From: Candidatus Wolfebacteria bacterium
Lineage (GTDB): Bacteria; Patescibacteriota; Minisyncoccia; UBA6257; UBA9933
Length of the DNA stretch: 64,000 nucleotides
Assembly: GCA_024654025.1 (NCBI GenBank)
Contig: JANLIR010000002.1
Location: 21,885 to 85,884, forward strand
Direction: 5' to 3'
Under the pieces are notes generated by a model. The model was not told where the DNA came from and searched no databases. It saw only the letters and a program-made list of their open reading frames with translations. A program made the translations under genes and the position numbers. The stretch's first letter is position 1, and each line of letters starts with the position of its first letter. Positions 1 to 64,000 of this stretch are shown in pieces.

Positions 1-429
1 CACCATGTCCACTTTATTAAGAAAGACAACCATTGCCGGAACGCCAACTTGGCGCGCCAAAAGAATGTGCTCTCTTGTTTGAGGCATTGGGCCGTCCGCA
101 GCGCTAACCACCAAAACCGCGCCGTCCATTTGCGCAGCGCCGGTAATCATGTTTTTGATGTAGTCGGCGTGGCCTGGCGCGTCGATGTGCGCATAGTGCC
201 TTTTTTCAGATTCATATTCCGAGTGGTGCAAAGCGATGGTAATGCCTCTGGCTTTTTCTTCGGGAGCATTGTCAATCTGATCAACGCTCTCTTCTTTTTT
301 CGCCAAGCCTTTCATAAAAAGGACGTGGGTAATAGCCGCGGTCAATGTGGTCTTGCCATGATCAACATGGCCGATTGTTCCGACATTGACGTGAGGCTTG
401 CCTCGCTCAAATTTTTCTTTTTCTGCCAT
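1..429 (-). CDS. tuf: Elongation factor Tu, N-terminal ~143 aa (the gene runs off the window edge)
   Basis: Reverse-complement translation from the ATG at 427-429 gives [34 protein letters not shown]...[26 protein letters not shown], which contains the G1 P-loop GHVDHGKT and the G3 DAPGH motif of EF-Tu. The + strand ORF 49..453 is antisense to it. Confidence 0.9.
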
Positions 430-627
430 ACTTTTATAACTAATAACTTATAACCAATAATTTATGCTGAAAAATTCAGAGGTTATTAATTATGAATTAT
501 TAGTTAACAATTAATTGTTATTTGTATTGTTATGAATTTTTGTTTTTACGACCTTTCCAGTTTACGATAAAAAAATAAAAAGTCAAACCCCAAACATAAA
601 TACGGTATAAATATGAGGTTTGACCCC

Positions 628-984
628 TTAATCTTTCACAAATTCGATTATCGCCATTTTCGCGGCGTCGTTTTTCCGACGCGTCATGCTTTTTACCACT
701 CTTACATAACCGCCTTTGCCGTCTTTATACTTTGGAGCGATTTCGTAAAAAAGTTTCTGCGCCGATTTTTTATTTAATCGGGAAATCAAAAGACGCAAGC
801 TGGCCAAGTTTTGTTTTTTCGCCAAAGTGATTAATTTCTCGACAAAGGATTTCATTTCCTTCGCTCGCGCTTCGGTTGTCGAAATTTTCCCTTTCAAAAT
901 AAGGTTACCAGCCAGGCTTTTTAAAAAAGCCTTTCGTTGGCCTTTTTTTCGATGAAATTTTCTGCCCTTTTTTAAATGCCTCAT
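628..984 (-). CDS. rplQ: 50S ribosomal protein L17
   Basis: MRHLKKGRKFHRKKGQRKAF... is a typical L17 N-terminus, and the gene sits immediately downstream of rpoA as in the conserved alpha operon. Confidence 0.85.
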   Translation of the reverse strand: MRHLKKGRKFHRKKGQRKAFLKSLAGNLILKGKISTTEARAKEMKSFVEKLITLAKKQNLASLRLLISRLNKKSAQKLFYEIAPKYKDGKGGYVRVVKSMTRRKNDAAKMAIIEFVKD

Positions 985-989
985 CGCTA

Positions 990-1793
990 TTATTTCTTGG
1001 CCTTAGTTGTTTTTTTGACTTTTGCCGATTTTTTAGGTTTTTCTTCAGGTTCTTCCTCGGAAAGTTTTTTAGATTCTTTTACTTCCAGTTCGGAAATTTT
1101 TACAAAATGGTCGCTTAAAATATTAGCTGCTTTTCTAATCGCCTCTGAAGGAGTAATGCTTCCGTCAGTTTCAACGGCCAATTTCAACCGGTTATAATCC
1201 GTGTGCTCGCCAACGCGCATATTTTCAATATCAAAATTAACCTTCATAACCGGCGTAAAGACCGCGTCAATGGCAACAACGCCAATAGGCGTCTTTTCCG
1301 TTTTTCTTTCCTCAACCGGCACATAACCCAGGCCCTTTTCTACGGTTATTTCCATTTTAAATTCCGCTTTTTTATCAGTAAGCGTGGCGATATGAGCATC
1401 AGGATTTATAACCTCAACCAAAGAATTGGCTTTGATGTCTTTGGCTGTAATTGTTTTTTCGCCCTTAGCCTCAACAGTCAAAATCTGGGGCTCATCAGCG
1501 TGAAAACCAAACCTTACCTTTTTCAAGTTAAAAATTATTTCAATAATATCCTCTAGGACTCCCGGAAGCGTCGTAAATTCATGCTTAACGTTTGCAATTT
1601 TTATTTGCGTTACCGCCGCTCCAGGAATTGACGATAAAAGGATCCGGCGAAGAGAGTTTCCAATAGTCAATCCATAACCGGTATAAAGGCCTTCTATTTC
1701 AAAAATGCCTTTCTTTTCGTCTTCGGAAATTGTTTTGATTTTAACGGTTTCGCTAAGTCGTGCGTATTTCATATTTTTATACTTCAATTTCAC
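990..1793 (-). CDS. rpoA: DNA-directed RNA polymerase alpha subunit, N-terminal domain only, with a Lys/Glu-rich C-terminal tail
   Basis: Position is between rpsD and rplQ. Length is 267 aa against ~330 for canonical alpha. The C-terminus is KESKKLSEEEPEEKPKKSAKVKKTTKAKK rather than an alphaCTD. Confidence 0.75.
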   Translation of the reverse strand: MKLKYKNMKYARLSETVKIKTISEDEKKGIFEIEGLYTGYGLTIGNSLRRILLSSIPGAAVTQIKIANVKHEFTTLPGVLEDIIEIIFNLKKVRFGFHADEPQILTVEAKGEKTITAKDIKANSLVEVINPDAHIATLTDKKAEFKMEITVEKGLGYVPVEERKTEKTPIGVVAIDAVFTPVMKVNFDIENMRVGEHTDYNRLKLAVETDGSITPSEAIRKAANILSDHFVKISELEVKESKKLSEEEPEEKPKKSAKVKKTTKAKK

Positions 1794-1821
1794 TCAGTAT
1801 AATCCTGAGCCTGTCGAAGGA

Positions 1822-2439
1822 TTATTTTGAATAAAAATCTACCACCAAATTAATGTCAAACGGCATCTCAATGGCTAAAGGCAACGACTTCACTTTGCCT
1901 TCGATTTTTTCCGCGTTAATTGTCAACCATTCGGGCGCTTGATATTTTTTTATAGTATTAGAAAGCTCTTTAAAAATCAAGGAGTTTAACGATTTCGGCT
2001 TTACGGTAATAGCGTCTCCCGCTTTAACCAAAAACGACGCTACCGTAACTTTACGGCCGTTTACCAAAATATGCCCGTGGGAAACAAATTGCCTTGCCAT
2101 TATTCTTGAAGGCGCGAATCCCAATCTGAAAACCGTATTATCAAGTCGTCTTTCTAAAAGGCTGACAATCGCTTCGGACAAAGAACCTTTTTTCTTTGAA
2201 GCGTGTTTAAAAACATTCGCCATCTGCGATTCTTTAAGTCCGTAAGTTATTCTTATTTTTTGTTTTTCCATCAGTTGCTGTCCGTATTCGGAAATAGCCC
2301 GGCGTCTTGATTTGCCATGCATGCCCGGCCTATACGGCCTTCTAACCATGGCGCATTTAGGCGAATTACAACGATCCGCTTTCAAAAAAAGCTTTACACC
2401 CAACGCTCTTTCTTTTTTTTCTTTAGCTTGTATATGCAT
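1822..2439 (-). CDS. rpsD: 30S ribosomal protein S4
   Basis: 205 aa, S4-like N-terminus with a Cys cluster (CNSPKC), in operon position between rpsK and rpoA. Confidence 0.85.
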   Translation of the reverse strand: MHIQAKEKKERALGVKLFLKADRCNSPKCAMVRRPYRPGMHGKSRRRAISEYGQQLMEKQKIRITYGLKESQMANVFKHASKKKGSLSEAIVSLLERRLDNTVFRLGFAPSRIMARQFVSHGHILVNGRKVTVASFLVKAGDAITVKPKSLNSLIFKELSNTIKKYQAPEWLTINAEKIEGKVKSLPLAIEMPFDINLVVDFYSK

Positions 2440-2442
2440 GAT

Positions 2443-2898
2443 TTATACTCTCCTGACTTTACGCGCTCTTGGTCCGTTATGCGGAATCGGCGTAGCGTCT
2501 TTTATTGATAAAATATTAAACCCTTGATTGGACAGTGACCGGACTGCGCTGTCTCTGCCAGCGCCAACTCCTTTTACTATAACGTCAATATCGCTAAGGC
2601 CGACTTTCTTTAATTTCTCAGCCAGCGCCGCCACAACTTTTGAAGCCGCAAACGGAGTCGCTTTTTTAGGCCCAGAAAACCCCAAAGATCCGGCAGTAGA
2701 CCAGCCCAAAACATCGCCCTTGGCGTCTGTCGCGGTTATAACCGTGTTATTATAGCTGGCATTTATAAAAACCATTCCTTTATTTATTTTCTTGGCGGTC
2801 GCGCTTTTACCCGAGGCTTTCTCGATATTTTTTTCCAGCTCTTCGCCTTCCTTTAAAACTTCCGCTTCGCTTTTTTTGATTACTTTTTTCTTTCCCAT
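2443..2898 (-). CDS. rpsK: 30S ribosomal protein S11 (with Lys-rich N-terminal extension)
   Basis: GMVFINASYNNTVITATDAKGDVLGWSTAG matches the S11 core; operon position. Confidence 0.85.
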   Translation of the reverse strand: MGKKKVIKKSEAEVLKEGEELEKNIEKASGKSATAKKINKGMVFINASYNNTVITATDAKGDVLGWSTAGSLGFSGPKKATPFAASKVVAALAEKLKKVGLSDIDVIVKGVGAGRDSAVRSLSNQGFNILSIKDATPIPHNGPRARKVRRV

Positions 2899-2899
2899 T

Positions 2900-3283
2900 T
2901 TATTTCAAATCAACCTTCCTCCTTCCACTGCCGACTGTTTTTCTTACATTGCCTCTGACTGTCCGTGAATTCGTTTTTGTCCTTTGTCCTCTTACCGGAA
3001 GCTTTCTTAAATGGCGGCTCCCGCGATAACTTCCGATTTCTTTCAGTCGAGAAATGTTTGTTTTTATAACCTGCCTTAATTCATCGCCGATTTTATGATT
3101 TTTTTCAATATAATCCTGGATTTTTTTAACCTCCTCAGAAGTAAGGCTTTTAACTTTTTTCCCGGCCTCGATTTTTATCGAGTCCAAAATTTTGGCAGCT
3201 GTTGTTCTGCCTATTCCGTAAAGATGAGTTAACCCGATATCCACTCTTTTATTGTCCGGTATATTTATTCCTATTAAACGCAT
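2900..3283 (-). CDS. rpsM: 30S ribosomal protein S13
   Basis: MRLIGINIPDNKRVDIGLTHLYGIGRTTAAKIL is the canonical S13 N-terminus. Confidence 0.9.
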   Translation of the reverse strand: MRLIGINIPDNKRVDIGLTHLYGIGRTTAAKILDSIKIEAGKKVKSLTSEEVKKIQDYIEKNHKIGDELRQVIKTNISRLKEIGSYRGSRHLRKLPVRGQRTKTNSRTVRGNVRKTVGSGRRKVDLK

Positions 3284-3292
3284 GGTAAAAAA

Positions 3293-3409
3293 TTATCCTT
3301 GTCTTTGTTTATGCTTCGGATTTTTACTGCAAATAACATAGACTCTGCCGCCACGCCTGACAGTTCTGCAATTTTTGCAAATTTTTTTTACCGAAGATCT
3401 TACTTTCAT
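3293..3409 (-). CDS. rpmJ: 50S ribosomal protein L36 (38 aa; below the ORF-track size cutoff)
   Basis: Hand translation of the minus strand gives [38 protein letters not shown], with the L36 zinc-ribbon C..C..C..H pattern. It lies between infA and rpsM as expected. Confidence 0.75.
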
Positions 3410-3418
3410 TTTTATAAA

Positions 3419-3634
3419 TTAAAGCCGTCTAATAATTCTGCCTCTTTCTCCGTCAGGAGAAAGCTCTAACAAAACCGTGTCGCCAGGCATTATTTTAATG
3501 TAATGCATCCTCATCTTGCCCGAAAGATAAGCAATTATTATATTTCCGCTCTCCAGTTCAACCTTAAAATTCGTTGCGGGCAAATTTTCTATAATCCTTC
3601 CCTTCATTACCGCTTTCTTCTCGGAATTCGACAT
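3419..3634 (-). CDS. infA: Translation initiation factor IF-1
   Basis: 71 aa with an S1-like OB fold (MKGRIIENLPATNFKVELESGNIIIAYLSGKMR...), positioned upstream of rpmJ. Confidence 0.85.
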   Translation of the reverse strand: MSNSEKKAVMKGRIIENLPATNFKVELESGNIIIAYLSGKMRMHYIKIMPGDTVLLELSPDGERGRIIRRL

Positions 3635-3675
3635 GTAGAGATAAATACTAAATGAAATCGCAATAAAGTCAACCC

Positions 3676-5217
3676 CTAATTAATAATCACATTAACTCGG
3701 CCCTGATTAAGAGGAATTTTTGAAACCCAAAACGGCCAAAACGAAAAATCAGCTTTTTCAATATTGGGATATGAATAAATAAGGGATTTCAGCTCCGCCT
3801 CGGACTTACCGGAGATTTTTTGCCTGAAAGAATTCACGTCCAGAGGCTCCCAAAAAGTTCCTTTGAATTTAACCGGCAAAGTCATTATTTTGGTTTTCGG
3901 ATCAATTTGGACATTTCCATAACTTATCGAATACTCGTCCTCTTTTAAAATAAGCCGCAAAGAGGTGCCCACTACTTGTTTGGCCATTTGAGTTAAAAGA
4001 TTTATTATATGAACTTTTTTAAACGCCGTCATCGACATTTCTCCGTCGACAAAAACATAAAAATTGCTGTTTTCGTCTGTGTCGGTATTTACCGTTTCCT
4101 TTAACACATTAAATTGCCGGCTGCTGTCTATTAGTTTAAATTCGTCACTGGGAATTTGAGAAACTATAAAAACTTCGATTCCGTTTTTTAAATTTTTCTC
4201 CGCTTCCCCTTTCGCGTTTTTTATGTCTGCGTCAGTCGGATACGCCGCTTGCCCGACAAATCCGCTCGCAATCGGAGATTTCGATTCAGCGTAAAATTTA
4301 TCGAATTTGAGAGTTCCTTCAAATCCCGGAATAGTAAATTTACTGACCGAACCGATATTATAAGCCTCCCCTGGTTTTTCAGCCGCCACCTGCGCTTCAA
4401 TGCTTGCGGCAACCACTTGTCCGTTTCCCACTCTTGCGCCGGGAACTGTGATTCGATCTAAAAGCTTGAAAATTTTTCCGTCCGGCGCCTTAAATCTTGT
4501 TCCGCTTACTAATATCTGCTGCTCTGTTGAAAAATTATTATAAATGGTAATACTCCCGCTGGCTTTGCGCTCTACGTATTTTTTTCCTGTTGCCGGAAAA
4601 GGAAAATTTATATTTTTCCTCTGGGAAAAAATCGCAACGGGAATTTGCCGGCTGTTAAGATCGATATCCGTCAGCTTAGAACTCAAAGTCATAGGATTAT
4701 CATATTCCCAAGGAAATTTTTTAATTGAAATTTTAATATCCGCTTTGGGCAAATAGGCGTATGCTCCGTAAACCCCAAACCCCAAAACAACAGCGCCTAA
4801 AATCCAAGCTATCGAAGCCCATTTTTTTCTGGGATTTAATTTCATCTCCGGAAGCCGCGGCGGCAAAGAAATATTAATCGAATCCTGGCGAAGATGAGGA
4901 ATTTCTTTTTCGATCATCTGAGGCGAAGCTTTTCTGCCCAAAACTTCTTGTTCTTTCCTGTCAATCTTCTCAAACAACTTTTCCAACTCGTTGTTTTTAT
5001 TTTTCGGCTCTTCGCTTCCCTCTCCGCGGCTCTCTGCCCAGCTAAGCGGAGAAATAATTTTACCGCTTTTAACTGTGGTTTTTTCTTCCGGTTTTTTTAC
5101 CGGTTTTTTCTCCGCCTGCTTTATGCTAACCGGCTCGGAAACCAGTCCTTTGACATCCAGCTTTTTTATAATATCAACTACTTTTACTTTTGCTTTTTTC
5201 ACGTCTGAATCATCCAT
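3676..5217 (-). CDS. Hypothetical single-pass membrane protein (Lys-rich cytoplasmic N-terminus, one TM helix, ~360-aa extracytoplasmic domain)
   Basis: 513-aa ORF with a single hydrophobic helix WASIAWILGAVVLGFGVYGAYAYL; no recognisable catalytic motif. It occupies the slot between infA and the divergent gpmI. Confidence 0.45.
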   Translation of the reverse strand: MDDSDVKKAKVKVVDIIKKLDVKGLVSEPVSIKQAEKKPVKKPEEKTTVKSGKIISPLSWAESRGEGSEEPKNKNNELEKLFEKIDRKEQEVLGRKASPQMIEKEIPHLRQDSINISLPPRLPEMKLNPRKKWASIAWILGAVVLGFGVYGAYAYLPKADIKISIKKFPWEYDNPMTLSSKLTDIDLNSRQIPVAIFSQRKNINFPFPATGKKYVERKASGSITIYNNFSTEQQILVSGTRFKAPDGKIFKLLDRITVPGARVGNGQVVAASIEAQVAAEKPGEAYNIGSVSKFTIPGFEGTLKFDKFYAESKSPIASGFVGQAAYPTDADIKNAKGEAEKNLKNGIEVFIVSQIPSDEFKLIDSSRQFNVLKETVNTDTDENSNFYVFVDGEMSMTAFKKVHIINLLTQMAKQVVGTSLRLILKEDEYSISYGNVQIDPKTKIMTLPVKFKGTFWEPLDVNSFRQKISGKSEAELKSLIYSYPNIEKADFSFWPFWVSKIPLNQGRVNVIIN

Positions 5218-5281
5218 ACCAATTTATTATCGCAAATTTTTTCATTGCCGACAAGAAGCAATTAAAGTAAAATATAATTAT

Positions 5282-6838
5282 ATGAACACTCTCCGCAGCG
5301 TAATTTTAATAATATTAGACGGCTGGGGCATAGGCGCGGATGATTTTTCCAATCCGATTCGTCTTGTTAATCCGCCGATAATGAACTCCCTAAAAAAACG
5401 ATACCCTTACGGAACGCTTCAGGCGTCGGGAATCACCGTAGGCCTGCCTTGGGGAGAAGAAGGAAACAGCGAAGTCGGCCATTTAAATATCGGCGCCGGA
5501 CGCATTCTCTACCAAAATTTTCCCAGAATTACTTTATCAATAAAAGACGGCAGTTTTTATGAAAATGAAATTCTGAAAAAAACTCTGGAGTACGCCAAAA
5601 GCAATAATTCCAGTCTTAATTTAATCGGGCTTTTATCCGATGCCTGCGTTCATTCTTCTTTCGAACATTTATTGGCACTTCTCGAAGCCGCCAAAAAAAA
5701 TGATTTTCCTCTTGAAAAAATAAATCTCCATCTTATTACCGACGGCAGAGACAGCTCTCCTGAATCAGCCGTTGAATTTATAAATAAAATTCCTGAGCCT
5801 TTTTTAAAACAAATTGCTTCGCTTGGCGGAAGATATTACGCGATGGACAGAGACAGCCACTGGGACAGAACCCAAAAATATTACAACGCCATTACCGGAC
5901 AAGGAGGCACAATCGACGATTATCAAATGCACATCAAAAGCACTTACGCTAGGAAACTTAACGACGAATATATTCCCCCAACTTTAATCGGACCCCAAGA
6001 CCGTTCGATAAAAGAAAACGACGCCGTGATATTTTTCAATTTCCGCGAAGACAGAATGCGCCAACTTGTCCGCTGTTTCATCGAAAAAAATTTTAACCAT
6101 TTTCCCATAAAACAATTTTCCAATTTATTTGTCACAACTATGGTTTCTTACAAAGACGAATTTACCGCTCCCGTGCTTTTTCCAGCGGAAAAAGTTTTAA
6201 CGCCTCTGGGAAAAGTTTTGGAAGAGAACAACAAAATCCAGTGGCGCATCGCTGAAACTGAAAAATACGCCCACGTCACTTATTTTTTTAACGGCCAGCA
6301 AGAATCACCCTTTAAGGGCGAATACCGCGTTTTGGTACCCTCAAAAATAAGCTTCCGCTACGACCAGCATCCGGAAATGATGGCCGGAGAAATTACAAGC
6401 CGTCTTTTAGAAGCCATTAAAGAAAAAGTTTACGATTTTATTCTTGTTAATTTCGCCAATCCGGACATCATCGCCCACACCGGAAATTTCGAAGCCACAG
6501 CAGAAGCCATAAGAGTTATTGACGCCCAAATAGAAAAAATTTACGCCTCCGCAATGGAAAATGACTCTTTTTTGATAATCACTTCCGACCACGGAAACGC
6601 CGAAAGATTAATAGATCCCAAAACCGGCACTCCGGAAACAAAACACGACCCCAATCCGGTGCCGTTTTATTTAATCGCCAAGGAATTCGAAAGACAAAAT
6701 ACCGACCAATATGTGCATCAAGCCGAACATTCTCAAGTTGGCGTTTTAGCTGACGTTGCTCCGACGATTTTAGAACTGATGAAAATTCCCAAGCCCCCAG
6801 AAATGACCGGCCATAGTTTGATAAAATTAATTCTTTAA
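5282..6838 (+). CDS. gpmI: 2,3-bisphosphoglycerate-independent phosphoglycerate mutase
   Basis: The iPGM-type core begins at MNTLRSVILIILDGWGIGADDF (ATG at 5282) and includes ...SGITVGLPWGEEGNSEVGHLNIGAGR. The long ORF-track start at 4991 is an upstream read-through artefact. Confidence 0.8.
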   Translation: MNTLRSVILIILDGWGIGADDFSNPIRLVNPPIMNSLKKRYPYGTLQASGITVGLPWGEEGNSEVGHLNIGAGRILYQNFPRITLSIKDGSFYENEILKKTLEYAKSNNSSLNLIGLLSDACVHSSFEHLLALLEAAKKNDFPLEKINLHLITDGRDSSPESAVEFINKIPEPFLKQIASLGGRYYAMDRDSHWDRTQKYYNAITGQGGTIDDYQMHIKSTYARKLNDEYIPPTLIGPQDRSIKENDAVIFFNFREDRMRQLVRCFIEKNFNHFPIKQFSNLFVTTMVSYKDEFTAPVLFPAEKVLTPLGKVLEENNKIQWRIAETEKYAHVTYFFNGQQESPFKGEYRVLVPSKISFRYDQHPEMMAGEITSRLLEAIKEKVYDFILVNFANPDIIAHTGNFEATAEAIRVIDAQIEKIYASAMENDSFLIITSDHGNAERLIDPKTGTPETKHDPNPVPFYLIAKEFERQNTDQYVHQAEHSQVGVLADVAPTILELMKIPKPPEMTGHSLIKLIL

Positions 6839-8094
6839 CCAAAGATCTTCAGCACTCTTTCGTACTTTACTAATCTCTCCGGTTTTCCCGGAGCGCCGGA
6901 TTTCAATCCCCAAGCGCCAACGCCCACAGCCAAATCCGCGATAAAATCATCCATAGTCTCCCCGCTTCTGTGGCTCACCACTACCTGCCAATTGTTATCA
7001 TAAGCCATTTTCACGACTTCCAATGTTTCGGTCAAACTGCCGATTTGGTTAAGTTTTACCAAAATCGCGTTGCCGGAATTTTTATCAACCGCCATTTTTA
7101 ATCTTTTCGAATTAGTAGTCGTTAAATCATCGGTAATTACTAAAACATCCGGCTTGCTTGAAATATTTTCCCAATTTTTACTAATATTATCCGCGTTAAT
7201 CCGCGTTTTTAATCCGCGTAAATCAGCGGTAAGCGAAGCAAACGAATCGAAATCTTCTTCATAAAACGGATCTTCAATTGAAAGTATGTCGTACGCTTCA
7301 ATAAGTTTTAAATAATATTCTTTTATTTCTTCTTTTGAGTAGCTTTTTTTGTTGATAACATACTCCTCCGCCCGGTAGTATTGGCTCGCCGCAACGTCCA
7401 GTCCTATCCGCAAAGGATATTTATTTTTCGCTATCAAATCCGCCATAATTTCCAGCGCCTCTTCGTTGGTTTTAAACAGCGCCGAGTATCCCGCTTCGTC
7501 TCCTAACGTAATGTTCTCTTCTCCAAACTTATCGTCTAAAACTTTTTTGAGTTTTCTATAATATTCCCTGCCGACGCTGTAAGCAATGTTAAAATCTTCA
7601 GTTGTCGGAATCACCTGGAACTCCTGAAAATCAAGTTTGTTTTTAGCGTGCGCTCCGCCGTTGATAACGTTAAAAATCGGCTTGGGCGCTTTTATGATTG
7701 CGCTTCCAAAAAAAATTTCAGAAAAAATCTTATTAATATATTCGAAAAGTTCCTGATTATTTTCTTTGGCTCTAAGCCTTGCCCACGCCAAACTCAAAGA
7801 CAATATCAAATTTCCTCCCAAATTTTCTTTATTTTCAGTTCCGTCTAAAGCAATTAAAAATTTGTCAAAATCCTCTTGCGTCCGGCATTCTTTTTTCAAA
7901 ATTTCGCTTTTAATTTCCTCAAATTTTTCAATTGCTTTTTGAGGCTCCAAAACAAACGCCTCGTGCGTACCCGTGCTTTTCCCGGCCGGTATCGAAGCCG
8001 ACGCAAAAAAATTGTCGCTTCTTAACCCCGCTTCAAGCGTTTCGTTTCCTCTTGAGTCCGAAATAATTTTTACGTTCGCTCCAATAATCCGCAT
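6835..8094 (-). CDS. eno: Enolase (phosphopyruvate hydratase)
   Basis: 419 aa; enolase N-terminal domain MRIIGANVKIISDSRGNETLEAGLRSDNFFASASIPAGKSTGTHEA... and the C-terminal TIM-barrel SHRSGET motif. Confidence 0.9.
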   Translation of the reverse strand: MRIIGANVKIISDSRGNETLEAGLRSDNFFASASIPAGKSTGTHEAFVLEPQKAIEKFEEIKSEILKKECRTQEDFDKFLIALDGTENKENLGGNLILSLSLAWARLRAKENNQELFEYINKIFSEIFFGSAIIKAPKPIFNVINGGAHAKNKLDFQEFQVIPTTEDFNIAYSVGREYYRKLKKVLDDKFGEENITLGDEAGYSALFKTNEEALEIMADLIAKNKYPLRIGLDVAASQYYRAEEYVINKKSYSKEEIKEYYLKLIEAYDILSIEDPFYEEDFDSFASLTADLRGLKTRINADNISKNWENISSKPDVLVITDDLTTTNSKRLKMAVDKNSGNAILVKLNQIGSLTETLEVVKMAYDNNWQVVVSHRSGETMDDFIADLAVGVGAWGLKSGAPGKPERLVKYERVLKIFG

Positions 8095-8117
8095 TTGTTT
8101 AATTATAATCCGTAAAC

Positions 8118-8675
8118 TTATTTACGGAAAGCGCTTATCAAATAAAACGCCACTATCCCAAAAGCCACTACTACATTTAATGACTCCTTCCGGCCATACA
8201 TCGGAATTTCCAAAATTTTATCCGCTTTTTTCAAAATCGGTTTCGGCAAACCCTTAATTTCATTTCCAACGATTAACGCAATTTTGTTTTTCAGTTTTTT
8301 AGTTTTTGAGTATTTTAGTTTATTATACGGAATTGAATTCTTACTTTGCTCAATCGCGAAAATTTTATATTTTTCCTTTTTGAGCTTATCAATCAATTTT
8401 GAAATTGCTTGTGCTGAGCCCTTCGGTCCTGAGCTCAGGGTCGAAGGACGCGCCGAACCAATTTTCTCCCAAGCTACATATTTTTCCGCTCCCAAAGAAA
8501 CTTTTGTCAGTTGCTGTCTCGGCCGTCCAAAAACATCCGCCGGAGCCGGAGTTATCCCGCATAAATAAAGTTTTTTAATTCCCACCGCATCCGCAGTCCG
8601 GAAAATAGACCCCACATTATGCAAACTCCGAATGTTGTAAAGTAAACCAACCATAATGACTCTATTATAACCCAA
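8118..8675 (-). CDS. SpoU/TrmH-family RNA 2'-O-methyltransferase
   Basis: 185 aa, SPOUT-like (IMVGLLYNIRSLHNVGSIFRTADAVGIKKLYL...LIVGNEIKGL). It overlaps the start of the downstream giant gene by 11 nt. Confidence 0.6.
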   Translation of the reverse strand: MGYNRVIMVGLLYNIRSLHNVGSIFRTADAVGIKKLYLCGITPAPADVFGRPRQQLTKVSLGAEKYVAWEKIGSARPSTLSSGPKGSAQAISKLIDKLKKEKYKIFAIEQSKNSIPYNKLKYSKTKKLKNKIALIVGNEIKGLPKPILKKADKILEIPMYGRKESLNVVVAFGIVAFYLISAFRK

Positions 8676-11600
8676 TTTTCATATACCAATCCTCTCTTCC
8701 ACTTTCATACGAATAAGAACAACTATTACTATAAAATAAATGCTCTCCGCCCGCGTAAAGATCCTCTCTGCTAACAGCGTTTTGCCACTGATTCCTTGAC
8801 CATTGGTCATCATTATTTCCGCCAACATAACTATCAACCTCCAATAACATCCAATATTTTTTGTTGACCGCAAACGCTACGGGAAAAGAAAAATTAAAAA
8901 CTAAATCAGAAGAAGGGCTATAAATATCAGCCAATACCGAACTGGCTAATTGCGAATTCAAATCAGGTCTATCTTTGCCGTCGTCGTTGAATACCGACAA
9001 TTTTAAATTAGCGCCGTCTGTTCCTGTGTTATGCATAACCTTCACAACGGCTTTATCAAACTGAAAATCTTTTTCCGGAACAATACTCTGCGCGCTTTTG
9101 GCAACGCATCCCGAAAAATATTTGTTCCCAAAAGGATAGCTCCAGTTATTGGCTTGAGTTTGAGTTATTTCAAAATTAATATCAGGGTATTTCCAATTCG
9201 CCGTCAAAGCGCTTGAAGTTACTCCGAATTCATCTTTAGCGCGCGCGCTTATTGAAAAATCATCGCCCGACGTAACGGACTTTACTGTACCGGTCGCATA
9301 GACAGCTTGCCACTCGCCAGAATCATTGTATCGAATCTCATAACTTAACAAAGATTCAACAGTATCTGAGTCACTGGCTTTGGACCAATCAATAGCGAGT
9401 TTGGAATTTTGCTTATCAAAAACCAAATTAATAGAGCCTGTCAATTGTGGCGCCTCATGAATAGGTTCCTTGCCAAAATAATATTTCTTTTTATCAACAG
9501 CTACTAATCGAAAAATTTCCGGGCCGCCGTTTGGTATGCTTGAATGCTCAAAAGAATAATAGCCGGCAGTTATGTAATCGCTCGCTGAAAAAGATGTTTG
9601 ATCAGCGGTTTTTTCAAGCGGAACAAAAAATTTATTAATCCCCAAACTGGAAATAGCAAATCTTTCGGTGCCTATTCCCAAACCATTGCATCTTTGGGGA
9701 GTGTCCGCTAAAATCAAGGCCTTAAATCGCGATTCTCCTCCCGTTGACGCACACGGAATATACCGGACGCCGATTACCTTAAAAAAATCTTCCGCCGGCC
9801 ACTTCCAATTATAGCCGTCGCCAAAAGGATTCTCTATGTACGTTTGTTTCGATGGCTCGCTATTTAAATAAAAAACAACGACTTTCCAGCCATCAGGCGC
9901 GTATAAACTCGGCGCGATCGGATATTGGCTATATTTTCCTTCAACCAAATAATCGCTTTGATTTCTAGGGTCTTTATAAAAATAAAGTCCGGAAAGAAAG
10001 CTCGGCGCCGAAACTGTTGTTGTGGCGCTCGCCAAAATCGAGCTACTCGCGTCAACCGCTTCGACTAATAAATCATAATTTCTGCCAACCTCATCAATTA
10101 CAATACTTGCCGACGTGGATGAAGATTGATTTAAAATAGCGCTTGAAGAAGCATCTAATATTCTGTAACCAATCTCTGTGCTTGAAGAATCAATACTAGT
10201 TACAGCTTGCCAACTCAAATCTATCCTCATTGAATCTTTAACAAAAACAGCCGAAAGGCCGTTTAAAATCGAAGAAGAAGTTGCGTCAGAAGTTGATGTT
10301 GATAAAGTTGATGTTGACGCGGTTTGCTCTTGCGAATAAGAATACGAATCGATTATTTGAGTACCCGAAGCGCTGGAAATTAAGTTTTGATTAGAAACCA
10401 AAAACAAAGCTCCTTTAGTATTATTTAAAGCCTGGCTCCACGATAAATCCGCACCCTGACATGGAGTAGCGGCGTGGCAATTCGCGCCGATTTTAAAATA
10501 ACCTTGGCTTAAAATTTTATTTCCATTTTCGAAATTTCTTTTTTTAATGTTTGAGAAATCCTCGTCAGCAGCCAAATACTGAATGGAAAAATTACTTAAA
10601 TCAACATCGCTTTCTTCAGAATTAAAAATTCTCGCGTATTCATTACCTTCATCCGCGCCTTCAGGGTTATAAACAACTTCCGTGATTTTTAACCTTAAAC
10701 TGCTTACATTAGTTGAACTTGCGGTAGAAGTGGAATTTGTAGAAGTTGAATTAGAACTAGACGCCTGATTAGACGCTTGATTAGATACTTGAGAATTTTG
10801 AGTTGTGTTATTAGCAATAACTACTCCGCCTCCGCCATAAACAACCGAATTTTCCGCTTTCGGCGTTCCGCCGACATACGCCGACGTGTGCCAACCAAAA
10901 TCACCGCCATTTCGCTCCATTGTCTTTTTCAAATAATTGTCGCCAGCTAACCAACTAGAACCAGCCAGAACTTCGTCCATTAAATTACATTGTCCATCAA
11001 ACAATCTTAAACCCTCGTCGCTGTTAGAAAGCGCGCCGGTATAAATTAAATCCGCCTTAACGTTGAGCGTGGAATTATCATCCGTTCTTTCCAAAAGGAT
11101 AAATCCGCCGCTAGATAAATTTCTGTTTTTCAATTGAGATAAATTAACTTCTATTTGCCTGCCTTTGTTAATTATTTGCCAATTAGAAAGATCAATATTT
11201 TGATTTGAAATATTTTTCAATTCTACCCATTCGTCGTTAGCGCTGACAGCTGAACCCATCCACGCTACTTCATTTATTAAAACTTTATTCCGTAAAGGAG
11301 TTTGAGAATTATTAAAAAGACATTTAGCAGCTACCTGGTTTGTTAAATTAATTTCCGTTTGAGAACCGCTGGATTTTTTATCGCTATTTTTTTCAACAAG
11401 CGAAGAAGTTGAATTTTTATCCGAATTTTTATCAATGGTTGTTTTTTGGCTGTCGCTTTTCTTTACGTTTAGACTCTTTGAACTACTACTATCATTAGGG
11501 CCAGAATTGCCAACTATTGATAAGTCCTTTTTTAAAGAAGCAATATCCTTTTTCAACGAGCTAATTTCACTTTTTAAAGATTTTATTTGGCTATTTTCAT

Positions 11601-12894
11601 CTCCGGCTGATTTAGATTTAACAGAATTCTTCGTATTTCTACTGCCTGAACTAATTTCATTCTGAACACTCAAATCATTAGTTAAAGAAACTTGGTCCGC
11701 TTGAGTAAAATCGTTTTGATTGCCAAAAAGCCCAGAAAAAAACTCTCCCACCGAAGAAAGAGTATTCTTTACCGTGCCAACAGCGCTGTCCCAAAAAGAA
11801 CCAATCACACCCTTGGCTTTTTCCGTTTCTCCATATAAGGAAACAATTGGCACCGTAGGAATATCTATTTTTGTCGCACTCGGCTGATAATCAACAACCT
11901 GGGCGTTTTCTTGCGCGTCTTTAAAAAAATTATTTATCACCTGAACGCCGGTTAAAACAACTTGTTTTGAGAGAAGATTCCAATAAGCCTGGTGAATGAT
12001 AGGATCGCTTATTAAAAAATTTTCATCTCCATCTGAAGCTTCAAATGGATAAAAATTTCCAAAATTATCGTGCCTGAAATAAATTTTCTTATCCGTGGTA
12101 ATTTCCGATGATTCACTGGTTAATTTTTTATATTTAGGATCATCAATTGTGTCTTTGCTGTAAAAATTTTCATTGGAGTATTTTGCTAATTTAATAAAAC
12201 AATCTTTTGTGTCAAAACAAGAAATACTTCCTTTAATATTCGAATTTGTTAAATTAGAAAAATTAATATTTTGGCTTTCTGCGGCCCATTTTTCATAAGG
12301 ATCAGCATCGTTTACTGCTTGATTTATTTCCGCGTGAGTATCGTTTCTGGTATGAGCCGGAACGCCTAAGTCTTCAATTAGATGCAAAACATAGCCCAAT
12401 GCCTTAAAAGAATTTTCATAAGTGGCGTAATCCGGCTTTACTGCCGCGCTGGTATTTCCCAGTCCGGCAAAAACATACGCCTGAACTGCTTTTGAATAAG
12501 TTTGATCGCCTTGGTAGAGTGAATATCTTCCTTGAAGTTTTTGATCAAACGCCCAATTTACAGAAGAAGTCGCGTCTTTTATTGAAAGGAAGATTTTTGA
12601 AAGAAGGTAAATTGTTTCTTTTGAAATATCTCCTTGTTTTTCTCCAGTCCAGCCCTGATTTAAAACCGGATCATAAAAATGATTAATCCATCTTGGCGGG
12701 GTGTCTTCTTTTATAGATCCGTTAATTATCCAATCCGCTTGCTCTTGAGATATTTTTACTCCGGAATTTTGGTTATAAACTTTTATAATTTCTCTTGTTA
12801 ATTCCTGATGGGTTGGGCTTGGCCAAAAAGCAAGAGACGAATTAAAAGAAAAAATAAATAAAAATAATATAGCCGCAAAGATTTTTTTGATCAT
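8665..12894 (-). CDS. Giant secreted protein with four elements. (1) An N-terminal zinc-dependent phospholipase C / nuclease-S1-P1-like domain. (2) A coiled coil. (3) Two lamin-tail (LTD) domains. (4) Ser/Thr-rich linkers and a C-terminal beta-rich region.
   Basis: Signal peptide MIKKIFAAILFLFIFSFNSSLA. The N-terminal domain carries HFYDPV...GW and YVLHLIEDLGVPAHTRND, resembling the PLC motifs SHFYDP and LHYLGDVNQPMH. The coiled coil is heptad-like (SLKSEISSLKKDIASLKKDLS). There are two LTD signatures, LINEVAWMGSAVSANDEWVELKN and LKITEVVYNPEGADEGNEYARIFN. 1409 aa. Confidence 0.6.
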   Translation of the reverse strand: MIKKIFAAILFLFIFSFNSSLAFWPSPTHQELTREIIKVYNQNSGVKISQEQADWIINGSIKEDTPPRWINHFYDPVLNQGWTGEKQGDISKETIYLLSKIFLSIKDATSSVNWAFDQKLQGRYSLYQGDQTYSKAVQAYVFAGLGNTSAAVKPDYATYENSFKALGYVLHLIEDLGVPAHTRNDTHAEINQAVNDADPYEKWAAESQNINFSNLTNSNIKGSISCFDTKDCFIKLAKYSNENFYSKDTIDDPKYKKLTSESSEITTDKKIYFRHDNFGNFYPFEASDGDENFLISDPIIHQAYWNLLSKQVVLTGVQVINNFFKDAQENAQVVDYQPSATKIDIPTVPIVSLYGETEKAKGVIGSFWDSAVGTVKNTLSSVGEFFSGLFGNQNDFTQADQVSLTNDLSVQNEISSGSRNTKNSVKSKSAGDENSQIKSLKSEISSLKKDIASLKKDLSIVGNSGPNDSSSSKSLNVKKSDSQKTTIDKNSDKNSTSSLVEKNSDKKSSGSQTEINLTNQVAAKCLFNNSQTPLRNKVLINEVAWMGSAVSANDEWVELKNISNQNIDLSNWQIINKGRQIEVNLSQLKNRNLSSGGFILLERTDDNSTLNVKADLIYTGALSNSDEGLRLFDGQCNLMDEVLAGSSWLAGDNYLKKTMERNGGDFGWHTSAYVGGTPKAENSVVYGGGGVVIANNTTQNSQVSNQASNQASSSNSTSTNSTSTASSTNVSSLRLKITEVVYNPEGADEGNEYARIFNSEESDVDLSNFSIQYLAADEDFSNIKKRNFENGNKILSQGYFKIGANCHAATPCQGADLSWSQALNNTKGALFLVSNQNLISSASGTQIIDSYSYSQEQTASTSTLSTSTSDATSSSILNGLSAVFVKDSMRIDLSWQAVTSIDSSSTEIGYRILDASSSAILNQSSSTSASIVIDEVGRNYDLLVEAVDASSSILASATTTVSAPSFLSGLYFYKDPRNQSDYLVEGKYSQYPIAPSLYAPDGWKVVVFYLNSEPSKQTYIENPFGDGYNWKWPAEDFFKVIGVRYIPCASTGGESRFKALILADTPQRCNGLGIGTERFAISSLGINKFFVPLEKTADQTSFSASDYITAGYYSFEHSSIPNGGPEIFRLVAVDKKKYYFGKEPIHEAPQLTGSINLVFDKQNSKLAIDWSKASDSDTVESLLSYEIRYNDSGEWQAVYATGTVKSVTSGDDFSISARAKDEFGVTSSALTANWKYPDINFEITQTQANNWSYPFGNKYFSGCVAKSAQSIVPEKDFQFDKAVVKVMHNTGTDGANLKLSVFNDDGKDRPDLNSQLASSVLADIYSPSSDLVFNFSFPVAFAVNKKYWMLLEVDSYVGGNNDDQWSRNQWQNAVSREDLYAGGEHLFYSNSCSYSYESGREDWYMKIGL

Positions 12895-12897
12895 AAA

Positions 12898-13530
12898 TTA
12901 ATTCTGGTAAAGCTTCCAAATCTGCGCTGGCTTACTGAATTGAAAAATTATTGAGCCTTGATATTTGCCCGCGGGGATTGTGCTAGTTTCCTCTGCGGCT
13001 GTATCATAAAAAGTATGATTTTTTTTCTGAATATATTCATACGCAAACTTTTTTGAATCTCTGTCCCAAAAATCAACTTCTTTCAAATTAGACCATTCAA
13101 TCGGTAATTTATTTACATACTCCCCCAACCATCCTTCACTTTGTAAACGCACTAACCATTTATACGCTCTTCCCGGGCCTTCAATGCCGATGTAATACTT
13201 TGAAGCAAGCAAAATATCGCCTTTCTTTAAAGCATCCAAATACATAAAATAAGTTTCTTCCGGAGTTTTCCCTCCGTACTTATCGTTTTTTAGAGCGTTT
13301 AAATAATCCTGCTCAGCCGAAAAATAAGCGTCGAATCCCCTTTGAGCAAAATAATCATTGTACAAAGTTTTTAAGATCGGATACCCAACAAAAAGTGCGA
13401 TGATAATCGCCAAAAAACTCAAAACAAATTTTCGATACGATTTCTTTTGGACCGGAGACAGCGAAGAATCGGGTGAAGAATTGAAAGAATCATTTGAACC
13501 GCTTTCCGAATCTTGATTTTGGAGTTCCAT
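12898..13530 (-). CDS. Hypothetical membrane-anchored protein (Ser-rich N-terminus, one TM helix), co-operonic partner of the giant PLC/LTD protein
   Basis: 210 aa; TM helix FVLSFLAIIIALFVGYPIL; its stop is 3 nt upstream of the downstream giant ORF's start codon. Confidence 0.45.
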   Translation of the reverse strand: MELQNQDSESGSNDSFNSSPDSSLSPVQKKSYRKFVLSFLAIIIALFVGYPILKTLYNDYFAQRGFDAYFSAEQDYLNALKNDKYGGKTPEETYFMYLDALKKGDILLASKYYIGIEGPGRAYKWLVRLQSEGWLGEYVNKLPIEWSNLKEVDFWDRDSKKFAYEYIQKKNHTFYDTAAEETSTIPAGKYQGSIIFQFSKPAQIWKLYQN

Positions 13531-13749
13531 AAATTTTTTGTGTTAATTATTTATAATTTTAATTTCTAAGACTATATTTTACAATAGGCCAAAAACAAAA
13601 ATTTTGTCTTCTGAAACCCATAAGTAATTTAGATCTAAAATTTCAAAACACAAATTAAATAATATTTTTAACCTCCGGTTTTAAAAACAAAAAAAGAGCT
13701 TAGAGCGCTGGTCTAAAAAAAATAATTCGGCAGTCCGTCATCTGGTGAG

Positions 13750-14029
13750 TTGCCGAATTATTGTTTGCCGAACTATTTGTGATTGGCTTTGCCGAACCAA
13801 CTATCCTAAACTTATCAATAAAGGATTGCCGAACTAGTTGTGGCGAGCCTGCCGAATTATTTATAATATATTTATCTAACTGCTTACAATAAATTTTACA
13901 GAGTCATTGCCGAACTCATCAATAGTAATCTTGCCGAACTAAACCGTACTACTATACCAAACTTTGCCGAACTTTTTGCCGAATTACTTGTGGTAATCCG
14001 TCAGCTGACGGACGGACTCTTGCCGAACT
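13750..14029. repeat. Noncoding array of ~10 direct copies of TTGCCGAA(C/T) with irregular 7-55 bp spacing, plus one inverted copy at 13724-13732 and a 16-bp palindrome TCCGTCAGCTGACGGA
   Basis: Counted directly in the sequence; no ORF of 60 aa or more in 13531-14240. Confidence 0.7.
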
Positions 14030-14200
14030 ACTGCCTATTTTAACAAAAACCAGCCTGATTCAATCCCATCACTAACTCAATACACCTATTATTTAAAGCA
14101 GCAAAATAACTAAAATCGCCTCCATTAAAACTCAAAATTTTAAACGCTCCTCAACACATCATTTATCCCCCGCTTAAACCCCACTCAAAAGTTATCCACA

Positions 14201-14240
14201 TTTACTACAATAACCTGCGATCGCAGGTTATTGTAGTAAA
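14201..14240. repeat. Perfect 40-bp palindrome TTTACTACAATAACCTGCGATCGCAGGTTATTGTAGTAAA
   Basis: Exact reverse-complement symmetry; it abuts the stop codon of the wHTH/Cas2-like gene and a perfect DnaA-box 9-mer (14192-14200). Confidence 0.9.
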
Positions 14241-14846
14241 TTAAAAATTCCCTTCAAGCGTTCCTTTTTTATCTATGGAAAAAATCTCTACATAATGCAA
14301 AATGTCTAAATTTTTAAGATCGTCGATAAAATCTTTGGGCAATTTATTCTTGCTAATCCAAACGCTTTTTTGTAGCATAGAAAACCCGAGGGCAATTAAA
14401 TTTTCCCGCAGCCAATTTCTTTTTCGCTTTTCCTCTTCGGGAATATCAAAAATAACTATCTTTAATTTTCCATCTCTGTCACTTTCTTTCGTATAAATTT
14501 TATAAGGTAATTTATTTTCTTTTTTTAACTTTAACTCATTAAGCTTCTTTTCTCCTTTTTTGGTTATCTTCCATTTAGAACGGTTGTTCTCTTTAGTTCT
14601 TTTAACTAAACCTTGTTTTTGAAGATAACCTAAAAGATTATAAAAACGCTGTTGTTCTTTCTTTTTATATTGTTCGTAACTTAATTTTGAAGAATTTTCA
14701 AAAAGTTCTTTATAGAAAGGGCCGTATTTAATCTTTCGCTTCGCTTTCTTATAAGAGTCGTGATAATTCTTTAAAATAATATCAATTAGGTCTATGCTAA
14801 GCTCCCCAAATTTCTTCGCAGCTTCCAAAATAAATTCTGTTTTCAT
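14241..14846 (-). CDS. Small protein with an N-terminal winged-helix domain and a C-terminal Cas2-fold (Cas2/VapD-like) domain
   Basis: ...FYNLLGYLQKQGLVKRTKENNRSKWKITKKGEKKL is wHTH-like. KIVIFDIPEEEKRKRNWLRENLIALGFSMLQKSVWIS matches the Cas2 beta1-alpha1-beta2 pattern (VxxYDI..RRR..L.K.L...G.R.Q.SV). The likely ATG is at 14846; the track ORF starts with TTG at 14855. Confidence 0.5.
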   Translation of the reverse strand: MKTEFILEAAKKFGELSIDLIDIILKNYHDSYKKAKRKIKYGPFYKELFENSSKLSYEQYKKKEQQRFYNLLGYLQKQGLVKRTKENNRSKWKITKKGEKKLNELKLKKENKLPYKIYTKESDRDGKLKIVIFDIPEEEKRKRNWLRENLIALGFSMLQKSVWISKNKLPKDFIDDLKNLDILHYVEIFSIDKKGTLEGNF

Positions 14847-14860
14847 GATGAGCAATTAAT

Positions 14861-14900
14861 TTTACTACAATGACCTGCGATCGCTGGCTATTGTAGTGAA
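14861..14900. repeat. Imperfect 40-bp palindrome TTTACTACAATGACCTGCGATCGCTGGCTATTGTAGTGAA, a near-copy of 14201-14240
   Basis: Same arms and GCGATCGC core with about 3 mismatches; it lies between the trxB stop and the wHTH/Cas2-like start. Confidence 0.85.
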
Positions 14901-15818
14901 TTATTTTATTTTAAGGTAATCGTAGATATTTAAGACCGCTTTGATGGCGTCGCCGGCGGCGATGTTATTTTGATTGTATAAAACGTCAGTAACGTCCCCT
15001 GCCGCCCAAATACCCTCCGAAGAAGTTTTCTGAGTTTTTTGGTCAATAATAATTCTTCCGTACTTATCCAAATCAATCAAATCTTTCACGCTTTCGCTGT
15101 TTGGCTGGAATCCGATTTCCACAAAAACGCCTTCAACCGAAAGCTCTTTCATTTCTCCGGTCTTCCTGTTCTGGTATCTGATTCCTTTTACGAATTCGTC
15201 TCCAAAAATTTCTTTTACTTCAGCCATTGTTATCTCTTGAGATTTTCCCGAGGCTCTTACCTTATCGCAAGTCACGGAATCAGCCTTGCACTCTTCCGTA
15301 TATTCCAAAATGTAAATTTTATTAGCGTAAGGCAATAAATCCATGGCTGCTTCAAAACCGGAATTTCCCCCTCCAACAACAGCCGTGGTTTTGTTTTTCA
15401 TAAGAGGCGCATCGCAGGTAGAACAATAAAAAACGCCTTTTCCATCGTATTTATCTTCTCCCGGAACATTAAGCCGCTTGTGCCGGCTGCCGGCTGTAAG
15501 TAAAATCGTTTTTGTTTCAAATTTATCCCCTTTGTCGGTAAAAACCGAGATAACTTCCCCTTGTTTTTCAATCTTAGAAACAAAAACATTGTCTTTTATT
15601 TCAATATCTTCCTGGTCGCGAAGATGACCCTCCAAATTTTTGGCAAGCTCGAAACCGGAAATATCTTTAACTCCTATCCAATTTTTAATACCCGCAGAAA
15701 CAAGAGATTGTCCCCCAAAATCCTTGGTTAAAAAAAGCGTATTTATTTTTTTCCTGGCCGCGTAAACTCCAGCCGCTACTCCGGCCGGACCGCCGCCGAT
15801 AATTATCAATTCGTACAT
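14901..15818 (-). CDS. trxB: Thioredoxin-disulfide reductase
   Basis: MYELIIIGGGPAGVAAGVYAARKK FAD-binding GxGxxG motif; the active-site region includes CSTCDAP (CxxC); NADPH site GGGNSGFEAAMDL. Likely start is M17 of the track ORF. Confidence 0.85.
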   Translation of the reverse strand: MYELIIIGGGPAGVAAGVYAARKKINTLFLTKDFGGQSLVSAGIKNWIGVKDISGFELAKNLEGHLRDQEDIEIKDNVFVSKIEKQGEVISVFTDKGDKFETKTILLTAGSRHKRLNVPGEDKYDGKGVFYCSTCDAPLMKNKTTAVVGGGNSGFEAAMDLLPYANKIYILEYTEECKADSVTCDKVRASGKSQEITMAEVKEIFGDEFVKGIRYQNRKTGEMKELSVEGVFVEIGFQPNSESVKDLIDLDKYGRIIIDQKTQKTSSEGIWAAGDVTDVLYNQNNIAAGDAIKAVLNIYDYLKIK

Positions 15819-15828
15819 AAAAATATAT

Positions 15829-16056
15829 TTAAAGCCCCAATGCCTTATCAATCCCCGCCTTGTCAAACCCGACGATAATCGTATTGTTGATATCCAAAAC
15901 AGGTACGCCCATCTGATGCGATTTCTGAATCATTTCTCTTGCAGCCGCCTCGTCTTCCTCGACATTCACTTCTTTAAATTTTATATCATTTTTCTCTAAA
16001 TATTCCTTCGCCATATGACAATAGGGGCAAACCGAAGTGGTATAAATCGTAATCAT
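15829..16056 (-). CDS. Glutaredoxin-like protein (NrdH/GrxC-like)
   Basis: 75 aa with a CPYC active site (MITIYTTSVCPYCHMAKEYL). Confidence 0.75.
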   Translation of the reverse strand: MITIYTTSVCPYCHMAKEYLEKNDIKFKEVNVEEDEAAAREMIQKSHQMGVPVLDINNTIIVGFDKAGIDKALGL

Positions 16057-16117
16057 GATTTAGTTATTAATTATAACTGGTTAATTTGGCGACCTTGGTA
16101 AATTAAATATTTGCAGC

Positions 16118-16867
16118 TTATTTTTTTAAAAAAGCATCGATTGCTTGCGCGATATTTTCATAAGAACCCTGTATCATCTGTCCGTTTATAAACAGCGTTG
16201 GAGTAGAAATTTTTCCATTCATTAATTTATTGGCTTCATTATAATTATCCGTGATTTCATTTTTGTACTTTTTTGAATCAAAACATTGCAAAAAACTTGC
16301 AGTATCCATTTTTAAATCAACTGCTGTTTTTTCAAAAAAGTTTCGGTTTAAATTCCCGTTGTTTTCATTACTTTGCAATGCGCCAGACATTACCTTTTCT
16401 ACTTCGCCCCACTCAGCCTTAAATATCTCGTCGTGGAATTGCCAAAATTTCCCTTGCTCCCTAGCGCAACCCGCCGCTAAAGCTGCTGCCTCAGATTCCA
16501 AACCCAAAAACGCAAGCTCCTTATAAATCATTTTTGCTTTGCCGGTTTTTATATAATTATCCGTTATCTTGCCTTGTATTTCTTTAAAAAATTTAGCGCA
16601 AAACGGGCATTGATAATCACCAAACTCAATAATCGTTACCGGCGCGTCGGAATTTCCCAAAACCACATCAGAAGCAGAAACAGAAACTTTTTGAGCTTCC
16701 CGATTACCTTCGCTATTTTTAGCCGATCCCGATAAATTGGCTTTTTGCCCTTCGTAATTTTTAAGACCTGTTGAATAAATAACAGATACCGCTATTATTA
16801 CCGCAGCCGTCAAAATGCTTGCCGGAAGCAACCAATCTTTTTGATTATTTTGCGTGTCGTTTTCCAT
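16118..16867 (-). CDS. DsbA-like thiol:disulfide oxidoreductase, membrane-anchored
   Basis: N-terminal TM helix, then a thioredoxin fold with a CPFC active site (FGDYQCPFCAKFFKE). Confidence 0.7.
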   Translation of the reverse strand: MENDTQNNQKDWLLPASILTAAVIIAVSVIYSTGLKNYEGQKANLSGSAKNSEGNREAQKVSVSASDVVLGNSDAPVTIIEFGDYQCPFCAKFFKEIQGKITDNYIKTGKAKMIYKELAFLGLESEAAALAAGCAREQGKFWQFHDEIFKAEWGEVEKVMSGALQSNENNGNLNRNFFEKTAVDLKMDTASFLQCFDSKKYKNEITDNYNEANKLMNGKISTPTLFINGQMIQGSYENIAQAIDAFLKK

Positions 16868-16907
16868 ATGATAAGATTATTTATTATAACATAGCTGTCA
16901 ACCCCTT

Positions 16908-18245
16908 ATGAATCTAAAGATTAAAACATTCATAATTTTTATAGGTGATACCGTAATTCTTTACGGTTCTTTAGTTTTAGCGCTTTTAATCCGCTACGGC
17001 GCAGAGAATAATTTTTATGTTTTTTCATCGAATCTAACCAGTCATCTTGCGCCTTTCTCTTTAATTTTCGCGGTTTGGGTAATAGTATTTTATTTAACAG
17101 ATCTTTACGACCCAAGAAATTTCAAAAACAATATAAATTTCTTTAAAAATTTCGGGCTAACTTTATTAATCAACGGCTTCCTCGCCGTGCTTTTCTTTTA
17201 TTTAATTCCCATCTACGGCATCACCCCAAAAACAAATCTTCTTATATTTTTAATAATCTTCGGAGTTTTAAGTTCGCTGTGGCGTTATCTTTTTAATTAT
17301 TTTAGCGGAACTATCGGTTCTCCGGAAAAAATTTTAATTATAAAACCAGAACTCCAAAACATTGAGGTTGAAAATTTAATTAACTTTATAAACCACAATC
17401 CTCAGCTTGGTTATAAAATCGAGTATCAACTAAAAGAATCCAGCCTTGTAGAACTTGAAACAATTTTAACCAAAAAATTTGATATTGCCATAATCCCTAC
17501 TCATCTCCAAGAAAAATCAAAAATAACAAAGCTGATGTATAAAAACTTTTCCGGCGACTACAGGGTAATTAATTTTTCAGAATTTTACGAATTAATTTTC
17601 AAAAAAGTTCCGCTTTCAGAGCTTGAGGAATCTTGGTTTTTCGAAAATTTAATAAAGCGAAAAATATTTTATGATCCTCTAAAAATACTTTCCGATTTAA
17701 TTATGTCTCTTATTTTATTTTTCGTTATCATTCCGATCTCTCTGATAATTTTTTTAATTATTAAATTAACCTCAAAAGGACCTGCCGTCTACAAACAGAT
17801 ACGAACCGGCAAAAAGGAAAAAGGATTTCTTTTATACAAATTCCGAACCATGTATCAAGACGCGGAAAAACAAGGCCCTCAGTGGGCTGGTGAAAACGAC
17901 CCGCGAACAACGCCAATCGGAAAAATATTACGCCACAGCCATCTTGATGAAATACCTCAATTAATAAACATTATCAAAGGCAATATTTCTTTTGTCGGTC
18001 CGCGACCAGAGCGTCCGGAATTTATATCTCTTCTAAAAGAAAAAATTCCTTATTACGAAATTCGCCACCTTATAAAACCCGGCCTTACCGGTTGGGCCCA
18101 AATTAACTATCGCTACGGCTCCTCGATTGAAGATGCGTACGAAAAACTTCAATATGATATCTATTATCTTAAAAATAGGTCTTTTATTCTGGATTTTCTT
18201 ATTATTTTAAAAACCATAAAATCGGTGTTCTCAAATCCAAAATAA
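16908..18245 (+). CDS. Polyprenyl-phosphate sugar-1-phosphate transferase (WbaP/PssY-like bacterial sugar transferase), the priming enzyme
   Basis: Multiple N-terminal TM helices; the C-terminal catalytic domain includes KGPAVYKQIRTGKKEKGFLLYKFRTM...DEIPQLINIIKGNISFVGPRPERPEF. Confidence 0.8.
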   Translation: MNLKIKTFIIFIGDTVILYGSLVLALLIRYGAENNFYVFSSNLTSHLAPFSLIFAVWVIVFYLTDLYDPRNFKNNINFFKNFGLTLLINGFLAVLFFYLIPIYGITPKTNLLIFLIIFGVLSSLWRYLFNYFSGTIGSPEKILIIKPELQNIEVENLINFINHNPQLGYKIEYQLKESSLVELETILTKKFDIAIIPTHLQEKSKITKLMYKNFSGDYRVINFSEFYELIFKKVPLSELEESWFFENLIKRKIFYDPLKILSDLIMSLILFFVIIPISLIIFLIIKLTSKGPAVYKQIRTGKKEKGFLLYKFRTMYQDAEKQGPQWAGENDPRTTPIGKILRHSHLDEIPQLINIIKGNISFVGPRPERPEFISLLKEKIPYYEIRHLIKPGLTGWAQINYRYGSSIEDAYEKLQYDIYYLKNRSFILDFLIILKTIKSVFSNPK

Positions 18246-18246
18246 A

Positions 18247-19716
18247 ATGTTTCAAAAAATAAAGTCTTTTCTTTTTGAAAACAAAAACGCCCGTCAAACA
18301 ATCGCCAAAAACACCTTTTGGCTGTTTTTTGGAGAAATTTCCAGCCGCCTACTGAGAATGATCATAATAATCTACGCCGCCCGTGTTTTGGGGGCTGGCG
18401 GTTGGGGGGTATTTTCTTACGCAATAACACTCGCGGCTTTTTTCACAACTTTCTCCGATATAGGCATAAGCGCTATGCTTATACGAGAATCATCAAAAAA
18501 TCCGTCGATGCGCTCCCAATATCTTTCAACTTCGCTTTTTATTAAATTATTTCTTATCATTATAAGCGCTTGTCTTATAATATTCATTTCACCGTCTCTT
18601 ACGAAAATAGAACAGGTTAAACCGCTACTTCCTATTATCGCTTTAATTTTATTTTTCGACGGCATGAGAGAATTCGGTTTTTCTTTAAACCGTTCTTTGG
18701 AGAAAATGGAAAGTGAAGCTTTAATAAAAACAGTTACAAATTTTTTAATAGTGGGCCTCGGATTGATATTTCTGATGTATTCGAAAACCGTAAAATCACT
18801 CGCATTCTCATATACAATAGGGAGCGGAATCGGATTCTTGTTAACAATTTGGATTTTGAGGTCTCATTTTAAAAATTTATTTTCTAATTTCGCGAAAAAA
18901 TTAATATGGCCTATTTTTTCCACGGCTTGGCCGTTTGCCTTAATGGGAGTCTTGGGCGGGATTATGATAAATACCGACACTATTATGCTTGGATGGTGGC
19001 GGACCGCCGAAGAAATCGGTTTTTATTCCGTAGTCCAGAGAATCATTCAAGCGTTGTATCTTGTTCCGGTTTTATTTTCATCGTCCGTTTTCCCGTCTTT
19101 TTCCCGTCTTGCGAACAAAGACAACGAAAAATTTCGAACAATCTTAGAAAAATCAATCGCGCTTGTTCTTTTGATCGGAATACCTCTAATTTTCGGCGGG
19201 GTATTTTTAGCCAATGAAATAATAACAGCCCTGTTCGGAAACGAATATTTACCTGCCGCAACGACTTTTCAAATACTTCTTTTAACAATTTTGTTGGAAT
19301 TCCCCGTGATTTTTATCGGCAATGCGATATTTGCGTATAACGAACAAAAAAAATTCATCGGTTTTCTAACGATCGGGGCAATAAGCAACGTTGTTTTTAA
19401 TTGGTTGCTTATCCCCCGCTACGGCATTGCCGGTTCAGCAGTTGCCACCGTAATAGCTCAAGTGTTCTCCATGGGTTTTATATGGATCAAGATGAAAAAA
19501 ATAAACGACTTTAAAATTTTCTCCAATCTCGTAAAAATTGTTATTGCAACAATAATAATGTCTTTGTTTGTATGGATTTTAAAAAATTCCGGCATAAATA
19601 TTTTTATCAATATCGCTCTGTCATCACTAATCTATTTCGGACTGCTTTACATTCTAAAAGAGCCGTTACTTAATGAATTAAAGTTAATATTTCCAAGCCC
19701 AAAAAATAACGATTAA
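18247..19716 (+). CDS. Wzx-type polysaccharide flippase (MOP superfamily)
   Basis: 489 aa with about 12-14 TM helices; polysaccharide biosynthesis protein-like; directly follows the priming transferase. Confidence 0.7.
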   Translation: MFQKIKSFLFENKNARQTIAKNTFWLFFGEISSRLLRMIIIIYAARVLGAGGWGVFSYAITLAAFFTTFSDIGISAMLIRESSKNPSMRSQYLSTSLFIKLFLIIISACLIIFISPSLTKIEQVKPLLPIIALILFFDGMREFGFSLNRSLEKMESEALIKTVTNFLIVGLGLIFLMYSKTVKSLAFSYTIGSGIGFLLTIWILRSHFKNLFSNFAKKLIWPIFSTAWPFALMGVLGGIMINTDTIMLGWWRTAEEIGFYSVVQRIIQALYLVPVLFSSSVFPSFSRLANKDNEKFRTILEKSIALVLLIGIPLIFGGVFLANEIITALFGNEYLPAATTFQILLLTILLEFPVIFIGNAIFAYNEQKKFIGFLTIGAISNVVFNWLLIPRYGIAGSAVATVIAQVFSMGFIWIKMKKINDFKIFSNLVKIVIATIIMSLFVWILKNSGINIFINIALSSLIYFGLLYILKEPLLNELKLIFPSPKNND

Positions 19717-19752
19717 TTTTACTCTTTTTTTTAATTCGAGTACTATAAGGAT

Positions 19753-20703
19753 ATGAAAATAATAGTAACCGGAGGCGCAGGTTTTATAGGAAGCCATCTT
19801 GTTGATGCCTATATAAAAGCCGGGCATAAAGTTTCTGTTATAGATAATCTTGATACTGGCAAAAAAATCTTTGTTAATCCGAAAGCTAAATTTTACAAAA
19901 TAAGCGTAACGGATCTTAAAAAAATGGACGTTATTTTTAAAAAGGAGCGTCCCGATCTAGTGGTTCATCTTGCCGCCTTTGATTATATCACTCGCTCGGT
20001 TAAAGAACCTGAAAATGCCGTCAAAGTAAACGTTCTGGGCACTCTGAATGTTCTAAAATTAATGGTAAAATACGGTTCCAAAAAAATAATTTTTGCTTCA
20101 ACAGGCGGTCCGCTTTATGGATTTTCTCCGAAACCGTTGCCGCTAAAAGAAGATAGACCTATTGAATCCGTTTCTCCTTATGGCGCCAGTAAGGCATTTG
20201 CCGAAGAAACAATAAGATTGTACTACCGACTTTATGGCATTAAATATACGGTTTTCCGATACCCCAATGTCTACGGCCCAAGACAATACCCGAAAGGCGT
20301 TGGAAAAGCGGTTGCTATATTTTCAAAATTAATTTTGAGAAACAAACGCCCAACTATCTTTGGGGACGGATCAAAATTTCGCGACTACGCCTATATAGAC
20401 GACGTTGTAAGAGCTCATCTTTTGGCGATCAAAAAAGGAGACAATGAAACAATTAATATCGGCTGGGGTAAACCAACAAGCGATTTGGAACTTTTAAACG
20501 CGGTCAAAAAAGCGCTGGGCAGCAATATCGTTCCCATTTTTGGCAAAAGGCAGCCGGGAGAAGTTGACGGGTTTTATCTTGATGTGACGAAAGCTAAAAA
20601 ACTGCTGGGATGGAAAGCAAAAATAACCATGAAGCAAGGCATGAAAAAAACGGCGGAATATTACAAACTTTGCAAGAAACTTAAGAAAAAATTTATAAGA
20701 TAA
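19753..20703 (+). CDS. NAD-dependent sugar epimerase/dehydratase (extended SDR, GalE-like)
   Basis: MKIIVTGGAGFIGSHLV Rossmann motif, with a YxxxK in SPYGASKAFAE. Confidence 0.75.
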   Translation: MKIIVTGGAGFIGSHLVDAYIKAGHKVSVIDNLDTGKKIFVNPKAKFYKISVTDLKKMDVIFKKERPDLVVHLAAFDYITRSVKEPENAVKVNVLGTLNVLKLMVKYGSKKIIFASTGGPLYGFSPKPLPLKEDRPIESVSPYGASKAFAEETIRLYYRLYGIKYTVFRYPNVYGPRQYPKGVGKAVAIFSKLILRNKRPTIFGDGSKFRDYAYIDDVVRAHLLAIKKGDNETINIGWGKPTSDLELLNAVKKALGSNIVPIFGKRQPGEVDGFYLDVTKAKKLLGWKAKITMKQGMKKTAEYYKLCKKLKKKFIR

Positions 20704-20708
20704 ATTTT

Positions 20709-21530
20709 TTAAATAGATCTTTTAAAGCGGGATAGGATCGGATGCAATAAAGCTCGCAAAAACAACGGCAAAAAAGAATAAAAATACTGAGCCATATTAA
20801 GACAATAGGCCCGCCAAAAATTAGGATAATTTTTTCTGTGCTTTGTAATAATTTGTGAGATCATTTTTGATTGAGCCTTTTGATAAACAAAAGACTTGTT
20901 TTGTCCAGCCATTAAATAACGAGTAAAATATTCGGGGAAATTATAAAATTTTCCAATCTCCCCAAGCTTTAGCCATAAATCCCAATCCTCAGCATAGTGC
21001 CAATTTCCATACCCGCCAACTTTTTTAGCTTTCTCTTTTAAAAACATAGTTGTTGTATGCGAAAAAGGATTTGAAAAAAGAGCCCGCCGGCGTATATCCT
21101 CGTCTTTTTCGTTCTTTAAATAACGGAATAACTCTTTATCTTCGCCGTCAACGACAATTACTCCGCCCCCGCATAAAACATAGTCAGGATGTTTTTCTAA
21201 AAATTCCGTTTGTTTTTTTAATTTGTTTGGATCGCACCAGTAATCATCGTCATCAAGGCGAGCAACATACTTTCCCCTAGATTCCTCTAGGCCGCGATTA
21301 AGAGTTTTGGAAATATCGGGGTAATTATTTTTTTTATTTATCAAAGCCTTTATTCTGGGATCTTTTTTTGCCCAGCTTGATAAAACTTGCGGTGTTTCAT
21401 CCGTTGAACAATCGTCAATAATAATTAGCTCCCATTCTTTAAAACTTTGGCTTAAAATACTCTGGATAGCGCGCTCTATCAGTTTTGCCCTGTTATAAGT
21501 GGGCATAATTATACTAACCAATGGATCCAT
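20709..21530 (-). CDS. Glycosyltransferase family 2
   Basis: VSIIMPTYNRAKLIERAIQSILSQSFKEWELIIIDDCSTDET is a GT-A DxD-type N-terminus. Confidence 0.75.
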   Translation of the reverse strand: MDPLVSIIMPTYNRAKLIERAIQSILSQSFKEWELIIIDDCSTDETPQVLSSWAKKDPRIKALINKKNNYPDISKTLNRGLEESRGKYVARLDDDDYWCDPNKLKKQTEFLEKHPDYVLCGGGVIVVDGEDKELFRYLKNEKDEDIRRRALFSNPFSHTTTMFLKEKAKKVGGYGNWHYAEDWDLWLKLGEIGKFYNFPEYFTRYLMAGQNKSFVYQKAQSKMISQIITKHRKNYPNFWRAYCLNMAQYFYSFLPLFLRALLHPILSRFKRSI

Positions 21531-21536
21531 ATTTTT

Positions 21537-22244
21537 TTATAATTTTTTAAAATCTTCTTGGCATTTTTTATACCTTTCCGGAGTGCCTATGTCTTTAAGA
21601 TAATCCTTAGTCTCATAACCATAAAACTGCAATCCCTTACTTAAAATGTCAGGTAAAAGTTGATGATCTATTTGGTAATGTTCTTTTTCTGGAATAAATT
21701 GAAGTATGTTTTTATCAAAAACATAAACCGCTCTCATTGCTTTATATTTTTTAGGCAAAGCTTCATGAGGTTTTTTATGAATTTTTAAAAATTGGAGGTT
21801 TTTATCTATTTCTGATAAATCAGAGTCTAAAGGGTGATCAGTATCGCCAATAACCATCATGCCTATAGCGTCTGGCTTTTCTAAAAAGCTTTGATATAGC
21901 TTACCATAATCCAAAAGGCTAAAAATGTCTCCGTAAATTAAAAAGAATTTGCCCTCTATTTCTTGTTCAAAATTTTTAATCGCTCCGGCTGTTCCTAAAA
22001 GCTCCGGCTCATATTTATAAGTTATTTTTACCCCCCAGTTGGAACCGTCCCCGAAATAATCGGTTATTTTATCCGGCAAATAATGAAGATTGATCAAAAA
22101 CTCTTTTACGCCGTGTTTTTTAAATTGTTCTATATGATGTTCCAACAATGGCTTTCCGTTAATCGGAACCATCGGCTTGGGAATCATATCCGTCAAGGGT
22201 CTCAAACGAGTGCCTCGGCCGGCACAAAGAATTAATGCTTGCAT
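21537..22244 (-). CDS. Sugar-1-phosphate nucleotidyltransferase (HddC-like heptose-1-P guanylyltransferase)
   Basis: MQALILCAGRGTRLRPLTDMIPKPMVPI nucleotidyltransferase signature; adjacent to gmhA, hddA and gmhB. Confidence 0.7.
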   Translation of the reverse strand: MQALILCAGRGTRLRPLTDMIPKPMVPINGKPLLEHHIEQFKKHGVKEFLINLHYLPDKITDYFGDGSNWGVKITYKYEPELLGTAGAIKNFEQEIEGKFFLIYGDIFSLLDYGKLYQSFLEKPDAIGMMVIGDTDHPLDSDLSEIDKNLQFLKIHKKPHEALPKKYKAMRAVYVFDKNILQFIPEKEHYQIDHQLLPDILSKGLQFYGYETKDYLKDIGTPERYKKCQEDFKKL

Positions 22245-22245
22245 T

Positions 22246-22833
22246 TTAAACTCTATAACTTATTGCTTCCTTAAAATACTTTATAATAAAATGGCAGACG
22301 CTCGCGTGAATGCTCTCAACAATTTCATATTTGCCCTTCTCTGTTGATACCAAAACTTTCGCGTCCGCCAATTCGTTCAACTTCCCGCCATCGAATCCGC
22401 TTAAACCGATGATTGGAATACCGCGTTCTTTGGCAACTTCAACGGCTTTGATGATATTTATGGAATTCCCGGAACTGCTTATCGCAACTAAAACATCGGA
22501 TTCCTGCAGATAATTTTTCAGCGGTCCGGCGAAAACCATATCATAACCCAAATCGTTCGCCCAAGCGGTTAACTCCGCATCGGTAGTGGGCAAGGCGATT
22601 GCCTGAAATCTTTTTATATCCTTATCGATATGCGCTCCAAAAACGGTTTTATTCAAATCTCCGACAAAATGTCTGGCAATAGCCAAAGACCCGCCGTTGC
22701 CGATAACGTAAATTCTGCCGTCACGCTCATAAGCGGCTTCTAAAATCTTGAGAGCCTTCGCTAATTCTTCTTTGGAAATCAATTTAAAATGCCGGCTTAT
22801 TTCGTCAAAAAATGATGAAATGTGATTATCCAT
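22246..22833 (-). CDS. gmhA: Sedoheptulose-7-phosphate isomerase (SIS domain)
   Basis: 195 aa SIS-domain protein (RIYVIGNGGSLAIARHFVGDL...AISSSGNS) in heptose-pathway context. Confidence 0.75.
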   Translation of the reverse strand: MDNHISSFFDEISRHFKLISKEELAKALKILEAAYERDGRIYVIGNGGSLAIARHFVGDLNKTVFGAHIDKDIKRFQAIALPTTDAELTAWANDLGYDMVFAGPLKNYLQESDVLVAISSSGNSINIIKAVEVAKERGIPIIGLSGFDGGKLNELADAKVLVSTEKGKYEIVESIHASVCHFIIKYFKEAISYRV

Positions 22834-22837
22834 AATC

Positions 22838-23887
22838 TTATTTACGGTCGTCTCTATAAACTATATCAACGCCGCATTCGGTAAAATTAAACGGTATTTC
22901 TTCAAAATTAGAAAGATTTTGAGATCTTGCGGTTTCAAGAATAGACGCTTTGGCTTCTTCGCGCTTTTCTGATGGAACCAGAAAAAGCATGCATCCGCCT
23001 CCGCCGGCTCCCAAAATTTTTCCTCCCCACGCTCCGGCGGCTTTTCCGGAATCATAAATAACATCAAAAGTGTTGTTAGAAATTTTAGAACTTAATTCCC
23101 TTTTCCTTTTCCAACCCTCATCAAGCATCTGGCCAAGCTTTTCAAAGTTTCCTGAAAGCAAATATTTTTCGAAATCAGCCACCGAATCAGCCATTTGTTT
23201 CAATGTCTCTAGTTTGGAATTAATATTAGTTTTTTGATCACTCAAAACACTGCTGGCATCACGAGTCACTCCGGTAAAAAATAATAAAAGATGATCTTCT
23301 AGATTTTTTTTAATCTTATAAGACAACAAAACCGGTTTAACCGTGACTGAATGGTCAGTATTAAATTGAAAAATATTAACGCCCCCAAAAGCAGCCGCAT
23401 ATTGGTCTTGTTTGCCAACGGGCTCCTTTAAAAGATCTATTTCCAAACGGGAGGCCGCTTCGGCAATTTCTTGCTTGTTTAAATTTTTCCCCAAAAAAGC
23501 GTTTAGTCCTTTTAAAAGCGCAACGGTAAAAACACTGGAAGATCCCAAACCGGCTCTTGAAGAAATATCCGCAAAAGACGCTATCTCAATATCTTTTAAT
23601 ATGCCTAGATCCAAAAGAGCTTCTTTGACTCTGGTATGATTGAGCTGGTGAGGAGAATCAACTGTTTCCGTGGTGACGTATTTAACAATCACTTTTTTAG
23701 TATGAGGAATATGATTTATGGTGATATAAATAAATTTGTTTATGGCGGCCGAAATAACCCGCCCCGGGTATTGAGTATAAAAATCAGGCATATCAGTGCC
23801 GCCTCCGACAAAACTTATTCGAAGTGGAGCCCTTACTATTATCATAATATGTAGTATAGTAATACCACTTATAACATGATTAATCAA
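22838..23887 (-). CDS. GHMP-family sugar kinase (D-glycero-alpha-D-manno-heptose-7-phosphate kinase HddA-like)
   Basis: RAPLRISFVGGGTDMPDFY is the GHMP N-terminus; ATP motif LGSSSVFTVALL. The true start is probably the ATG at 23845 (MIIVRAPL). Confidence 0.7.
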   Translation of the reverse strand: MINHVISGITILHIMIIVRAPLRISFVGGGTDMPDFYTQYPGRVISAAINKFIYITINHIPHTKKVIVKYVTTETVDSPHQLNHTRVKEALLDLGILKDIEIASFADISSRAGLGSSSVFTVALLKGLNAFLGKNLNKQEIAEAASRLEIDLLKEPVGKQDQYAAAFGGVNIFQFNTDHSVTVKPVLLSYKIKKNLEDHLLLFFTGVTRDASSVLSDQKTNINSKLETLKQMADSVADFEKYLLSGNFEKLGQMLDEGWKRKRELSSKISNNTFDVIYDSGKAAGAWGGKILGAGGGGCMLFLVPSEKREEAKASILETARSQNLSNFEEIPFNFTECGVDIVYRDDRK

Positions 23888-24490
23888 GTCGTTTTTTTAA
23901 AATTACTCGTGAATAAAACAATAAAAACTGAAAAAAATCCTGCAATATTTCTTGATCGCGACGGAACATTAACCCAACGCGCGGATTTAACTTGGAAAAA
24001 GAGTCAAATAAAAATTTCTCCCAAAATAACGCCGTTTTTGCGGCAATTTAACAAAAAAAACATTCCAATAATTATCATAACCAATCAGCCGGTTGTGGCG
24101 AGAGGATGGATTTCCGAAAAAGGAGTTGAAAAGCTTCATCAAATAATTCAGAAGCGGATTAAAAAACAAAAAGCGTTAATAAATAAATTTTATTTTTGCC
24201 CCCACCATCCCGAAGCAACCATAAAAAAATACAGAAAAAATTGCGATTGCCGGAAACCAAAAATCGGGTTATTTAAAAAAGCCGCTAAAGAATTTAATAT
24301 AAACCTTTCGCGTAGCGTAACAATCGGAGATATGACTCAGGATATTTTAGCAGGCAAAAAGGCGGGCACAAAAACGATATTAATCAATTCGGGTCACGGC
24401 GGCAGAGACAAAAAATACAATATTTCTCCCGAATACATAGCAAAAACAACGGCCGATGCTTTAAAACTAGCTCAAAAAATACTCAAATAA
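23876..24490 (+). CDS. gmhB: D,D-heptose 1,7-bisphosphate phosphatase (HAD superfamily)
   Basis: IFLDRDGTLTQ (HAD motif I), plus a Cys cluster FCPHHPEATIKKYRKNCDCRKP and a GD motif. Confidence 0.75.
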   Translation: MINQVVFLKLLVNKTIKTEKNPAIFLDRDGTLTQRADLTWKKSQIKISPKITPFLRQFNKKNIPIIIITNQPVVARGWISEKGVEKLHQIIQKRIKKQKALINKFYFCPHHPEATIKKYRKNCDCRKPKIGLFKKAAKEFNINLSRSVTIGDMTQDILAGKKAGTKTILINSGHGGRDKKYNISPEYIAKTTADALKLAQKILK

Positions 24491-24507
24491 AAACTTCAGT
24501 TTTTATT

Positions 24508-25548
24508 TTATTTAAATATAATTTTAAATATTTCTTCAAATCTCTTTTCGTAAGTGTGCTCATTAGTAGTCCTTAAATAACCGGCCTCGGCGATTTTTTT
24601 GCGCTCTTTATCATTTTTTAAATAATAATTTATTTTATCAATTAAATCTTTAATGTCTTTATAAATCACAATTTCCTCTCCGATTTTGTAATAATCGCCT
24701 AAATTATCCGCCATAGAGGTCATCAAAAAACCTCCACAAGCCGATATTTCAAAATGACGGGCTTTTATTTGCGGAATTCCCCGATGAATCCAAGATTTGA
24801 AATTACTCCAAAAATTAAAGTCGGGCACAATCTTATCCATCGATCTTCTAAACAATAATCGCCCCAAAGAATTTTTATTTAAAAATCCCGGAGCCGGATT
24901 TAATGCCAAATTAATTTTGCTGGAAGAAAAAATTTCAACCATTTTATCCGAACTTATTCTGCCGTTTAGCCATCCGCTTCCATAACACTCCACATTAATT
25001 CCCTTATTTTTTAAAGCTGAAATTATTTTTTGCCGCGGCCGGCTCCAAGCTCCAACAAAACTGACATCCGGTCCGCTGTTCTGTTTATCATAATTAGACT
25101 TGAAAATGTCGCAATCGGCGGCCCATTGAGAATGAATAAAGTTTTTAACTCCATTTTTTATATACCTATCAACTGCTTTGGAATAGGTGGTGATTATCCA
25201 AGAAAAATGCGGAGCGTAGTGTTTGGAATAATTATCAAAACGCCAATGGTCATCGGAAAACCACGCCAAAGAAACGGTTTGTTCTTTTATTTTTTCAAGA
25301 ACCGAAATTAGTAGTTCATCCGTAAACATAAACGCTAAAAACAAATCCGGTTTTTCTTTATTGATTAAATCAAGAAGTTCGGCATTGCCCCGCTCGCGCC
25401 CCAACTCTAAAATCCTTTCATACGGAAAATCAATAATTTCAAGTCCTTTAGTCTTATTTAAAGCGCCCAGTACGCTATTATGTTCAAAACTAAGCCCCAG
25501 TCCCGGATCATAATTTGTATATTTTAATCCAGTGTATACTATTTTCAT
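24508..25548 (-). CDS. CgeB-family glycosyltransferase-like protein
   Basis: The C-terminal region ARHFEISACGGFLMTS matches the R.FE..ACG motif of Glyco_trans_1_2/CgeB proteins. Confidence 0.5.
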   Translation of the reverse strand: MKIVYTGLKYTNYDPGLGLSFEHNSVLGALNKTKGLEIIDFPYERILELGRERGNAELLDLINKEKPDLFLAFMFTDELLISVLEKIKEQTVSLAWFSDDHWRFDNYSKHYAPHFSWIITTYSKAVDRYIKNGVKNFIHSQWAADCDIFKSNYDKQNSGPDVSFVGAWSRPRQKIISALKNKGINVECYGSGWLNGRISSDKMVEIFSSSKINLALNPAPGFLNKNSLGRLLFRRSMDKIVPDFNFWSNFKSWIHRGIPQIKARHFEISACGGFLMTSMADNLGDYYKIGEEIVIYKDIKDLIDKINYYLKNDKERKKIAEAGYLRTTNEHTYEKRFEEIFKIIFK

Positions 25549-26252
25549 CGCTTAAAATTTTTTTTCTTTTTTGCCTCCCAAATCAAACAGTATTGGGAAT
25601 TTGAAAAAATGGAAACATCGTTAAAAAAATCTTTCAATATATTTCCCAAATCTTTCTTATTATACTCCCTAACATGGAATTTTGAGCCTGAAAAAACTTT
25701 ATAATTAGTGGGGTTCATGGGAGTAGAACCGATAAAAATTCCTTCGGGTTTTAAAATTTGAGTTATTTTAATTAATAATTTTTTAAAATTTTCTTCGCTA
25801 ATATGCTCTATGAACTCACTTGAAATAACGACGTCAAAATCGTTTGGAAGAACTGACAAATCCCCTGCTAAATCCATAGTTAAATATTTAATTTTCGGAT
25901 TAAAGCGGCGGAAACTTTCTATTTTATCGACACCAATGACATTTTTAACATTTTCGTTTTTGGAAATGCGTTCCGTTAGATACCCGTGCCCGCAGCCCAA
26001 ATCGAGAACTTTTCCGTACGCATTACCCGCTAAAACACCGGCGTAACTTTCAAAATATTCGTCGTCACTTTTCAACCCATTAAAATCAGGCCGTTCTTCA
26101 CTTGCAAAATCAAAATATTTACTATCAAAAAAAATAGAAAAATCGCGGAGTAATGGAACTCGCTTTATGTTCCACCTCGCTTTTCTTATAAAACTCCTCG
26201 TACTAGGATGATTTCTTAAAAAATTTTTAATTGCGGAAAAAATTTCTTTCAT
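25545..26252 (-). CDS. Class I SAM-dependent methyltransferase
   Basis: VLDLGCGHGYLTERI (motif I). Confidence 0.7.
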   Translation of the reverse strand: MKEIFSAIKNFLRNHPSTRSFIRKARWNIKRVPLLRDFSIFFDSKYFDFASEERPDFNGLKSDDEYFESYAGVLAGNAYGKVLDLGCGHGYLTERISKNENVKNVIGVDKIESFRRFNPKIKYLTMDLAGDLSVLPNDFDVVISSEFIEHISEENFKKLLIKITQILKPEGIFIGSTPMNPTNYKVFSGSKFHVREYNKKDLGNILKDFFNDVSIFSNSQYCLIWEAKKKKNFKR

Positions 26253-26266
26253 AATTAAGCGTAATT

Positions 26267-27214
26267 TTAATTAAGAAAACTCCCTTCTTTATCTATAAAA
26301 ATAAAATTCTTTTTGTCTGATAATACCTCTTTCCTTAATTCTTTCACCTTCTCCAAATAAATACTTCTCATTCGTTCAACTTCTGCTCTGCGTTTCTGAC
26401 CCAACTGGCCCTCGTGGATTCTCGCGAAATTGGCAGAAATTGGCAAACAATAAGACAAATATCCTTTTGCGTTAAAATTGAAGTAAAAATCCATATACGC
26501 ATCCACTATTTTACTTCCTAATACGTATTCCGGAATGCAATTTAAAAAAACCTTTTTATAAACGCACATATTACAATCCGGGAAAATAAGCGCTGTTTTT
26601 AACCAATAAAAAAACCAGTCCTGTTTTTGAGGAGGTTTTTTTCTCTTAAATATGCTCATTAGAAATAAAAAATTAGTAAAATTTATTTTTTTAATAAGAC
26701 CCACCCATGACGATGGATTTAAAAAACGATACCTCTTGATTATTTGGCGGGCTGAATTTGTTTTTCCAAAAAAATTATTTTTATCCAGAAATTGAGCATA
26801 AGCAAAATGGGGACCAACTACTTTTCCGTTTTCGGTCATATTAAAAGGTATTCCCCAAACAAGAGAAATTTCTTTGTCATTTTTAAATACTTCCATGCAT
26901 TTTAAAAGCCAGTTCGGATTTAAATACCCGTCGGACGCATAAGTAAAGCAAACAAATTCGCCCCGCGATAAAACAAGCCCTTTCATAATTCCGTGCCAGG
27001 CACCTTCGTCTGGCTCAGAAAACACCCGAATATTTTCATATTTTTTTGAATACTCACCCAAAATATCGAGCGTTCCATCGGTTGACCCCGCATCCATTAT
27101 AATCAGTTCCCAATCTTTATATGACTGTTTAAGCACACTTTCAACCGTATCTTTTATGAATTCTTTAGAATTGAATACCGGACACAAAATTGAAATTTTA
27201 GGCGATTGATTCAT
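26267..27214 (-). CDS. Glycosyltransferase family 2
   Basis: ISILCPVFNSKEFIKDTVESVLKQSYKDWELIIMDAGSTDGT. Confidence 0.75.
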   Translation of the reverse strand: MNQSPKISILCPVFNSKEFIKDTVESVLKQSYKDWELIIMDAGSTDGTLDILGEYSKKYENIRVFSEPDEGAWHGIMKGLVLSRGEFVCFTYASDGYLNPNWLLKCMEVFKNDKEISLVWGIPFNMTENGKVVGPHFAYAQFLDKNNFFGKTNSARQIIKRYRFLNPSSWVGLIKKINFTNFLFLMSIFKRKKPPQKQDWFFYWLKTALIFPDCNMCVYKKVFLNCIPEYVLGSKIVDAYMDFYFNFNAKGYLSYCLPISANFARIHEGQLGQKRRAEVERMRSIYLEKVKELRKEVLSDKKNFIFIDKEGSFLN

Positions 27215-27223
27215 TATAAAATT

Positions 27224-28705
27224 CTATAACTTTTTTAGTTTATTATACGCTTTAACGAAAGCCGATTTAAAAATGCTCCATCGGTGTTTTCTCCAATAAT
27301 ACGGGGCTTTCTCAAAAATCATCGTTTGAAGTTTTAGGGGAATTATCGATTTTAACCAAAAAACAACATTAAAAAATAATAACAAAATTTTATTGGATTT
27401 ATAAGGCGGGGATAGTTCCAGAATTGCTTTGAAAATACTTTTTCTAAAACAGGTATCTTTTTCCGGCAAAACATTTTTTTTCTTCAGTAAATAGTAGGTG
27501 AATATTTTTCCCCGTGGCGGCGCCAATCTTATCTGTCCCCTGTCTTTCCAGACCAAAGAAATATCGGACCGGTTTTCCAAAACCTCCGCGCATTTGTTAA
27601 ACCAATCCTCGTCTAAATATTCGCCGCCCGGTCGAGCATTAAATATATAACCCTCTCTTGATTCCGAAACTCCTTTTAGAAATAACTTAAAATAATCTTC
27701 ATCTTGAGAAAAAACCAGTTTAAGCTTCGGAAACTTTTTGCTTATTTCTTTTATTCCTTCACTCTTTTTGCCACAGACCACTATGTGTTCGAAATTCGTA
27801 TAACCCTGTTCGGACACGCTCTCTATGGTTTTTACCAATTTATCAAGGCTTTCGTCTCCCATAAACGGCGAAATAACGGATATTTTCGGCGTGCGCAGAT
27901 CAAATTTCCCATCGAACTTTTTTCCTGAACGCAAAAACTTAAAAGCGGAGTCATAAGACACTTTAGGAAAGGGATTATAAAAGCTGATTTCCGAACAAAT
28001 TAAAATATCGATCGGTTTAAGATTGTAAATTTTATAAATATTTTTAACCGAAATAGGAGCTACCGGATTAAAATATTTATTCGTATCGTTAATAAGATCT
28101 TGACGCGGCGACGGAGTAAGTTCGCCCTGACGATAATAATAAATATTTTTGTCGCTATAGCCGTCTCCTCCAAAAATAACAACTTTTGAAGCTCCTCCCA
28201 CTAAAGCGATATGAACCGCCGCCAACAAAGAATTACTAACCATAAAATGGAGAGGTTTTTGCTCATTAGGAACATCTTTGGCTTCGCTTAATCCGAAGAA
28301 AAAAAGTTTTTTGTCGTATTTTTTTAAAAAATCTTTGAGCTTGAAATCCTTACCCATCAAATCAAAAGTCCCCCGGTAAAACGAGGATGCCAAAACATTA
28401 TTGTCGCCTCTTTCAAGAAAATCTATGCTTCCTTTAATATACTCCGGCATTCCCTCGCGACTGCTGTTTAAAATCAGAGAAAAACGCTTTCCTATCTTCC
28501 CTAAAATATGATTTTCGGCGACCGAATAATTATTCATCCCGAAATAACAGATATCGACATTTTTTAATTCTTCAATCCTTTTTTCCAATTCGGCAATAGA
28601 GGGCCCTGCGGCAAGAATAGCCACCGGCCTTTTGTTGATAATCTTTCGCAAGCGATCTAACCGCTCTTTTGAGTTGGGCAAATAATCTTTCGATGAAAAG
28701 TCCAT
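27224..28705 (-). CDS. Two-domain transferase: N-terminal Maf/DUF115-like domain plus C-terminal GT2-like domain
   Basis: The N-terminus has a VAILAAGPS glycine-rich loop resembling motility-accessory-factor/DUF115 proteins. The C-terminal half ISVISPFMGDESLDKLVKTIESVSEQGYTNFEHIVVCG is GT-A-like. Confidence 0.4.
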   Translation of the reverse strand: MDFSSKDYLPNSKERLDRLRKIINKRPVAILAAGPSIAELEKRIEELKNVDICYFGMNNYSVAENHILGKIGKRFSLILNSSREGMPEYIKGSIDFLERGDNNVLASSFYRGTFDLMGKDFKLKDFLKKYDKKLFFFGLSEAKDVPNEQKPLHFMVSNSLLAAVHIALVGGASKVVIFGGDGYSDKNIYYYRQGELTPSPRQDLINDTNKYFNPVAPISVKNIYKIYNLKPIDILICSEISFYNPFPKVSYDSAFKFLRSGKKFDGKFDLRTPKISVISPFMGDESLDKLVKTIESVSEQGYTNFEHIVVCGKKSEGIKEISKKFPKLKLVFSQDEDYFKLFLKGVSESREGYIFNARPGGEYLDEDWFNKCAEVLENRSDISLVWKDRGQIRLAPPRGKIFTYYLLKKKNVLPEKDTCFRKSIFKAILELSPPYKSNKILLLFFNVVFWLKSIIPLKLQTMIFEKAPYYWRKHRWSIFKSAFVKAYNKLKKL

Positions 28706-28714
28706 TTTTTAAAA

Positions 28715-29659
28715 TTAAAGTTTTTTAGAAGCAACAACAAAAATATTGGAGGTTATTTCATTATCGCTTAATATTTTTCTGTATTCAGCGTCAAAATCTT
28801 TGAAAAGCGCGTTTAATTTATCGCCGATTTCCGAATGCTCCTTAGAAAATTCGATATTTGGCTTATCCAAACCGAAACGGCAATCTTCTTGAGGGCCGTT
28901 CATAAAATACCAATAAAAATGATTCAATAAATTATAGTCCTGGATAAAATGAATTTCGTCTATTTTATATCCGGTTTTTTCGAAAAGTTTTTCCAAACTT
29001 TTTTTGGAAAAATAGTGAGTATGCGCTTCGTGATAATAAAACCTTTGATAAGCCGGTATTTGCCACACTTTTAAAAGAGCGTCATACAAATTAGGGACCT
29101 CGATAAAAATTTTTCCTCCGTCTTTCAAATGCTTTTTAACATCAAATAAGAACTCCGCGGGATTTAATGTATGCTCTAATACTTGAAATGCGGCTATAAA
29201 ATCAAAGCTCTCTTTTTCGAAACCGCATTGGCTAAGCTCATTTTTACAAACCTTTATATTGAACTTATTTTCAACAAAATCAGCGCATTTGGAATCCAGC
29301 TCAACACCCTCGCATTTTTCGAAAGAATCTTTAATGTGCCGTAAAAATTGGCCGGCCGAACATCCAATTTCAAGAAATGATTTATTTTTATCAAAATATT
29401 TTTTAACGATATCGATACGGTCATCCTGATAATTTTTTCTCGAGTTAAAAATATCTTCGGGGTCGGATTCCGGTTTCTTTAAATGATCGGTAAATTTTTT
29501 TCTGTATTCGCTGTCGTAATATTCTTTTACGTTTAAATCACGCGGTTCCAAAACCCCCAAATCGCAATTCGGACAATAATAAACCCTGCCCTCCGTTCCC
29601 CCCCTTAGTGTTTGGGTTATTAAACTTAAATTGCCGTTGCCGCAAATTTTACATTCCAT
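28715..29659 (-). CDS. SAM-dependent methyltransferase with an N-terminal zinc ribbon
   Basis: CKICGN...YYCPNCD Cys4, then EIGCSAGQFLRHI (motif I). Confidence 0.65.
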   Translation of the reverse strand: MECKICGNGNLSLITQTLRGGTEGRVYYCPNCDLGVLEPRDLNVKEYYDSEYRKKFTDHLKKPESDPEDIFNSRKNYQDDRIDIVKKYFDKNKSFLEIGCSAGQFLRHIKDSFEKCEGVELDSKCADFVENKFNIKVCKNELSQCGFEKESFDFIAAFQVLEHTLNPAEFLFDVKKHLKDGGKIFIEVPNLYDALLKVWQIPAYQRFYYHEAHTHYFSKKSLEKLFEKTGYKIDEIHFIQDYNLLNHFYWYFMNGPQEDCRFGLDKPNIEFSKEHSEIGDKLNALFKDFDAEYRKILSDNEITSNIFVVASKKL

Positions 29660-29667
29660 TTTAAAAA

Positions 29668-30411
29668 TTACGCTTCTTTGGAAAAATTCGCTTTAAGATA
29701 ATCGTAAAGATTATTGCTTTTTTTAATGTCATATTCCAAATACTCAAAATCTTCCGGCCGATCAATCTCCACAATAATTGGAGTAATGAAACTCAAAATC
29801 CTCGGCCCAAAAACCATTTTACCTTCTTTAATAAAACCGCTTCTCACTATATCAACATAACCATTTGGGTGATACGCCTTGGGAAACATTTGACGCGGTA
29901 AATCATGATAATCAGACCGAGGATCATTCGGAAAAAACCCTTTAAAATATCCGTCTTCGCCAATTTGAAACATTTTTTGGGGCGGCTCTGCCAATTCATG
30001 AGCCGAGCGAAGAGATGTCGCCTGATCATCCGCTATAAAAATATCTATGGCTGAATCAATTAATTTTAAATCGCGAAAAGGCGTCGTCGGCCTTAAATAA
30101 ACCAATAAATCCGGAACTGCGCCTTCATTTTTTTCAAACCAATCAACAGCATGGCTTAACACGTCAAAATCCGTTGATTTATCTTGGGCAAATTCCGAAG
30201 GGCGCATGAACGGTACTTCAGCGCCATATTTTTTCGCAATTTCGGCGATTTCTTCGGAATCAGTCGAAACGATAGTCCTTTGGATATTTTTTGAAAGTTT
30301 GGAGGCAGCAATTGAATAAGCAATTAGCGGAAATCCGCCTAAAAGACGAACATTCTTTTTGGGGACGCCTTTTGATCCTCCTCTAGCCGGTATAATTGAG
30401 TAAATTTTCAT
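29668..30411 (-). CDS. CMP-sugar (acylneuraminate/Kdo-type) cytidylyltransferase
   Basis: MKIYSIIPARGGSKGVPKKNVRLLGGFPLIAYSI is the CMP-NeuAc/CMP-Kdo synthetase N-terminal signature. Confidence 0.75.
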   Translation of the reverse strand: MKIYSIIPARGGSKGVPKKNVRLLGGFPLIAYSIAASKLSKNIQRTIVSTDSEEIAEIAKKYGAEVPFMRPSEFAQDKSTDFDVLSHAVDWFEKNEGAVPDLLVYLRPTTPFRDLKLIDSAIDIFIADDQATSLRSAHELAEPPQKMFQIGEDGYFKGFFPNDPRSDYHDLPRQMFPKAYHPNGYVDIVRSGFIKEGKMVFGPRILSFITPIIVEIDRPEDFEYLEYDIKKSNNLYDYLKANFSKEA

Positions 30412-30475
30412 AAGAATAAAATATTAGGATAGTAAAAACATAGCGAAAAATTCGTTCTTGGTCAAATACAATAAT

Positions 30476-30506
30476 AAAAACCGCGGTCACATCACTGTGG
30501 CCGCGG
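30476..30506 (-). terminator. Rho-independent terminator downstream of the NeuB-like gene
   Basis: GC-rich hairpin CCGCGGTCACA-TCAC-TGTGGCCGCGG preceded on the + strand by AAAAA (a U-run on the minus-strand transcript). Confidence 0.6.
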
Positions 30507-30547
30507 CACTTTTCAAAACCCGAACAAGGTCCAGATAACCGCTTAAA

Positions 30548-31453
30548 TCACCTACCTCCGACATAATACGGCAGCAGGGTTTCCTTTCGTCTCAGTTTTT
30601 TCGCGATGGGAATTTCGGTCTCGAGAATTTCTTTCGTGTGGTTCCCGAGATAAGTCGGAAGCGATCGTAGCTCTTTTGTCAGCTTTACAAGCCCGCCGAC
30701 TTCCAAGCTGGCAGCTTGATCGCTGCCCCACATCGCCCGGTCCAAAGTGATGTGCCTTTCGACAACTCGGGCGCCAAGCGTCGCGGCAACAAGAGACGCG
30801 TACGCACCCACTTCGTGCCCCGAATAACCGATAATCGCTCTGGGGAATTCATTGATCAGCCGCGGTATGTTGTTAAGATGAAGCTCCGAGTCCTTCGACG
30901 GATAAGTGGAAGTGCAGTGAAGAATCACGAGCCCGTCTTCACCCAGAGTGTCAACGATCTTTTCGATCATCTTGTCATCGCTCATGCCAGTAGAAACGAT
31001 TACCTGCCGACCCTTAGACTTTACGTACTCCAAAAGTTCCCGGTCGGTGTTGGTGGCAGAAGCGATTTTGTAGCACGGCGGGTTATATTGCTCCAGAAAA
31101 TCCACGCTTTGTTCATCCCACGGCGAGGCAAACCACATTATGCCTTTTTCCTCACAGTAACAGTGGATTTCATCGTATTCATCCTTACCGAACTCCAGAC
31201 CCCTTTTTAAATCACCGTTGGTCACGCCAAACGGATTTTCCCGAGGCCGCGCCAACTCTTCGGAAGTATATACCACTTCAATCGTCCGCTTCTGGAATTT
31301 CACTGCGTCACAACCCGCTTCAACAGCAGCATCGATAAGTTGTTTGGTAATATCAATGTCTCCGTTGTGGTTGATGCCGATTTCCGCGATAACGAATACG
31401 GGCTGGCCTTCGCCCACCAGTTTCGGCCCGATCTTGACTATTCTCATCCTCAT
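30548..31453 (-). CDS. NeuB-family PEP-condensing sugar synthase (sialic acid / Kdn-9-P synthase-like); short form without a C-terminal SAF domain
   Basis: MRMRIVKIGPKLVGEGQPVFVIAEIGINHNGDIDITKQLIDAAVEAGCDAVKFQKRT is the NeuB/SpsE N-terminus. Only 301 aa. GC of sampled 60-mers is 48-65% against ~38% in neighbouring genes. Confidence 0.7.
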   Translation of the reverse strand: MRMRIVKIGPKLVGEGQPVFVIAEIGINHNGDIDITKQLIDAAVEAGCDAVKFQKRTIEVVYTSEELARPRENPFGVTNGDLKRGLEFGKDEYDEIHCYCEEKGIMWFASPWDEQSVDFLEQYNPPCYKIASATNTDRELLEYVKSKGRQVIVSTGMSDDKMIEKIVDTLGEDGLVILHCTSTYPSKDSELHLNNIPRLINEFPRAIIGYSGHEVGAYASLVAATLGARVVERHITLDRAMWGSDQAASLEVGGLVKLTKELRSLPTYLGNHTKEILETEIPIAKKLRRKETLLPYYVGGR

Positions 31454-31650
31454 CCCCTTTCCTTATGTTTTTTTTAAAATCTTGGTAGATTTGCTGGCAT
31501 CACTATAAAGATAAAAAGACAGTTAGTCAATAACGCCTAGAATTACCAAGCACTACGGCTCCACCCTTAATAATAGGTCTTAAAAAAAACCCCGTTGCAG
31601 TACCACACAAGCAACGGGGGCTTAACCCAAACCGTACGCAGGAGATTTTT

Positions 31651-33045
31651 TTAGACATCTCTAAATCCCCTGAAATTCACGTTTTTCTCCAGATACAACC
31701 GCGCAGCTGCCTCAATATGCCGCTCGGACTGATCGATATGAAATTTCTCGATCAGCTTTTTATTTACCTCAAACAATAATCTGTGCACCTTATCATCACT
31801 CATATCGGTAAAATTGACGGCCAGCAGATCGGAGTTTAAGTGTTTTCTTTCGTAAAAATCTTCCGGACCATCAAGAAGACCTTTTTCTATGGCGTAGTAA
31901 TACAACGGCGAACCAGGATACGGAGTAACCGGCCGGATAGTCCGAAGTTGAGAATGATCGTCATATTTCAACAAAAACTCCAATCCCATTCTCAACGACT
32001 GAGCCGTCTCGCCAATATTACCGAAAATAATATTGAATCCCGGGCTAATTCCCACCATAAGCGTATTTCTGATTCCGCTTTCAATCTGCTTTACCGTCAA
32101 CGCCTTATTCATTCTTTTCAGAGCCGCTTCGTCCATTGATTCAATGCCATAATTGATGAAAACACAGCCGGACTTTTTCATCAGCCGTAAAACATCCGGC
32201 TTAGCGTAATTGAGCCTGCCATTGCATTCCCAGTTTATTTTCAAATTCGCATCCAAAAAAACCTGGCACAACTCTTTTACACGCTGCTCTGAATTCATCA
32301 ACAATTCATCATAAAAGGCGAAATAATCTATCTGGTAGCAATCTTGAAGGGTTTTTATCTCCTCAACGATACTTCGCGAACTTCGAATCCTGAGCCCTTG
32401 GTCCATTCGATAACAAAAGTTGCATTTGAATTTACAGCCCCTTCCAGAAAGCATTATCATGCACCGCTGAGAATTCAAAATATTGGGCATTCTTGCCAGT
32501 GCGTAATGCTCCATAGGAAAAAGATCCCAGGCTGGAAACGGAATCCGATTAATATCCGCAATCAGTTCCCGCCTCTTGTTTTGGACGAACTGCCCGTTGT
32601 CGCAATCAAAAAAAGCAATGCCGCTAATATCCTTGAAGCTTCTGGAAGTTTCCAAAACGCTCAATAATTCCACAAAGGTTTCCTCGCCTTCGCCGATAAC
32701 CACCGCGTCAGCTCCGGTTTTTTTCAAAAAATATTCCGGTTCAGGAGAAGGGCCATGACCACCGATAACAAAAAACGGCCTGTTTTTGGAGTTATTTATC
32801 GCAACCGAAATCTTTAACAATTTCCGGTATTGATAATATCCCCCGATTACGCCGACGCCGATTACATCCCAGGCTTCGTTGTTCAAAAAATTAGTCAGGT
32901 GCTCTTCGGGCCAGTGATAAACGTCCTGATTGTAAATCCTTACCTCGTGTCCGGCCAAGCGGCAAGCTGACGCAAGATACGCCAACCCAAGCGGAAAAAA
33001 AGAAATGTGCGAATCATTGTCGTAAGCGACCAAAAGAACCTTCAT
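31651..33045 (-). CDS. B12-binding radical SAM enzyme (class B radical SAM, probable methyltransferase)
   Basis: N-terminal B12-binding domain (MKVLLVAYDNDSHISFFPLGLAYLASA), then a GRGCKFKCNFC CxxxCxxC cluster. The start was chosen at 33045 because of a strong AGGGGGA RBS 5 nt upstream; the track start at 33135 is probably too long. Confidence 0.7.
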   Translation of the reverse strand: MKVLLVAYDNDSHISFFPLGLAYLASACRLAGHEVRIYNQDVYHWPEEHLTNFLNNEAWDVIGVGVIGGYYQYRKLLKISVAINNSKNRPFFVIGGHGPSPEPEYFLKKTGADAVVIGEGEETFVELLSVLETSRSFKDISGIAFFDCDNGQFVQNKRRELIADINRIPFPAWDLFPMEHYALARMPNILNSQRCMIMLSGRGCKFKCNFCYRMDQGLRIRSSRSIVEEIKTLQDCYQIDYFAFYDELLMNSEQRVKELCQVFLDANLKINWECNGRLNYAKPDVLRLMKKSGCVFINYGIESMDEAALKRMNKALTVKQIESGIRNTLMVGISPGFNIIFGNIGETAQSLRMGLEFLLKYDDHSQLRTIRPVTPYPGSPLYYYAIEKGLLDGPEDFYERKHLNSDLLAVNFTDMSDDKVHRLLFEVNKKLIEKFHIDQSERHIEAAARLYLEKNVNFRGFRDV

Positions 33046-33138
33046 CGTATCCCCCTTTAATCCATTTTTTATTTTTAAGCTTCCGCTATGAGTTTTATCC
33101 AAAAACCGCAAAGTGTCAATAAACCAAAAATTCAAAAA

Positions 33139-33978
33139 TTACCAAGCGCTCCGGCCGCCTTCAATAACAAGCGTTGCTCCGGTCATATATGAAGAGGCAT
33201 CTGAAACAAGAAACAAAACAGCGGCGTTATATTCGTTTTGATCAGCCATTCTTCCCATAGGAATAAGATTAGAAAGTTTCTGCAAAAACTCTTCGTTATG
33301 ATCTCTATACACTCCGCCCGGGGCAATAGCGTTTACCCTGACTCCATTTTTCGCCCAATAGGTCGCTAGATACTTCGTAAGCCCAATAAAAGCATGCTTC
33401 TCAACGGAATAAGTCACCGGCTTTACCGGCTGTTCAAATTCAGGCACTCCCTCTTTCTTGTAAATCCGCTGATCCGGAGCGATAATTCCCAAATCGGAAG
33501 CGATATTTAAAATAACTCCTTTGTTTTGAGACGCCATATAACTACCAAACACCTGACTGCATAAAAAAGCTCCTTTAAGCCCGACATTAAGCGCTTCATC
33601 CCATTCTGTTTCGCTAAAATTTTCAAAACGAGAGGAAATGTCTTTTTCTTTTCCTTGTATTGTGGGGTTCGGATTATGCGAAGCGCAATTTATCAGTACG
33701 TCAATTCGGTTGTATTGTTTTAAAATCAATTCTTTAGCTTTCTCCAGTTCATCTTTATTCGCTATATCAACTTTTAATCCCATCACTTCAACTTTGTATT
33801 TTTCTTTAAAACTGGTCACTAAAGATTTTAATTTTTCTTCATCAACGTCAAAAAGGACAGGAATGCCTTTCGCGTCTAATATCGCTTGCGCAAACCGGCT
33901 TCCCAAAAATCCCGCGCCGCCGGTAATAATACATATTCTGCCGTCAATTAAAAATTTTTGAAGCGTATTTTCATCCAT
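33139..33978 (-). CDS. Short-chain dehydrogenase/reductase (SDR)
   Basis: ICIITGGAGFLGSRFAQAIL Rossmann motif; YSVEKHA is close to YxxxK. Confidence 0.7.
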   Translation of the reverse strand: MDENTLQKFLIDGRICIITGGAGFLGSRFAQAILDAKGIPVLFDVDEEKLKSLVTSFKEKYKVEVMGLKVDIANKDELEKAKELILKQYNRIDVLINCASHNPNPTIQGKEKDISSRFENFSETEWDEALNVGLKGAFLCSQVFGSYMASQNKGVILNIASDLGIIAPDQRIYKKEGVPEFEQPVKPVTYSVEKHAFIGLTKYLATYWAKNGVRVNAIAPGGVYRDHNEEFLQKLSNLIPMGRMADQNEYNAAVLFLVSDASSYMTGATLVIEGGRSAW

Positions 33979-33988
33979 AATTTATATT

Positions 33989-34933
33989 TTATAATTTAGG
34001 CCAAAGCGCCGGATCAACTTGCTTCGGATCATCAATGGCTAATTTTTGTAAAGCGCTTATAGTATCTTCGCTAAGCGGCCCCGCCGAAATCGCGCTAATC
34101 ATGGATTTTAAATGTTCCTTTCGATTAGTACCGACTAAAACACTAGTAACTGATTCGTTTGAAATAGCAAAACGAATAGCGAGCGTAGGCAAATCCATGC
34201 CCGCTTCCTTCGCGATATTATCAGCTTTATCCGCATTTAGTTTTAAAGACGCTAACTCGTCCGGAAGCTTCGCCCTAAGAGGCGTTAAAGATCCCTTAAG
34301 AAGAACAGAACGGTTAACAACCCCTACATTACTTTTTTTTGCGTATGGCAAAACTTCTTTTGCCATACGCTGGTCTAAAATACTATATGCCACTTGAATT
34401 ACATCAAAAAATCCGCTTTCAATGGCCGCAAGAGCATTATCTTCGCCACGCAAAGAAATCCCGAAATTTTTTACCTTTCCTTCACTTCTAATCTTACTTA
34501 AAATATCCGTTACCTCGCCTTTTTCAATATCAACACGCGTTCCCCCATGAAGATAAAGCAATGGCAAGACATCAAGTTGAAGTTTTTTCAAACTTGTTTC
34601 AACTTCATCACGGACGCGAAGTTCCATCTCATCGTACGGAAGTTTTTCTCCTTTTTCCAAAAATTGAGCGCATTTCGTTCCCACAAGAATATCCGGGTTT
34701 TTCAAAATTCCCGACCTGCCAATTCGCTCCTCTGAAAGAGCGTAAACATGAGCGGTATCAAAATAAGTGACGCCCATATCAGCCGCGGCTTTAAGCAAAT
34801 AATCCGCTTCGTCGTCAGAAGGCAAATGACGTTCTCCTATGCCGTATGCAAAACCGATTTCGGCAGTGCCCAAACCAATAAGAGACACTTCCTTTTCGGT
34901 ACGACCTAGTAACCGTGATAAAATCTTATCCAT
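33989..34933 (-). CDS. Aldo/keto reductase
   Basis: 314 aa AKR-like (VTYFDTAHVYA...), with a predicted TIM-barrel oxidoreductase architecture. Confidence 0.65.
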   Translation of the reverse strand: MDKILSRLLGRTEKEVSLIGLGTAEIGFAYGIGERHLPSDDEADYLLKAAADMGVTYFDTAHVYALSEERIGRSGILKNPDILVGTKCAQFLEKGEKLPYDEMELRVRDEVETSLKKLQLDVLPLLYLHGGTRVDIEKGEVTDILSKIRSEGKVKNFGISLRGEDNALAAIESGFFDVIQVAYSILDQRMAKEVLPYAKKSNVGVVNRSVLLKGSLTPLRAKLPDELASLKLNADKADNIAKEAGMDLPTLAIRFAISNESVTSVLVGTNRKEHLKSMISAISAGPLSEDTISALQKLAIDDPKQVDPALWPKL

Positions 34934-35423
34934 TATTTAAAATATTATCAGCCCTGTCTTTTAATATCAAATCACAAATTTCTCTAACAGCGTGGTCGCC
35001 TCCTTTTCTTGTAGTTACATAATGCGCTATTTTTTTACACTCCTCGTCTCCGTCTGCAACTGTAAAGGCGGTGCCAACAAATTTTAAACATTCAAGGTCA
35101 TTTATATCGTCTCCCATAAACGCCGTTTCTTCGACTAAAATATTTTCTCGCTCGATAAGTTGCTTTAAAATATCTATTTTTTTATCAGCGCTCTGAAAAC
35201 ATTCTATTTCCATCTTTTCGCATCTTTTTTTAACAATCAAATTCTTTTCTTTAGAAATGACGGCTAGTTTTATCCCGGCATTCTTTAACTCCGAGAAGCG
35301 CAAAGTATCCTTCCGGCTGCAAATAACGCTTTCAGTTCCGTTTTGATCTGTTAATACTTTGCCGTCGGTAAAAACGCCGTCGAAATCGAAAACTATCAAT
35401 TTGATTTTAGAAAAATCTTTCAT
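34926..35423 (-). CDS. KdsC-family HAD phosphatase (Kdo-8-P / Kdn-9-P phosphatase-like)
   Basis: IKLIVFDFDGVFTDGKV (motif I DxDGV) and AFMGDDINDLE (motif IV); 165 aa, typical of the C0 subfamily. Confidence 0.75.
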   Translation of the reverse strand: MKDFSKIKLIVFDFDGVFTDGKVLTDQNGTESVICSRKDTLRFSELKNAGIKLAVISKEKNLIVKKRCEKMEIECFQSADKKIDILKQLIERENILVEETAFMGDDINDLECLKFVGTAFTVADGDEECKKIAHYVTTRKGGDHAVREICDLILKDRADNILNNG

Positions 35424-35437
35424 TTTTAAATCTTTAA

Positions 35438-36700
35438 TTAATTTCCCGCGGACGAAAGTATCGCCTCCGTGATAACCATAACCGCCTCACGAATGGCTTC
35501 AGCGGTTATAGTTAAAGGAGGGGCTATTTTTATAGATTTTTTAAAAGTACAAACCGGCAGAACTCCGTTATAAATGCATTTTTTAACAATCTCCGTAGCA
35601 ATGTCGGCATTTTCAAAAATTATACCCGCAATCAGCCCCTTCACGTTTACAAGCTTAACCAAACTTAAATCTGCAAGATTGCCGATTTCCTTCTCAAAAA
35701 TTTGAATCGTTTCTTGACGTTTTACGCTTTGCTCTTCGGAACTTAAAAACTCTAAATTTGCCAATCCCGCCGCGCAACAAATTGGATTCCCGGAATGAGT
35801 TCCGTGCAAATCAGTATTTTCGTCAACATCAGCCAATTCTTTTCTCATTAAAACCGCTGAAATAGGCAGGGACGAAGATATGCCCTTACCTACACAAATC
35901 AAATCCGGCTCTAAATCGCCGTAAGTCATATATCCGTATACAGGCCCCATCCGATAAAATCCGGATTGCATTTCGTCAAAACAAACCAAAGCTCCGGCTT
36001 CTTTAGCAAATTTATACAAGTCGCCTATAAATTTTTCTGGATAAAACCAAGCTCCCCATCCTTGGAATGTCTCAAGAAAAAAAGCGGCAATCTGATCCTT
36101 TGGGGGCAACTTACTTTCGTCAAACTGAACAAAATCTTCATAAGGAAAGTCCAAAAAATAAACATCGTCGTCAGACACATTAGCCCATTGAGCGTTACTT
36201 TTATTTACTCCTATTAAATCATTACTCAAACCTCTTCCATGATAACTACCCGTAAAAGTGATTATATATTTTTTATTATTTTTTTTAGCCCATAGTTTTA
36301 TCAGTTTATACGCGCCATCAACAGCTTCGGACCCGGAATTTAATAGAACAACCTTGCTGAAATATTTTGGAGATATTTCCAATAGCTTAGAAATAAATTT
36401 ATATTTTATAGCTGTCGGATAATTGTAAGAGAACATCAAATCCGAATCTAACTGCTTTTTTATGGCTTCTTTTATAAAAGGGTTGGAGTGGCCGGCGTTG
36501 GCGACAAAAATACCGGAAGTTAAATCTATCCATTTGTTTCCCTGCTCGTCATAAACTGAAAAATCAATCGCTTTATCCCAAGTTAAAGAAATAGGATTGA
36601 CCGCCGGAATCGGCTCCAGTTCGGATATTTTTTCATATAATTCATTATTTTCCAGTGAAAAATCTTTTCGTATCTGCCTATATTTTGTATTAATTTTCAT
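35438..36700 (-). CDS. Class III PLP-dependent aminotransferase
   Basis: 420 aa; ...LLNSGSEAVDGAYKLIKLWA...FTGSYHGR...DEMQSGFYRMGPVYG..., with a conserved Lys in ICVGKGISS. Confidence 0.7.
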   Translation of the reverse strand: MKINTKYRQIRKDFSLENNELYEKISELEPIPAVNPISLTWDKAIDFSVYDEQGNKWIDLTSGIFVANAGHSNPFIKEAIKKQLDSDLMFSYNYPTAIKYKFISKLLEISPKYFSKVVLLNSGSEAVDGAYKLIKLWAKKNNKKYIITFTGSYHGRGLSNDLIGVNKSNAQWANVSDDDVYFLDFPYEDFVQFDESKLPPKDQIAAFFLETFQGWGAWFYPEKFIGDLYKFAKEAGALVCFDEMQSGFYRMGPVYGYMTYGDLEPDLICVGKGISSSLPISAVLMRKELADVDENTDLHGTHSGNPICCAAGLANLEFLSSEEQSVKRQETIQIFEKEIGNLADLSLVKLVNVKGLIAGIIFENADIATEIVKKCIYNGVLPVCTFKKSIKIAPPLTITAEAIREAVMVITEAILSSAGN

Positions 36701-37547
36701 ATAAATTTATGCCGAATTCATTAAATTTATTTTTAATCCATTCCAATTGCCTTTTAAAAATTTCTATCCCTTCGTCATCGCGATAAGCCTGTATGGTAAA
36801 AAACCCACTATAACCAATTTTAGAAAGTCCGGTAAAAATTTTATCAAATTGCGTGTCTCCTGTTCCTAATTCTACAGAACCAGAACCAATTTTCCTATCT
36901 TTTATGTGAATATTACTGATTTTATTGCCATAAGCCACAAATTCTTTTTGCGGGTCATACCCCAAAAAAGCGCTGTTTCCAGTATCATAATTTACCGTGA
37001 CCCGTCTGGAATTAAAATTATTGAGCAATTGAGTAAAAGGCTCGGGAGCGAGATCCGTTTCCAAAGAAAGATTGACTTCACTTTTTTCCAGAAAATCTAT
37101 TATCAGCTTAACATTTTCTGAAAACTGTTTAATATCTTCCGAGCCTAAAATCGCTGTTTTTTCAAGGCAAGGAAAAACAATGTTAGATACGCCCATTTTA
37201 GAAGCGTTGGCTATCAGCTTTTTTAAAACTTCAAGATTTTGCTTAATGTCGCCGTCCGTAACATTGTGGATTGGCGCTTCCATAAAATAATCGGCGCAGA
37301 TATTTTTTACCAAAACCCCCGTTTTATCGCTCAATTCAATGATTTCTTTAAGGCCTTCGTCAGTCATAAGAGGATTATTTTGAAAATTTTCATAATCAAA
37401 TAAAAATTCTATTGAGCCCAAGCCCAATTCTTTCGCTATTAGGAATTCATCCTGCCAATACTCGGCTGGATGGGCTTGATAACGCCCTTTGTGTTTTGGG
37501 AGCAATCTGCCTTGCATAACCCCTATTCTATTAACCGATTTATTCAT
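36690..37547 (-). CDS. Sugar-phosphate isomerase/epimerase (xylose-isomerase-like TIM barrel)
   Basis: 285 aa, AP-endonuclease-2/xylose-isomerase-like fold predicted from IGVMQGRLLP...LGSIEFLFD. Confidence 0.5.
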   Translation of the reverse strand: MNKSVNRIGVMQGRLLPKHKGRYQAHPAEYWQDEFLIAKELGLGSIEFLFDYENFQNNPLMTDEGLKEIIELSDKTGVLVKNICADYFMEAPIHNVTDGDIKQNLEVLKKLIANASKMGVSNIVFPCLEKTAILGSEDIKQFSENVKLIIDFLEKSEVNLSLETDLAPEPFTQLLNNFNSRRVTVNYDTGNSAFLGYDPQKEFVAYGNKISNIHIKDRKIGSGSVELGTGDTQFDKIFTGLSKIGYSGFFTIQAYRDDEGIEIFKRQLEWIKNKFNEFGINLYEN

Positions 37548-38281
37548 AAATCATTTTTAAACATGATAACAGCTTTTTCGTATCTTTCGGGTGTCCCTAT
37601 GTCTATAAACCTTCCGCTGCCTTTAAATCCATAACAATTAAGCTCCAAAACTTTCGGAATTAAATCATGCTCAAGGGAAAAAGAATCAGCCTTAGGCATA
37701 TTTTTAAAAATATCTTTTTTAACAAGATAAATTCCCGCATTCACCAAGCCCTTCTCCTTTTTTTGATTTTTTCCTTTAAAACGGCTGATTTTATTATTAT
37801 TGTCCAACTCGACACTTCCGTAATCAGAAACATCGTCAACTTCTGTCAACGCAATCGAAAGCAAAGAATCATTTTTTAAATGCATGTCGAAAAAATCGAA
37901 AAAATCGATATCAAAAAAAGAGTCCCCATTCATCACCATAAAATGATCGCCAGATATTAAAAATTCGGTGTTTTTAATCGCACCCCCAGTGCCCAAAGGA
38001 GCGCTTTCCTCAGAGAATAAAATTTCGGCGTTTTCGTAATTTTCATAACGATTAATTATCTGATCTTTTAAATATCCAACGCTTAAAATTATTCGCTTAA
38101 ATCCCTTTGATAAAAGATTATCAATTATAATATCCAAAAACGCCTTATTATCCCCCATAGGAGCCAGCACTTTCGGACGGTCGTTTATAACGCTTTTCAA
38201 TCTCTCCCCTTTCCCGCCGCAAAGAATAACAACATCAATATCCTTTAAATTCTTATGGGTGAAAGGTTTCTGTTGGCGCAT
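37544..38281 (-). CDS. Sugar-phosphate nucleotidyltransferase (second copy)
   Basis: IDVVILCGGKGERLKSVINDRPKVLAPM. Confidence 0.7.
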   Translation of the reverse strand: MRQQKPFTHKNLKDIDVVILCGGKGERLKSVINDRPKVLAPMGDNKAFLDIIIDNLLSKGFKRIILSVGYLKDQIINRYENYENAEILFSEESAPLGTGGAIKNTEFLISGDHFMVMNGDSFFDIDFFDFFDMHLKNDSLLSIALTEVDDVSDYGSVELDNNNKISRFKGKNQKKEKGLVNAGIYLVKKDIFKNMPKADSFSLEHDLIPKVLELNCYGFKGSGRFIDIGTPERYEKAVIMFKNDL

Positions 38282-39257
38282 AATAAATTATTTGACTCCC
38301 AACGTTTTCAAATTTGAAAGGAACGTGGAGTAAATTTTTTAGTTTTTCTTTCACTTTTAGCTGCAGTTCCGGCTCGACAAAAAGCAGCATAAAACCGCCG
38401 CCTCCAGCTCCCAAAAGCTTTCCTCCGATAGCGCCCGCCTCTTGTCCAGCTGTATAAATCTCATCTATTACGGGATTAGTAATTTGAGAAGATAAAGATT
38501 TTTTAATTTTCCACCCTTCATGTAAAAGCTTGCCAAAATCTTCTAAATTATCGTTTCCGCTTAATATATTTATTCCTTCATCAACCATCTGCATCATAGC
38601 TCTAATTTCTGAAGTTTTATTATGAGTGTTTTTTATCTGTTCAGCCGCGATATCAGAAGCATTTCTTGATAAGCCGGTGAAAAAAAGCATTAAATGATCT
38701 TGAAATAAGCGCCACTTATTAAAATCCAAGGATATTGGTTTAACTGTTATTTTTTGAAGGCCGCCGAATTCAATTTTATTAAAACCGCCAAATGCCGCTA
38801 TTGTTTGATCCTGACAACCGACATTTTCTTTAATTCTCTCTTGTTCTATATGAATCGCGTCCAACGCCAATTGTCTTTTTGTTATCATTCTTCCCTTTAA
38901 TGCATTTAAAGCATGTAGTAGTCCAACCGTAAAAGTAGAGCTGGAACCAAGGCCGGAACGGGCGGGCAAATCCGCATCATGATGAATTTCAATTCCATCG
39001 TTTATGTCAAGGAACTTTAAAGTTTCCCTTACCGAGGGATGTTGAATTTCATCAACGCCTTTTACATTTTCCAATTTTGACCATATTATTCGGCTTTTAT
39101 GTTCAAAAAAGGGAGGTAAATATCTACAAGTAATGTAACAATATTTATTTATTGTTGTGGCGAGTACAGCGCCTCCGTTGTTATTTTCATACCAAACAGG
39201 ATAATCGCTTCCTCCCCCAAAAAAAGAGATTCTAAAAGGCGTTCTTGTGATAACCAT
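38253..39257 (-). CDS. GHMP-family sugar kinase (second copy, paralogous to 22838..23887)
   Basis: RTPFRISFFGGGSDYPVWY; LGSSSTFTVGLLHALN. Confidence 0.7.
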   Translation of the reverse strand: MVITRTPFRISFFGGGSDYPVWYENNNGGAVLATTINKYCYITCRYLPPFFEHKSRIIWSKLENVKGVDEIQHPSVRETLKFLDINDGIEIHHDADLPARSGLGSSSTFTVGLLHALNALKGRMITKRQLALDAIHIEQERIKENVGCQDQTIAAFGGFNKIEFGGLQKITVKPISLDFNKWRLFQDHLMLFFTGLSRNASDIAAEQIKNTHNKTSEIRAMMQMVDEGINILSGNDNLEDFGKLLHEGWKIKKSLSSQITNPVIDEIYTAGQEAGAIGGKLLGAGGGGFMLLFVEPELQLKVKEKLKNLLHVPFKFENVGSQIIYYAPTETFHP

Positions 39258-39360
39258 AAATTTTATTTACATAAGCAATATAACGCAATAGGAATAAAAA
39301 TCAAATAAAAATGGCGGTCGGGTTTCCCCGTCCGCCAAGCGATAAATTCTGATACGCTAT

Positions 39361-40851
39361 TTACTCCAAAAGCTTCCTTTTGAGAATAATTTGGCTCATT
39401 TTCCGGATATGCTCCGCCGTTGTTTTCCCGAATTTCGCGTGAATCATATTAAGATAAGACGCGCTTGAAAAATACTTCTGAAACGCCTTGTCCCGAAATC
39501 GCAGAACTTCCGCAGCTGAAAGCTTGTCTGTCGGAAGAGGCAAACATTCGTAAGCATGCTGTGAATACCCAATCCACCCAGGACCACCCTCATCATCCGG
39601 CAAAGGTAATTTACCTTTAGCGGCACGGTACAAAGCCGAACCCGGATAAGCCATGGCGCAATAGAAATTCGCCCATTCGGCGTTTATTTCTAAAGCTAGA
39701 TCAAGGGTTTCTTGCATTGAATCTAAAGTATCGTCCGGTAAGCCGAAGATATAGTTCGCCCCCACATAAATATCAGCTTTCTGTATTTTTCTGGCAACTT
39801 TAATCACATCTTCATTGCTAAATTTCTTTCGGGCGCTATTTCTTACGTGTTTACTTCCTGATTCAATTCCTAAAGCCAACCATCTGAAACCAGCCTTCCT
39901 TAACCGCTCAAGAAATTTATCCTTGATTGTATCCACGCGAGCGTAAGCCCAAATATTCAAATCGTAACCGCGTTCAATAATCCTGTCGCAAATGCCCAAT
40001 ACGTGCGCCTCGTTTAAAACGAACATCTCATCAACGATTTTTATATTTCGCACACCGTACCTGTTGACGAGAATATCAATTTCCTTAATCACGCGGTCTG
40101 GAGAAAACATCCGATAAGACGACTTGCCGAATGGCGCGTTGATGCAGCAGAAAATGCACGAAAACGGGCACCCGAAGGAAGTGTAAATCGCCGCGTAGGG
40201 TTTTCTCTTACCGACATTCTCAAAACAATGCCAGTTGTGCGCCCGATAATTACCCATCGGCAAAAGATCCCACGCCGTGATATCAAATTCCTCATCAAGA
40301 TCATTAATGAGAGGCGCAGTTTTTTTTGAACGCGCGATATGCCCTGCTGAGTCGCGATACCATAAATTACTAACCTTACTAAAATCGCTTGAGACAGACC
40401 TGAACGCAAGCAACGTCTCATAGATAGTAACTGGGCCTTCTCCCTCGCACACGAAATCAACACATTCCTCATTCAAAGTCCTTTCAGGAAGCGCGGAAGG
40501 ATGGGTCCCCACCATCATGATTTTGCACTCCGGCATCTCTACCTTAATCGCTCTGCACACCTCGCTGGCTGCAGGCATATTTTGAGTTGACGCCGACGGC
40601 TGATGGCCTTGAACCACCACAACAATCAAAACCGGCTTACACTTTTCAATAGCTTTTAATACGTCTTTTACTTCCATGCCCATTCCAGGCATATCGGCTA
40701 TCAGCGCGCTGCAATTTTTCAGTCGAAGATAATTCGCAAATAGGCCCGCCAGCGCGGGCGGCTCTATCGCGGAAAAATCCTCACCCAATTTCTGAAAAAC
40801 AGCTTTGGGATTACCAGGCACAATAAACAACACATCCACCAATGATTTCAT
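39361..40851 (-). CDS. B12-binding radical SAM enzyme (second copy)
   Basis: N-terminal B12-binding domain (VLFIVPGNPKAV...), then FGCPFSCIFC. GC of sampled 60-mers is 53-55%. Confidence 0.7.
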   Translation of the reverse strand: MKSLVDVLFIVPGNPKAVFQKLGEDFSAIEPPALAGLFANYLRLKNCSALIADMPGMGMEVKDVLKAIEKCKPVLIVVVVQGHQPSASTQNMPAASEVCRAIKVEMPECKIMMVGTHPSALPERTLNEECVDFVCEGEGPVTIYETLLAFRSVSSDFSKVSNLWYRDSAGHIARSKKTAPLINDLDEEFDITAWDLLPMGNYRAHNWHCFENVGKRKPYAAIYTSFGCPFSCIFCCINAPFGKSSYRMFSPDRVIKEIDILVNRYGVRNIKIVDEMFVLNEAHVLGICDRIIERGYDLNIWAYARVDTIKDKFLERLRKAGFRWLALGIESGSKHVRNSARKKFSNEDVIKVARKIQKADIYVGANYIFGLPDDTLDSMQETLDLALEINAEWANFYCAMAYPGSALYRAAKGKLPLPDDEGGPGWIGYSQHAYECLPLPTDKLSAAEVLRFRDKAFQKYFSSASYLNMIHAKFGKTTAEHIRKMSQIILKRKLLE

Positions 40852-40945
40852 AACTCCCCCTATCTTTCTGTATTATTTTTTTGGGAAATCTACTAACGAA
40901 ACTATATAGCTCTAAAGTATTTGAAGTCAAGTAAAAAATAAGCGT

Positions 40946-41380
40946 TTATAAGCGCTTATTTTTTATAACTGTTTTTATTTTCCCAATAATTTTGCCAATC
41001 TCTTGTTTCGATAAAATCTTTCTTTCCTTTCTGTAATTATCTATATCTCCCAACAAAACTTTCGGAATAATATGGAAATGAAAATGCTTTATGCTTTTAC
41101 CGGCGTTATTGCCGTCTCTCCCTAAAATTGAACAATCTTTATAACCAAAAGATTGGAGTATTTTTACGGCTAAGCTCACTAAATCCAACATTTCATCTCG
41201 TTCTTTTTTTCTTAAATCTAAAAAGGACTCAGTATGACGCTTAGGGACAACCAGCAAATGATCCTTATGATAAGGGGCTAACGCGTAAGTTAAAAAAGAA
41301 AACTTCTTTTCAATAATCCTTTCTTGCGGCAAACAAAAAGGGCATTGTTTTGATTTTTTCAGAAAATCGCCGTATAACAC
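40946..41380 (-). CDS. HIT-family nucleotide hydrolase/transferase
   Basis: HFHFHIIP histidine-triad motif; CPFC zinc-binding motif at the N-terminus. Confidence 0.7.
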   Translation of the reverse strand: MLYGDFLKKSKQCPFCLPQERIIEKKFSFLTYALAPYHKDHLLVVPKRHTESFLDLRKKERDEMLDLVSLAVKILQSFGYKDCSILGRDGNNAGKSIKHFHFHIIPKVLLGDIDNYRKERKILSKQEIGKIIGKIKTVIKNKRL

Positions 41381-41385
41381 GTTGT

Positions 41386-42321
41386 TTATAAATTCGAAAA
41401 ATGATTCCTTTTGATAATTTGGTATCCTTTTATTAATTCTTCTATTCCTTCCTGTAAAGAAATTTTGGACTTAAAACCGGTTTTTTCTATTTTTTCATTA
41501 CTAACAATATAATCTCTTTTATCCGGATCCTCTCCAATTTTTGCTTCGGCAAAATAAAAATCGGGGAGTTGTTTTTTTATCTCATTGCATAGTTCCATTT
41601 TGCTCAAGTTAGCGTCGCTCAAGCCCACGTTATACGGTTCATTTTTCATCTTATCGAAATTCTCCATCGCGTGAATGAAAGCGGCCGCCACATCGCGAAC
41701 ATGAATATAATTCCTCTTAAAATGGGCCTCAAAAAGAACCACAAAACGGTCGGTTACTGCCCTATAAACAAAATCATTTACGAGTAAGTCCAAACGCATA
41801 CGCGGGCTAACGCCAAATACAGTCGCTAATCTAAGAGTAATGCTGTTCCCCGCTTCAAGAAGCGCTTTCTCGGCTTCTACTTTTAGTTTCCCATATAAAG
41901 AAATCGGGTTAAGAGGCGTAGTTTCATCGCAATATGCGTCTTTCTGGCCTATGCCATAACCGCTGTTAGTATTGGGATAAATAATTTTCTGGCCTTTTTC
42001 CCGAAGCTCTAAAATCATCTTTATGGCGTCTAAATTAATGCTTTTTGCGGCCAGCGGGTCTCTATCGCAAGCCAGAGCGCCAACAATACAGGCTAAAGGA
42101 ATGATAAATTCCGCTCCTTTTATATGTTCAGAAATCAATTCGCGGCTTCTTGCGTCTCCACGGATTATTTTCAAATTCTTGTCATTACAAACATCCAACA
42201 ATGACATTTGGTCATAAAAAAAATTATCAATCGCCGTAACTTCATGTCCGCGCTTAAGAAGCTCCGGAGTTAAAATCGAACCTATGTATCCGGCAGCGCC
42301 GGTTATTAATACTTTTGACAT
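41386..42321 (-). CDS. NAD-dependent nucleotide-sugar epimerase/dehydratase (extended SDR)
   Basis: MSKVLITGAAGYIGSIL; YGKLKVEAE (YxxxK). Confidence 0.7.
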   Translation of the reverse strand: MSKVLITGAAGYIGSILTPELLKRGHEVTAIDNFFYDQMSLLDVCNDKNLKIIRGDARSRELISEHIKGAEFIIPLACIVGALACDRDPLAAKSINLDAIKMILELREKGQKIIYPNTNSGYGIGQKDAYCDETTPLNPISLYGKLKVEAEKALLEAGNSITLRLATVFGVSPRMRLDLLVNDFVYRAVTDRFVVLFEAHFKRNYIHVRDVAAAFIHAMENFDKMKNEPYNVGLSDANLSKMELCNEIKKQLPDFYFAEAKIGEDPDKRDYIVSNEKIEKTGFKSKISLQEGIEELIKGYQIIKRNHFSNL

Positions 42322-42322
42322 A

Positions 42323-43495
42323 TTATTTTATGCTTTCCAAAACAACGTTTGAAATAAATCTTACATCATTTTCATTAAGGGATGGATTTTGGGGAAGAAA
42401 AAACCCAGTATAATGTATCCTGTCAGCCATAGGAGCGGAAAATTTTCCATAACGCTCAAACCAAAACGGATGAAGCCCTAAATTTCCAGCAGAAAAAATT
42501 CTCGTTTCAATTCCATTATCTTCAAGCGCTTTAACTATCTTTCTCCGTTCTTCTCCGTCTTTCGCCAGCGCTCCAAAATGAATACTGCAAATAATTGATT
42601 CTTTATCGTATTTTTGAGAATAAAAATAATCTCCTAATAATTCTTTATAAAGCGCGTGGTTTTCTCTCCTTCTTTTTATAAGCCATTCTATCTTATCAAC
42701 CTGTCTTATGCCCAAAAATGCGTTTAGATCGGTAGAACGGAGATTAAAACCCGGCTCATAAAACACAAATGGCGAGTGGAAATCATCAATATCGTATTTT
42801 TTAATCAATTCATTGTGAGTTTCTTTATCCAAATCCTTACCCCAACCATGGCTTCTTATTCGCAAAAGAATATCATTAAAAATTTTATTATCAGTTGAAA
42901 CCAGCCCTCCTTCTATAGTTGAAAGCTGATGTCCGAAATAAAGGGAAAAACTGGCCATATCGCCAAAAGTGCCGACTTTTTTGCCCTTGTAAGAAGAGCC
43001 CATTGAAGCACACGCGTCTTCAAGTAAAATAAATCCATATTTTTCCTTAAGCGCCGTAAGCTCATCCATCTTATGTGGCACTCCCAAAACCTGCACCATA
43101 ACAACCGTGCTAGGATTATGTTCTATCAATAATTTTTCTAAATGTTCAAGATCTAAGCCAAAGGTGTCTTTATCCGCTTCACACATTATCGGCTCAAATC
43201 CGAGTTGAATCGCCGGAGCAATTGTTGTCACCCAACCCACGCTCGGGACTATAACTTTTTTATTTTTTAAAACGCCTGAAATAAGAAGCGTATAATACAT
43301 CAACAAATTAGCCGAAGAACCGGAATTGCAAAAAACAGAATACTTTCTGCCAACCCAATCGCTCCATTTTTTTTCAAAAGCGGGAGTGAGCTCTCCTTTT
43401 GTCAGCCGCGGATTAGTTTTCAACCATTCAATCAGCTGATTAATATCTTCTTTATCAATCGTATCTTCGGCAAGATGATATTTTATTTCTTTCAT
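42323..43495 (-). CDS. DegT/DnrJ/EryC1/StrS-family PLP-dependent sugar aminotransferase/dehydratase
   Basis: 390 aa; ...VFCNSGSSANLL...; RfbH/DdhC-like N-terminus. Confidence 0.65.
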   Translation of the reverse strand: MKEIKYHLAEDTIDKEDINQLIEWLKTNPRLTKGELTPAFEKKWSDWVGRKYSVFCNSGSSANLLMYYTLLISGVLKNKKVIVPSVGWVTTIAPAIQLGFEPIMCEADKDTFGLDLEHLEKLLIEHNPSTVVMVQVLGVPHKMDELTALKEKYGFILLEDACASMGSSYKGKKVGTFGDMASFSLYFGHQLSTIEGGLVSTDNKIFNDILLRIRSHGWGKDLDKETHNELIKKYDIDDFHSPFVFYEPGFNLRSTDLNAFLGIRQVDKIEWLIKRRRENHALYKELLGDYFYSQKYDKESIICSIHFGALAKDGEERRKIVKALEDNGIETRIFSAGNLGLHPFWFERYGKFSAPMADRIHYTGFFLPQNPSLNENDVRFISNVVLESIK

Positions 43496-43506
43496 TTCTT
43501 AAATTC

Positions 43507-44454
43507 CTAAATATTAAATCCTTTAACCGCTTTTATAATCGCTTCTTCGTCCAAATTGAGCAGTTTGTGTAAATAATTTCTGCCTCCCAATTCAAAAGCA
43601 TATTTATCGTCAACGCCCATTCTTTTTAATTTAATATCGGCGTCGTTATCAAGAATTATTTTTGACACTAATCCATCCAATCCGCCGTTATTTATAAATC
43701 CCTCCTCCAAAGTAATGGCATATTTATATTTTTTTAAAGCTTCAAACAAGGATTGTTCATTAGCGGGTTTCAATAAAAATACGTCTATTACGCCCACTCC
43801 GGGCAATTCCTTTGCCGCATTTAAAGCCCGATGCGTCATATAGCCGGTAGAAACCAAACAAACGTTATCCCCTTTTAAAAACTCATAAAATCCTTTTTCA
43901 ATATTCAAATCTTCCGCGCCTTCATAAATTGTCGGCAGCGGTTTACTATCAAATCGCAAATATTTTGGATTTTTATATTTAATCGAATAATCAACGAATT
44001 TTTTTGCCAATACCCAATCGCTCGGAGAAAAAACCGAAAAATTAGGCATCAATCTCATAATACTTAAATCTTCTAACGAGTGGTGGGTTGGTCCGGAAAC
44101 GTCATAGCTTAGTCCAGCCCCTATTCCGATAAGATTAACGTTGTTAGGCCTTATCTGGGAGGAAATAGACAAACTCTGCCTTATCTGCTCAAAAGGCCTC
44201 ATTGTTATAAAAGGCGCAATGGCATAAGCATAAACAATATAACCTTCCAGACCCAAACCGACCGCAACATTTATTAAGTTCTGCTCGGCGATTCCAACAT
44301 TTATAAACCGGTCTTTAAAATCTGTTTTTAATTTATCCAGCGCCGGGGCTCCTAAATCCGCCGTAACAAAAAAAATCCGGTCATTTTCTTTCATTTTCTC
44401 GTAAACCGTTTCTATAAATGCGTCCCGCATTGTTTTTGGCTTGTTGTCGCTCAT
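43507..44454 (-). CDS. Transketolase, C-terminal (pyrimidine-binding) subunit
   Basis: 315 aa; ...FINVGIAEQNLINVAVGLGLEG... Confidence 0.75.
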   Translation of the reverse strand: MSDNKPKTMRDAFIETVYEKMKENDRIFFVTADLGAPALDKLKTDFKDRFINVGIAEQNLINVAVGLGLEGYIVYAYAIAPFITMRPFEQIRQSLSISSQIRPNNVNLIGIGAGLSYDVSGPTHHSLEDLSIMRLMPNFSVFSPSDWVLAKKFVDYSIKYKNPKYLRFDSKPLPTIYEGAEDLNIEKGFYEFLKGDNVCLVSTGYMTHRALNAAKELPGVGVIDVFLLKPANEQSLFEALKKYKYAITLEEGFINNGGLDGLVSKIILDNDADIKLKRMGVDDKYAFELGGRNYLHKLLNLDEEAIIKAVKGFNI

Positions 44455-45272
44455 TGTAATTGATTAATAGCGGCGATGACTTCTTCCTCATTCAAAGACT
44501 TTACGTGGCACAAAGCGTCGTTTTCCAGTTGAGGAACTCCTTTGCCTTTTATTGTATTGGCAATTAAAACTTTCGGCCGGCTGTTTTTGGCTTCTTTTAA
44601 TTTTTTCAAAGATTCCAGTACCACCGATACATCGTGGCCGTCTATTGTTTCAACGTCCCATTTAAAGGCCCTAAACTTTTCTTCAAGCGGCAATAAATCA
44701 ATAATATTTTTACAATAATCAAGCATGGCTATTTTATTGCTGTCGATAATCAGCACCAAGTTTTCTAATTTATGCTCAGACGCAAACATAACAGCCTCCC
44801 AAACCGCGCCTTCATATAATTCCCCATCTCCCATCAAAACAAAAACCGTTGAATCGGAATTCTTATTTCTTAAAGCGATCGCTGATCCAGAGGCCACTCC
44901 TAATCCATGCCCCAACGCGCCGTTAATAGTTTCATAGCCTGGGATTGTTGTATCGGGAATGCCTCCCAAAAAAGATCCTTCGTGGCAAACTTTTTCTAAT
45001 TCGCTCTTATCAAAAAAACCCAGGTCCGCCAGTATCGGATACAAAGATATAGAGCCGTGGCCTTTGCTGATTATAAATCTGTCCCTTTCCTCCCATCGGG
45101 GATTTTTAGCGTCAAATTTTAAAACTCCTCCATAATACAAGGCCACAAAAATTTCAACGTCTGACAAAGACGAAGCGAGGCGGGTTTCCGGAGCAATTTT
45201 ATGGATATTTAACGTCTCTTTTCTGACCCACAAGGCTTTTTCTTTTAAAGATTCCGGTGAAAAATTAGTCAT
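44451..45272 (-). CDS. Transketolase, N-terminal (ThDP-binding) subunit
   Basis: ...GHGSISLYPILADLG...GALGHGLGVASGSAIA...VLMGDGELYEGAVWEA; overlaps the C-terminal subunit by 4 nt. Confidence 0.75.
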   Translation of the reverse strand: MTNFSPESLKEKALWVRKETLNIHKIAPETRLASSLSDVEIFVALYYGGVLKFDAKNPRWEERDRFIISKGHGSISLYPILADLGFFDKSELEKVCHEGSFLGGIPDTTIPGYETINGALGHGLGVASGSAIALRNKNSDSTVFVLMGDGELYEGAVWEAVMFASEHKLENLVLIIDSNKIAMLDYCKNIIDLLPLEEKFRAFKWDVETIDGHDVSVVLESLKKLKEAKNSRPKVLIANTIKGKGVPQLENDALCHVKSLNEEEVIAAINQLQ

Positions 45273-45314
45273 AAATATTACTATAAATTATCATGATTAC
45301 TCAAATAATCAAAA

Positions 45315-46250
45315 TTAAAGATTACCGTAATTGTCCACAAACCACTTATAGGCCTCTTTCAACCCATCCTCAAAACTAATTTGGTGTTTCCATCCAAGGG
45401 ATTGTAAACGGCTATTGTCTAACATTCTTACCGGCGTTCCGTCGGGCTTACTCGAATCCCATTCGATATATCCTTCAAAACCGACTATTTTTTTAATCAT
45501 TTCGGCTAATTCTTTTATGGAAATATCAGTGCCAATTCCAATGTTAATTATCTCTGACTCGTTATAATTATTCATCAAAAACACGCAAGCATCGGCCAAA
45601 TCATCAACATAAAGAAACTCTCTTCTAGGAGCGCCGGTTCCCCATAATAGAACCTTTTCCGAATTACTAACCTTCGCCTCGTAAAATTTTCTTATTAATG
45701 CCGGCAGAACATGGGAATTATTTAAATCAAAATTATCATTAGGACCGTATAAATTAGTCGGCATTACAGAAATAAAATTAGTGCCGTATTGCTTATTATA
45801 ACTTTGGCACATTTTAATGCCAGCGATTTTAGCAATTGCGTAAGCATCATTAGTCGGCTCCAAATATCCAGAAAGCAGATATTCCTCCTTTATCGGCTGA
45901 GGACAATTTTTTGGATAAACACAGGCAGATCCTAAAAATAAAAGTTTTTTCACTCCGCTCAAATAACAATTATGTATAATATTGTTTTGAATGGTTAAAT
46001 TCTCATATATAAAATCAGCGGAATAAGTATTATTAGCCAAAATTCCACCTACTTTGGCCGCTGCGTCAAAAACATATTCCGGTTTTTCTTCTTTAAAAAA
46101 ATCAGCCACTTTACTAACGTCAAGTAAATTAAGCTCTTCACGGGTTTTAAACACTAAATTAGTATAACCCTGGCTTTCCAGCTTTCTTAAAATCGCGGAT
46201 CCAACTAATCCTTTATGGCCGGCAATATAAATTTTAGAGTTCTTTTCCAT
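45315..46250 (-). CDS. fcl: GDP-L-fucose synthase-like 3,5-epimerase/4-reductase
   Basis: [20 protein letters not shown]...SACVYP...[12 protein letters not shown] matches the Fcl/WcaG family. Confidence 0.7.
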
Positions 46251-46274
46251 TTTGTATATAAAAATAGGTAAAAT

Positions 46275-46874
46275 CTACTCCAAAATACCGTCCAGATTGA
46301 CGTCATAGAGGATTTCGTCTTGGACTAAACGGTAAGAAATGATTTCGTTTGGCAAAAACCAATGATTAACTTCCATTTCCGCTTCTTCAACCGAACCGGA
46401 AGCGTGAACCAAATTCCTTATTGACCTGTTGTCGCTATCAGCCATTTCATAAGAATCCAAGACATAATCTCCTCTGATAGTTCCCACATCCGAAGACAAC
46501 GGCTCGGTTCCGCCAACTAATTTTCTGACTATTTTTACCGCGTGCGCGCCTTCCCAAACTATTGCAATCAAAGGCCCAGAAGACATAAATTTCACTAGTC
46601 CGTCTAAAACCGGCTGAGAAATTTCAATTGGATCTTCTGATGGCGGGCTTTGGCCTTTTTCCTTATAGCTTTTTATTGTTTTTTCTCCCACATTTTTTCG
46701 CCACTGGGAATCAAGTGTGTAGTGTTTTTCAATATGATCGCCGCTTGCCACCATCATCTTCATTGCCACTAATTTCAATCCGATCCGCTCAAATCGCTGT
46801 ATTATTTCTCCAATTAGTGTTCTCTGAACAGCGTCGGGCTTAATTAGAACTAATGTACGCTCCTTCTTGTTCAT
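46275..46874 (-). CDS. ndk: Nucleoside diphosphate kinase (with a ~40-aa insertion)
   Basis: TLVLIKPDAVQRTLIGEIIQRFE...NLVHASGS, with the catalytic His in NLVHASG. Confidence 0.8.
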   Translation of the reverse strand: MNKKERTLVLIKPDAVQRTLIGEIIQRFERIGLKLVAMKMMVASGDHIEKHYTLDSQWRKNVGEKTIKSYKEKGQSPPSEDPIEISQPVLDGLVKFMSSGPLIAIVWEGAHAVKIVRKLVGGTEPLSSDVGTIRGDYVLDSYEMADSDNRSIRNLVHASGSVEEAEMEVNHWFLPNEIISYRLVQDEILYDVNLDGILE

Positions 46875-46993
46875 AGTTTTATAAATTTTAAATTAAAAAT
46901 TATTTTTTATGTTTTTCTATTTTAAGACCCAATTCTTTAAGTTGTTTCTCCTCAACTTCCGAAGGCGCTTCCCCCGTCAGTATAAGCTAACGC

Positions 46994-48466
46994 TTAACTA
47001 CGAGACTGCTCTTTATTAATAAGCTGTTCTTTGTTTTTTATTTTTATACCTAATTCATCTAACTGTTGTTTGTCTACTACTGATGGCGCTTGCATCATTA
47101 AATCCCTGCCGTCGCCGGTTTTTGGAAACGCCATTACTTCTCTGATATTTGGTTCGTTGAATAAAATAGCAAATATTCTGTCTAGGCCTAAAGCAATTCC
47201 GCCGTGGGGCGGAGCGCCGTATTTAAACGCTTCCAGCATATGGCCGAAATTAGCTTGAATTTTTTCTATCGGATAACCCAAAATTTCAAAAACTTTTTCC
47301 AATGCCTCGGACTTATGATTTCTAATGCTTCCGCCGCCAATTTCAAATCCATTTAAAACCACGTCATATTGCGTAGTTAAAATGTCGCCAATATTTTTTT
47401 TATTCATCAAATCATCCATATGCTCAGGAATTGGAGCGGAAAAAGGATTATGAGTAAAAGTCCAGCCAGTCGGACCACTATGCGACCCTTCGACAAGCTC
47501 AGGGCGAGCTTCATTGTTATCAACAACTCGCTCGAAAAACGGGAAATCAACTACCCAGCAAAATGCCAGTTCGTTTGGGTCATTTTTATCCTTTCTCAAA
47601 TCAGGGCGGTCGGTTCCGTAATTATCAACGGCTTCTTTATAAGAAAACCGCGGGAATGGAATTTGCTGGACTTTTTTATCCGGATAAAGATTTTTTACCG
47701 TCTCAATAAGCATTGATTCAATAACCTCCATCACGTCTTCTCTTTTAACAAAACTCATTTCCAAATCAAGCTGAGTAAACTCCGGCTGGCGGTCTCCGCG
47801 CGAATCTTCGTCTCTAAAACATTTGGCAACTTGAAAATACCTTTCAAAAGCTGAGACCATTAACAGCTGTTTATATTGCTGGGGCGACTGTGGCAAAGCG
47901 TAAAACTTGCCCGGCTGAAGCCGTGACGGTACCAGATAATCCCTTGCTCCTTCCGGAGTTGATTTGCTGATAACCGGAGTTTCAATTTCCACAAAATCTT
48001 TTTTAACCAAAAAATCCCTGAAAAAATTGATTATTTTCGCCCGATTTTTTAAATTTGAATTTAGCCGCGGCCTTCTTAAATCAAGGTAACGGTATTTCAT
48101 TCTCACATCTTCGCCGATATCGCGTCCGTCGGAATAAACATCTATGGGCAAATTTTCCGCTTCGTTTAAAATTTCTAAAGACTCAACTTGCACCTCCAAA
48201 AGACCGGTTTCCATTTCCGGATTTTCCATTCCTTTTGGCCTTTTTGCAATTTTACCTGAAACTTTTATAACCCACTCGGAGCGAAGCTTGTTCGCTAATT
48301 CATAAACCTCTTTATTGCTGGGCACAAAAACAAGTTGGGCCAATCCGCTTCTATCTCTTAAATCTATAAAAATTATTTTGCCGTGGTCTCGGCGAACCGC
48401 GACCCAACCCATTAATTCAATTATTTCGCCTTCTTTATTTAAAATTTCTTTAACTAATGTACGCAT
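46994..48466 (-). CDS. aspS: Aspartyl-tRNA synthetase, short (archaeal/eukaryotic-type, no GAD insertion)
   Basis: 490 aa; N-terminal OB anticodon-binding domain; class II motif 3 GAPPHGGIALGLDRIFAIL. Confidence 0.85.
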   Translation of the reverse strand: MRTLVKEILNKEGEIIELMGWVAVRRDHGKIIFIDLRDRSGLAQLVFVPSNKEVYELANKLRSEWVIKVSGKIAKRPKGMENPEMETGLLEVQVESLEILNEAENLPIDVYSDGRDIGEDVRMKYRYLDLRRPRLNSNLKNRAKIINFFRDFLVKKDFVEIETPVISKSTPEGARDYLVPSRLQPGKFYALPQSPQQYKQLLMVSAFERYFQVAKCFRDEDSRGDRQPEFTQLDLEMSFVKREDVMEVIESMLIETVKNLYPDKKVQQIPFPRFSYKEAVDNYGTDRPDLRKDKNDPNELAFCWVVDFPFFERVVDNNEARPELVEGSHSGPTGWTFTHNPFSAPIPEHMDDLMNKKNIGDILTTQYDVVLNGFEIGGGSIRNHKSEALEKVFEILGYPIEKIQANFGHMLEAFKYGAPPHGGIALGLDRIFAILFNEPNIREVMAFPKTGDGRDLMMQAPSVVDKQQLDELGIKIKNKEQLINKEQSRS

Positions 48467-48485
48467 ACCCCGTAGTAGTAGAAAA

Positions 48486-50606
48486 TTATTTATTGTTTTT
48501 CATCGCTTCAATATTTTGTTTTACCTTAGTATCGTTAGGCCAATAAGTCAAAATTTCTTCCCCTATTTTTTCAGCCGCCTGAAAGTCTCCTTTGTCTTGA
48601 TACGTCTGCATTAAACCATACAAAAATTGCGGCCTTCGTGGAGAATAAACCAGACCCTCTTTGTAATATTCAATTGCTTTATTTAAATAATTTTGATCGT
48701 TAAAACGCTCGCCGATTGTTAAATAAAACTGTCCCACGGTCATAAAATTTTGCGAGAAATTTCCGCCGTGACCAGACTTAACGATGGGATCAAAATATTT
48801 CATATTAAATTTAAGAAGTTCTTCGGCAATTTCACGCGGCAAATTCTGCTGTCCGCTTAAAATCCCCAGAGTCGCACTCCCCAACTGTTTCACGCTTTCG
48901 TCTTGCCCAACAGGAGAATAAAAATCCAAAACCGATGAAAAAATTTTTTCAAAACCATCAACGGTTACGCCATTTTGAATATTTCCCATCGTGCCAATCA
49001 ATAACTGTGATTTTTTGAAAGGTAAATACGCTCCATAATAGACAAAAACAATTACCAGCACAGAAACAAACCCTGCCAAAGCCTTTTTAATCAACGGGTC
49101 AAGCACCGTCTTTTTAACATCTTTTTCGTTTTGTAATTTTTGTTCCCTAAAAATAAAATTAGCCAGCGCTAAAAATAGAAAAAGATTTATGTAAATAGGA
49201 GTTACATCAAAAATAAAAGCTCCCTGCGCAAGATAAGCGAGCGGCAAAGAAAAAAATATTGCATTCGTAGCCGTTATGTTAAAATCCGAATTTAAAAACT
49301 TATTTTTACTTGTTTCTTTTGCCGCTTGGTGTCCTTCCTTAGAAGAAACTAAATGTTTTTTATATTTAAAAAATCCCAAATAAAAAACTATAAATACCGA
49401 CAGATAACTCAAAAAGCCTAGGATTCCCGTTTCGGCAAGATAATCAAAGAAAACGCTATGCGCCCTATCAAACCATGTCTCCGACCTGGAAGCGTCTGGA
49501 TTAAAATGCCGGGTATCAAAATATTTATCAAAAACCGCCGGGAAATTTTCCGCCCCCCAACCAAATACAGGTCTGTCACGCCAGCCTTTTATTGCCGCCC
49601 CCCAAGTCCACAACCTGGTTTGAGCGGTATCTTCTTTTAAAGAAATACTAAACAAACGGCTGCCTGGAATTTTCTTGACAAAATTCGAATCATTGAAATA
49701 AAAGAGTAGTCCCCCTATTAGCGCCAAAAAAATTAAAGCTCCGGAACTCCATGTTCGCCATTTTCCTTTTAAAGATAGGATCAAATAAACCACAAAGAAA
49801 AACACCCCGGCTATCAACCCAAGAAAAGCGCCTCTGGTCTGCGACCACCAGAAAAAGAAAAGATAAAAAACAACCAGCGGCAAAATAAAATATTTAGTCT
49901 TTCGTGAATTAGAAGTGAATAACAGATAAAAAGCGTAAAAAATTATAAAAAGCAAAAGCGGCGCTAAATAAGCCGGGTTGCCTAAACTGCCCGCAAACCG
50001 GTTTAAATTGAAACTTAATGGTCCGCCCATATAACCGTCAAAGGTGGTTAGCCAACCGCTTTCAATAAGCTTACCTGAAGCGTCTTTTGGCCCGATTATG
50101 CTACCTCTTTCGTCAAATTGCATACCGACATATTTTAATCCTGCGGCAACGCCGTATAAGATAACTAAAACAGCCACCACCATAAAAATCTTTAAAAGAA
50201 GCCTCCAATCTTTTTCATTTGTAAAAAGAAACGTTAAAAGCAAGAAAAATATATAAAAGAAAAAGAGCTGGACACCTCCTTCTCCTCTTTCAAAATTAGA
50301 CCAAAAAGAAAAAGACGGATTAATCCCCAAAAATCCCGCCAGCAAAAAAATAAAAACAAAAATCGAGACCGCTATAACTAGCGGTGATTTTAATTTTTCC
50401 AAAAGTTTTTTTCCTCCGCTATAGCCCGAATAAGACCCGAACCCCACCCCCAGAGCAAAGAAAATCAGAGACAAACCGATCGTTATCCTAAAAAATACAT
50501 ACTTGCCGACTATAAAAGGAAACAGCGTTGATGAAGAAACGATTATCAAGCAAAACGGCGCCACGTAAAGCAATATTTTTGATATACTAAAAAAATAATT
50601 TTTCAT
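48486..50606 (-). CDS. Wzy_C / O-antigen-ligase-family polytopic membrane protein with a C-terminal TPR domain
   Basis: 706 aa with about 12 TM helices and a periplasmic-loop region; the C-terminal ~150 aa have TPR-like repeats (...AIEYYKEGLVYSPRRPQFLYGLMQTYQDKGDFQAAEKIGEEIL). Confidence 0.6.
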   Translation of the reverse strand: MKNYFFSISKILLYVAPFCLIIVSSSTLFPFIVGKYVFFRITIGLSLIFFALGVGFGSYSGYSGGKKLLEKLKSPLVIAVSIFVFIFLLAGFLGINPSFSFWSNFERGEGGVQLFFFYIFFLLLTFLFTNEKDWRLLLKIFMVVAVLVILYGVAAGLKYVGMQFDERGSIIGPKDASGKLIESGWLTTFDGYMGGPLSFNLNRFAGSLGNPAYLAPLLLFIIFYAFYLLFTSNSRKTKYFILPLVVFYLFFFWWSQTRGAFLGLIAGVFFFVVYLILSLKGKWRTWSSGALIFLALIGGLLFYFNDSNFVKKIPGSRLFSISLKEDTAQTRLWTWGAAIKGWRDRPVFGWGAENFPAVFDKYFDTRHFNPDASRSETWFDRAHSVFFDYLAETGILGFLSYLSVFIVFYLGFFKYKKHLVSSKEGHQAAKETSKNKFLNSDFNITATNAIFFSLPLAYLAQGAFIFDVTPIYINLFLFLALANFIFREQKLQNEKDVKKTVLDPLIKKALAGFVSVLVIVFVYYGAYLPFKKSQLLIGTMGNIQNGVTVDGFEKIFSSVLDFYSPVGQDESVKQLGSATLGILSGQQNLPREIAEELLKFNMKYFDPIVKSGHGGNFSQNFMTVGQFYLTIGERFNDQNYLNKAIEYYKEGLVYSPRRPQFLYGLMQTYQDKGDFQAAEKIGEEILTYWPNDTKVKQNIEAMKNNK

Positions 50607-50691
50607 TTTATTCGATGCAAATTAATACGGATTTTATACAATTTTAATAATATGAATAAATCGTTTAATAGTCAACGCGCGCATACAATTA

Positions 50692-50725
50692 TCCGCATAA
50701 ATCCGTTTAATCCGTATTAATCCGT
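50692..50725. promoter_or_regulatory. Three tandem AATCCGT(A/T)TTA-like repeats plus an inverted copy at 50620-50630, in the promoter region of the Wzy_C-TPR gene
   Basis: CCGCATAAATCCGTTTAATCCGTATTAATCCGTG. The inverted copy is TAATACGGATT (50620-50630). Confidence 0.35.
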
Positions 50726-50730
50726 GAACT

Positions 50731-50754
50731 AAAATCCCCCTTTCGGGGGATTTT
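50731..50754 (-). terminator. Terminator hairpin downstream of the 1651-aa surface-protein gene
   Basis: AAAATCCCCC-TTTC-GGGGGATTTT perfect stem. Confidence 0.55.
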
Positions 50755-50768
50755 AGTTTCCGCAATTT

Positions 50769-53700
50769 TTATTGCGTTGCCTTCTTTAACTCCTGAAGTT
50801 GCGCCAAAAGTTTTGTTATCTTGGCTTCAATCTCTTGAATCAAAGTTCTTAATTGCTGAATTAATTGCGCTTTAGAAGATGCCTGCTCTGGCAATTGCGG
50901 AACATTCGCGCTTGAACCGGCTAAAAGTTGGTTAATTTTCGCCCGAGTCGCCGGCCCGACATCGCCATATCCAAGATTGCCGGATTTTGCGATTCCATAT
51001 TTTTCCTGAAATCTTTGAACAGCTCTTCTTGTGGCAGTGCCGAAGTATCCGCTTATTATTCCTTCAGGATAAACATCGCTGTCTTTTGCTAAAAATTCCT
51101 GCAGAGATTTTACCTCATTGTCGGTTATTCCCTGCATCAATCTCAATGTAAGTTTTTTAATTAACCCTGTTGGCAATGAAGTTTGCGCTACGCCGGTTAG
51201 CTGCGAAATTGTACTGGTAACAGACGTTGCCGATGAAGTGGCAGTAATAGAAGGAGTAAAACCTCCTCCGCCGCCGGAAGACAGAATTGATATCGGAAGG
51301 CCGCTGCCAGCAACAGCCGCTGGAGCAGCAGGCGTAGCGGAAACCGCGTCCGTCGTTGCCGCTGATTCGTTGTCATTGCTATCCAAAGCTGAAACTTTAT
51401 AGGAATAAGCCGTGCCGTTTGTTAATCCGGTATCCGTGTAGCTCGTTACCGTTGTCTGGCCTAAATACGGATAATCCGAACCGCTTAGACGATACACATC
51501 ATACTTGGTTGCGCCGGTTGAAGCGGTCCATGAAAGAGCAACTTGGCCATTACCAGCCGTAGCCGATAAACTTGTAGGCGTTGCGGGCGCAGTTGAAGTA
51601 GTGGAAATTATTGGCGCAAAAGTTGAAAAGTGGCTTGTTGTCCCTTTTAAGGTTAGGGATGTGAGCGTATCCCAAGTTGCGCCGGTTGGAGCAACTACTG
51701 GTGTTGTTGAAATTTCAGTCCAGTTGTCCGCTGTTGTATCCCAATAACCGATTACGATTTTATTCGCGTCAACCAAACTAGTAATACCCGCGCTAACTAA
51801 TTCCGCCTTAGTCAGCACAATTTCCATATCAACATTCTGGGACAAATTAGTAATTTGTTGTCCTTGGTTAGCGCCGCTTGAATAAGACGCTTCGATTTTT
51901 TTGCCTTTAGTTCCGAAAACTTTAACGTTGTTTTTATCGGGCACATCCATTGTATTTTGCACTGTTACCTGCGTCTGAGTTGTGTCCGATCCTAAAGCGC
52001 CCTGAGGAATATTTAATTTTACGTCATCAGTTTGAACAACTCCTCCTTGAGTCGGAGTAAACGACTGCGATGTCTGTTTAGCATCAAAACTTACGGCCTG
52101 CAGATTAACTGTTAAGCCCGCAGACGGAGCGGTTACGCTGATTGGATTAGCTGTGTTATACCCGTCGGCAATGGCTTGGACTTTCCACAAACCGCTTCCC
52201 ACATTTAGAGTAAAGCTGCCGTCTCCTTCTGACATTGCTCCTGCCCAACCCGTACTTCCAGTTTGTTCAGCCCAAACTCTGGCGCCTTCTATTGCCGTGC
52301 CATTATATTTAACATACCCGGTAATGCTTTGAGAATTTTGAGTTAGAGACAAAGACAAACCAGCGGTGGTTGTGCTTATTGATTGATTAGCCAATCTTGT
52401 CCCTAAAAACCCGGGCTTTCCAACTCCTATATCGTAATTCCCTCCCCTTAATTTCATTGAAAAAGTTCCGTCATTGGCAACTCTCGAGCCCCCGCCTCCA
52501 GCCGGACTAGCTGCCCAGACAAAGGCGTCTGTTGAACTGCCGGAAACCGTTCCTGAAACAACGTAAAAGTCAGTTGCGCTCAAATCTATAATTATAGAAG
52601 TGCTGGCGGTGATTGCCGTTGTAGTTGGAGTGATTGGTCCGAAACCGGGAATTCCTCCTTCAATGGTGTAGGTAGTTGAACCCGAAAAAGGAATTTGAAT
52701 GCTGTAAGCGTCGTAATCGGAGCCGACACTGGAAGTGGTATTAGTGAATCCTCCTCCTAAAGTACTGTGCGCGCCGATAAATACATTGCTGAACGTATTT
52801 TTTGGCTTCAGGCGAATTTCCAAAGTTGCGGTATTAACCGCGACGGTTACTGTTGTGCTGGCAGTCACCGCATTACCGCTATTTAACTGCCCTTTATAAA
52901 TTTCTCCCTGACCCATAACAGCGGCGTGAAGATAAAGATTAGTAAGGCCTGTTGTTGTTTTGAACGTAAAAGCGCCAGCGCTATCGGTTTTAGCCCAACC
53001 CATTCCTGGGCCGAATTCTCCTTGTGTAACCCAAGTATCAACCTGAGAAACACCGGAACCGTTTTTTGAAACCGTGCCGGAAATCGTAATAAAATTAGCG
53101 CTGCTTAAAGTAAAGTTAACCGTCGGGCTAGTGGAATTAGTTACCACAACATTTGTTTGTTCCGACAGCTGTCCGTATTCCTTACTGAATCCGCCGACAC
53201 GATAATTAGAACAAGGTGAAACATACATCTTGTAATAGCCTTGAGAATCGGTAAACGCGCTCCCTCCGCCAGGGCCTCCTGAACACCAGGCATTCAAATC
53301 CACGTTGGCAATCGCGTTCCCGGAACCGTCTTTAACGTAGCCGGAAATACTGCTCGTTGGCGGTTCTAATTTAATCGTTATCACCGGCGTGCTCGCGTCA
53401 AGCGCAAAAGCGCTACTGCTAACAACCACTATTTCTTTTTCAACTGACCCAGGCATACCAGGCCCGCCAACGCCTATTTTATAAGTCCCTTGGCTTGCGT
53501 AAAGCGAAAAGTATCCGGTGCTGTTAGGCATAGTCGCGCTGCCTTTTCCGTTTGCGATTGGCTGGTAAGCTGTTACCCACATCTCGTTATATTTACTTGC
53601 TGAAAGCGCGCTGCCGGCTCCATCAACAATTCTGCCGTAAATTTTTCTGTCAGCCGCGGTAAAAGTAAGGTTAGAGGTAATCGTTGTGGTGGAATCGGTT

Positions 53701-55724
53701 ATTTCAAACATCTGCCCGCTCGGTTCAATCAACGGCGAAGTGCTTGTCGTTGATTGAGAAGGCGGCAAATGCGCCTCAACTCTATAAAATCCATTGCTCG
53801 GCAAAGCAACGGCATAAGCCACCTGACAAGTGCTGGTTGTGCTGAAAAATGACGGCATCACGCCTCCTGGTCCCATTTGCGTATTTGTTCCTTGAGGCAT
53901 TGCAAACACCGCGATAGTTTTATTTCGTCCGTCAGCGTCGCAACTTGCTTTTGTTGTTATTGTGCCGGAAACTTTTCTGGTCGTCGCGCCTTGCAAAGTC
54001 AAAACTAGCGGACTGGAAGATGAAGTTCCTGATTGAATATTTGCGCCGGGAGCCGGCAAGCGAGCGCCAGTGGGGTCGTATGCCCAAACCATTCCCATAC
54101 CCGCAATATTATCTATTGTGTAAACTCCGGTGCTTGTGCTGAAAGTTATTCCCGAGCTCGCGGCTGTATAAACTTGAGGCCCGCTCATCCCGGCGATAAC
54201 CAAACTCACATTGCCGCTGGAAGTAACCGTAGAAGTACTCACTCCGGCTAAAAGATCAACCCGAACATTAAGAGGTCCGGAAATATCAAAAAAAGTATTT
54301 TGGTTCATATCCGACATCATTCCATCAGAAGTAACTATAGTGATCGGTCCGCCTTGGGCGCCAACAGGAACCGTAGCCGTGATTGAAGTAGCGCCCCAAG
54401 CAGTTGTGGAGGCGGGAATCGGCTGAAGCGGCCCAGTACTTGGGTCAAAACCTCCGGAAAACATCACCGTTCCAGTGTCAGTCCCAAAATTAGTTCCGGC
54501 AATTGTTACGGTATCCCCTACGGCCCCTGAAGTCGGAGAAACCGAACTGATTGTCGGAAGCAGTGCCGTAGAAACAGTGATACTGCTATTGGAATAAGAG
54601 AGAGGAAGATTGTTTGTATCAGTAACTCCCGAAATTGCCAAGCTTATAATCGCCCCTCCGGTTAAACTTAAGTTTTTAATAGTTACGCTATTGCCCATAA
54701 ATTCTATAAACGAACTCCCATAACCGCCGCAACTCAAAGCAGAACCGTTCAAAGTATAATTTGCGCAATTCGTGGCTAAATCTCCACGCAAATTTTTACT
54801 GGCGTTAATTACTATTTTATTAGTAAACGCGTTAACAGACGTAACTGTCGGCGGAGTCGAAGTAGAATTCGGAATAAATTGGACAAAACTACTCGTGGCA
54901 TTGCCGGCCGCGTCGCTCATCGCCAGCCACAAAGAAGAATAAAACGTGCTCCCGATGCTAAAATTAGCAGTCCCGCTAGCGCTAACTCCGCCCGTAGCTA
55001 TTGGCGCGGAACTCGTTGAAGTTGTGTAAACAGAAAGAAGTCCTTGTTCGCCAAGACCACCCGAACCGGTATCGGCCAAATAATAATTTCCACTGGAATA
55101 CGTAAGCGTTGCCTTAGTTGAATCAGGAATTTGCGAATGCGTATCAGCTACTACTTGAGCCGTAGTGGTGGCGCCAATTGTGGGAGAGTTAGCAGATGTA
55201 ACAACACTGCTTGTGCCTGCCGCGATATTTACCGTAACGCCCTGGCGGACAGAAGTAGTGGCTTCAGGATAACCATTGTCAGTCCATGCGTTTGAAGTTC
55301 TTAAAACCACAAAAAATGTTCCGGTTGCCGGCGTGGTTGTGGCGGCCGCGATGTTTATCCTTGTTGTGGTGGCTATATTAACGCTTGAAGTCGCTAACAA
55401 AACATCGGCTGGGTCAAATTGGAAATCAGAATTCGCGTCTTTATATACGCCTACCCAGTCAAAACTGGACGAAGCAACCGCGGTGCTTGTCGCGCTCGTT
55501 GACGTAGAAATCAAAACCGTCGTGCTTGATAAGGTCTCGCCAGCGGTAATGGATAATTCAAGTCGTAAAACAGGAATCATTGATCCTGCTTTTACCGTGC
55601 TTGTCGCGCTGACCAGCGCCGTTGAAGTGCCGGTTACCGCGGCCTGCGCGTTATTTAATAAACCGACCGTAAAAAAACTGGCGACTAAAAAAATCGCCCC
55701 GACAAAAAAGAATTTTCTAAACAT
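50769..55724 (-). CDS. Giant (1651 aa) Thr/Ser/Gly-rich cell-surface protein with Cna-B-like domains, an Fn3 domain, a PG_binding_1 domain and a C-terminal coiled coil
   Basis: Signal peptide; repeated GYVKDGSGNAI...-type beta-sandwich modules. Fn3 is at ...LSWTASTGATKYDVYRLSG.... The peptidoglycan-binding domain is ...LMQGITDNEVKSLQEFLAKD...GYFGTATRRAVQRFQEKYGI. The terminal heptad coiled coil is QLIQQLRTLIQEIEAKITKLLAQLQELKK. Confidence 0.6.
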   Translation of the reverse strand: MFRKFFFVGAIFLVASFFTVGLLNNAQAAVTGTSTALVSATSTVKAGSMIPVLRLELSITAGETLSSTTVLISTSTSATSTAVASSSFDWVGVYKDANSDFQFDPADVLLATSSVNIATTTRINIAAATTTPATGTFFVVLRTSNAWTDNGYPEATTSVRQGVTVNIAAGTSSVVTSANSPTIGATTTAQVVADTHSQIPDSTKATLTYSSGNYYLADTGSGGLGEQGLLSVYTTSTSSAPIATGGVSASGTANFSIGSTFYSSLWLAMSDAAGNATSSFVQFIPNSTSTPPTVTSVNAFTNKIVINASKNLRGDLATNCANYTLNGSALSCGGYGSSFIEFMGNSVTIKNLSLTGGAIISLAISGVTDTNNLPLSYSNSSITVSTALLPTISSVSPTSGAVGDTVTIAGTNFGTDTGTVMFSGGFDPSTGPLQPIPASTTAWGATSITATVPVGAQGGPITIVTSDGMMSDMNQNTFFDISGPLNVRVDLLAGVSTSTVTSSGNVSLVIAGMSGPQVYTAASSGITFSTSTGVYTIDNIAGMGMVWAYDPTGARLPAPGANIQSGTSSSSPLVLTLQGATTRKVSGTITTKASCDADGRNKTIAVFAMPQGTNTQMGPGGVMPSFFSTTSTCQVAYAVALPSNGFYRVEAHLPPSQSTTSTSPLIEPSGQMFEITDSTTTITSNLTFTAADRKIYGRIVDGAGSALSASKYNEMWVTAYQPIANGKGSATMPNSTGYFSLYASQGTYKIGVGGPGMPGSVEKEIVVVSSSAFALDASTPVITIKLEPPTSSISGYVKDGSGNAIANVDLNAWCSGGPGGGSAFTDSQGYYKMYVSPCSNYRVGGFSKEYGQLSEQTNVVVTNSTSPTVNFTLSSANFITISGTVSKNGSGVSQVDTWVTQGEFGPGMGWAKTDSAGAFTFKTTTGLTNLYLHAAVMGQGEIYKGQLNSGNAVTASTTVTVAVNTATLEIRLKPKNTFSNVFIGAHSTLGGGFTNTTSSVGSDYDAYSIQIPFSGSTTYTIEGGIPGFGPITPTTTAITASTSIIIDLSATDFYVVSGTVSGSSTDAFVWAASPAGGGGSRVANDGTFSMKLRGGNYDIGVGKPGFLGTRLANQSISTTTAGLSLSLTQNSQSITGYVKYNGTAIEGARVWAEQTGSTGWAGAMSEGDGSFTLNVGSGLWKVQAIADGYNTANPISVTAPSAGLTVNLQAVSFDAKQTSQSFTPTQGGVVQTDDVKLNIPQGALGSDTTQTQVTVQNTMDVPDKNNVKVFGTKGKKIEASYSSGANQGQQITNLSQNVDMEIVLTKAELVSAGITSLVDANKIVIGYWDTTADNWTEISTTPVVAPTGATWDTLTSLTLKGTTSHFSTFAPIISTTSTAPATPTSLSATAGNGQVALSWTASTGATKYDVYRLSGSDYPYLGQTTVTSYTDTGLTNGTAYSYKVSALDSNDNESAATTDAVSATPAAPAAVAGSGLPISILSSGGGGGFTPSITATSSATSVTSTISQLTGVAQTSLPTGLIKKLTLRLMQGITDNEVKSLQEFLAKDSDVYPEGIISGYFGTATRRAVQRFQEKYGIAKSGNLGYGDVGPATRAKINQLLAGSSANVPQLPEQASSKAQLIQQLRTLIQEIEAKITKLLAQLQELKKATQ

Positions 55725-55928
55725 TTTTTTAAAAACCGCGAACTGAAAATTATTTGCTTATAATTTTACAGATCTACGACTCTTTATTATAAAAAACAAG
55801 ACCTTTTTTATTTTAAAAAAACAAAAATTGGGAGATAGTTTCTCTTAGTTTAATTATACAATATTTAAGGAAATGGAAATTGTGGATAACTATTTAGATA
55901 CGGACAATCTGCATTGGTCCGTGAATTC

Positions 55929-55952
55929 AAAAACCCCCTCTCGGGGGTTTTT
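55929..55952 (-). terminator. Bidirectional-looking rho-independent terminator after the 1084-aa gene
   Basis: AAAAACCCCCTCTCGGGGGTTTTT. Confidence 0.7.
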
Positions 55953-56000
55953 GAATTGGTCGGTTATGCGCTACCGACAAACTCCAATCAGTTATTCAGG

Positions 56001-59000
56001 TTAGTTCAAGAAACTACTGGCTTGTCCGTTGATTGGCGTCGCAATTGACGGATCTATCGATGAAATATCGTTAACTCCATCATTCCAAGTAGCGGTCGAT
56101 ACCACAATCTGGTAAGACCTCGTAATTGGAGTAGTGGCATTTGATGCCAAGCTAGTTGCAGACCCTAAGTCGGCTTTCACGATCAAGTACAAGCTCTGTC
56201 CGGCAGGAACTGTCCAACCGGTTGTGCTATTCAACACAACTGACGTAGCAGTAGTAGATGACAATGTCGTAGAAGCGAGCAATGTCGACTGCCTATCGCT
56301 GCCATAAAGGCTGATAGTGACGATAGTCGAAGATTGCTGTAATGATCCTACCTGTTTCATTGTCACCGTCTTAATGATTGTGTCGTATCCAGCGCCAGCA
56401 GCAAAAGTAAACTGTCCAACAACTGAACCGTCCGCAAGACCGGCGGCTGCCGTAAATGTCGGGCCAGAAGCCACGCCCAAGGTAGTCCTATAAAGCGTTA
56501 CTGCCTGGCTGTCATAAGCAGCTGACGAAGTTGTGGAAGTAGAAAGAGCGATGCTGGTTGTGGTAGCTCCAGAAGCGTTGTTGTAAGTAAACTGCGCCAA
56601 TCTAAAGTTATGAGCAGCGCCTGAAGAAGCGGCTGCCGCAAAACCTACAGTATCGGCAACCACGCTCAATGACTTGTAAGAGCTGGCCGGTACAACAAAT
56701 CCTGTCAACGGGAAGCTGATTGCGCTACCAGCGCTTTCAGTACCATTAGACAATAAAGTTGCGCCGTCGTACAACTTGAAATTAGTCCAAGACCTATCCG
56801 TTGAAGTAGTGGTTGTTGCCGCGCTCTTCATATCGTTTATAGCGACATTAGTCAAAGCGCCGTCTCCACTGCTATTGGCGGTAAATCTGAACTTAGCCAC
56901 TGTAATACCATTTACTCCCATTCCGACAAACGCGGCATTCGGAGTAGCGGAATCAATAGCTCCGGTCACAGTACCACCCGTTGTTATGCTGACCGTTTGG
57001 CCAGCCACACCGGTAATACTAACTGCGTTTCCAACATTATTGGTCGCGTTAACGCTAGCCAAAGTAACCAACGAACCGCTGTTCGTGGTTGCGCTGTTAG
57101 AAATGTTTGAGTAAACATCAACAATCGCAATCGCGCCCGGCGCGATTGAAACAGCCGAGCCAGTATTGAAGGTGTAAGACGTATTGCTGGCAACAGTCGG
57201 TTGAGTATTGCCTGCTTGAACGCCGTTAACCTTAACCGTCAAAGCTGTCATCCAGTCGGAAAGCGTTCCGCTGGCAGTAGATGTTACGGTAACTCCTGTT
57301 AAACTAACACTGTTAACTTGACCCGCGGTCAAATTAAACGACGCGATTCTTGCCTGGCTTGCTCCAGCTGTAACTATCGGCGTACCCAAAGCATAGTTCA
57401 AAGACGATGCTAATTGAGTAGTGGAAAGCAACACCGACAAAGGATACCCGCTAACCGCTGAAACCGTAACTGTCGCGTAGCTGGTGTAGCTTTGCGCGGT
57501 ACCGCTGGCAATAGCTACTGTCATTGTTCCAGTCGCGCTAGAACCGACATCAGCGTAAACATTCAATGTTCTGGTTTGATTAGCAGAAATAATGTAATTC
57601 AAGCTGCCTGAGCCAATCGCAAATGTAGTGGCTCCGGTAGTTTGGGTTGTCCCAAGCTGAACGCCCTGATCATCAACAACTCTTACGTTGCTGTAGTTAT
57701 TGGCGCCGGCGCTCATTGTCATGTTCAACTGGTTTATCTTTACGCTGTCTCCGGAAGCCAATAAATCTAACTTGGCCAACACTTGGTTGGTGTTTCCAGC
57801 AACAACATTGGAAGCCGGCGAAGCAGCATTTCTGCTCATAACCAACCCTCCATTGTTAATGGTTGCGGTGTAGAAACTTATCGGCCAAGTGGCATACGTA
57901 GCTCCTATTCCTACGCTGTAAGTCGCGTCAGTAGCAGTAATATCAGCTGATTGCTGAAGTGAAAACGCGAAAGTTCTGTTAACTCCGCCAGTTATATCAA
58001 CATAAACCTGCAAAACAACAGTTTGCCCTGACGACAAAGACAACGGAGCGCTTGACAAATCAAATGTCAAAACATTGTCAGAGCCAAGCTGGGCAATAGC
58101 ATTGCCAACTTGAGTTCCTGCTTGCATCAATTTGATGTTTTGCAAGTAGCTCGGAGTAACGCTTCCGACATTAAGTAATCGCAAACTATTAACTTTAACC
58201 GGTTGATTGCCGACCTGTACCGTAAACTGGGCAGCCAAATAATTGGTCTGTCCGGCATTTACAGTAACAGCGCCTGTGCTGACCGCGGAAATCGTTAAAG
58301 TAGCGAGGTTGGTAACGCTTACCAAAGCAAACTGACTGCCGCTTACCGGGAGATTACCCGAAACAGCGCCTGTTCCGCTAAGAGTTACGTCAGCCGCAGC
58401 CGCGACGCCAAACGACATCACGTGGCTGGCGCTTGAAGTAGCGGTGGTCGCGTCCAAAGAAACAGTAATGGTCTTGGTTGTACCGGCAGGAACAATAAAG
58501 AGGCCATTAGCATTGTTAAAGTTAACTTTGCCAAGAGAAGTTCCCAAATTGGAAGCCAATCTGGTAACGCCGTCGTAAAGATACATATTGTTTATGTCCG
58601 CATCTTGCGACAAGCCGCTTCTTGTTATTTTTAAACCGGTAACCGTAACCGCAGCTGATCCGGCAGAGAAGTTAAGTTTCAAAACCGGAGTATTTACAGC
58701 GCCGATAGCCAAATTGGCTGACGCTGGATTATCAGAAGCTAAACTAACAGCAACCGCTCCAGTGACTGGAGTGGTGCCTGTGCCCGTTCCAGTGCCTGTG
58801 CCTGTTCCAGTTCCAGTGCCGGTTCCGGTTGAAGCCAAAGAGTTAATATAACTCCTTGTTATCGGACCGAAGTAACCGACAGCCGGAGAAATTGCGTTCG
58901 CTGCCTGATATTTCGCCACAGCGGCTTTGGTCCTGGATCCGAAATAAGTAGTTTCGTTTCCAACTGAACCAGCTCCGCTGGCGGAAACTGTAAATCCTTG

Positions 59001-59255
59001 AGCATTCAAGAATTGCTGAAGGGACTTAACATCTTCTCCAGTTGACCCCACAGTGAGGCTGCGGGTAAAGGAATAAGATGTCGTGCCCTGTACTTGCCCC
59101 AATTGCGCTTTTGCCGCGTTAAGCTGAGCCATAAGCGCTGCGATTTGGGCTTCCAAATCCGTAGTGCTAGTCTGAGCAAAAGCAACCGGCGCCATCATAT
59201 AGACAACGGTTGTTACGGAAACTGCAATGGACGCAAGTTTTCGTCCTATATTCAT
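56001..59255 (-). CDS. Giant (1084 aa) surface protein with four parts. (1) Signal peptide. (2) Coiled coil and a PG_binding_1 domain. (3) A (Gly-Thr)n linker. (4) Multiple Ig-like beta-sandwich repeats.
   Basis: N-terminal signal peptide; coiled coil DLEAQIAALMAQLNAAKAQL; PG-binding ...GEDVKSLQQFLNAQGF...TKAAVAKYQAANAI...; the linker is GTGTGTGTGTGTGTGTGT; the remainder is Thr/Ser/Ala/Val-rich. Confidence 0.6.
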   Translation of the reverse strand: MNIGRKLASIAVSVTTVVYMMAPVAFAQTSTTDLEAQIAALMAQLNAAKAQLGQVQGTTSYSFTRSLTVGSTGEDVKSLQQFLNAQGFTVSASGAGSVGNETTYFGSRTKAAVAKYQAANAISPAVGYFGPITRSYINSLASTGTGTGTGTGTGTGTGTGTTPVTGAVAVSLASDNPASANLAIGAVNTPVLKLNFSAGSAAVTVTGLKITRSGLSQDADINNMYLYDGVTRLASNLGTSLGKVNFNNANGLFIVPAGTTKTITVSLDATTATSSASHVMSFGVAAAADVTLSGTGAVSGNLPVSGSQFALVSVTNLATLTISAVSTGAVTVNAGQTNYLAAQFTVQVGNQPVKVNSLRLLNVGSVTPSYLQNIKLMQAGTQVGNAIAQLGSDNVLTFDLSSAPLSLSSGQTVVLQVYVDITGGVNRTFAFSLQQSADITATDATYSVGIGATYATWPISFYTATINNGGLVMSRNAASPASNVVAGNTNQVLAKLDLLASGDSVKINQLNMTMSAGANNYSNVRVVDDQGVQLGTTQTTGATTFAIGSGSLNYIISANQTRTLNVYADVGSSATGTMTVAIASGTAQSYTSYATVTVSAVSGYPLSVLLSTTQLASSLNYALGTPIVTAGASQARIASFNLTAGQVNSVSLTGVTVTSTASGTLSDWMTALTVKVNGVQAGNTQPTVASNTSYTFNTGSAVSIAPGAIAIVDVYSNISNSATTNSGSLVTLASVNATNNVGNAVSITGVAGQTVSITTGGTVTGAIDSATPNAAFVGMGVNGITVAKFRFTANSSGDGALTNVAINDMKSAATTTTSTDRSWTNFKLYDGATLLSNGTESAGSAISFPLTGFVVPASSYKSLSVVADTVGFAAAASSGAAHNFRLAQFTYNNASGATTTSIALSTSTTSSAAYDSQAVTLYRTTLGVASGPTFTAAAGLADGSVVGQFTFAAGAGYDTIIKTVTMKQVGSLQQSSTIVTISLYGSDRQSTLLASTTLSSTTATSVVLNSTTGWTVPAGQSLYLIVKADLGSATSLASNATTPITRSYQIVVSTATWNDGVNDISSIDPSIATPINGQASSFLN

Positions 59256-59788
59256 TTTTATGTTTTCGTTTTATGCCCGTTTTAAAAATAAAAGCTAAAA
59301 ATAAAAATTTTATTTTAAAAAGGGTTTTTTGTTTTTAATCTAAATTAATTTTCAGAAAAGCTATTGCCTTTCAATCGACCCACTGTCTGACCGTGTGAGG
59401 TTAGGCGGCAGTCTGACAAAACAATAACTCTGGTAGCTTGTTAATGAGGATTTATTAAAATAATTATAAAAAATCCTCGCGTGAGCGAGGCATCCATGCC
59501 GACTATGTCGGCAACCAAAATAACTTAAAAACTAAAATACTTAACGCTTCTTAATTTTACGTTTTTTAGTATTTTAGTATTTTCGTATTTTCGTAGCGCT
59601 TATAAAGCGCTGTGGTCTAGCCTCACTCTAAACCCCCTTTTCTTAATTCAATTATAAATCACTCCCAAATCTTGTCAATCTTACTTAACGGTCTTGACGG
59701 CTTTGATAGAGATAACGACATAAAATCATTGTTGTTTCAGCTCCCAAAGAAATATACTTGTCGTTGGTTGTGGGTTGTAAATTGTTAG

Positions 59789-60499
59789 TTATTTAGCCAC
59801 ATAATAACTGCCCGGACCAGTACTTCCGATTCTAGAAACCAAGCCCTGATCGCAAAGTCGCAAAAGATAAAATCTAACAGTTCTTTCGCTTATATCAGGA
59901 AAAGAGGCTAATAATTCTTTAGTGGTTGTTTTACCTAATTCTTGTACTTTTTTAAATAAACGATTTTGCCGATCTTCGTCGTCCTGAGGTTGCCGAAAGA
60001 TTGCCGAACTCTTTTCGCTCTTGTCCTGAGCTTGCCGAAGGATTGCCGAACTCCTCTCATCTTGCCGAACTATTGCCGAACTACTTGTGGTGAGCTTTGC
60101 CGAACTAACTTGTCCTGAGTTTATCGAAGGATTATTTATATCAAATAAAGGCGCTGGAACTTTTGCAAAAATTCTGTCTATTGCCGAACTTTTTTCTTTC
60201 TCTTGCCGAATTGCCGAATTCCATTGCCGAACTGCTTCTTTTAAATTATCTATTTCCCTAAAAAGTATAAAAGCGTTAATTTTGCCGATCTCTTCCACTA
60301 CTTCTGCCAAACGAATAAGTTGTTCCAATTTTTCCAAGTTATCCACAACTCCAAGATTGGCAATAATATCCACAGAGGCGTTTTCCAGCTCAATTTTAAG
60401 CTTTGGCTGTTTTATAATATTGGCGCACCTAAAAACCGCCCAAGCAATCTCGAAAGACCTATTTTTAATAAATTCCACATCCCCTGTGATCATAGCCAT
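59789..60499 (-). CDS. Putative DNA-binding protein: N-terminal helical domain, low-complexity 'SSAI' repeat linker, C-terminal winged helix
   Basis: The C-terminus TTKELLASFPDISERTVRFYLLRLCDQGLVSRIGSTGPGSYYV is DeoR/MarR-like wHTH. The central region is encoded by the TTGCCGAAC repeat array, so the ORF could alternatively be a read-through of a DNA-level repeat. Confidence 0.4.
   Translation of the reverse strand: MAMITGDVEFIKNRSFEIAWAVFRCANIIKQPKLKIELENASVDIIANLGVVDNLEKLEQLIRLAEVVEEIGKINAFILFREIDNLKEAVRQWNSAIRQEKEKSSAIDRIFAKVPAPLFDINNPSINSGQVSSAKLTTSSSAIVRQDERSSAILRQAQDKSEKSSAIFRQPQDDEDRQNRLFKKVQELGKTTTKELLASFPDISERTVRFYLLRLCDQGLVSRIGSTGPGSYYVAK
59990..60235. repeat. Second array of ~11 copies of TTGCCGAA(C/T), embedded within ORF 59789..60499
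   Basis: Counted directly; copies occur in all three reading frames relative to the ORF; TTGCCGATC variants lie at 59966 and 60273. Confidence 0.7.
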
Positions 60500-60585
60500 T
60501 ATTTAACAGGCAAATAATACTATGTCAATCCCTTTGTCGAACTTTTGACAAATTAAACAAAAACAATAGAATTAGATATTAAAAT

Positions 60586-60669
60586 GCCCGGGTGGCGGAA
60601 TTGGCAGACGCGCAGGACTCAAAATCCTGTAATCGCAAGGTTGTGTGGGTTCAACTCCCACCCCGGGCA
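60586..60669 (+). tRNA. tRNA-Leu (anticodon CAA)
   Basis: Acceptor stem GCCCGGG/CCCGGGC with discriminator A; anticodon stem CAGGA/TCCTG around loop CTCAAAA; long variable arm (class II); T-arm GTGGGTTCAACTCCCAC. Confidence 0.85.
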
Positions 60670-60732
60670 CAAAAAAAGGGAAGGCTTTCGCCTCCCCATT
60701 GACCGAATAGTTACCTCCGCCGCGCCGCATCC

Positions 60733-60957
60733 TTACGCTATCGCTTCCGCGCGAATAACTCGAAAATCCTTCGTTACAATCCCTTGAGGAGCGCACGCGA
60801 AGCAACCGTTAATCTCAAGAATCTCCATATTGCTTTTCATCTCTTCGGTTTTTTTCCATTCCGGAGTGCCTGGCTCACACAAAACGCTAAGCGTTTCGCC
60901 ATCACGGATTTTTCGGCTGCGACACTTCTTGCATTCAATCAGCCACGGCTTTGCCAT
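60733..60957 (-). CDS. Small zinc-ribbon-like protein (75 aa)
   Basis: MAKPWLIECKKCRSRK...GCFACAP has two CxxC pairs. Local GC is higher than average. Weak call. Confidence 0.3.
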   Translation of the reverse strand: MAKPWLIECKKCRSRKIRDGETLSVLCEPGTPEWKKTEEMKSNMEILEINGCFACAPQGIVTKDFRVIRAEAIA

Positions 60958-61151
60958 AGCCCACCTCCCCTTTGCGCCAAAGCGCAAAGAAATAAAGTGA
61001 TATTTTACCTCACGTCTTAATCCATATGAAATTTTATAAGAACAAAAAAACGGGCTCAAAACCCGCCTTCTTTTGACTTAGGGTGCGTTTTCTTGCTGAA
61101 AACAACCGTTCTTCCTAATCCATTCTTAAATTCTCTCAAATTATCTTCCAT

Positions 61152-61607
61152 TTAATCGAATTTAACTTTTATTTTTTTGGTTTTTGCCTTATTCAGTTTT
61201 GGCAAAACCACTTTTAATATTCCATTTTTTATAGAAGCGTTGGCCTTATCCGAATCAACTTCCTGAGGCAAAATAACGATTCTGGCGAATCTGCCCCAAT
61301 AGCATTCTTGATAAAGATAGTCGTCTTTTTTTATTTTTTCGTTCTTTTCCCTTGTTCCTTTTATTGTAACCGATTCCGGCGAAATTTCAATGTCTAATTC
61401 GTCGGCTTCAACGCCGGCAATAGCCGATTCCACAACTATAGAAGTGGGGGTTTGATAAACATCTATAGCCAATTGTCCTTCGGGTTCTTCAAAAATATCC
61501 GCCGGCGAACTTTCTTCGTCGTCGGCAACAACCAATTTTATTTCTTCTTCCTCATCGGTAGCGCCTTGAGCTAATTTTTCAAAAAATTTTTTGGTGTTTT
61601 CATTCAT
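61152..61607 (-). CDS. Hsp20/alpha-crystallin-family small heat-shock protein
   Basis: ...YQECYWGRFARIVILPQEVDSDKANASIKNGILKVVLPK is an alpha-crystallin-domain C-terminus. Confidence 0.8.
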   Translation of the reverse strand: MNENTKKFFEKLAQGATDEEEEIKLVVADDEESSPADIFEEPEGQLAIDVYQTPTSIVVESAIAGVEADELDIEISPESVTIKGTREKNEKIKKDDYLYQECYWGRFARIVILPQEVDSDKANASIKNGILKVVLPKLNKAKTKKIKVKFD

Positions 61608-61646
61608 ACGCTTACGCTAATTGGTATTGCATTGTTATTTATATTA

Positions 61647-62309
61647 TCACACTTTTTTCAATTTTTCAAAGTCGTAAAATACAAAAAAAGACACAAATAC
61701 TAAAATAATAATTGAGTACACAAGCCCGTCGGCTTTTAAAAAGATTATTAAATAATTAAATACAAAGTGCAGTAAAACAGCCGCCGCTAAACCTATTAAA
61801 ATATAAAAAAAAGCGTGTTTTTTAATAATTCCTCTTGCCCAATAATAACCGACTATCGCCGAACTAAAAGCGTGAAGCAGGGTTGCCCCCAAAAACCTAA
61901 AAATCATCAGATCAAAGCTCGCCAAGCCCCCCGCTCTTAAAGCCAAGGCGACATTTTCTACCGTAGCCAAACCCAGGGCGCCGGTTACCATATAAACCAT
62001 TGCGTCAACCGGCTCGTCAAAATATTTGCTCCTAAAAATAGTGAGGTAAACAAAAATAAATTTAAAAACCTCTTCAATGGCGACAAAAGTTACGACGTAG
62101 ATTGGGCTTTGCCCAAAAATTCCATTTCCTAAAAAATAACCCTTCAAATAATTTTGCAAAATAACCGCCAACAAAGCCGCTAAAAATCCGGTGAAAAAAA
62201 CAAAAAAAATAGTTTTTTTCGGCTCCGGATGCTCGTCTTCTTTAAGAAAGAAAATTAGCCAGGCTAACCCCGGAACCAATCCCAAAAAAACAGGAAGTAA
62301 AATTGTCAT
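61647..62309 (-). CDS. PrsW-like intramembrane protease-family membrane protein
   Basis: 220 aa with about 6 TM helices; motifs ...FLKEDEHPE..., AIEEVFKF and LLHAFSSA resemble the EExxK/FxxxE/HxxxN pattern. Confidence 0.4.
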   Translation of the reverse strand: MTILLPVFLGLVPGLAWLIFFLKEDEHPEPKKTIFFVFFTGFLAALLAVILQNYLKGYFLGNGIFGQSPIYVVTFVAIEEVFKFIFVYLTIFRSKYFDEPVDAMVYMVTGALGLATVENVALALRAGGLASFDLMIFRFLGATLLHAFSSAIVGYYWARGIIKKHAFFYILIGLAAAVLLHFVFNYLIIFLKADGLVYSIIILVFVSFFVFYDFEKLKKV

Positions 62310-63631
62310 ACTTCAAACCAGCCCTTAATAATATTTTCCTTCATTATTTCTTCCATTTTTTCCAGTCCGAAATATTCGGAAAATATCTTATTCCACATTG
62401 ATTCCTGATGATGATAAAGATATTTGGTTAGTGCTCTTTGCTGGACCAAAGACATTGAAGAATCTATCAAGTTAAAGCTGACCAGCACATCTATCCCCGC
62501 GTCGCTTTTGAAATAATCACCGACCCAGTTCAAGTCCTGCCAAAAATAAAGGTCTGATTCCAAATGATCGATATTTCTTCCGGCGCGTATAAGCAGTCGC
62601 TCCGCTTTGTCCCAATGAAGCGCTTCCGGATTAATATGCGGCGCAAACAAACGCCAATCATTTTCATCGTCTTTAGCCAGATACCTTTGTATAACCAGCC
62701 ACAGGGATTTTTCCGATTCCGTTATTTGCTTATCAACAACATCGCCTCTTAAAAGCGAAATGATATTTTTGGGAAAATCAGCATTAACGCTAAATCGTTT
62801 GAAAAGATCGCTGTAAAAAGAAATCTCATTAAAATAGTGGAGTAAAAGCCCGAAATTTCTTAAAACCTCTCCGGATATTTCCAGCGCTATCGGAATCACG
62901 TAAATTACGCCCAATTCTTTCAAATGGCTTACATTATGATATTTTTTCTTTATAAAACTCTCTGCCAAACGCGCCCATTTTTCCGGCAGAGCTTTGGTCA
63001 TAATTTCCCGCTCCTCGAAATCCTCCGCTTTCAAGCCTTCGTATTGTTTAAAAAATACTTCATTAAGCCAGTCCCCGCCTTCCACAAACCTTAAACTTGG
63101 AAATATTTCAAAAACATCTTCCTTGCTTATAAGTTCATTAACATCTCTATAGCCCAATAAATTAATCAATTTTTTAGGCGGCTCTTTAAGTAAAAATTCG
63201 ATGGCTTTTTCTTTTTTTAAAAAAAACCCTTTTGGCCTGCCAGCTGACTCTTTGGCCACCTCCAGCACTCTTTCCCAATCTTTGGAAACAGTAGCTTTGG
63301 GATCCCCAAGCGCTTTAGACAAGCTATCGTTGTCACGCTCTATTTTTTTTATGAGCGCGTTATAAATATCTTTGGCAAATTTAACATCCTTTAACCCCAA
63401 CGTTTCCAAACGATTCCTGATGGCGGTGCCGTTTTCCTCGACAATTTTTTCCATAATATTTTTCTTTCCGGTCGAAACGGAAAGTTTTTCTTCAAGAGCT
63501 TTAATAACGTCTTTGTCGGTCCTTAAAATTTTTGCTATTTTTTCGTAAGGGTACATGCCAATTGATAGTATCGCGAAGTCTTTAGACGAAGCATATATCG
63601 CGCCGAAGGCGCAAGTATCTATAAATATCAA
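62306..63631 (-). CDS. Hypothetical soluble protein, 441 aa, no recognisable domain
   Basis: Long uninterrupted ORF with typical codon composition; 4-nt overlap with the downstream PrsW-like gene. Confidence 0.4.
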   Translation of the reverse strand: MIFIDTCAFGAIYASSKDFAILSIGMYPYEKIAKILRTDKDVIKALEEKLSVSTGKKNIMEKIVEENGTAIRNRLETLGLKDVKFAKDIYNALIKKIERDNDSLSKALGDPKATVSKDWERVLEVAKESAGRPKGFFLKKEKAIEFLLKEPPKKLINLLGYRDVNELISKEDVFEIFPSLRFVEGGDWLNEVFFKQYEGLKAEDFEEREIMTKALPEKWARLAESFIKKKYHNVSHLKELGVIYVIPIALEISGEVLRNFGLLLHYFNEISFYSDLFKRFSVNADFPKNIISLLRGDVVDKQITESEKSLWLVIQRYLAKDDENDWRLFAPHINPEALHWDKAERLLIRAGRNIDHLESDLYFWQDLNWVGDYFKSDAGIDVLVSFNLIDSSMSLVQQRALTKYLYHHQESMWNKIFSEYFGLEKMEEIMKENIIKGWFEV

Positions 63632-63695
63632 CGAGGATACTTGTAGATAAAAATGGATATTTGCTCGCTAACGCTCGCGATATTAATTGTATTAT

Positions 63696-64000
63696 TTACT
63701 CGTGTTCGCTTTTAATTCTTCCTTCCAACGTTCTTAATTCCGAAAGTGCCTCGCGCGCTTGGTCTTTGTTCGGCGAAGCGCCATGCCACAAATAATTTTT
63801 TTCCATAAAGCTGACTCCCTTGCCGGCGATTGTATGCGCGATAACCACCGTCGGCTTTTCATAAATTGCCTTAGCTTCATAAAGCGCGGCCACCGACTCG
63901 GAAATATTATGGCCGTCAATTTCCAAAACATGCCAATTAAACGCCTCGTATTTGTCCCTAAGCGAATCAAGCGGCATAACTTCTTCCGTAAATCCGTCTA
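63696..64000 (-). CDS. Transketolase N-terminal subunit, C-terminal end only (the gene continues past the window edge); second paralog
   Basis: ...YEAFNWHVLEIDGHNISESVAALYEAKAIYEKPTVVIAHTIAGKGVSFMEKNYLWHGASP is the end of the ThDP-binding subunit. The frame stays open to position 64000. Confidence 0.65.
   Translation of the reverse strand, partial: DGFTEEVMPLDSLRDKYEAFNWHVLEIDGHNISESVAALYEAKAIYEKPTVVIAHTIAGKGVSFMEKNYLWHGASPNKDQAREALSELRTLEGRIKSEHE

What the first reader, a model, noticed from the sequence alone, without database searches (positions are those of the whole stretch)
59960..60300. Second TTGCCGAAC array, this time inside a wHTH-protein ORF next to tRNA-Leu
The same 9-mer recurs about 11 times, 46 kb from the first array, on the same strand. 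Here the copies are embedded in a 236-aa minus-strand ORF and land in all three reading frames, so selection appears to act on the DNA motif rather than the peptide repeat. Non-repeat segments also match array 1: CTTGTGGTGAGCTTTGCCGAACT versus CTTGTGGTAATCC...TTGCCGAACT. The ORF product ends in a DeoR/MarR-like winged helix. Two readings are possible. In the first, a DNA-binding protein's own gene carries an array of its candidate binding site. In the second, the central part of the 'gene' is not coding and this is a second copy of a repeat element. The locus sits about 90 bp from a tRNA gene, which is a classic integration hotspot.
Basis: partly seen in the sequence, partly recalled or inferred. 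Interest (0 to 1): 0.6.

Follow-up and report, generated by a model that had tools for sequence, protein, structure and literature searches.

The report
Regulator gene carrying its own operator array
A small DNA-binding protein gene of a Wolfebacteria (candidate phyla radiation) genome carries about a dozen copies of a short DNA motif inside the part that encodes its floppy linker. The same motif sits on the gene's promoter in relatives, so the gene most likely doubles as a landing pad for its own product.

Summary
TTGCCGAAC (at most 1 mismatch) occurs 13 times at 59966-60290 and 9 times at 13750-14028 on the same strand, and at chance level elsewhere. Array 2 lies in a genuine 236-aa gene (59789-60499, minus). 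Its product has an Avd/23S-IVP-like four-helix bundle, a disordered linker and a C-terminal DeoR-like winged helix.

The constraint acts on DNA, not on the peptide:
- TTCGGCAA is the top linker 8-mer in 22 of 22 orthologs, down to 36% protein identity.
- Ser-Ala is encoded TCGGCA in 91 of 123 cases and Arg-Gln is encoded CGGCAA in 60 of 78, both against codon bias.
- Across 18 relatives the motif density is 7.1/kb in the gene, 2.9/kb upstream and 0.13/kb elsewhere.
- In most orthologs one copy, in either orientation, lies between or beside the gene's -35 and -10 boxes.

Array 1 is non-coding and conserved in close relatives, upstream of a giant surface-protein operon.

My best reading is that the winged-helix protein binds this motif. 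That would give autoregulation plus control of two neighbouring giant surface-protein operons. Binding itself is inferred, not shown.

The "non-coding repeat element" and "tRNA integration hotspot" readings are rejected. The 12 linker copies use two reading frames, not three.

I rate it a new variant of a known kind.

The parts
59789..60499 (-). Gene for a 236-aa regulator. It has an N-terminal four-helix bundle (aa 2-112), a disordered linker (aa about 115-170) and a C-terminal winged helix (aa 171-235). Translation probably starts leaderless at the second ATG (M3, 60491-60493).
   Evidence: ORF. Identical NCBI protein NUV83_00425 from Candidatus Wolfebacteria, and 61 homologs. Alignment. AlphaFold2 model. 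Fold matches. Near-identical strains are annotated from M3.
59966..60290 (+). Array 2: 13 copies of TTGCCGAAC (at most 1 mismatch), which read GTTCGGCAA on the coding strand. Sub-array A is 59966-60105 (8 copies, three pairs spaced 11 bp). Sub-array B is 60181-60232 (4 copies). One outlier sits at 60282.
60073..60105 (+). Composite unit TTGCCGAAC-TACTTGTGGTGAGCT-TTGCCGAAC: two cores 24 bp apart with a conserved spacer. It encodes SAKLTTSSSA.
   Evidence: The same 32-bp unit occurs in orthologs down to 36% identity and in the non-coding array-1 homolog L296.
60534..60542 (+). Promoter-proximal variant site TTGTCGAAC, lying between the divergent -35 boxes of tRNA-Leu and of the regulator gene. 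The orthologous position in L126 and L133 has the consensus TTCGGCAA.
60500..60528 (-). Putative promoter of the regulator gene: -35 TTGACA (60523-60528), 17-nt spacer, -10 TAAATA (60500-60505).
   Evidence: Read from the sequence and aligned with ortholog promoters. It was not picked up by the consensus scan.
60586..60670 (+). tRNA-Leu(CAA), with a promoter-like site at 60545-60572.
13726..14028 (+). Array 1: 9 direct copies at 13750-14028, a degenerate copy at about 13850, and one inverted degenerate copy (TTCGGCAG, 13726-13733) next to a T-run. It is non-coding and lies about 220-500 bp upstream of the 210-aa / 1409-aa operon.
   Evidence: Conserved in L294 (4 copies), L295 (9) and L296 (10). 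Motif columns are 74/80 identical to L296, against 119/198 for spacer columns.
56001..59255 (-). Gene for a 1084-aa PG_binding_1 surface protein, always found downstream of the regulator gene. A perfect sigma-70-type promoter (TTGACA-16-TATAAT) lies at 59651-59678.
8665..13530 (-). Operon downstream of array 1: the 210-aa protein (12898-13530) and the 1409-aa LTD-domain protein (8665-12894).
14241..14855 (-). Gene for a PaaX_M/Cas2-like winged-helix protein immediately upstream of array 1. It is the alternative candidate reader of the motif.

Best explanation
The 236-aa protein is a transcription regulator of a large uncharacterised Patescibacteria family. An Avd/23S-rRNA-IVP-like four-helix bundle, probably an oligomerisation hub, is tethered by a disordered linker to a DeoR-like winged helix. 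I propose that the winged helix recognises the asymmetric site TTGCCGAAYTa, whose core is TTGCCGAA.

One site on or beside the gene's own -35/-10 boxes would give autorepression. The DNA that encodes the disordered linker tolerates almost any peptide. It has been filled with 4-13 further sites, often in pairs spaced 8, 11, 13 or 24 bp. The gene body then acts as a multivalent landing pad that an oligomer with flexible arms can bridge to the promoter site, by looping or as a roadblock.

This array also lies about 290-620 bp upstream of the promoter of the adjacent giant surface-protein gene. A second, non-coding array lies upstream of another giant surface-protein operon. The protein would therefore control both operons, which are adjacent in related genomes.

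Shown: DNA-level conservation of the motif, its restriction to this gene and locus, its promoter position, the domain architecture, and the synteny. Inferred: that this protein is the binder, the sign of regulation, oligomerisation, and looping.
For: 1. The motif cluster is far beyond chance.
2. TTCGGCAA is the most frequent linker 8-mer and is present in 22 of 22 non-redundant orthologs. The extended consensus is tARTTCGGCAA.
3. Codon choice shows DNA-level constraint. Ser-Ala is TCGGCA in 91/123 cases and Arg-Gln is CGGCAA in 60/78. Background codon frequencies are TCG 0.13, GCA 0.13 and CGG 0.14.
4. A copy lies between -35 TTGACA and -10, or abuts the -35, in most orthologs, in either orientation.
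5. Density is 7.07/kb in the gene, 2.94/kb in the 700 bp upstream and 0.133/kb in 165 kb of flanks.
6. The recognition-helix region SERT[IV]R is invariant wherever the motif is kept.
7. Distant members (28% identity and beyond) still carry TCGGCAA cores in the gene. These include antisense pairs that encode the conserved LPNGCRM.
8. The non-coding array 1 is conserved in relatives, with motif columns more conserved than spacers.
10. The regulator gene followed by a giant surface-protein gene is conserved synteny.
Against:
- A PaaX-like winged-helix gene is in the same neighbourhood in many genomes.
- In this window the promoter-proximal copy is a variant (TTGTCGAAC), and nothing sits in the -35/-10 spacer.
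- The downstream giant gene has a perfect consensus promoter about 290 bp from the array, an awkward distance for simple repression.
- The N-domain has no sequence-level link to PF05635. That this family forms pentamers is recalled from the literature, not tested here.
- The conserved 16-bp spacer of the 32-bp composite unit hints at a larger site or a second factor.
- The equivalent of array 1 is absent from more distant relatives.
Confidence: 0.55

Rival explanations
1. The motif is a real protein-binding DNA site, but another factor reads it. The main candidate is the PaaX_M/Cas2-like winged-helix protein encoded in the same conserved neighbourhood. On this view the regulator gene is a target, and its linker is just a permissive place to hold sites.
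For: The PaaX-like gene lies directly upstream of array 1. It lies near the regulator gene in L001, L123, L125, L137 and L151.
Against: The motif tracks the regulator gene itself, both promoter and body, across the whole family. This includes loci where no PaaX-like gene was found within the fetched flanks (L124, L126, L129, L138, L139) and distant members (L297, L298). PaaX-like genes have their own distinct flanking palindromes.
Confidence: 0.15
2. The arrays are assembly sites for a chromosome-level nucleoprotein complex rather than for transcription control. Possibilities are centromere-like sites (as in ParR-parC or omega-protein heptad arrays), iteron-type origin or control sites (as in lambda O/ori or SPP1 G38P oriL/oriR), or domain boundaries flanking a 41-kb cell-surface gene region.
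For: - There are many direct, non-palindromic repeats, with a terminal inverted copy in array 1.
- One array is inside the binder's own gene and one is distant, as in SPP1 (recalled from the literature).
- AT-rich segments lie in the middle of both arrays.
- The arrays bracket a surface-glycan and giant-protein region.
Against: - GC skew shows no switch at either array.
- No ParA, ParM, Rep or initiator genes were found in the window or in relatives' flanks.
- In relatives the two blocks are adjacent, so 'bracketing' is specific to this lineage.
- The promoter-overlapping copy fits an operator.
Confidence: 0.1
3. The repeats make the regulator gene a contingency locus. Recombination or slippage between copies lying in different reading frames would frameshift the gene and switch expression of the giant surface proteins.
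For: - Copies lie in two frames, at spacings not divisible by three (8, 11, 13).
- The linker varies in length and copy number between close relatives.
- The neighbouring genes encode surface proteins.
Against: - It does not explain why the same 8-mer is kept across the family, or why it sits on the promoter and in non-coding array 1.
- All recovered orthologs are in frame.
- Near-identical strains differ only by point changes next to the core.
Confidence: 0.05
4. The motif works at RNA level, for example as binding sites for an RNA-binding protein on the mRNA and on an array-1 transcript, in the manner of a CsrB-like sponge.
For: All linker copies and array-1 copies are in the sense orientation of the minus-strand genes. 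The array-1 sense RNA folds somewhat better than shuffles (z -3.07).
Against: - Promoter copies lie upstream of the likely transcription start and occur in both orientations.
- Upstream clusters mix orientations.
- Array-2 RNA is less structured than shuffles (z +2.15).
- Rfam finds no match apart from the tRNA.
Confidence: 0.05
5. The motif is incidental. It is either a peptide repeat (SSAIxRQ) under protein-level selection or a neutral product of slippage and concerted evolution in a low-complexity linker. A related version holds that this is a repeat or mobile element inserted next to a tRNA.
For: Some copies come from recent in-frame 42-bp duplications. Low-complexity linkers do expand by slippage.
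Against: - Codon usage is fixed on TCGGCA and CGGCAA against the genome's bias.
- The same core reads as SA, RQ, FG, LPN or CRM depending on frame and strand.
- The core is invariant between lineages while the flanks diverge.
- Copies exist in non-coding DNA.
- Synteny around the tRNA is conserved and there are no mobility genes.
Confidence: 0.03

Closest known systems
Phage lambda O protein and ori-lambda (also P22 gene 18, and SPP1 G38P with oriL/oriR)
   Same: An array of binding sites for a DNA-binding protein lies inside that protein's own gene, in the segment encoding the flexible linker between its two domains. In SPP1 a second array lies tens of kb away. These comparisons are recalled from the literature.
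   Different: Here the context is a core chromosome, not a phage. There is no replication-initiator homology, no GC-skew switch and no replication partner genes. A copy overlaps the promoter, which points to transcription control. The sites are 8-11 bp and asymmetric, not 19-bp iterons.
ParR-parC of plasmid R1, and omega protein heptad arrays of pSM19035
   Same: Seven to ten or more short non-palindromic repeats, direct with occasional inverted copies, are arranged around a promoter. They are bound cooperatively by a small protein that autoregulates. Recalled from the literature.
   Different: Those binders are ribbon-helix-helix proteins with adjacent ParM or ParA partners and non-coding repeats. 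Here the binder candidate is a winged helix, no partner ATPase was found, and most repeats are inside coding sequence.
OmpR/PhoB- and SARP-type winged-helix activators on tandem direct repeats
   Same: Both involve direct repeats of a 7-9-bp core at 11-bp phasing. Three pairs here are spaced 11 bp, and 12 such pairs occur across orthologs. SARP-LAL regulators bind heptameric direct repeats (title of PMC5930380, listed). That their heptamer is CGGCAAG at 11-bp spacing is recalled, not read from the paper.
   Different: The winged helix here is DeoR/HxlR-like, not Trans_reg_C. There is no receiver or BTA domain. Spacings of 8, 13 and 24 bp are equally common.
Avd / 23S rRNA intervening-sequence protein family (PF05635; PDB 4dwl, 8ub7, 2gsc, 2rld)
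   Different: There is no detectable sequence similarity. No reverse transcriptase or diversity-generating retroelement (DGR) context was found. I found no precedent for fusion to a winged helix through a disordered linker.
Intragenic auxiliary operators and parS sites inside the binder's operon (lac O2 in lacZ, gal OI in galE, parS in spo0J)
   Same: Binding sites embedded in coding sequence cooperate with a promoter site or nucleate a complex. Recalled from the literature.
   Different: Those are one or two sites. Here there are 4-13 sites in two or three frames within the regulator's own coding sequence, conserved across a large family.

Membership tests
DeoR-family transcription regulators | HTH_DeoR (PF08220) DNA-binding domain | tested here: inconclusive
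   In this protein the match has E 0.0018 and 18.4 bits, below the 21-bit cut-off. It matches 23 of 24 family members, best E 4.3e-7. The fold is a generic winged helix.
DeoR-family transcription regulators | N-terminal HTH followed by a C-terminal DeoRC sugar-phosphate sensor domain | tested here: not met
   The HTH is C-terminal (aa 177-224), there is no DeoRC hit, and the N-terminus is a four-helix bundle.
Avd / 23S rRNA IVP four-helix-bundle family (PF05635) | Match to the PF05635 sequence profile | tested here: not met
   No Pfam hit at E up to 1 in any of 24 members. hhalign against a PF05635 protein from L124 gave probability 0.4%. The PDB profile search did not retrieve 2gsc or 4dwl.
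Avd / 23S rRNA IVP four-helix-bundle family (PF05635) | Up-down four-helix bundle superimposable on Avd or Xcc0516 | tested here: met
Avd / 23S rRNA IVP four-helix-bundle family (PF05635) | Homopentameric assembly | not testable with these tools
   Only monomer prediction is available. The pentamer property of Avd and Xcc0516 is recalled from the literature.
Iteron-type replication origin inside an initiator gene (lambda O/ori type) | Array of direct repeats within the binder's coding sequence | tested here: met
Iteron-type replication origin inside an initiator gene (lambda O/ori type) | Replication-initiator protein family, phage or plasmid context, strand-composition switch | tested here: not met
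   No Rep or O-like domains. The context is a core chromosome. GC skew is negative throughout the window.
Partition centromere with autoregulating centromere-binding protein (ParR-parC, omega) | Adjacent ParA or ParM NTPase partner, and a ribbon-helix-helix or ParB binder | tested here: not met
   No such genes were found in the window or in the fetched flanks of relatives. The binder candidate is a winged helix.
Mobile or integrated element at a tRNA gene | Integrase or transposase, a duplicated att site or tRNA 3' end, and variable presence among relatives | tested here: not met
   No mobility genes. The gene order tRNA-Leu / regulator / HSP20 / PrsW is conserved. The arrays are not terminal repeats of an insert, since the two blocks are adjacent in L001 and L125.
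CRISPR, or a regular tandem repeat | Constant repeat-plus-spacer period | tested here: not met
   Spacings are irregular: 8, 11, 13, 19, 22, 24, 31 and 58-60 bp.
Structured non-coding RNA | Rfam match or a fold more stable than shuffled sequence | tested here: not met
   Only the tRNA matches Rfam. Array 2 has z +2.15. Array 1 has z -3.07, mainly from the terminal inverted copy.

The most novel reading that the evidence does not exclude
A large Patescibacteria-wide family of regulators (659 clusters at E <= 1e-10) may consist of an Avd-like, possibly pentameric, hub displaying several winged helices on long disordered tethers. In this reading the DNA encoding those tethers has been co-opted as the protein's own multivalent binding platform. 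It would be a dual-coding 'self-operator' array, kept in whichever reading frame or strand it lands on. It would act with satellite arrays as an enhancer-, insulator- or nucleation-type element controlling giant cell-surface protein operons in these reduced genomes.
Probability: 0.25. Interest if true: 0.75.

Novelty: new variant of a known kind. Interest (0 to 1): 0.6.

Why it matters
Almost nothing is known about gene regulation in candidate-phyla-radiation bacteria, which cannot be grown alone. This finding gives a ready-made, testable regulator-operator pair: a defined protein, a defined 8-11-bp site, and two defined target loci that encode the giant surface proteins and sit beside a surface-glycan cluster. 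These products are thought to matter for the episymbiotic lifestyle.

It is also a clean natural example of dual coding. A protein-coding segment's amino-acid sequence appears free to drift because it is disordered, while its nucleotide sequence is held as an array of binding sites. That is relevant to how overlapping codes evolve, and to interpreting 'low-complexity linkers' in gene annotation.

Tried and rejected
1. Collection scans for TTGCCGAA x3 with 2-30-nt gaps, in genome contigs and viral contigs. These were mostly coding repeats with periods of 12-36 bp from many phyla. They say nothing about the taxonomic spread of these arrays.

2. Replication origin. Perfect DnaA-box-like TTATCCACA sequences occur near both arrays (14192, 60339). 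However, GC skew shows no switch. The 60339 box lies in conserved coding sequence (VVDN). The window as a whole shows only a marginal excess.

3. Array 1 as a pseudogene copy of the regulator. tblastn finds no remnant of the N- or C-terminal domain anywhere else in the window.

4. Sequence-level link of the N-domain to PF05635 or to solved structures. None was found.

5. Diversity-generating retroelement context, suggested by the Avd-like fold. No reverse transcriptase was found in the window or in relatives' flanks.

6. Literature searches for the motif, for Xcc0516 and for Wolfebacteria regulators found nothing relevant.

7. Covariation between the recognition helix and the motif. Both are invariant, so no covariation test is possible.

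8. The single 'CCTGAGC..CGAAGG'-like hit at 1803-1827 is a different hairpin (TTCGACAG) between rpsD and rpoA, not a motif copy.
Full report
OBSERVATION

The window comes from a Candidatus Wolfebacteria (Patescibacteria / candidate phyla radiation) genome. The 236-aa ORF product is identical to NCBI protein NUV83_00425 on a 248.7-kb contig.

TTGCCGAAC with at most one mismatch occurs 49 times, against 18.7 +/- 4.3 expected. Thirteen copies lie at 59966-60290 and nine at 13750-14028, all on the + strand. The remaining 27 are scattered singletons. The exact-core singletons I checked against the ORF list all fall inside ORFs.

Array 2 lies inside ORF 59789-60499 on the minus strand. tRNA-Leu(CAA) is 86 bp beyond the ORF start.

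The two arrays are related beyond the 9-mer. blastn aligns 68 bp at 78% identity (E 1e-8) plus three further segments.

By my frame count from the coordinates, the 12 linker copies use two frames: six read xRQ and six read SSA[I/K]. One search agrees for the 11 exact 8-mer cores (5 and 6, none in the third frame). Only the one-mismatch copy at 60282 is in the third frame, and it falls in the folded N-terminal domain.

THE GENE IS REAL AND IS TRANSLATED THROUGH THE REPEATS

There are 61 homologs at E <= 1e-3 in the word-indexed search. A full HMM search finds 2,300 cluster representatives, of which 659 have E <= 1e-10. Of the 150 representatives listed, nearly all are about 190-400 aa and most match both the N- and C-terminal parts of the profile.

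The alignment shows three parts:
- a well-conserved N-terminal region of about 110 aa;
- a well-conserved C-terminal region of about 60 aa, with invariant S204-E-R-T and R209;
- a hypervariable linker, which is nevertheless always in frame.

AlphaFold2 gives a confident four-helix bundle (aa 2-112, pLDDT about 95), a disordered linker (119-170, pLDDT below 50) and a winged helix (171-235, pLDDT about 89).

The C-domain is a generic winged helix. HTH_DeoR matches 23 of 24 members, best E 4e-7, and many MarR, ArsR, BlaI and Fur-type structures match the model.

The four best four-helix-bundle matches to the N-domain all belong to the Avd / 23S-rRNA-IVP family:

Foldseek also ranks 2gsc first. 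There is no sequence-level link to that family.

THE CONSTRAINT IS ON THE NUCLEOTIDE SEQUENCE

I fetched DNA for orthologs at 28-82% protein identity.

- In 22 non-redundant orthologs, TTCGGCAA (coding strand) is the single most frequent linker 8-mer. It is present in all 22, with 1-13 copies. An unbiased 7-mer count of each gene plus flanks puts TCGGCAA/TGCCGAA first in every one, tied first in two.
- The extended consensus is tARTTCGGCAA, which is TTGCCGAAYTa on the other strand.
- Ser-Ala dipeptides are encoded TCGGCA in 91 of 123 cases. Arg-Gln is encoded CGGCAA in 60 of 78. The genome's codon frequencies are TCG 0.13, GCA 0.13 and CGG 0.14, and TCGGCA is not among the eight commonest codon pairs of the 79 Ser-Ala dipeptides in ten large genes of the window.
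- The same core is read as SA, RQ or FG depending on frame.
- In distant members, antisense copies encode LPN, CRM and AEL. For example, TTGCCGAATGGTTGCCGAATG encodes the conserved LPNGCRM at the start of the winged helix.
- Near-identical strains differ only at the base flanking the core, giving L, V or F before RQ.
- Over 18 relatives the exact 8-mer density is 7.07/kb in the gene, 2.94/kb in the 700 bp upstream and 0.133/kb in the remaining 165 kb.

OPERATOR-LIKE PLACEMENT

In most orthologs one copy lies between a consensus -35 TTGACA and the -10 box. An example is GGATTGACACATTGCCGAACTGCCGTATACAAT. In others a copy abuts the -35, and either orientation occurs. Several orthologs have a further mixed-orientation cluster 180-680 bp upstream.

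In this window the corresponding site is the variant TTGTCGAAC (60534-60542). It lies between the divergent -35 boxes of the tRNA-Leu promoter (60545-60572, 11 of 12 consensus positions) and of the regulator gene (-35 at 60523-60528, -10 at 60500-60505, read). That geometry predicts a leaderless mRNA starting at the second ATG. This matches how near-identical proteins are annotated.

Copies upstream of the transcription start, in both orientations, argue for recognition of DNA rather than RNA. Array-2 RNA is also less structured than shuffled sequence (z +2.15), and nothing but the tRNA matches Rfam.

ARRAY ARCHITECTURE

Spacings peak at 8, 11, 13 and 24 bp.
- The 8-bp pair TTCGGCAATTCGGCAA encodes NSAIRQ.
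- A 32-bp composite, TTCGGCAA-RRYTCACYACAAGTAG-TTCGGCAA, encodes SAKLTTSSSA. It recurs in orthologs down to 36% identity and also in a non-coding array-1 homolog. The spacer of this unit is therefore also held at DNA level, and I cannot explain why.

ARRAY 1

Array 1 is non-coding and has no remnant of the regulator's domains. It sits between a PaaX_M/Cas2-like winged-helix gene and a 210-aa / 1409-aa LTD-protein operon.

Close relatives have 4, 9 and 10 copies in the same spacer and orientation. Each array ends with an inverted copy followed by a T-run. Motif columns are 74/80 identical to L296 against 119/198 for spacer columns. For L295 the figures are 55/80 against 83/198.

More distant relatives lack the array in that spacer.

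CONTEXT

The gene order is conserved across Wolfebacteria: PrsW, HSP20, (tRNA-Leu), regulator, roughly 1,090-aa PG-binding surface protein, (PaaX-like), p210, and a roughly 1,400-aa LTD protein. A distant family member is likewise followed by a protein of more than 1,100 aa.

In L001 and L125 the two blocks abut. In this window they are 41 kb apart. The interval holds nonulosonic-acid and glycan biosynthesis genes, glycosyltransferases, a flippase, Wzy_C, a second giant PG-binding protein, a class-II aminoacyl-tRNA synthetase, NDK and transketolase. There is no integrase, transposase or ParA.

GC skew is uniformly negative.

The tRNA adjacency is therefore conserved synteny, not an integration scar, and the arrays are not the ends of an insert.

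A perfect TTGACA-16-TATAAT promoter (59651-59678) precedes the 1084-aa gene, about 290 bp beyond the array.

MECHANISM (INFERRED)

I propose that the winged helix binds TTGCCGAAYTa. The promoter copy would give autorepression. The linker-coding DNA, free of peptide constraint, would hold a cluster of extra sites.

If the Avd-like bundle oligomerises, several winged helices on 50-150-aa tethers could engage irregularly spaced sites. (That its structural relatives are pentamers is recalled from the literature and was not tested.) They could also bridge the sites to the promoter, by looping or as a roadblock.

Both arrays lie a few hundred bp upstream of giant surface-protein operons. This suggests a small regulon that was ancestrally a single locus.

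Rivals are listed separately with their evidence: a different reader such as the PaaX-like protein, a centromere- or iteron-type assembly, a contingency locus, an RNA-level role, and an incidental repeat.

COMPARISON AND NOVELTY

The closest architectures are:
- lambda O/ori and SPP1 G38P with oriL/oriR (sites inside the binder's own linker-coding DNA);
- ParR-parC and omega heptad arrays (many short direct repeats around an autoregulated promoter);
- PhoB- and SARP-type tandem repeats at 11-bp phasing;
- intragenic auxiliary operators.

The defining features of each were tested where possible, and the finding is not a member of any of them (see the membership table). Literature searches found no description of the motif or of this protein family.

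I rate it a new variant of a known kind: autoregulation through sites in the regulator's own gene. Three things make it unusual. There are many sites, they are indifferent to reading frame and strand, and they are conserved across a large uncultivated lineage.

The main weakness is that binding by this protein is inferred only from co-conservation.

Noticed in passing
window 14192-14240; L294 about 9520-9575, L295 about 9330-9385, L296 about 4820-4870; L001 15440-15480 and 16215-16255: A long perfect palindrome centred on CGATCG lies just 3' of the PaaX-like gene. Its arms change in a fully compensatory way between relatives. It is followed by an invariant (A/G)TGTGGATAA, which is a perfect DnaA-box sequence on the other strand. 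In L001 copies of such a palindrome flank the PaaX-like gene on both sides. Similar CGATCG-centred palindromes precede the regulator gene in L123 and L138.
   Followed up: partly
window 59256-59788: The 1084-aa surface-protein gene has a perfect consensus promoter (59651-59678) and therefore a leader of about 390 nt. The leader contains four tandem GTATTTT(A/C) octamers (about 59567-59597) and a hairpin, gtagcgcttataaagcgctg. A terminator-like hairpin lies at 59475-59490.
   Followed up: no
window 1803-1827 (minus strand): A hairpin, AATCCTTCGACAGGCTCAGGATT, lies between rpsD and rpoA. It resembles the CCTGAGCTTGCCGAAGG sub-unit of array 2. Related 'CTGAGCTTGCCGAAGG' 23-35-bp tandem units turned up in unrelated genomes, for example L033 (a Parcubacteria genome, inside a coding region), L015, L038 and L065.
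   Followed up: partly
window 14856-56000 compared with L001 and L125: The regulator / giant-protein block and the PaaX-like / p210 / LTD block are adjacent in related genomes. Here they are separated by about 41 kb of surface-glycan (NeuB, CTP-transferase, glycosyltransferases, flippase, Wzy_C) and housekeeping genes. This is a lineage-specific rearrangement or insertion within a cell-surface locus.
   Followed up: partly
window 50000-60000: The 10 kb holding the genes for the giant surface proteins (1651 aa and 1084 aa) has a GC content of 0.42-0.48, against about 0.34-0.41 for most of the window. GC skew there is close to zero.
   Followed up: no
L001 9800-9950, 14990-15160, 16500-16740: That related genome carries a different family of short hairpin repeats (GTCATTCCGG...CCGGAATGAC and variants) scattered in its intergenic regions. 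These are absent from this window.
   Followed up: no
window 60087-60506 (+): A 139-aa ORF runs antisense to the N-terminal half of the regulator gene. It looks like a shadow ORF with a low-complexity, hydrophobic sequence and no family match was sought.
   Followed up: no
window 31651-33135 and 39361-40851: Two paralogous B12-binding radical-SAM enzymes lie within the surface-glycan cluster. Next to them are NeuB, aminotransferases and GHMP kinases, which suggests an unusual modified nonulosonic or heptose-type sugar pathway.
   Followed up: no
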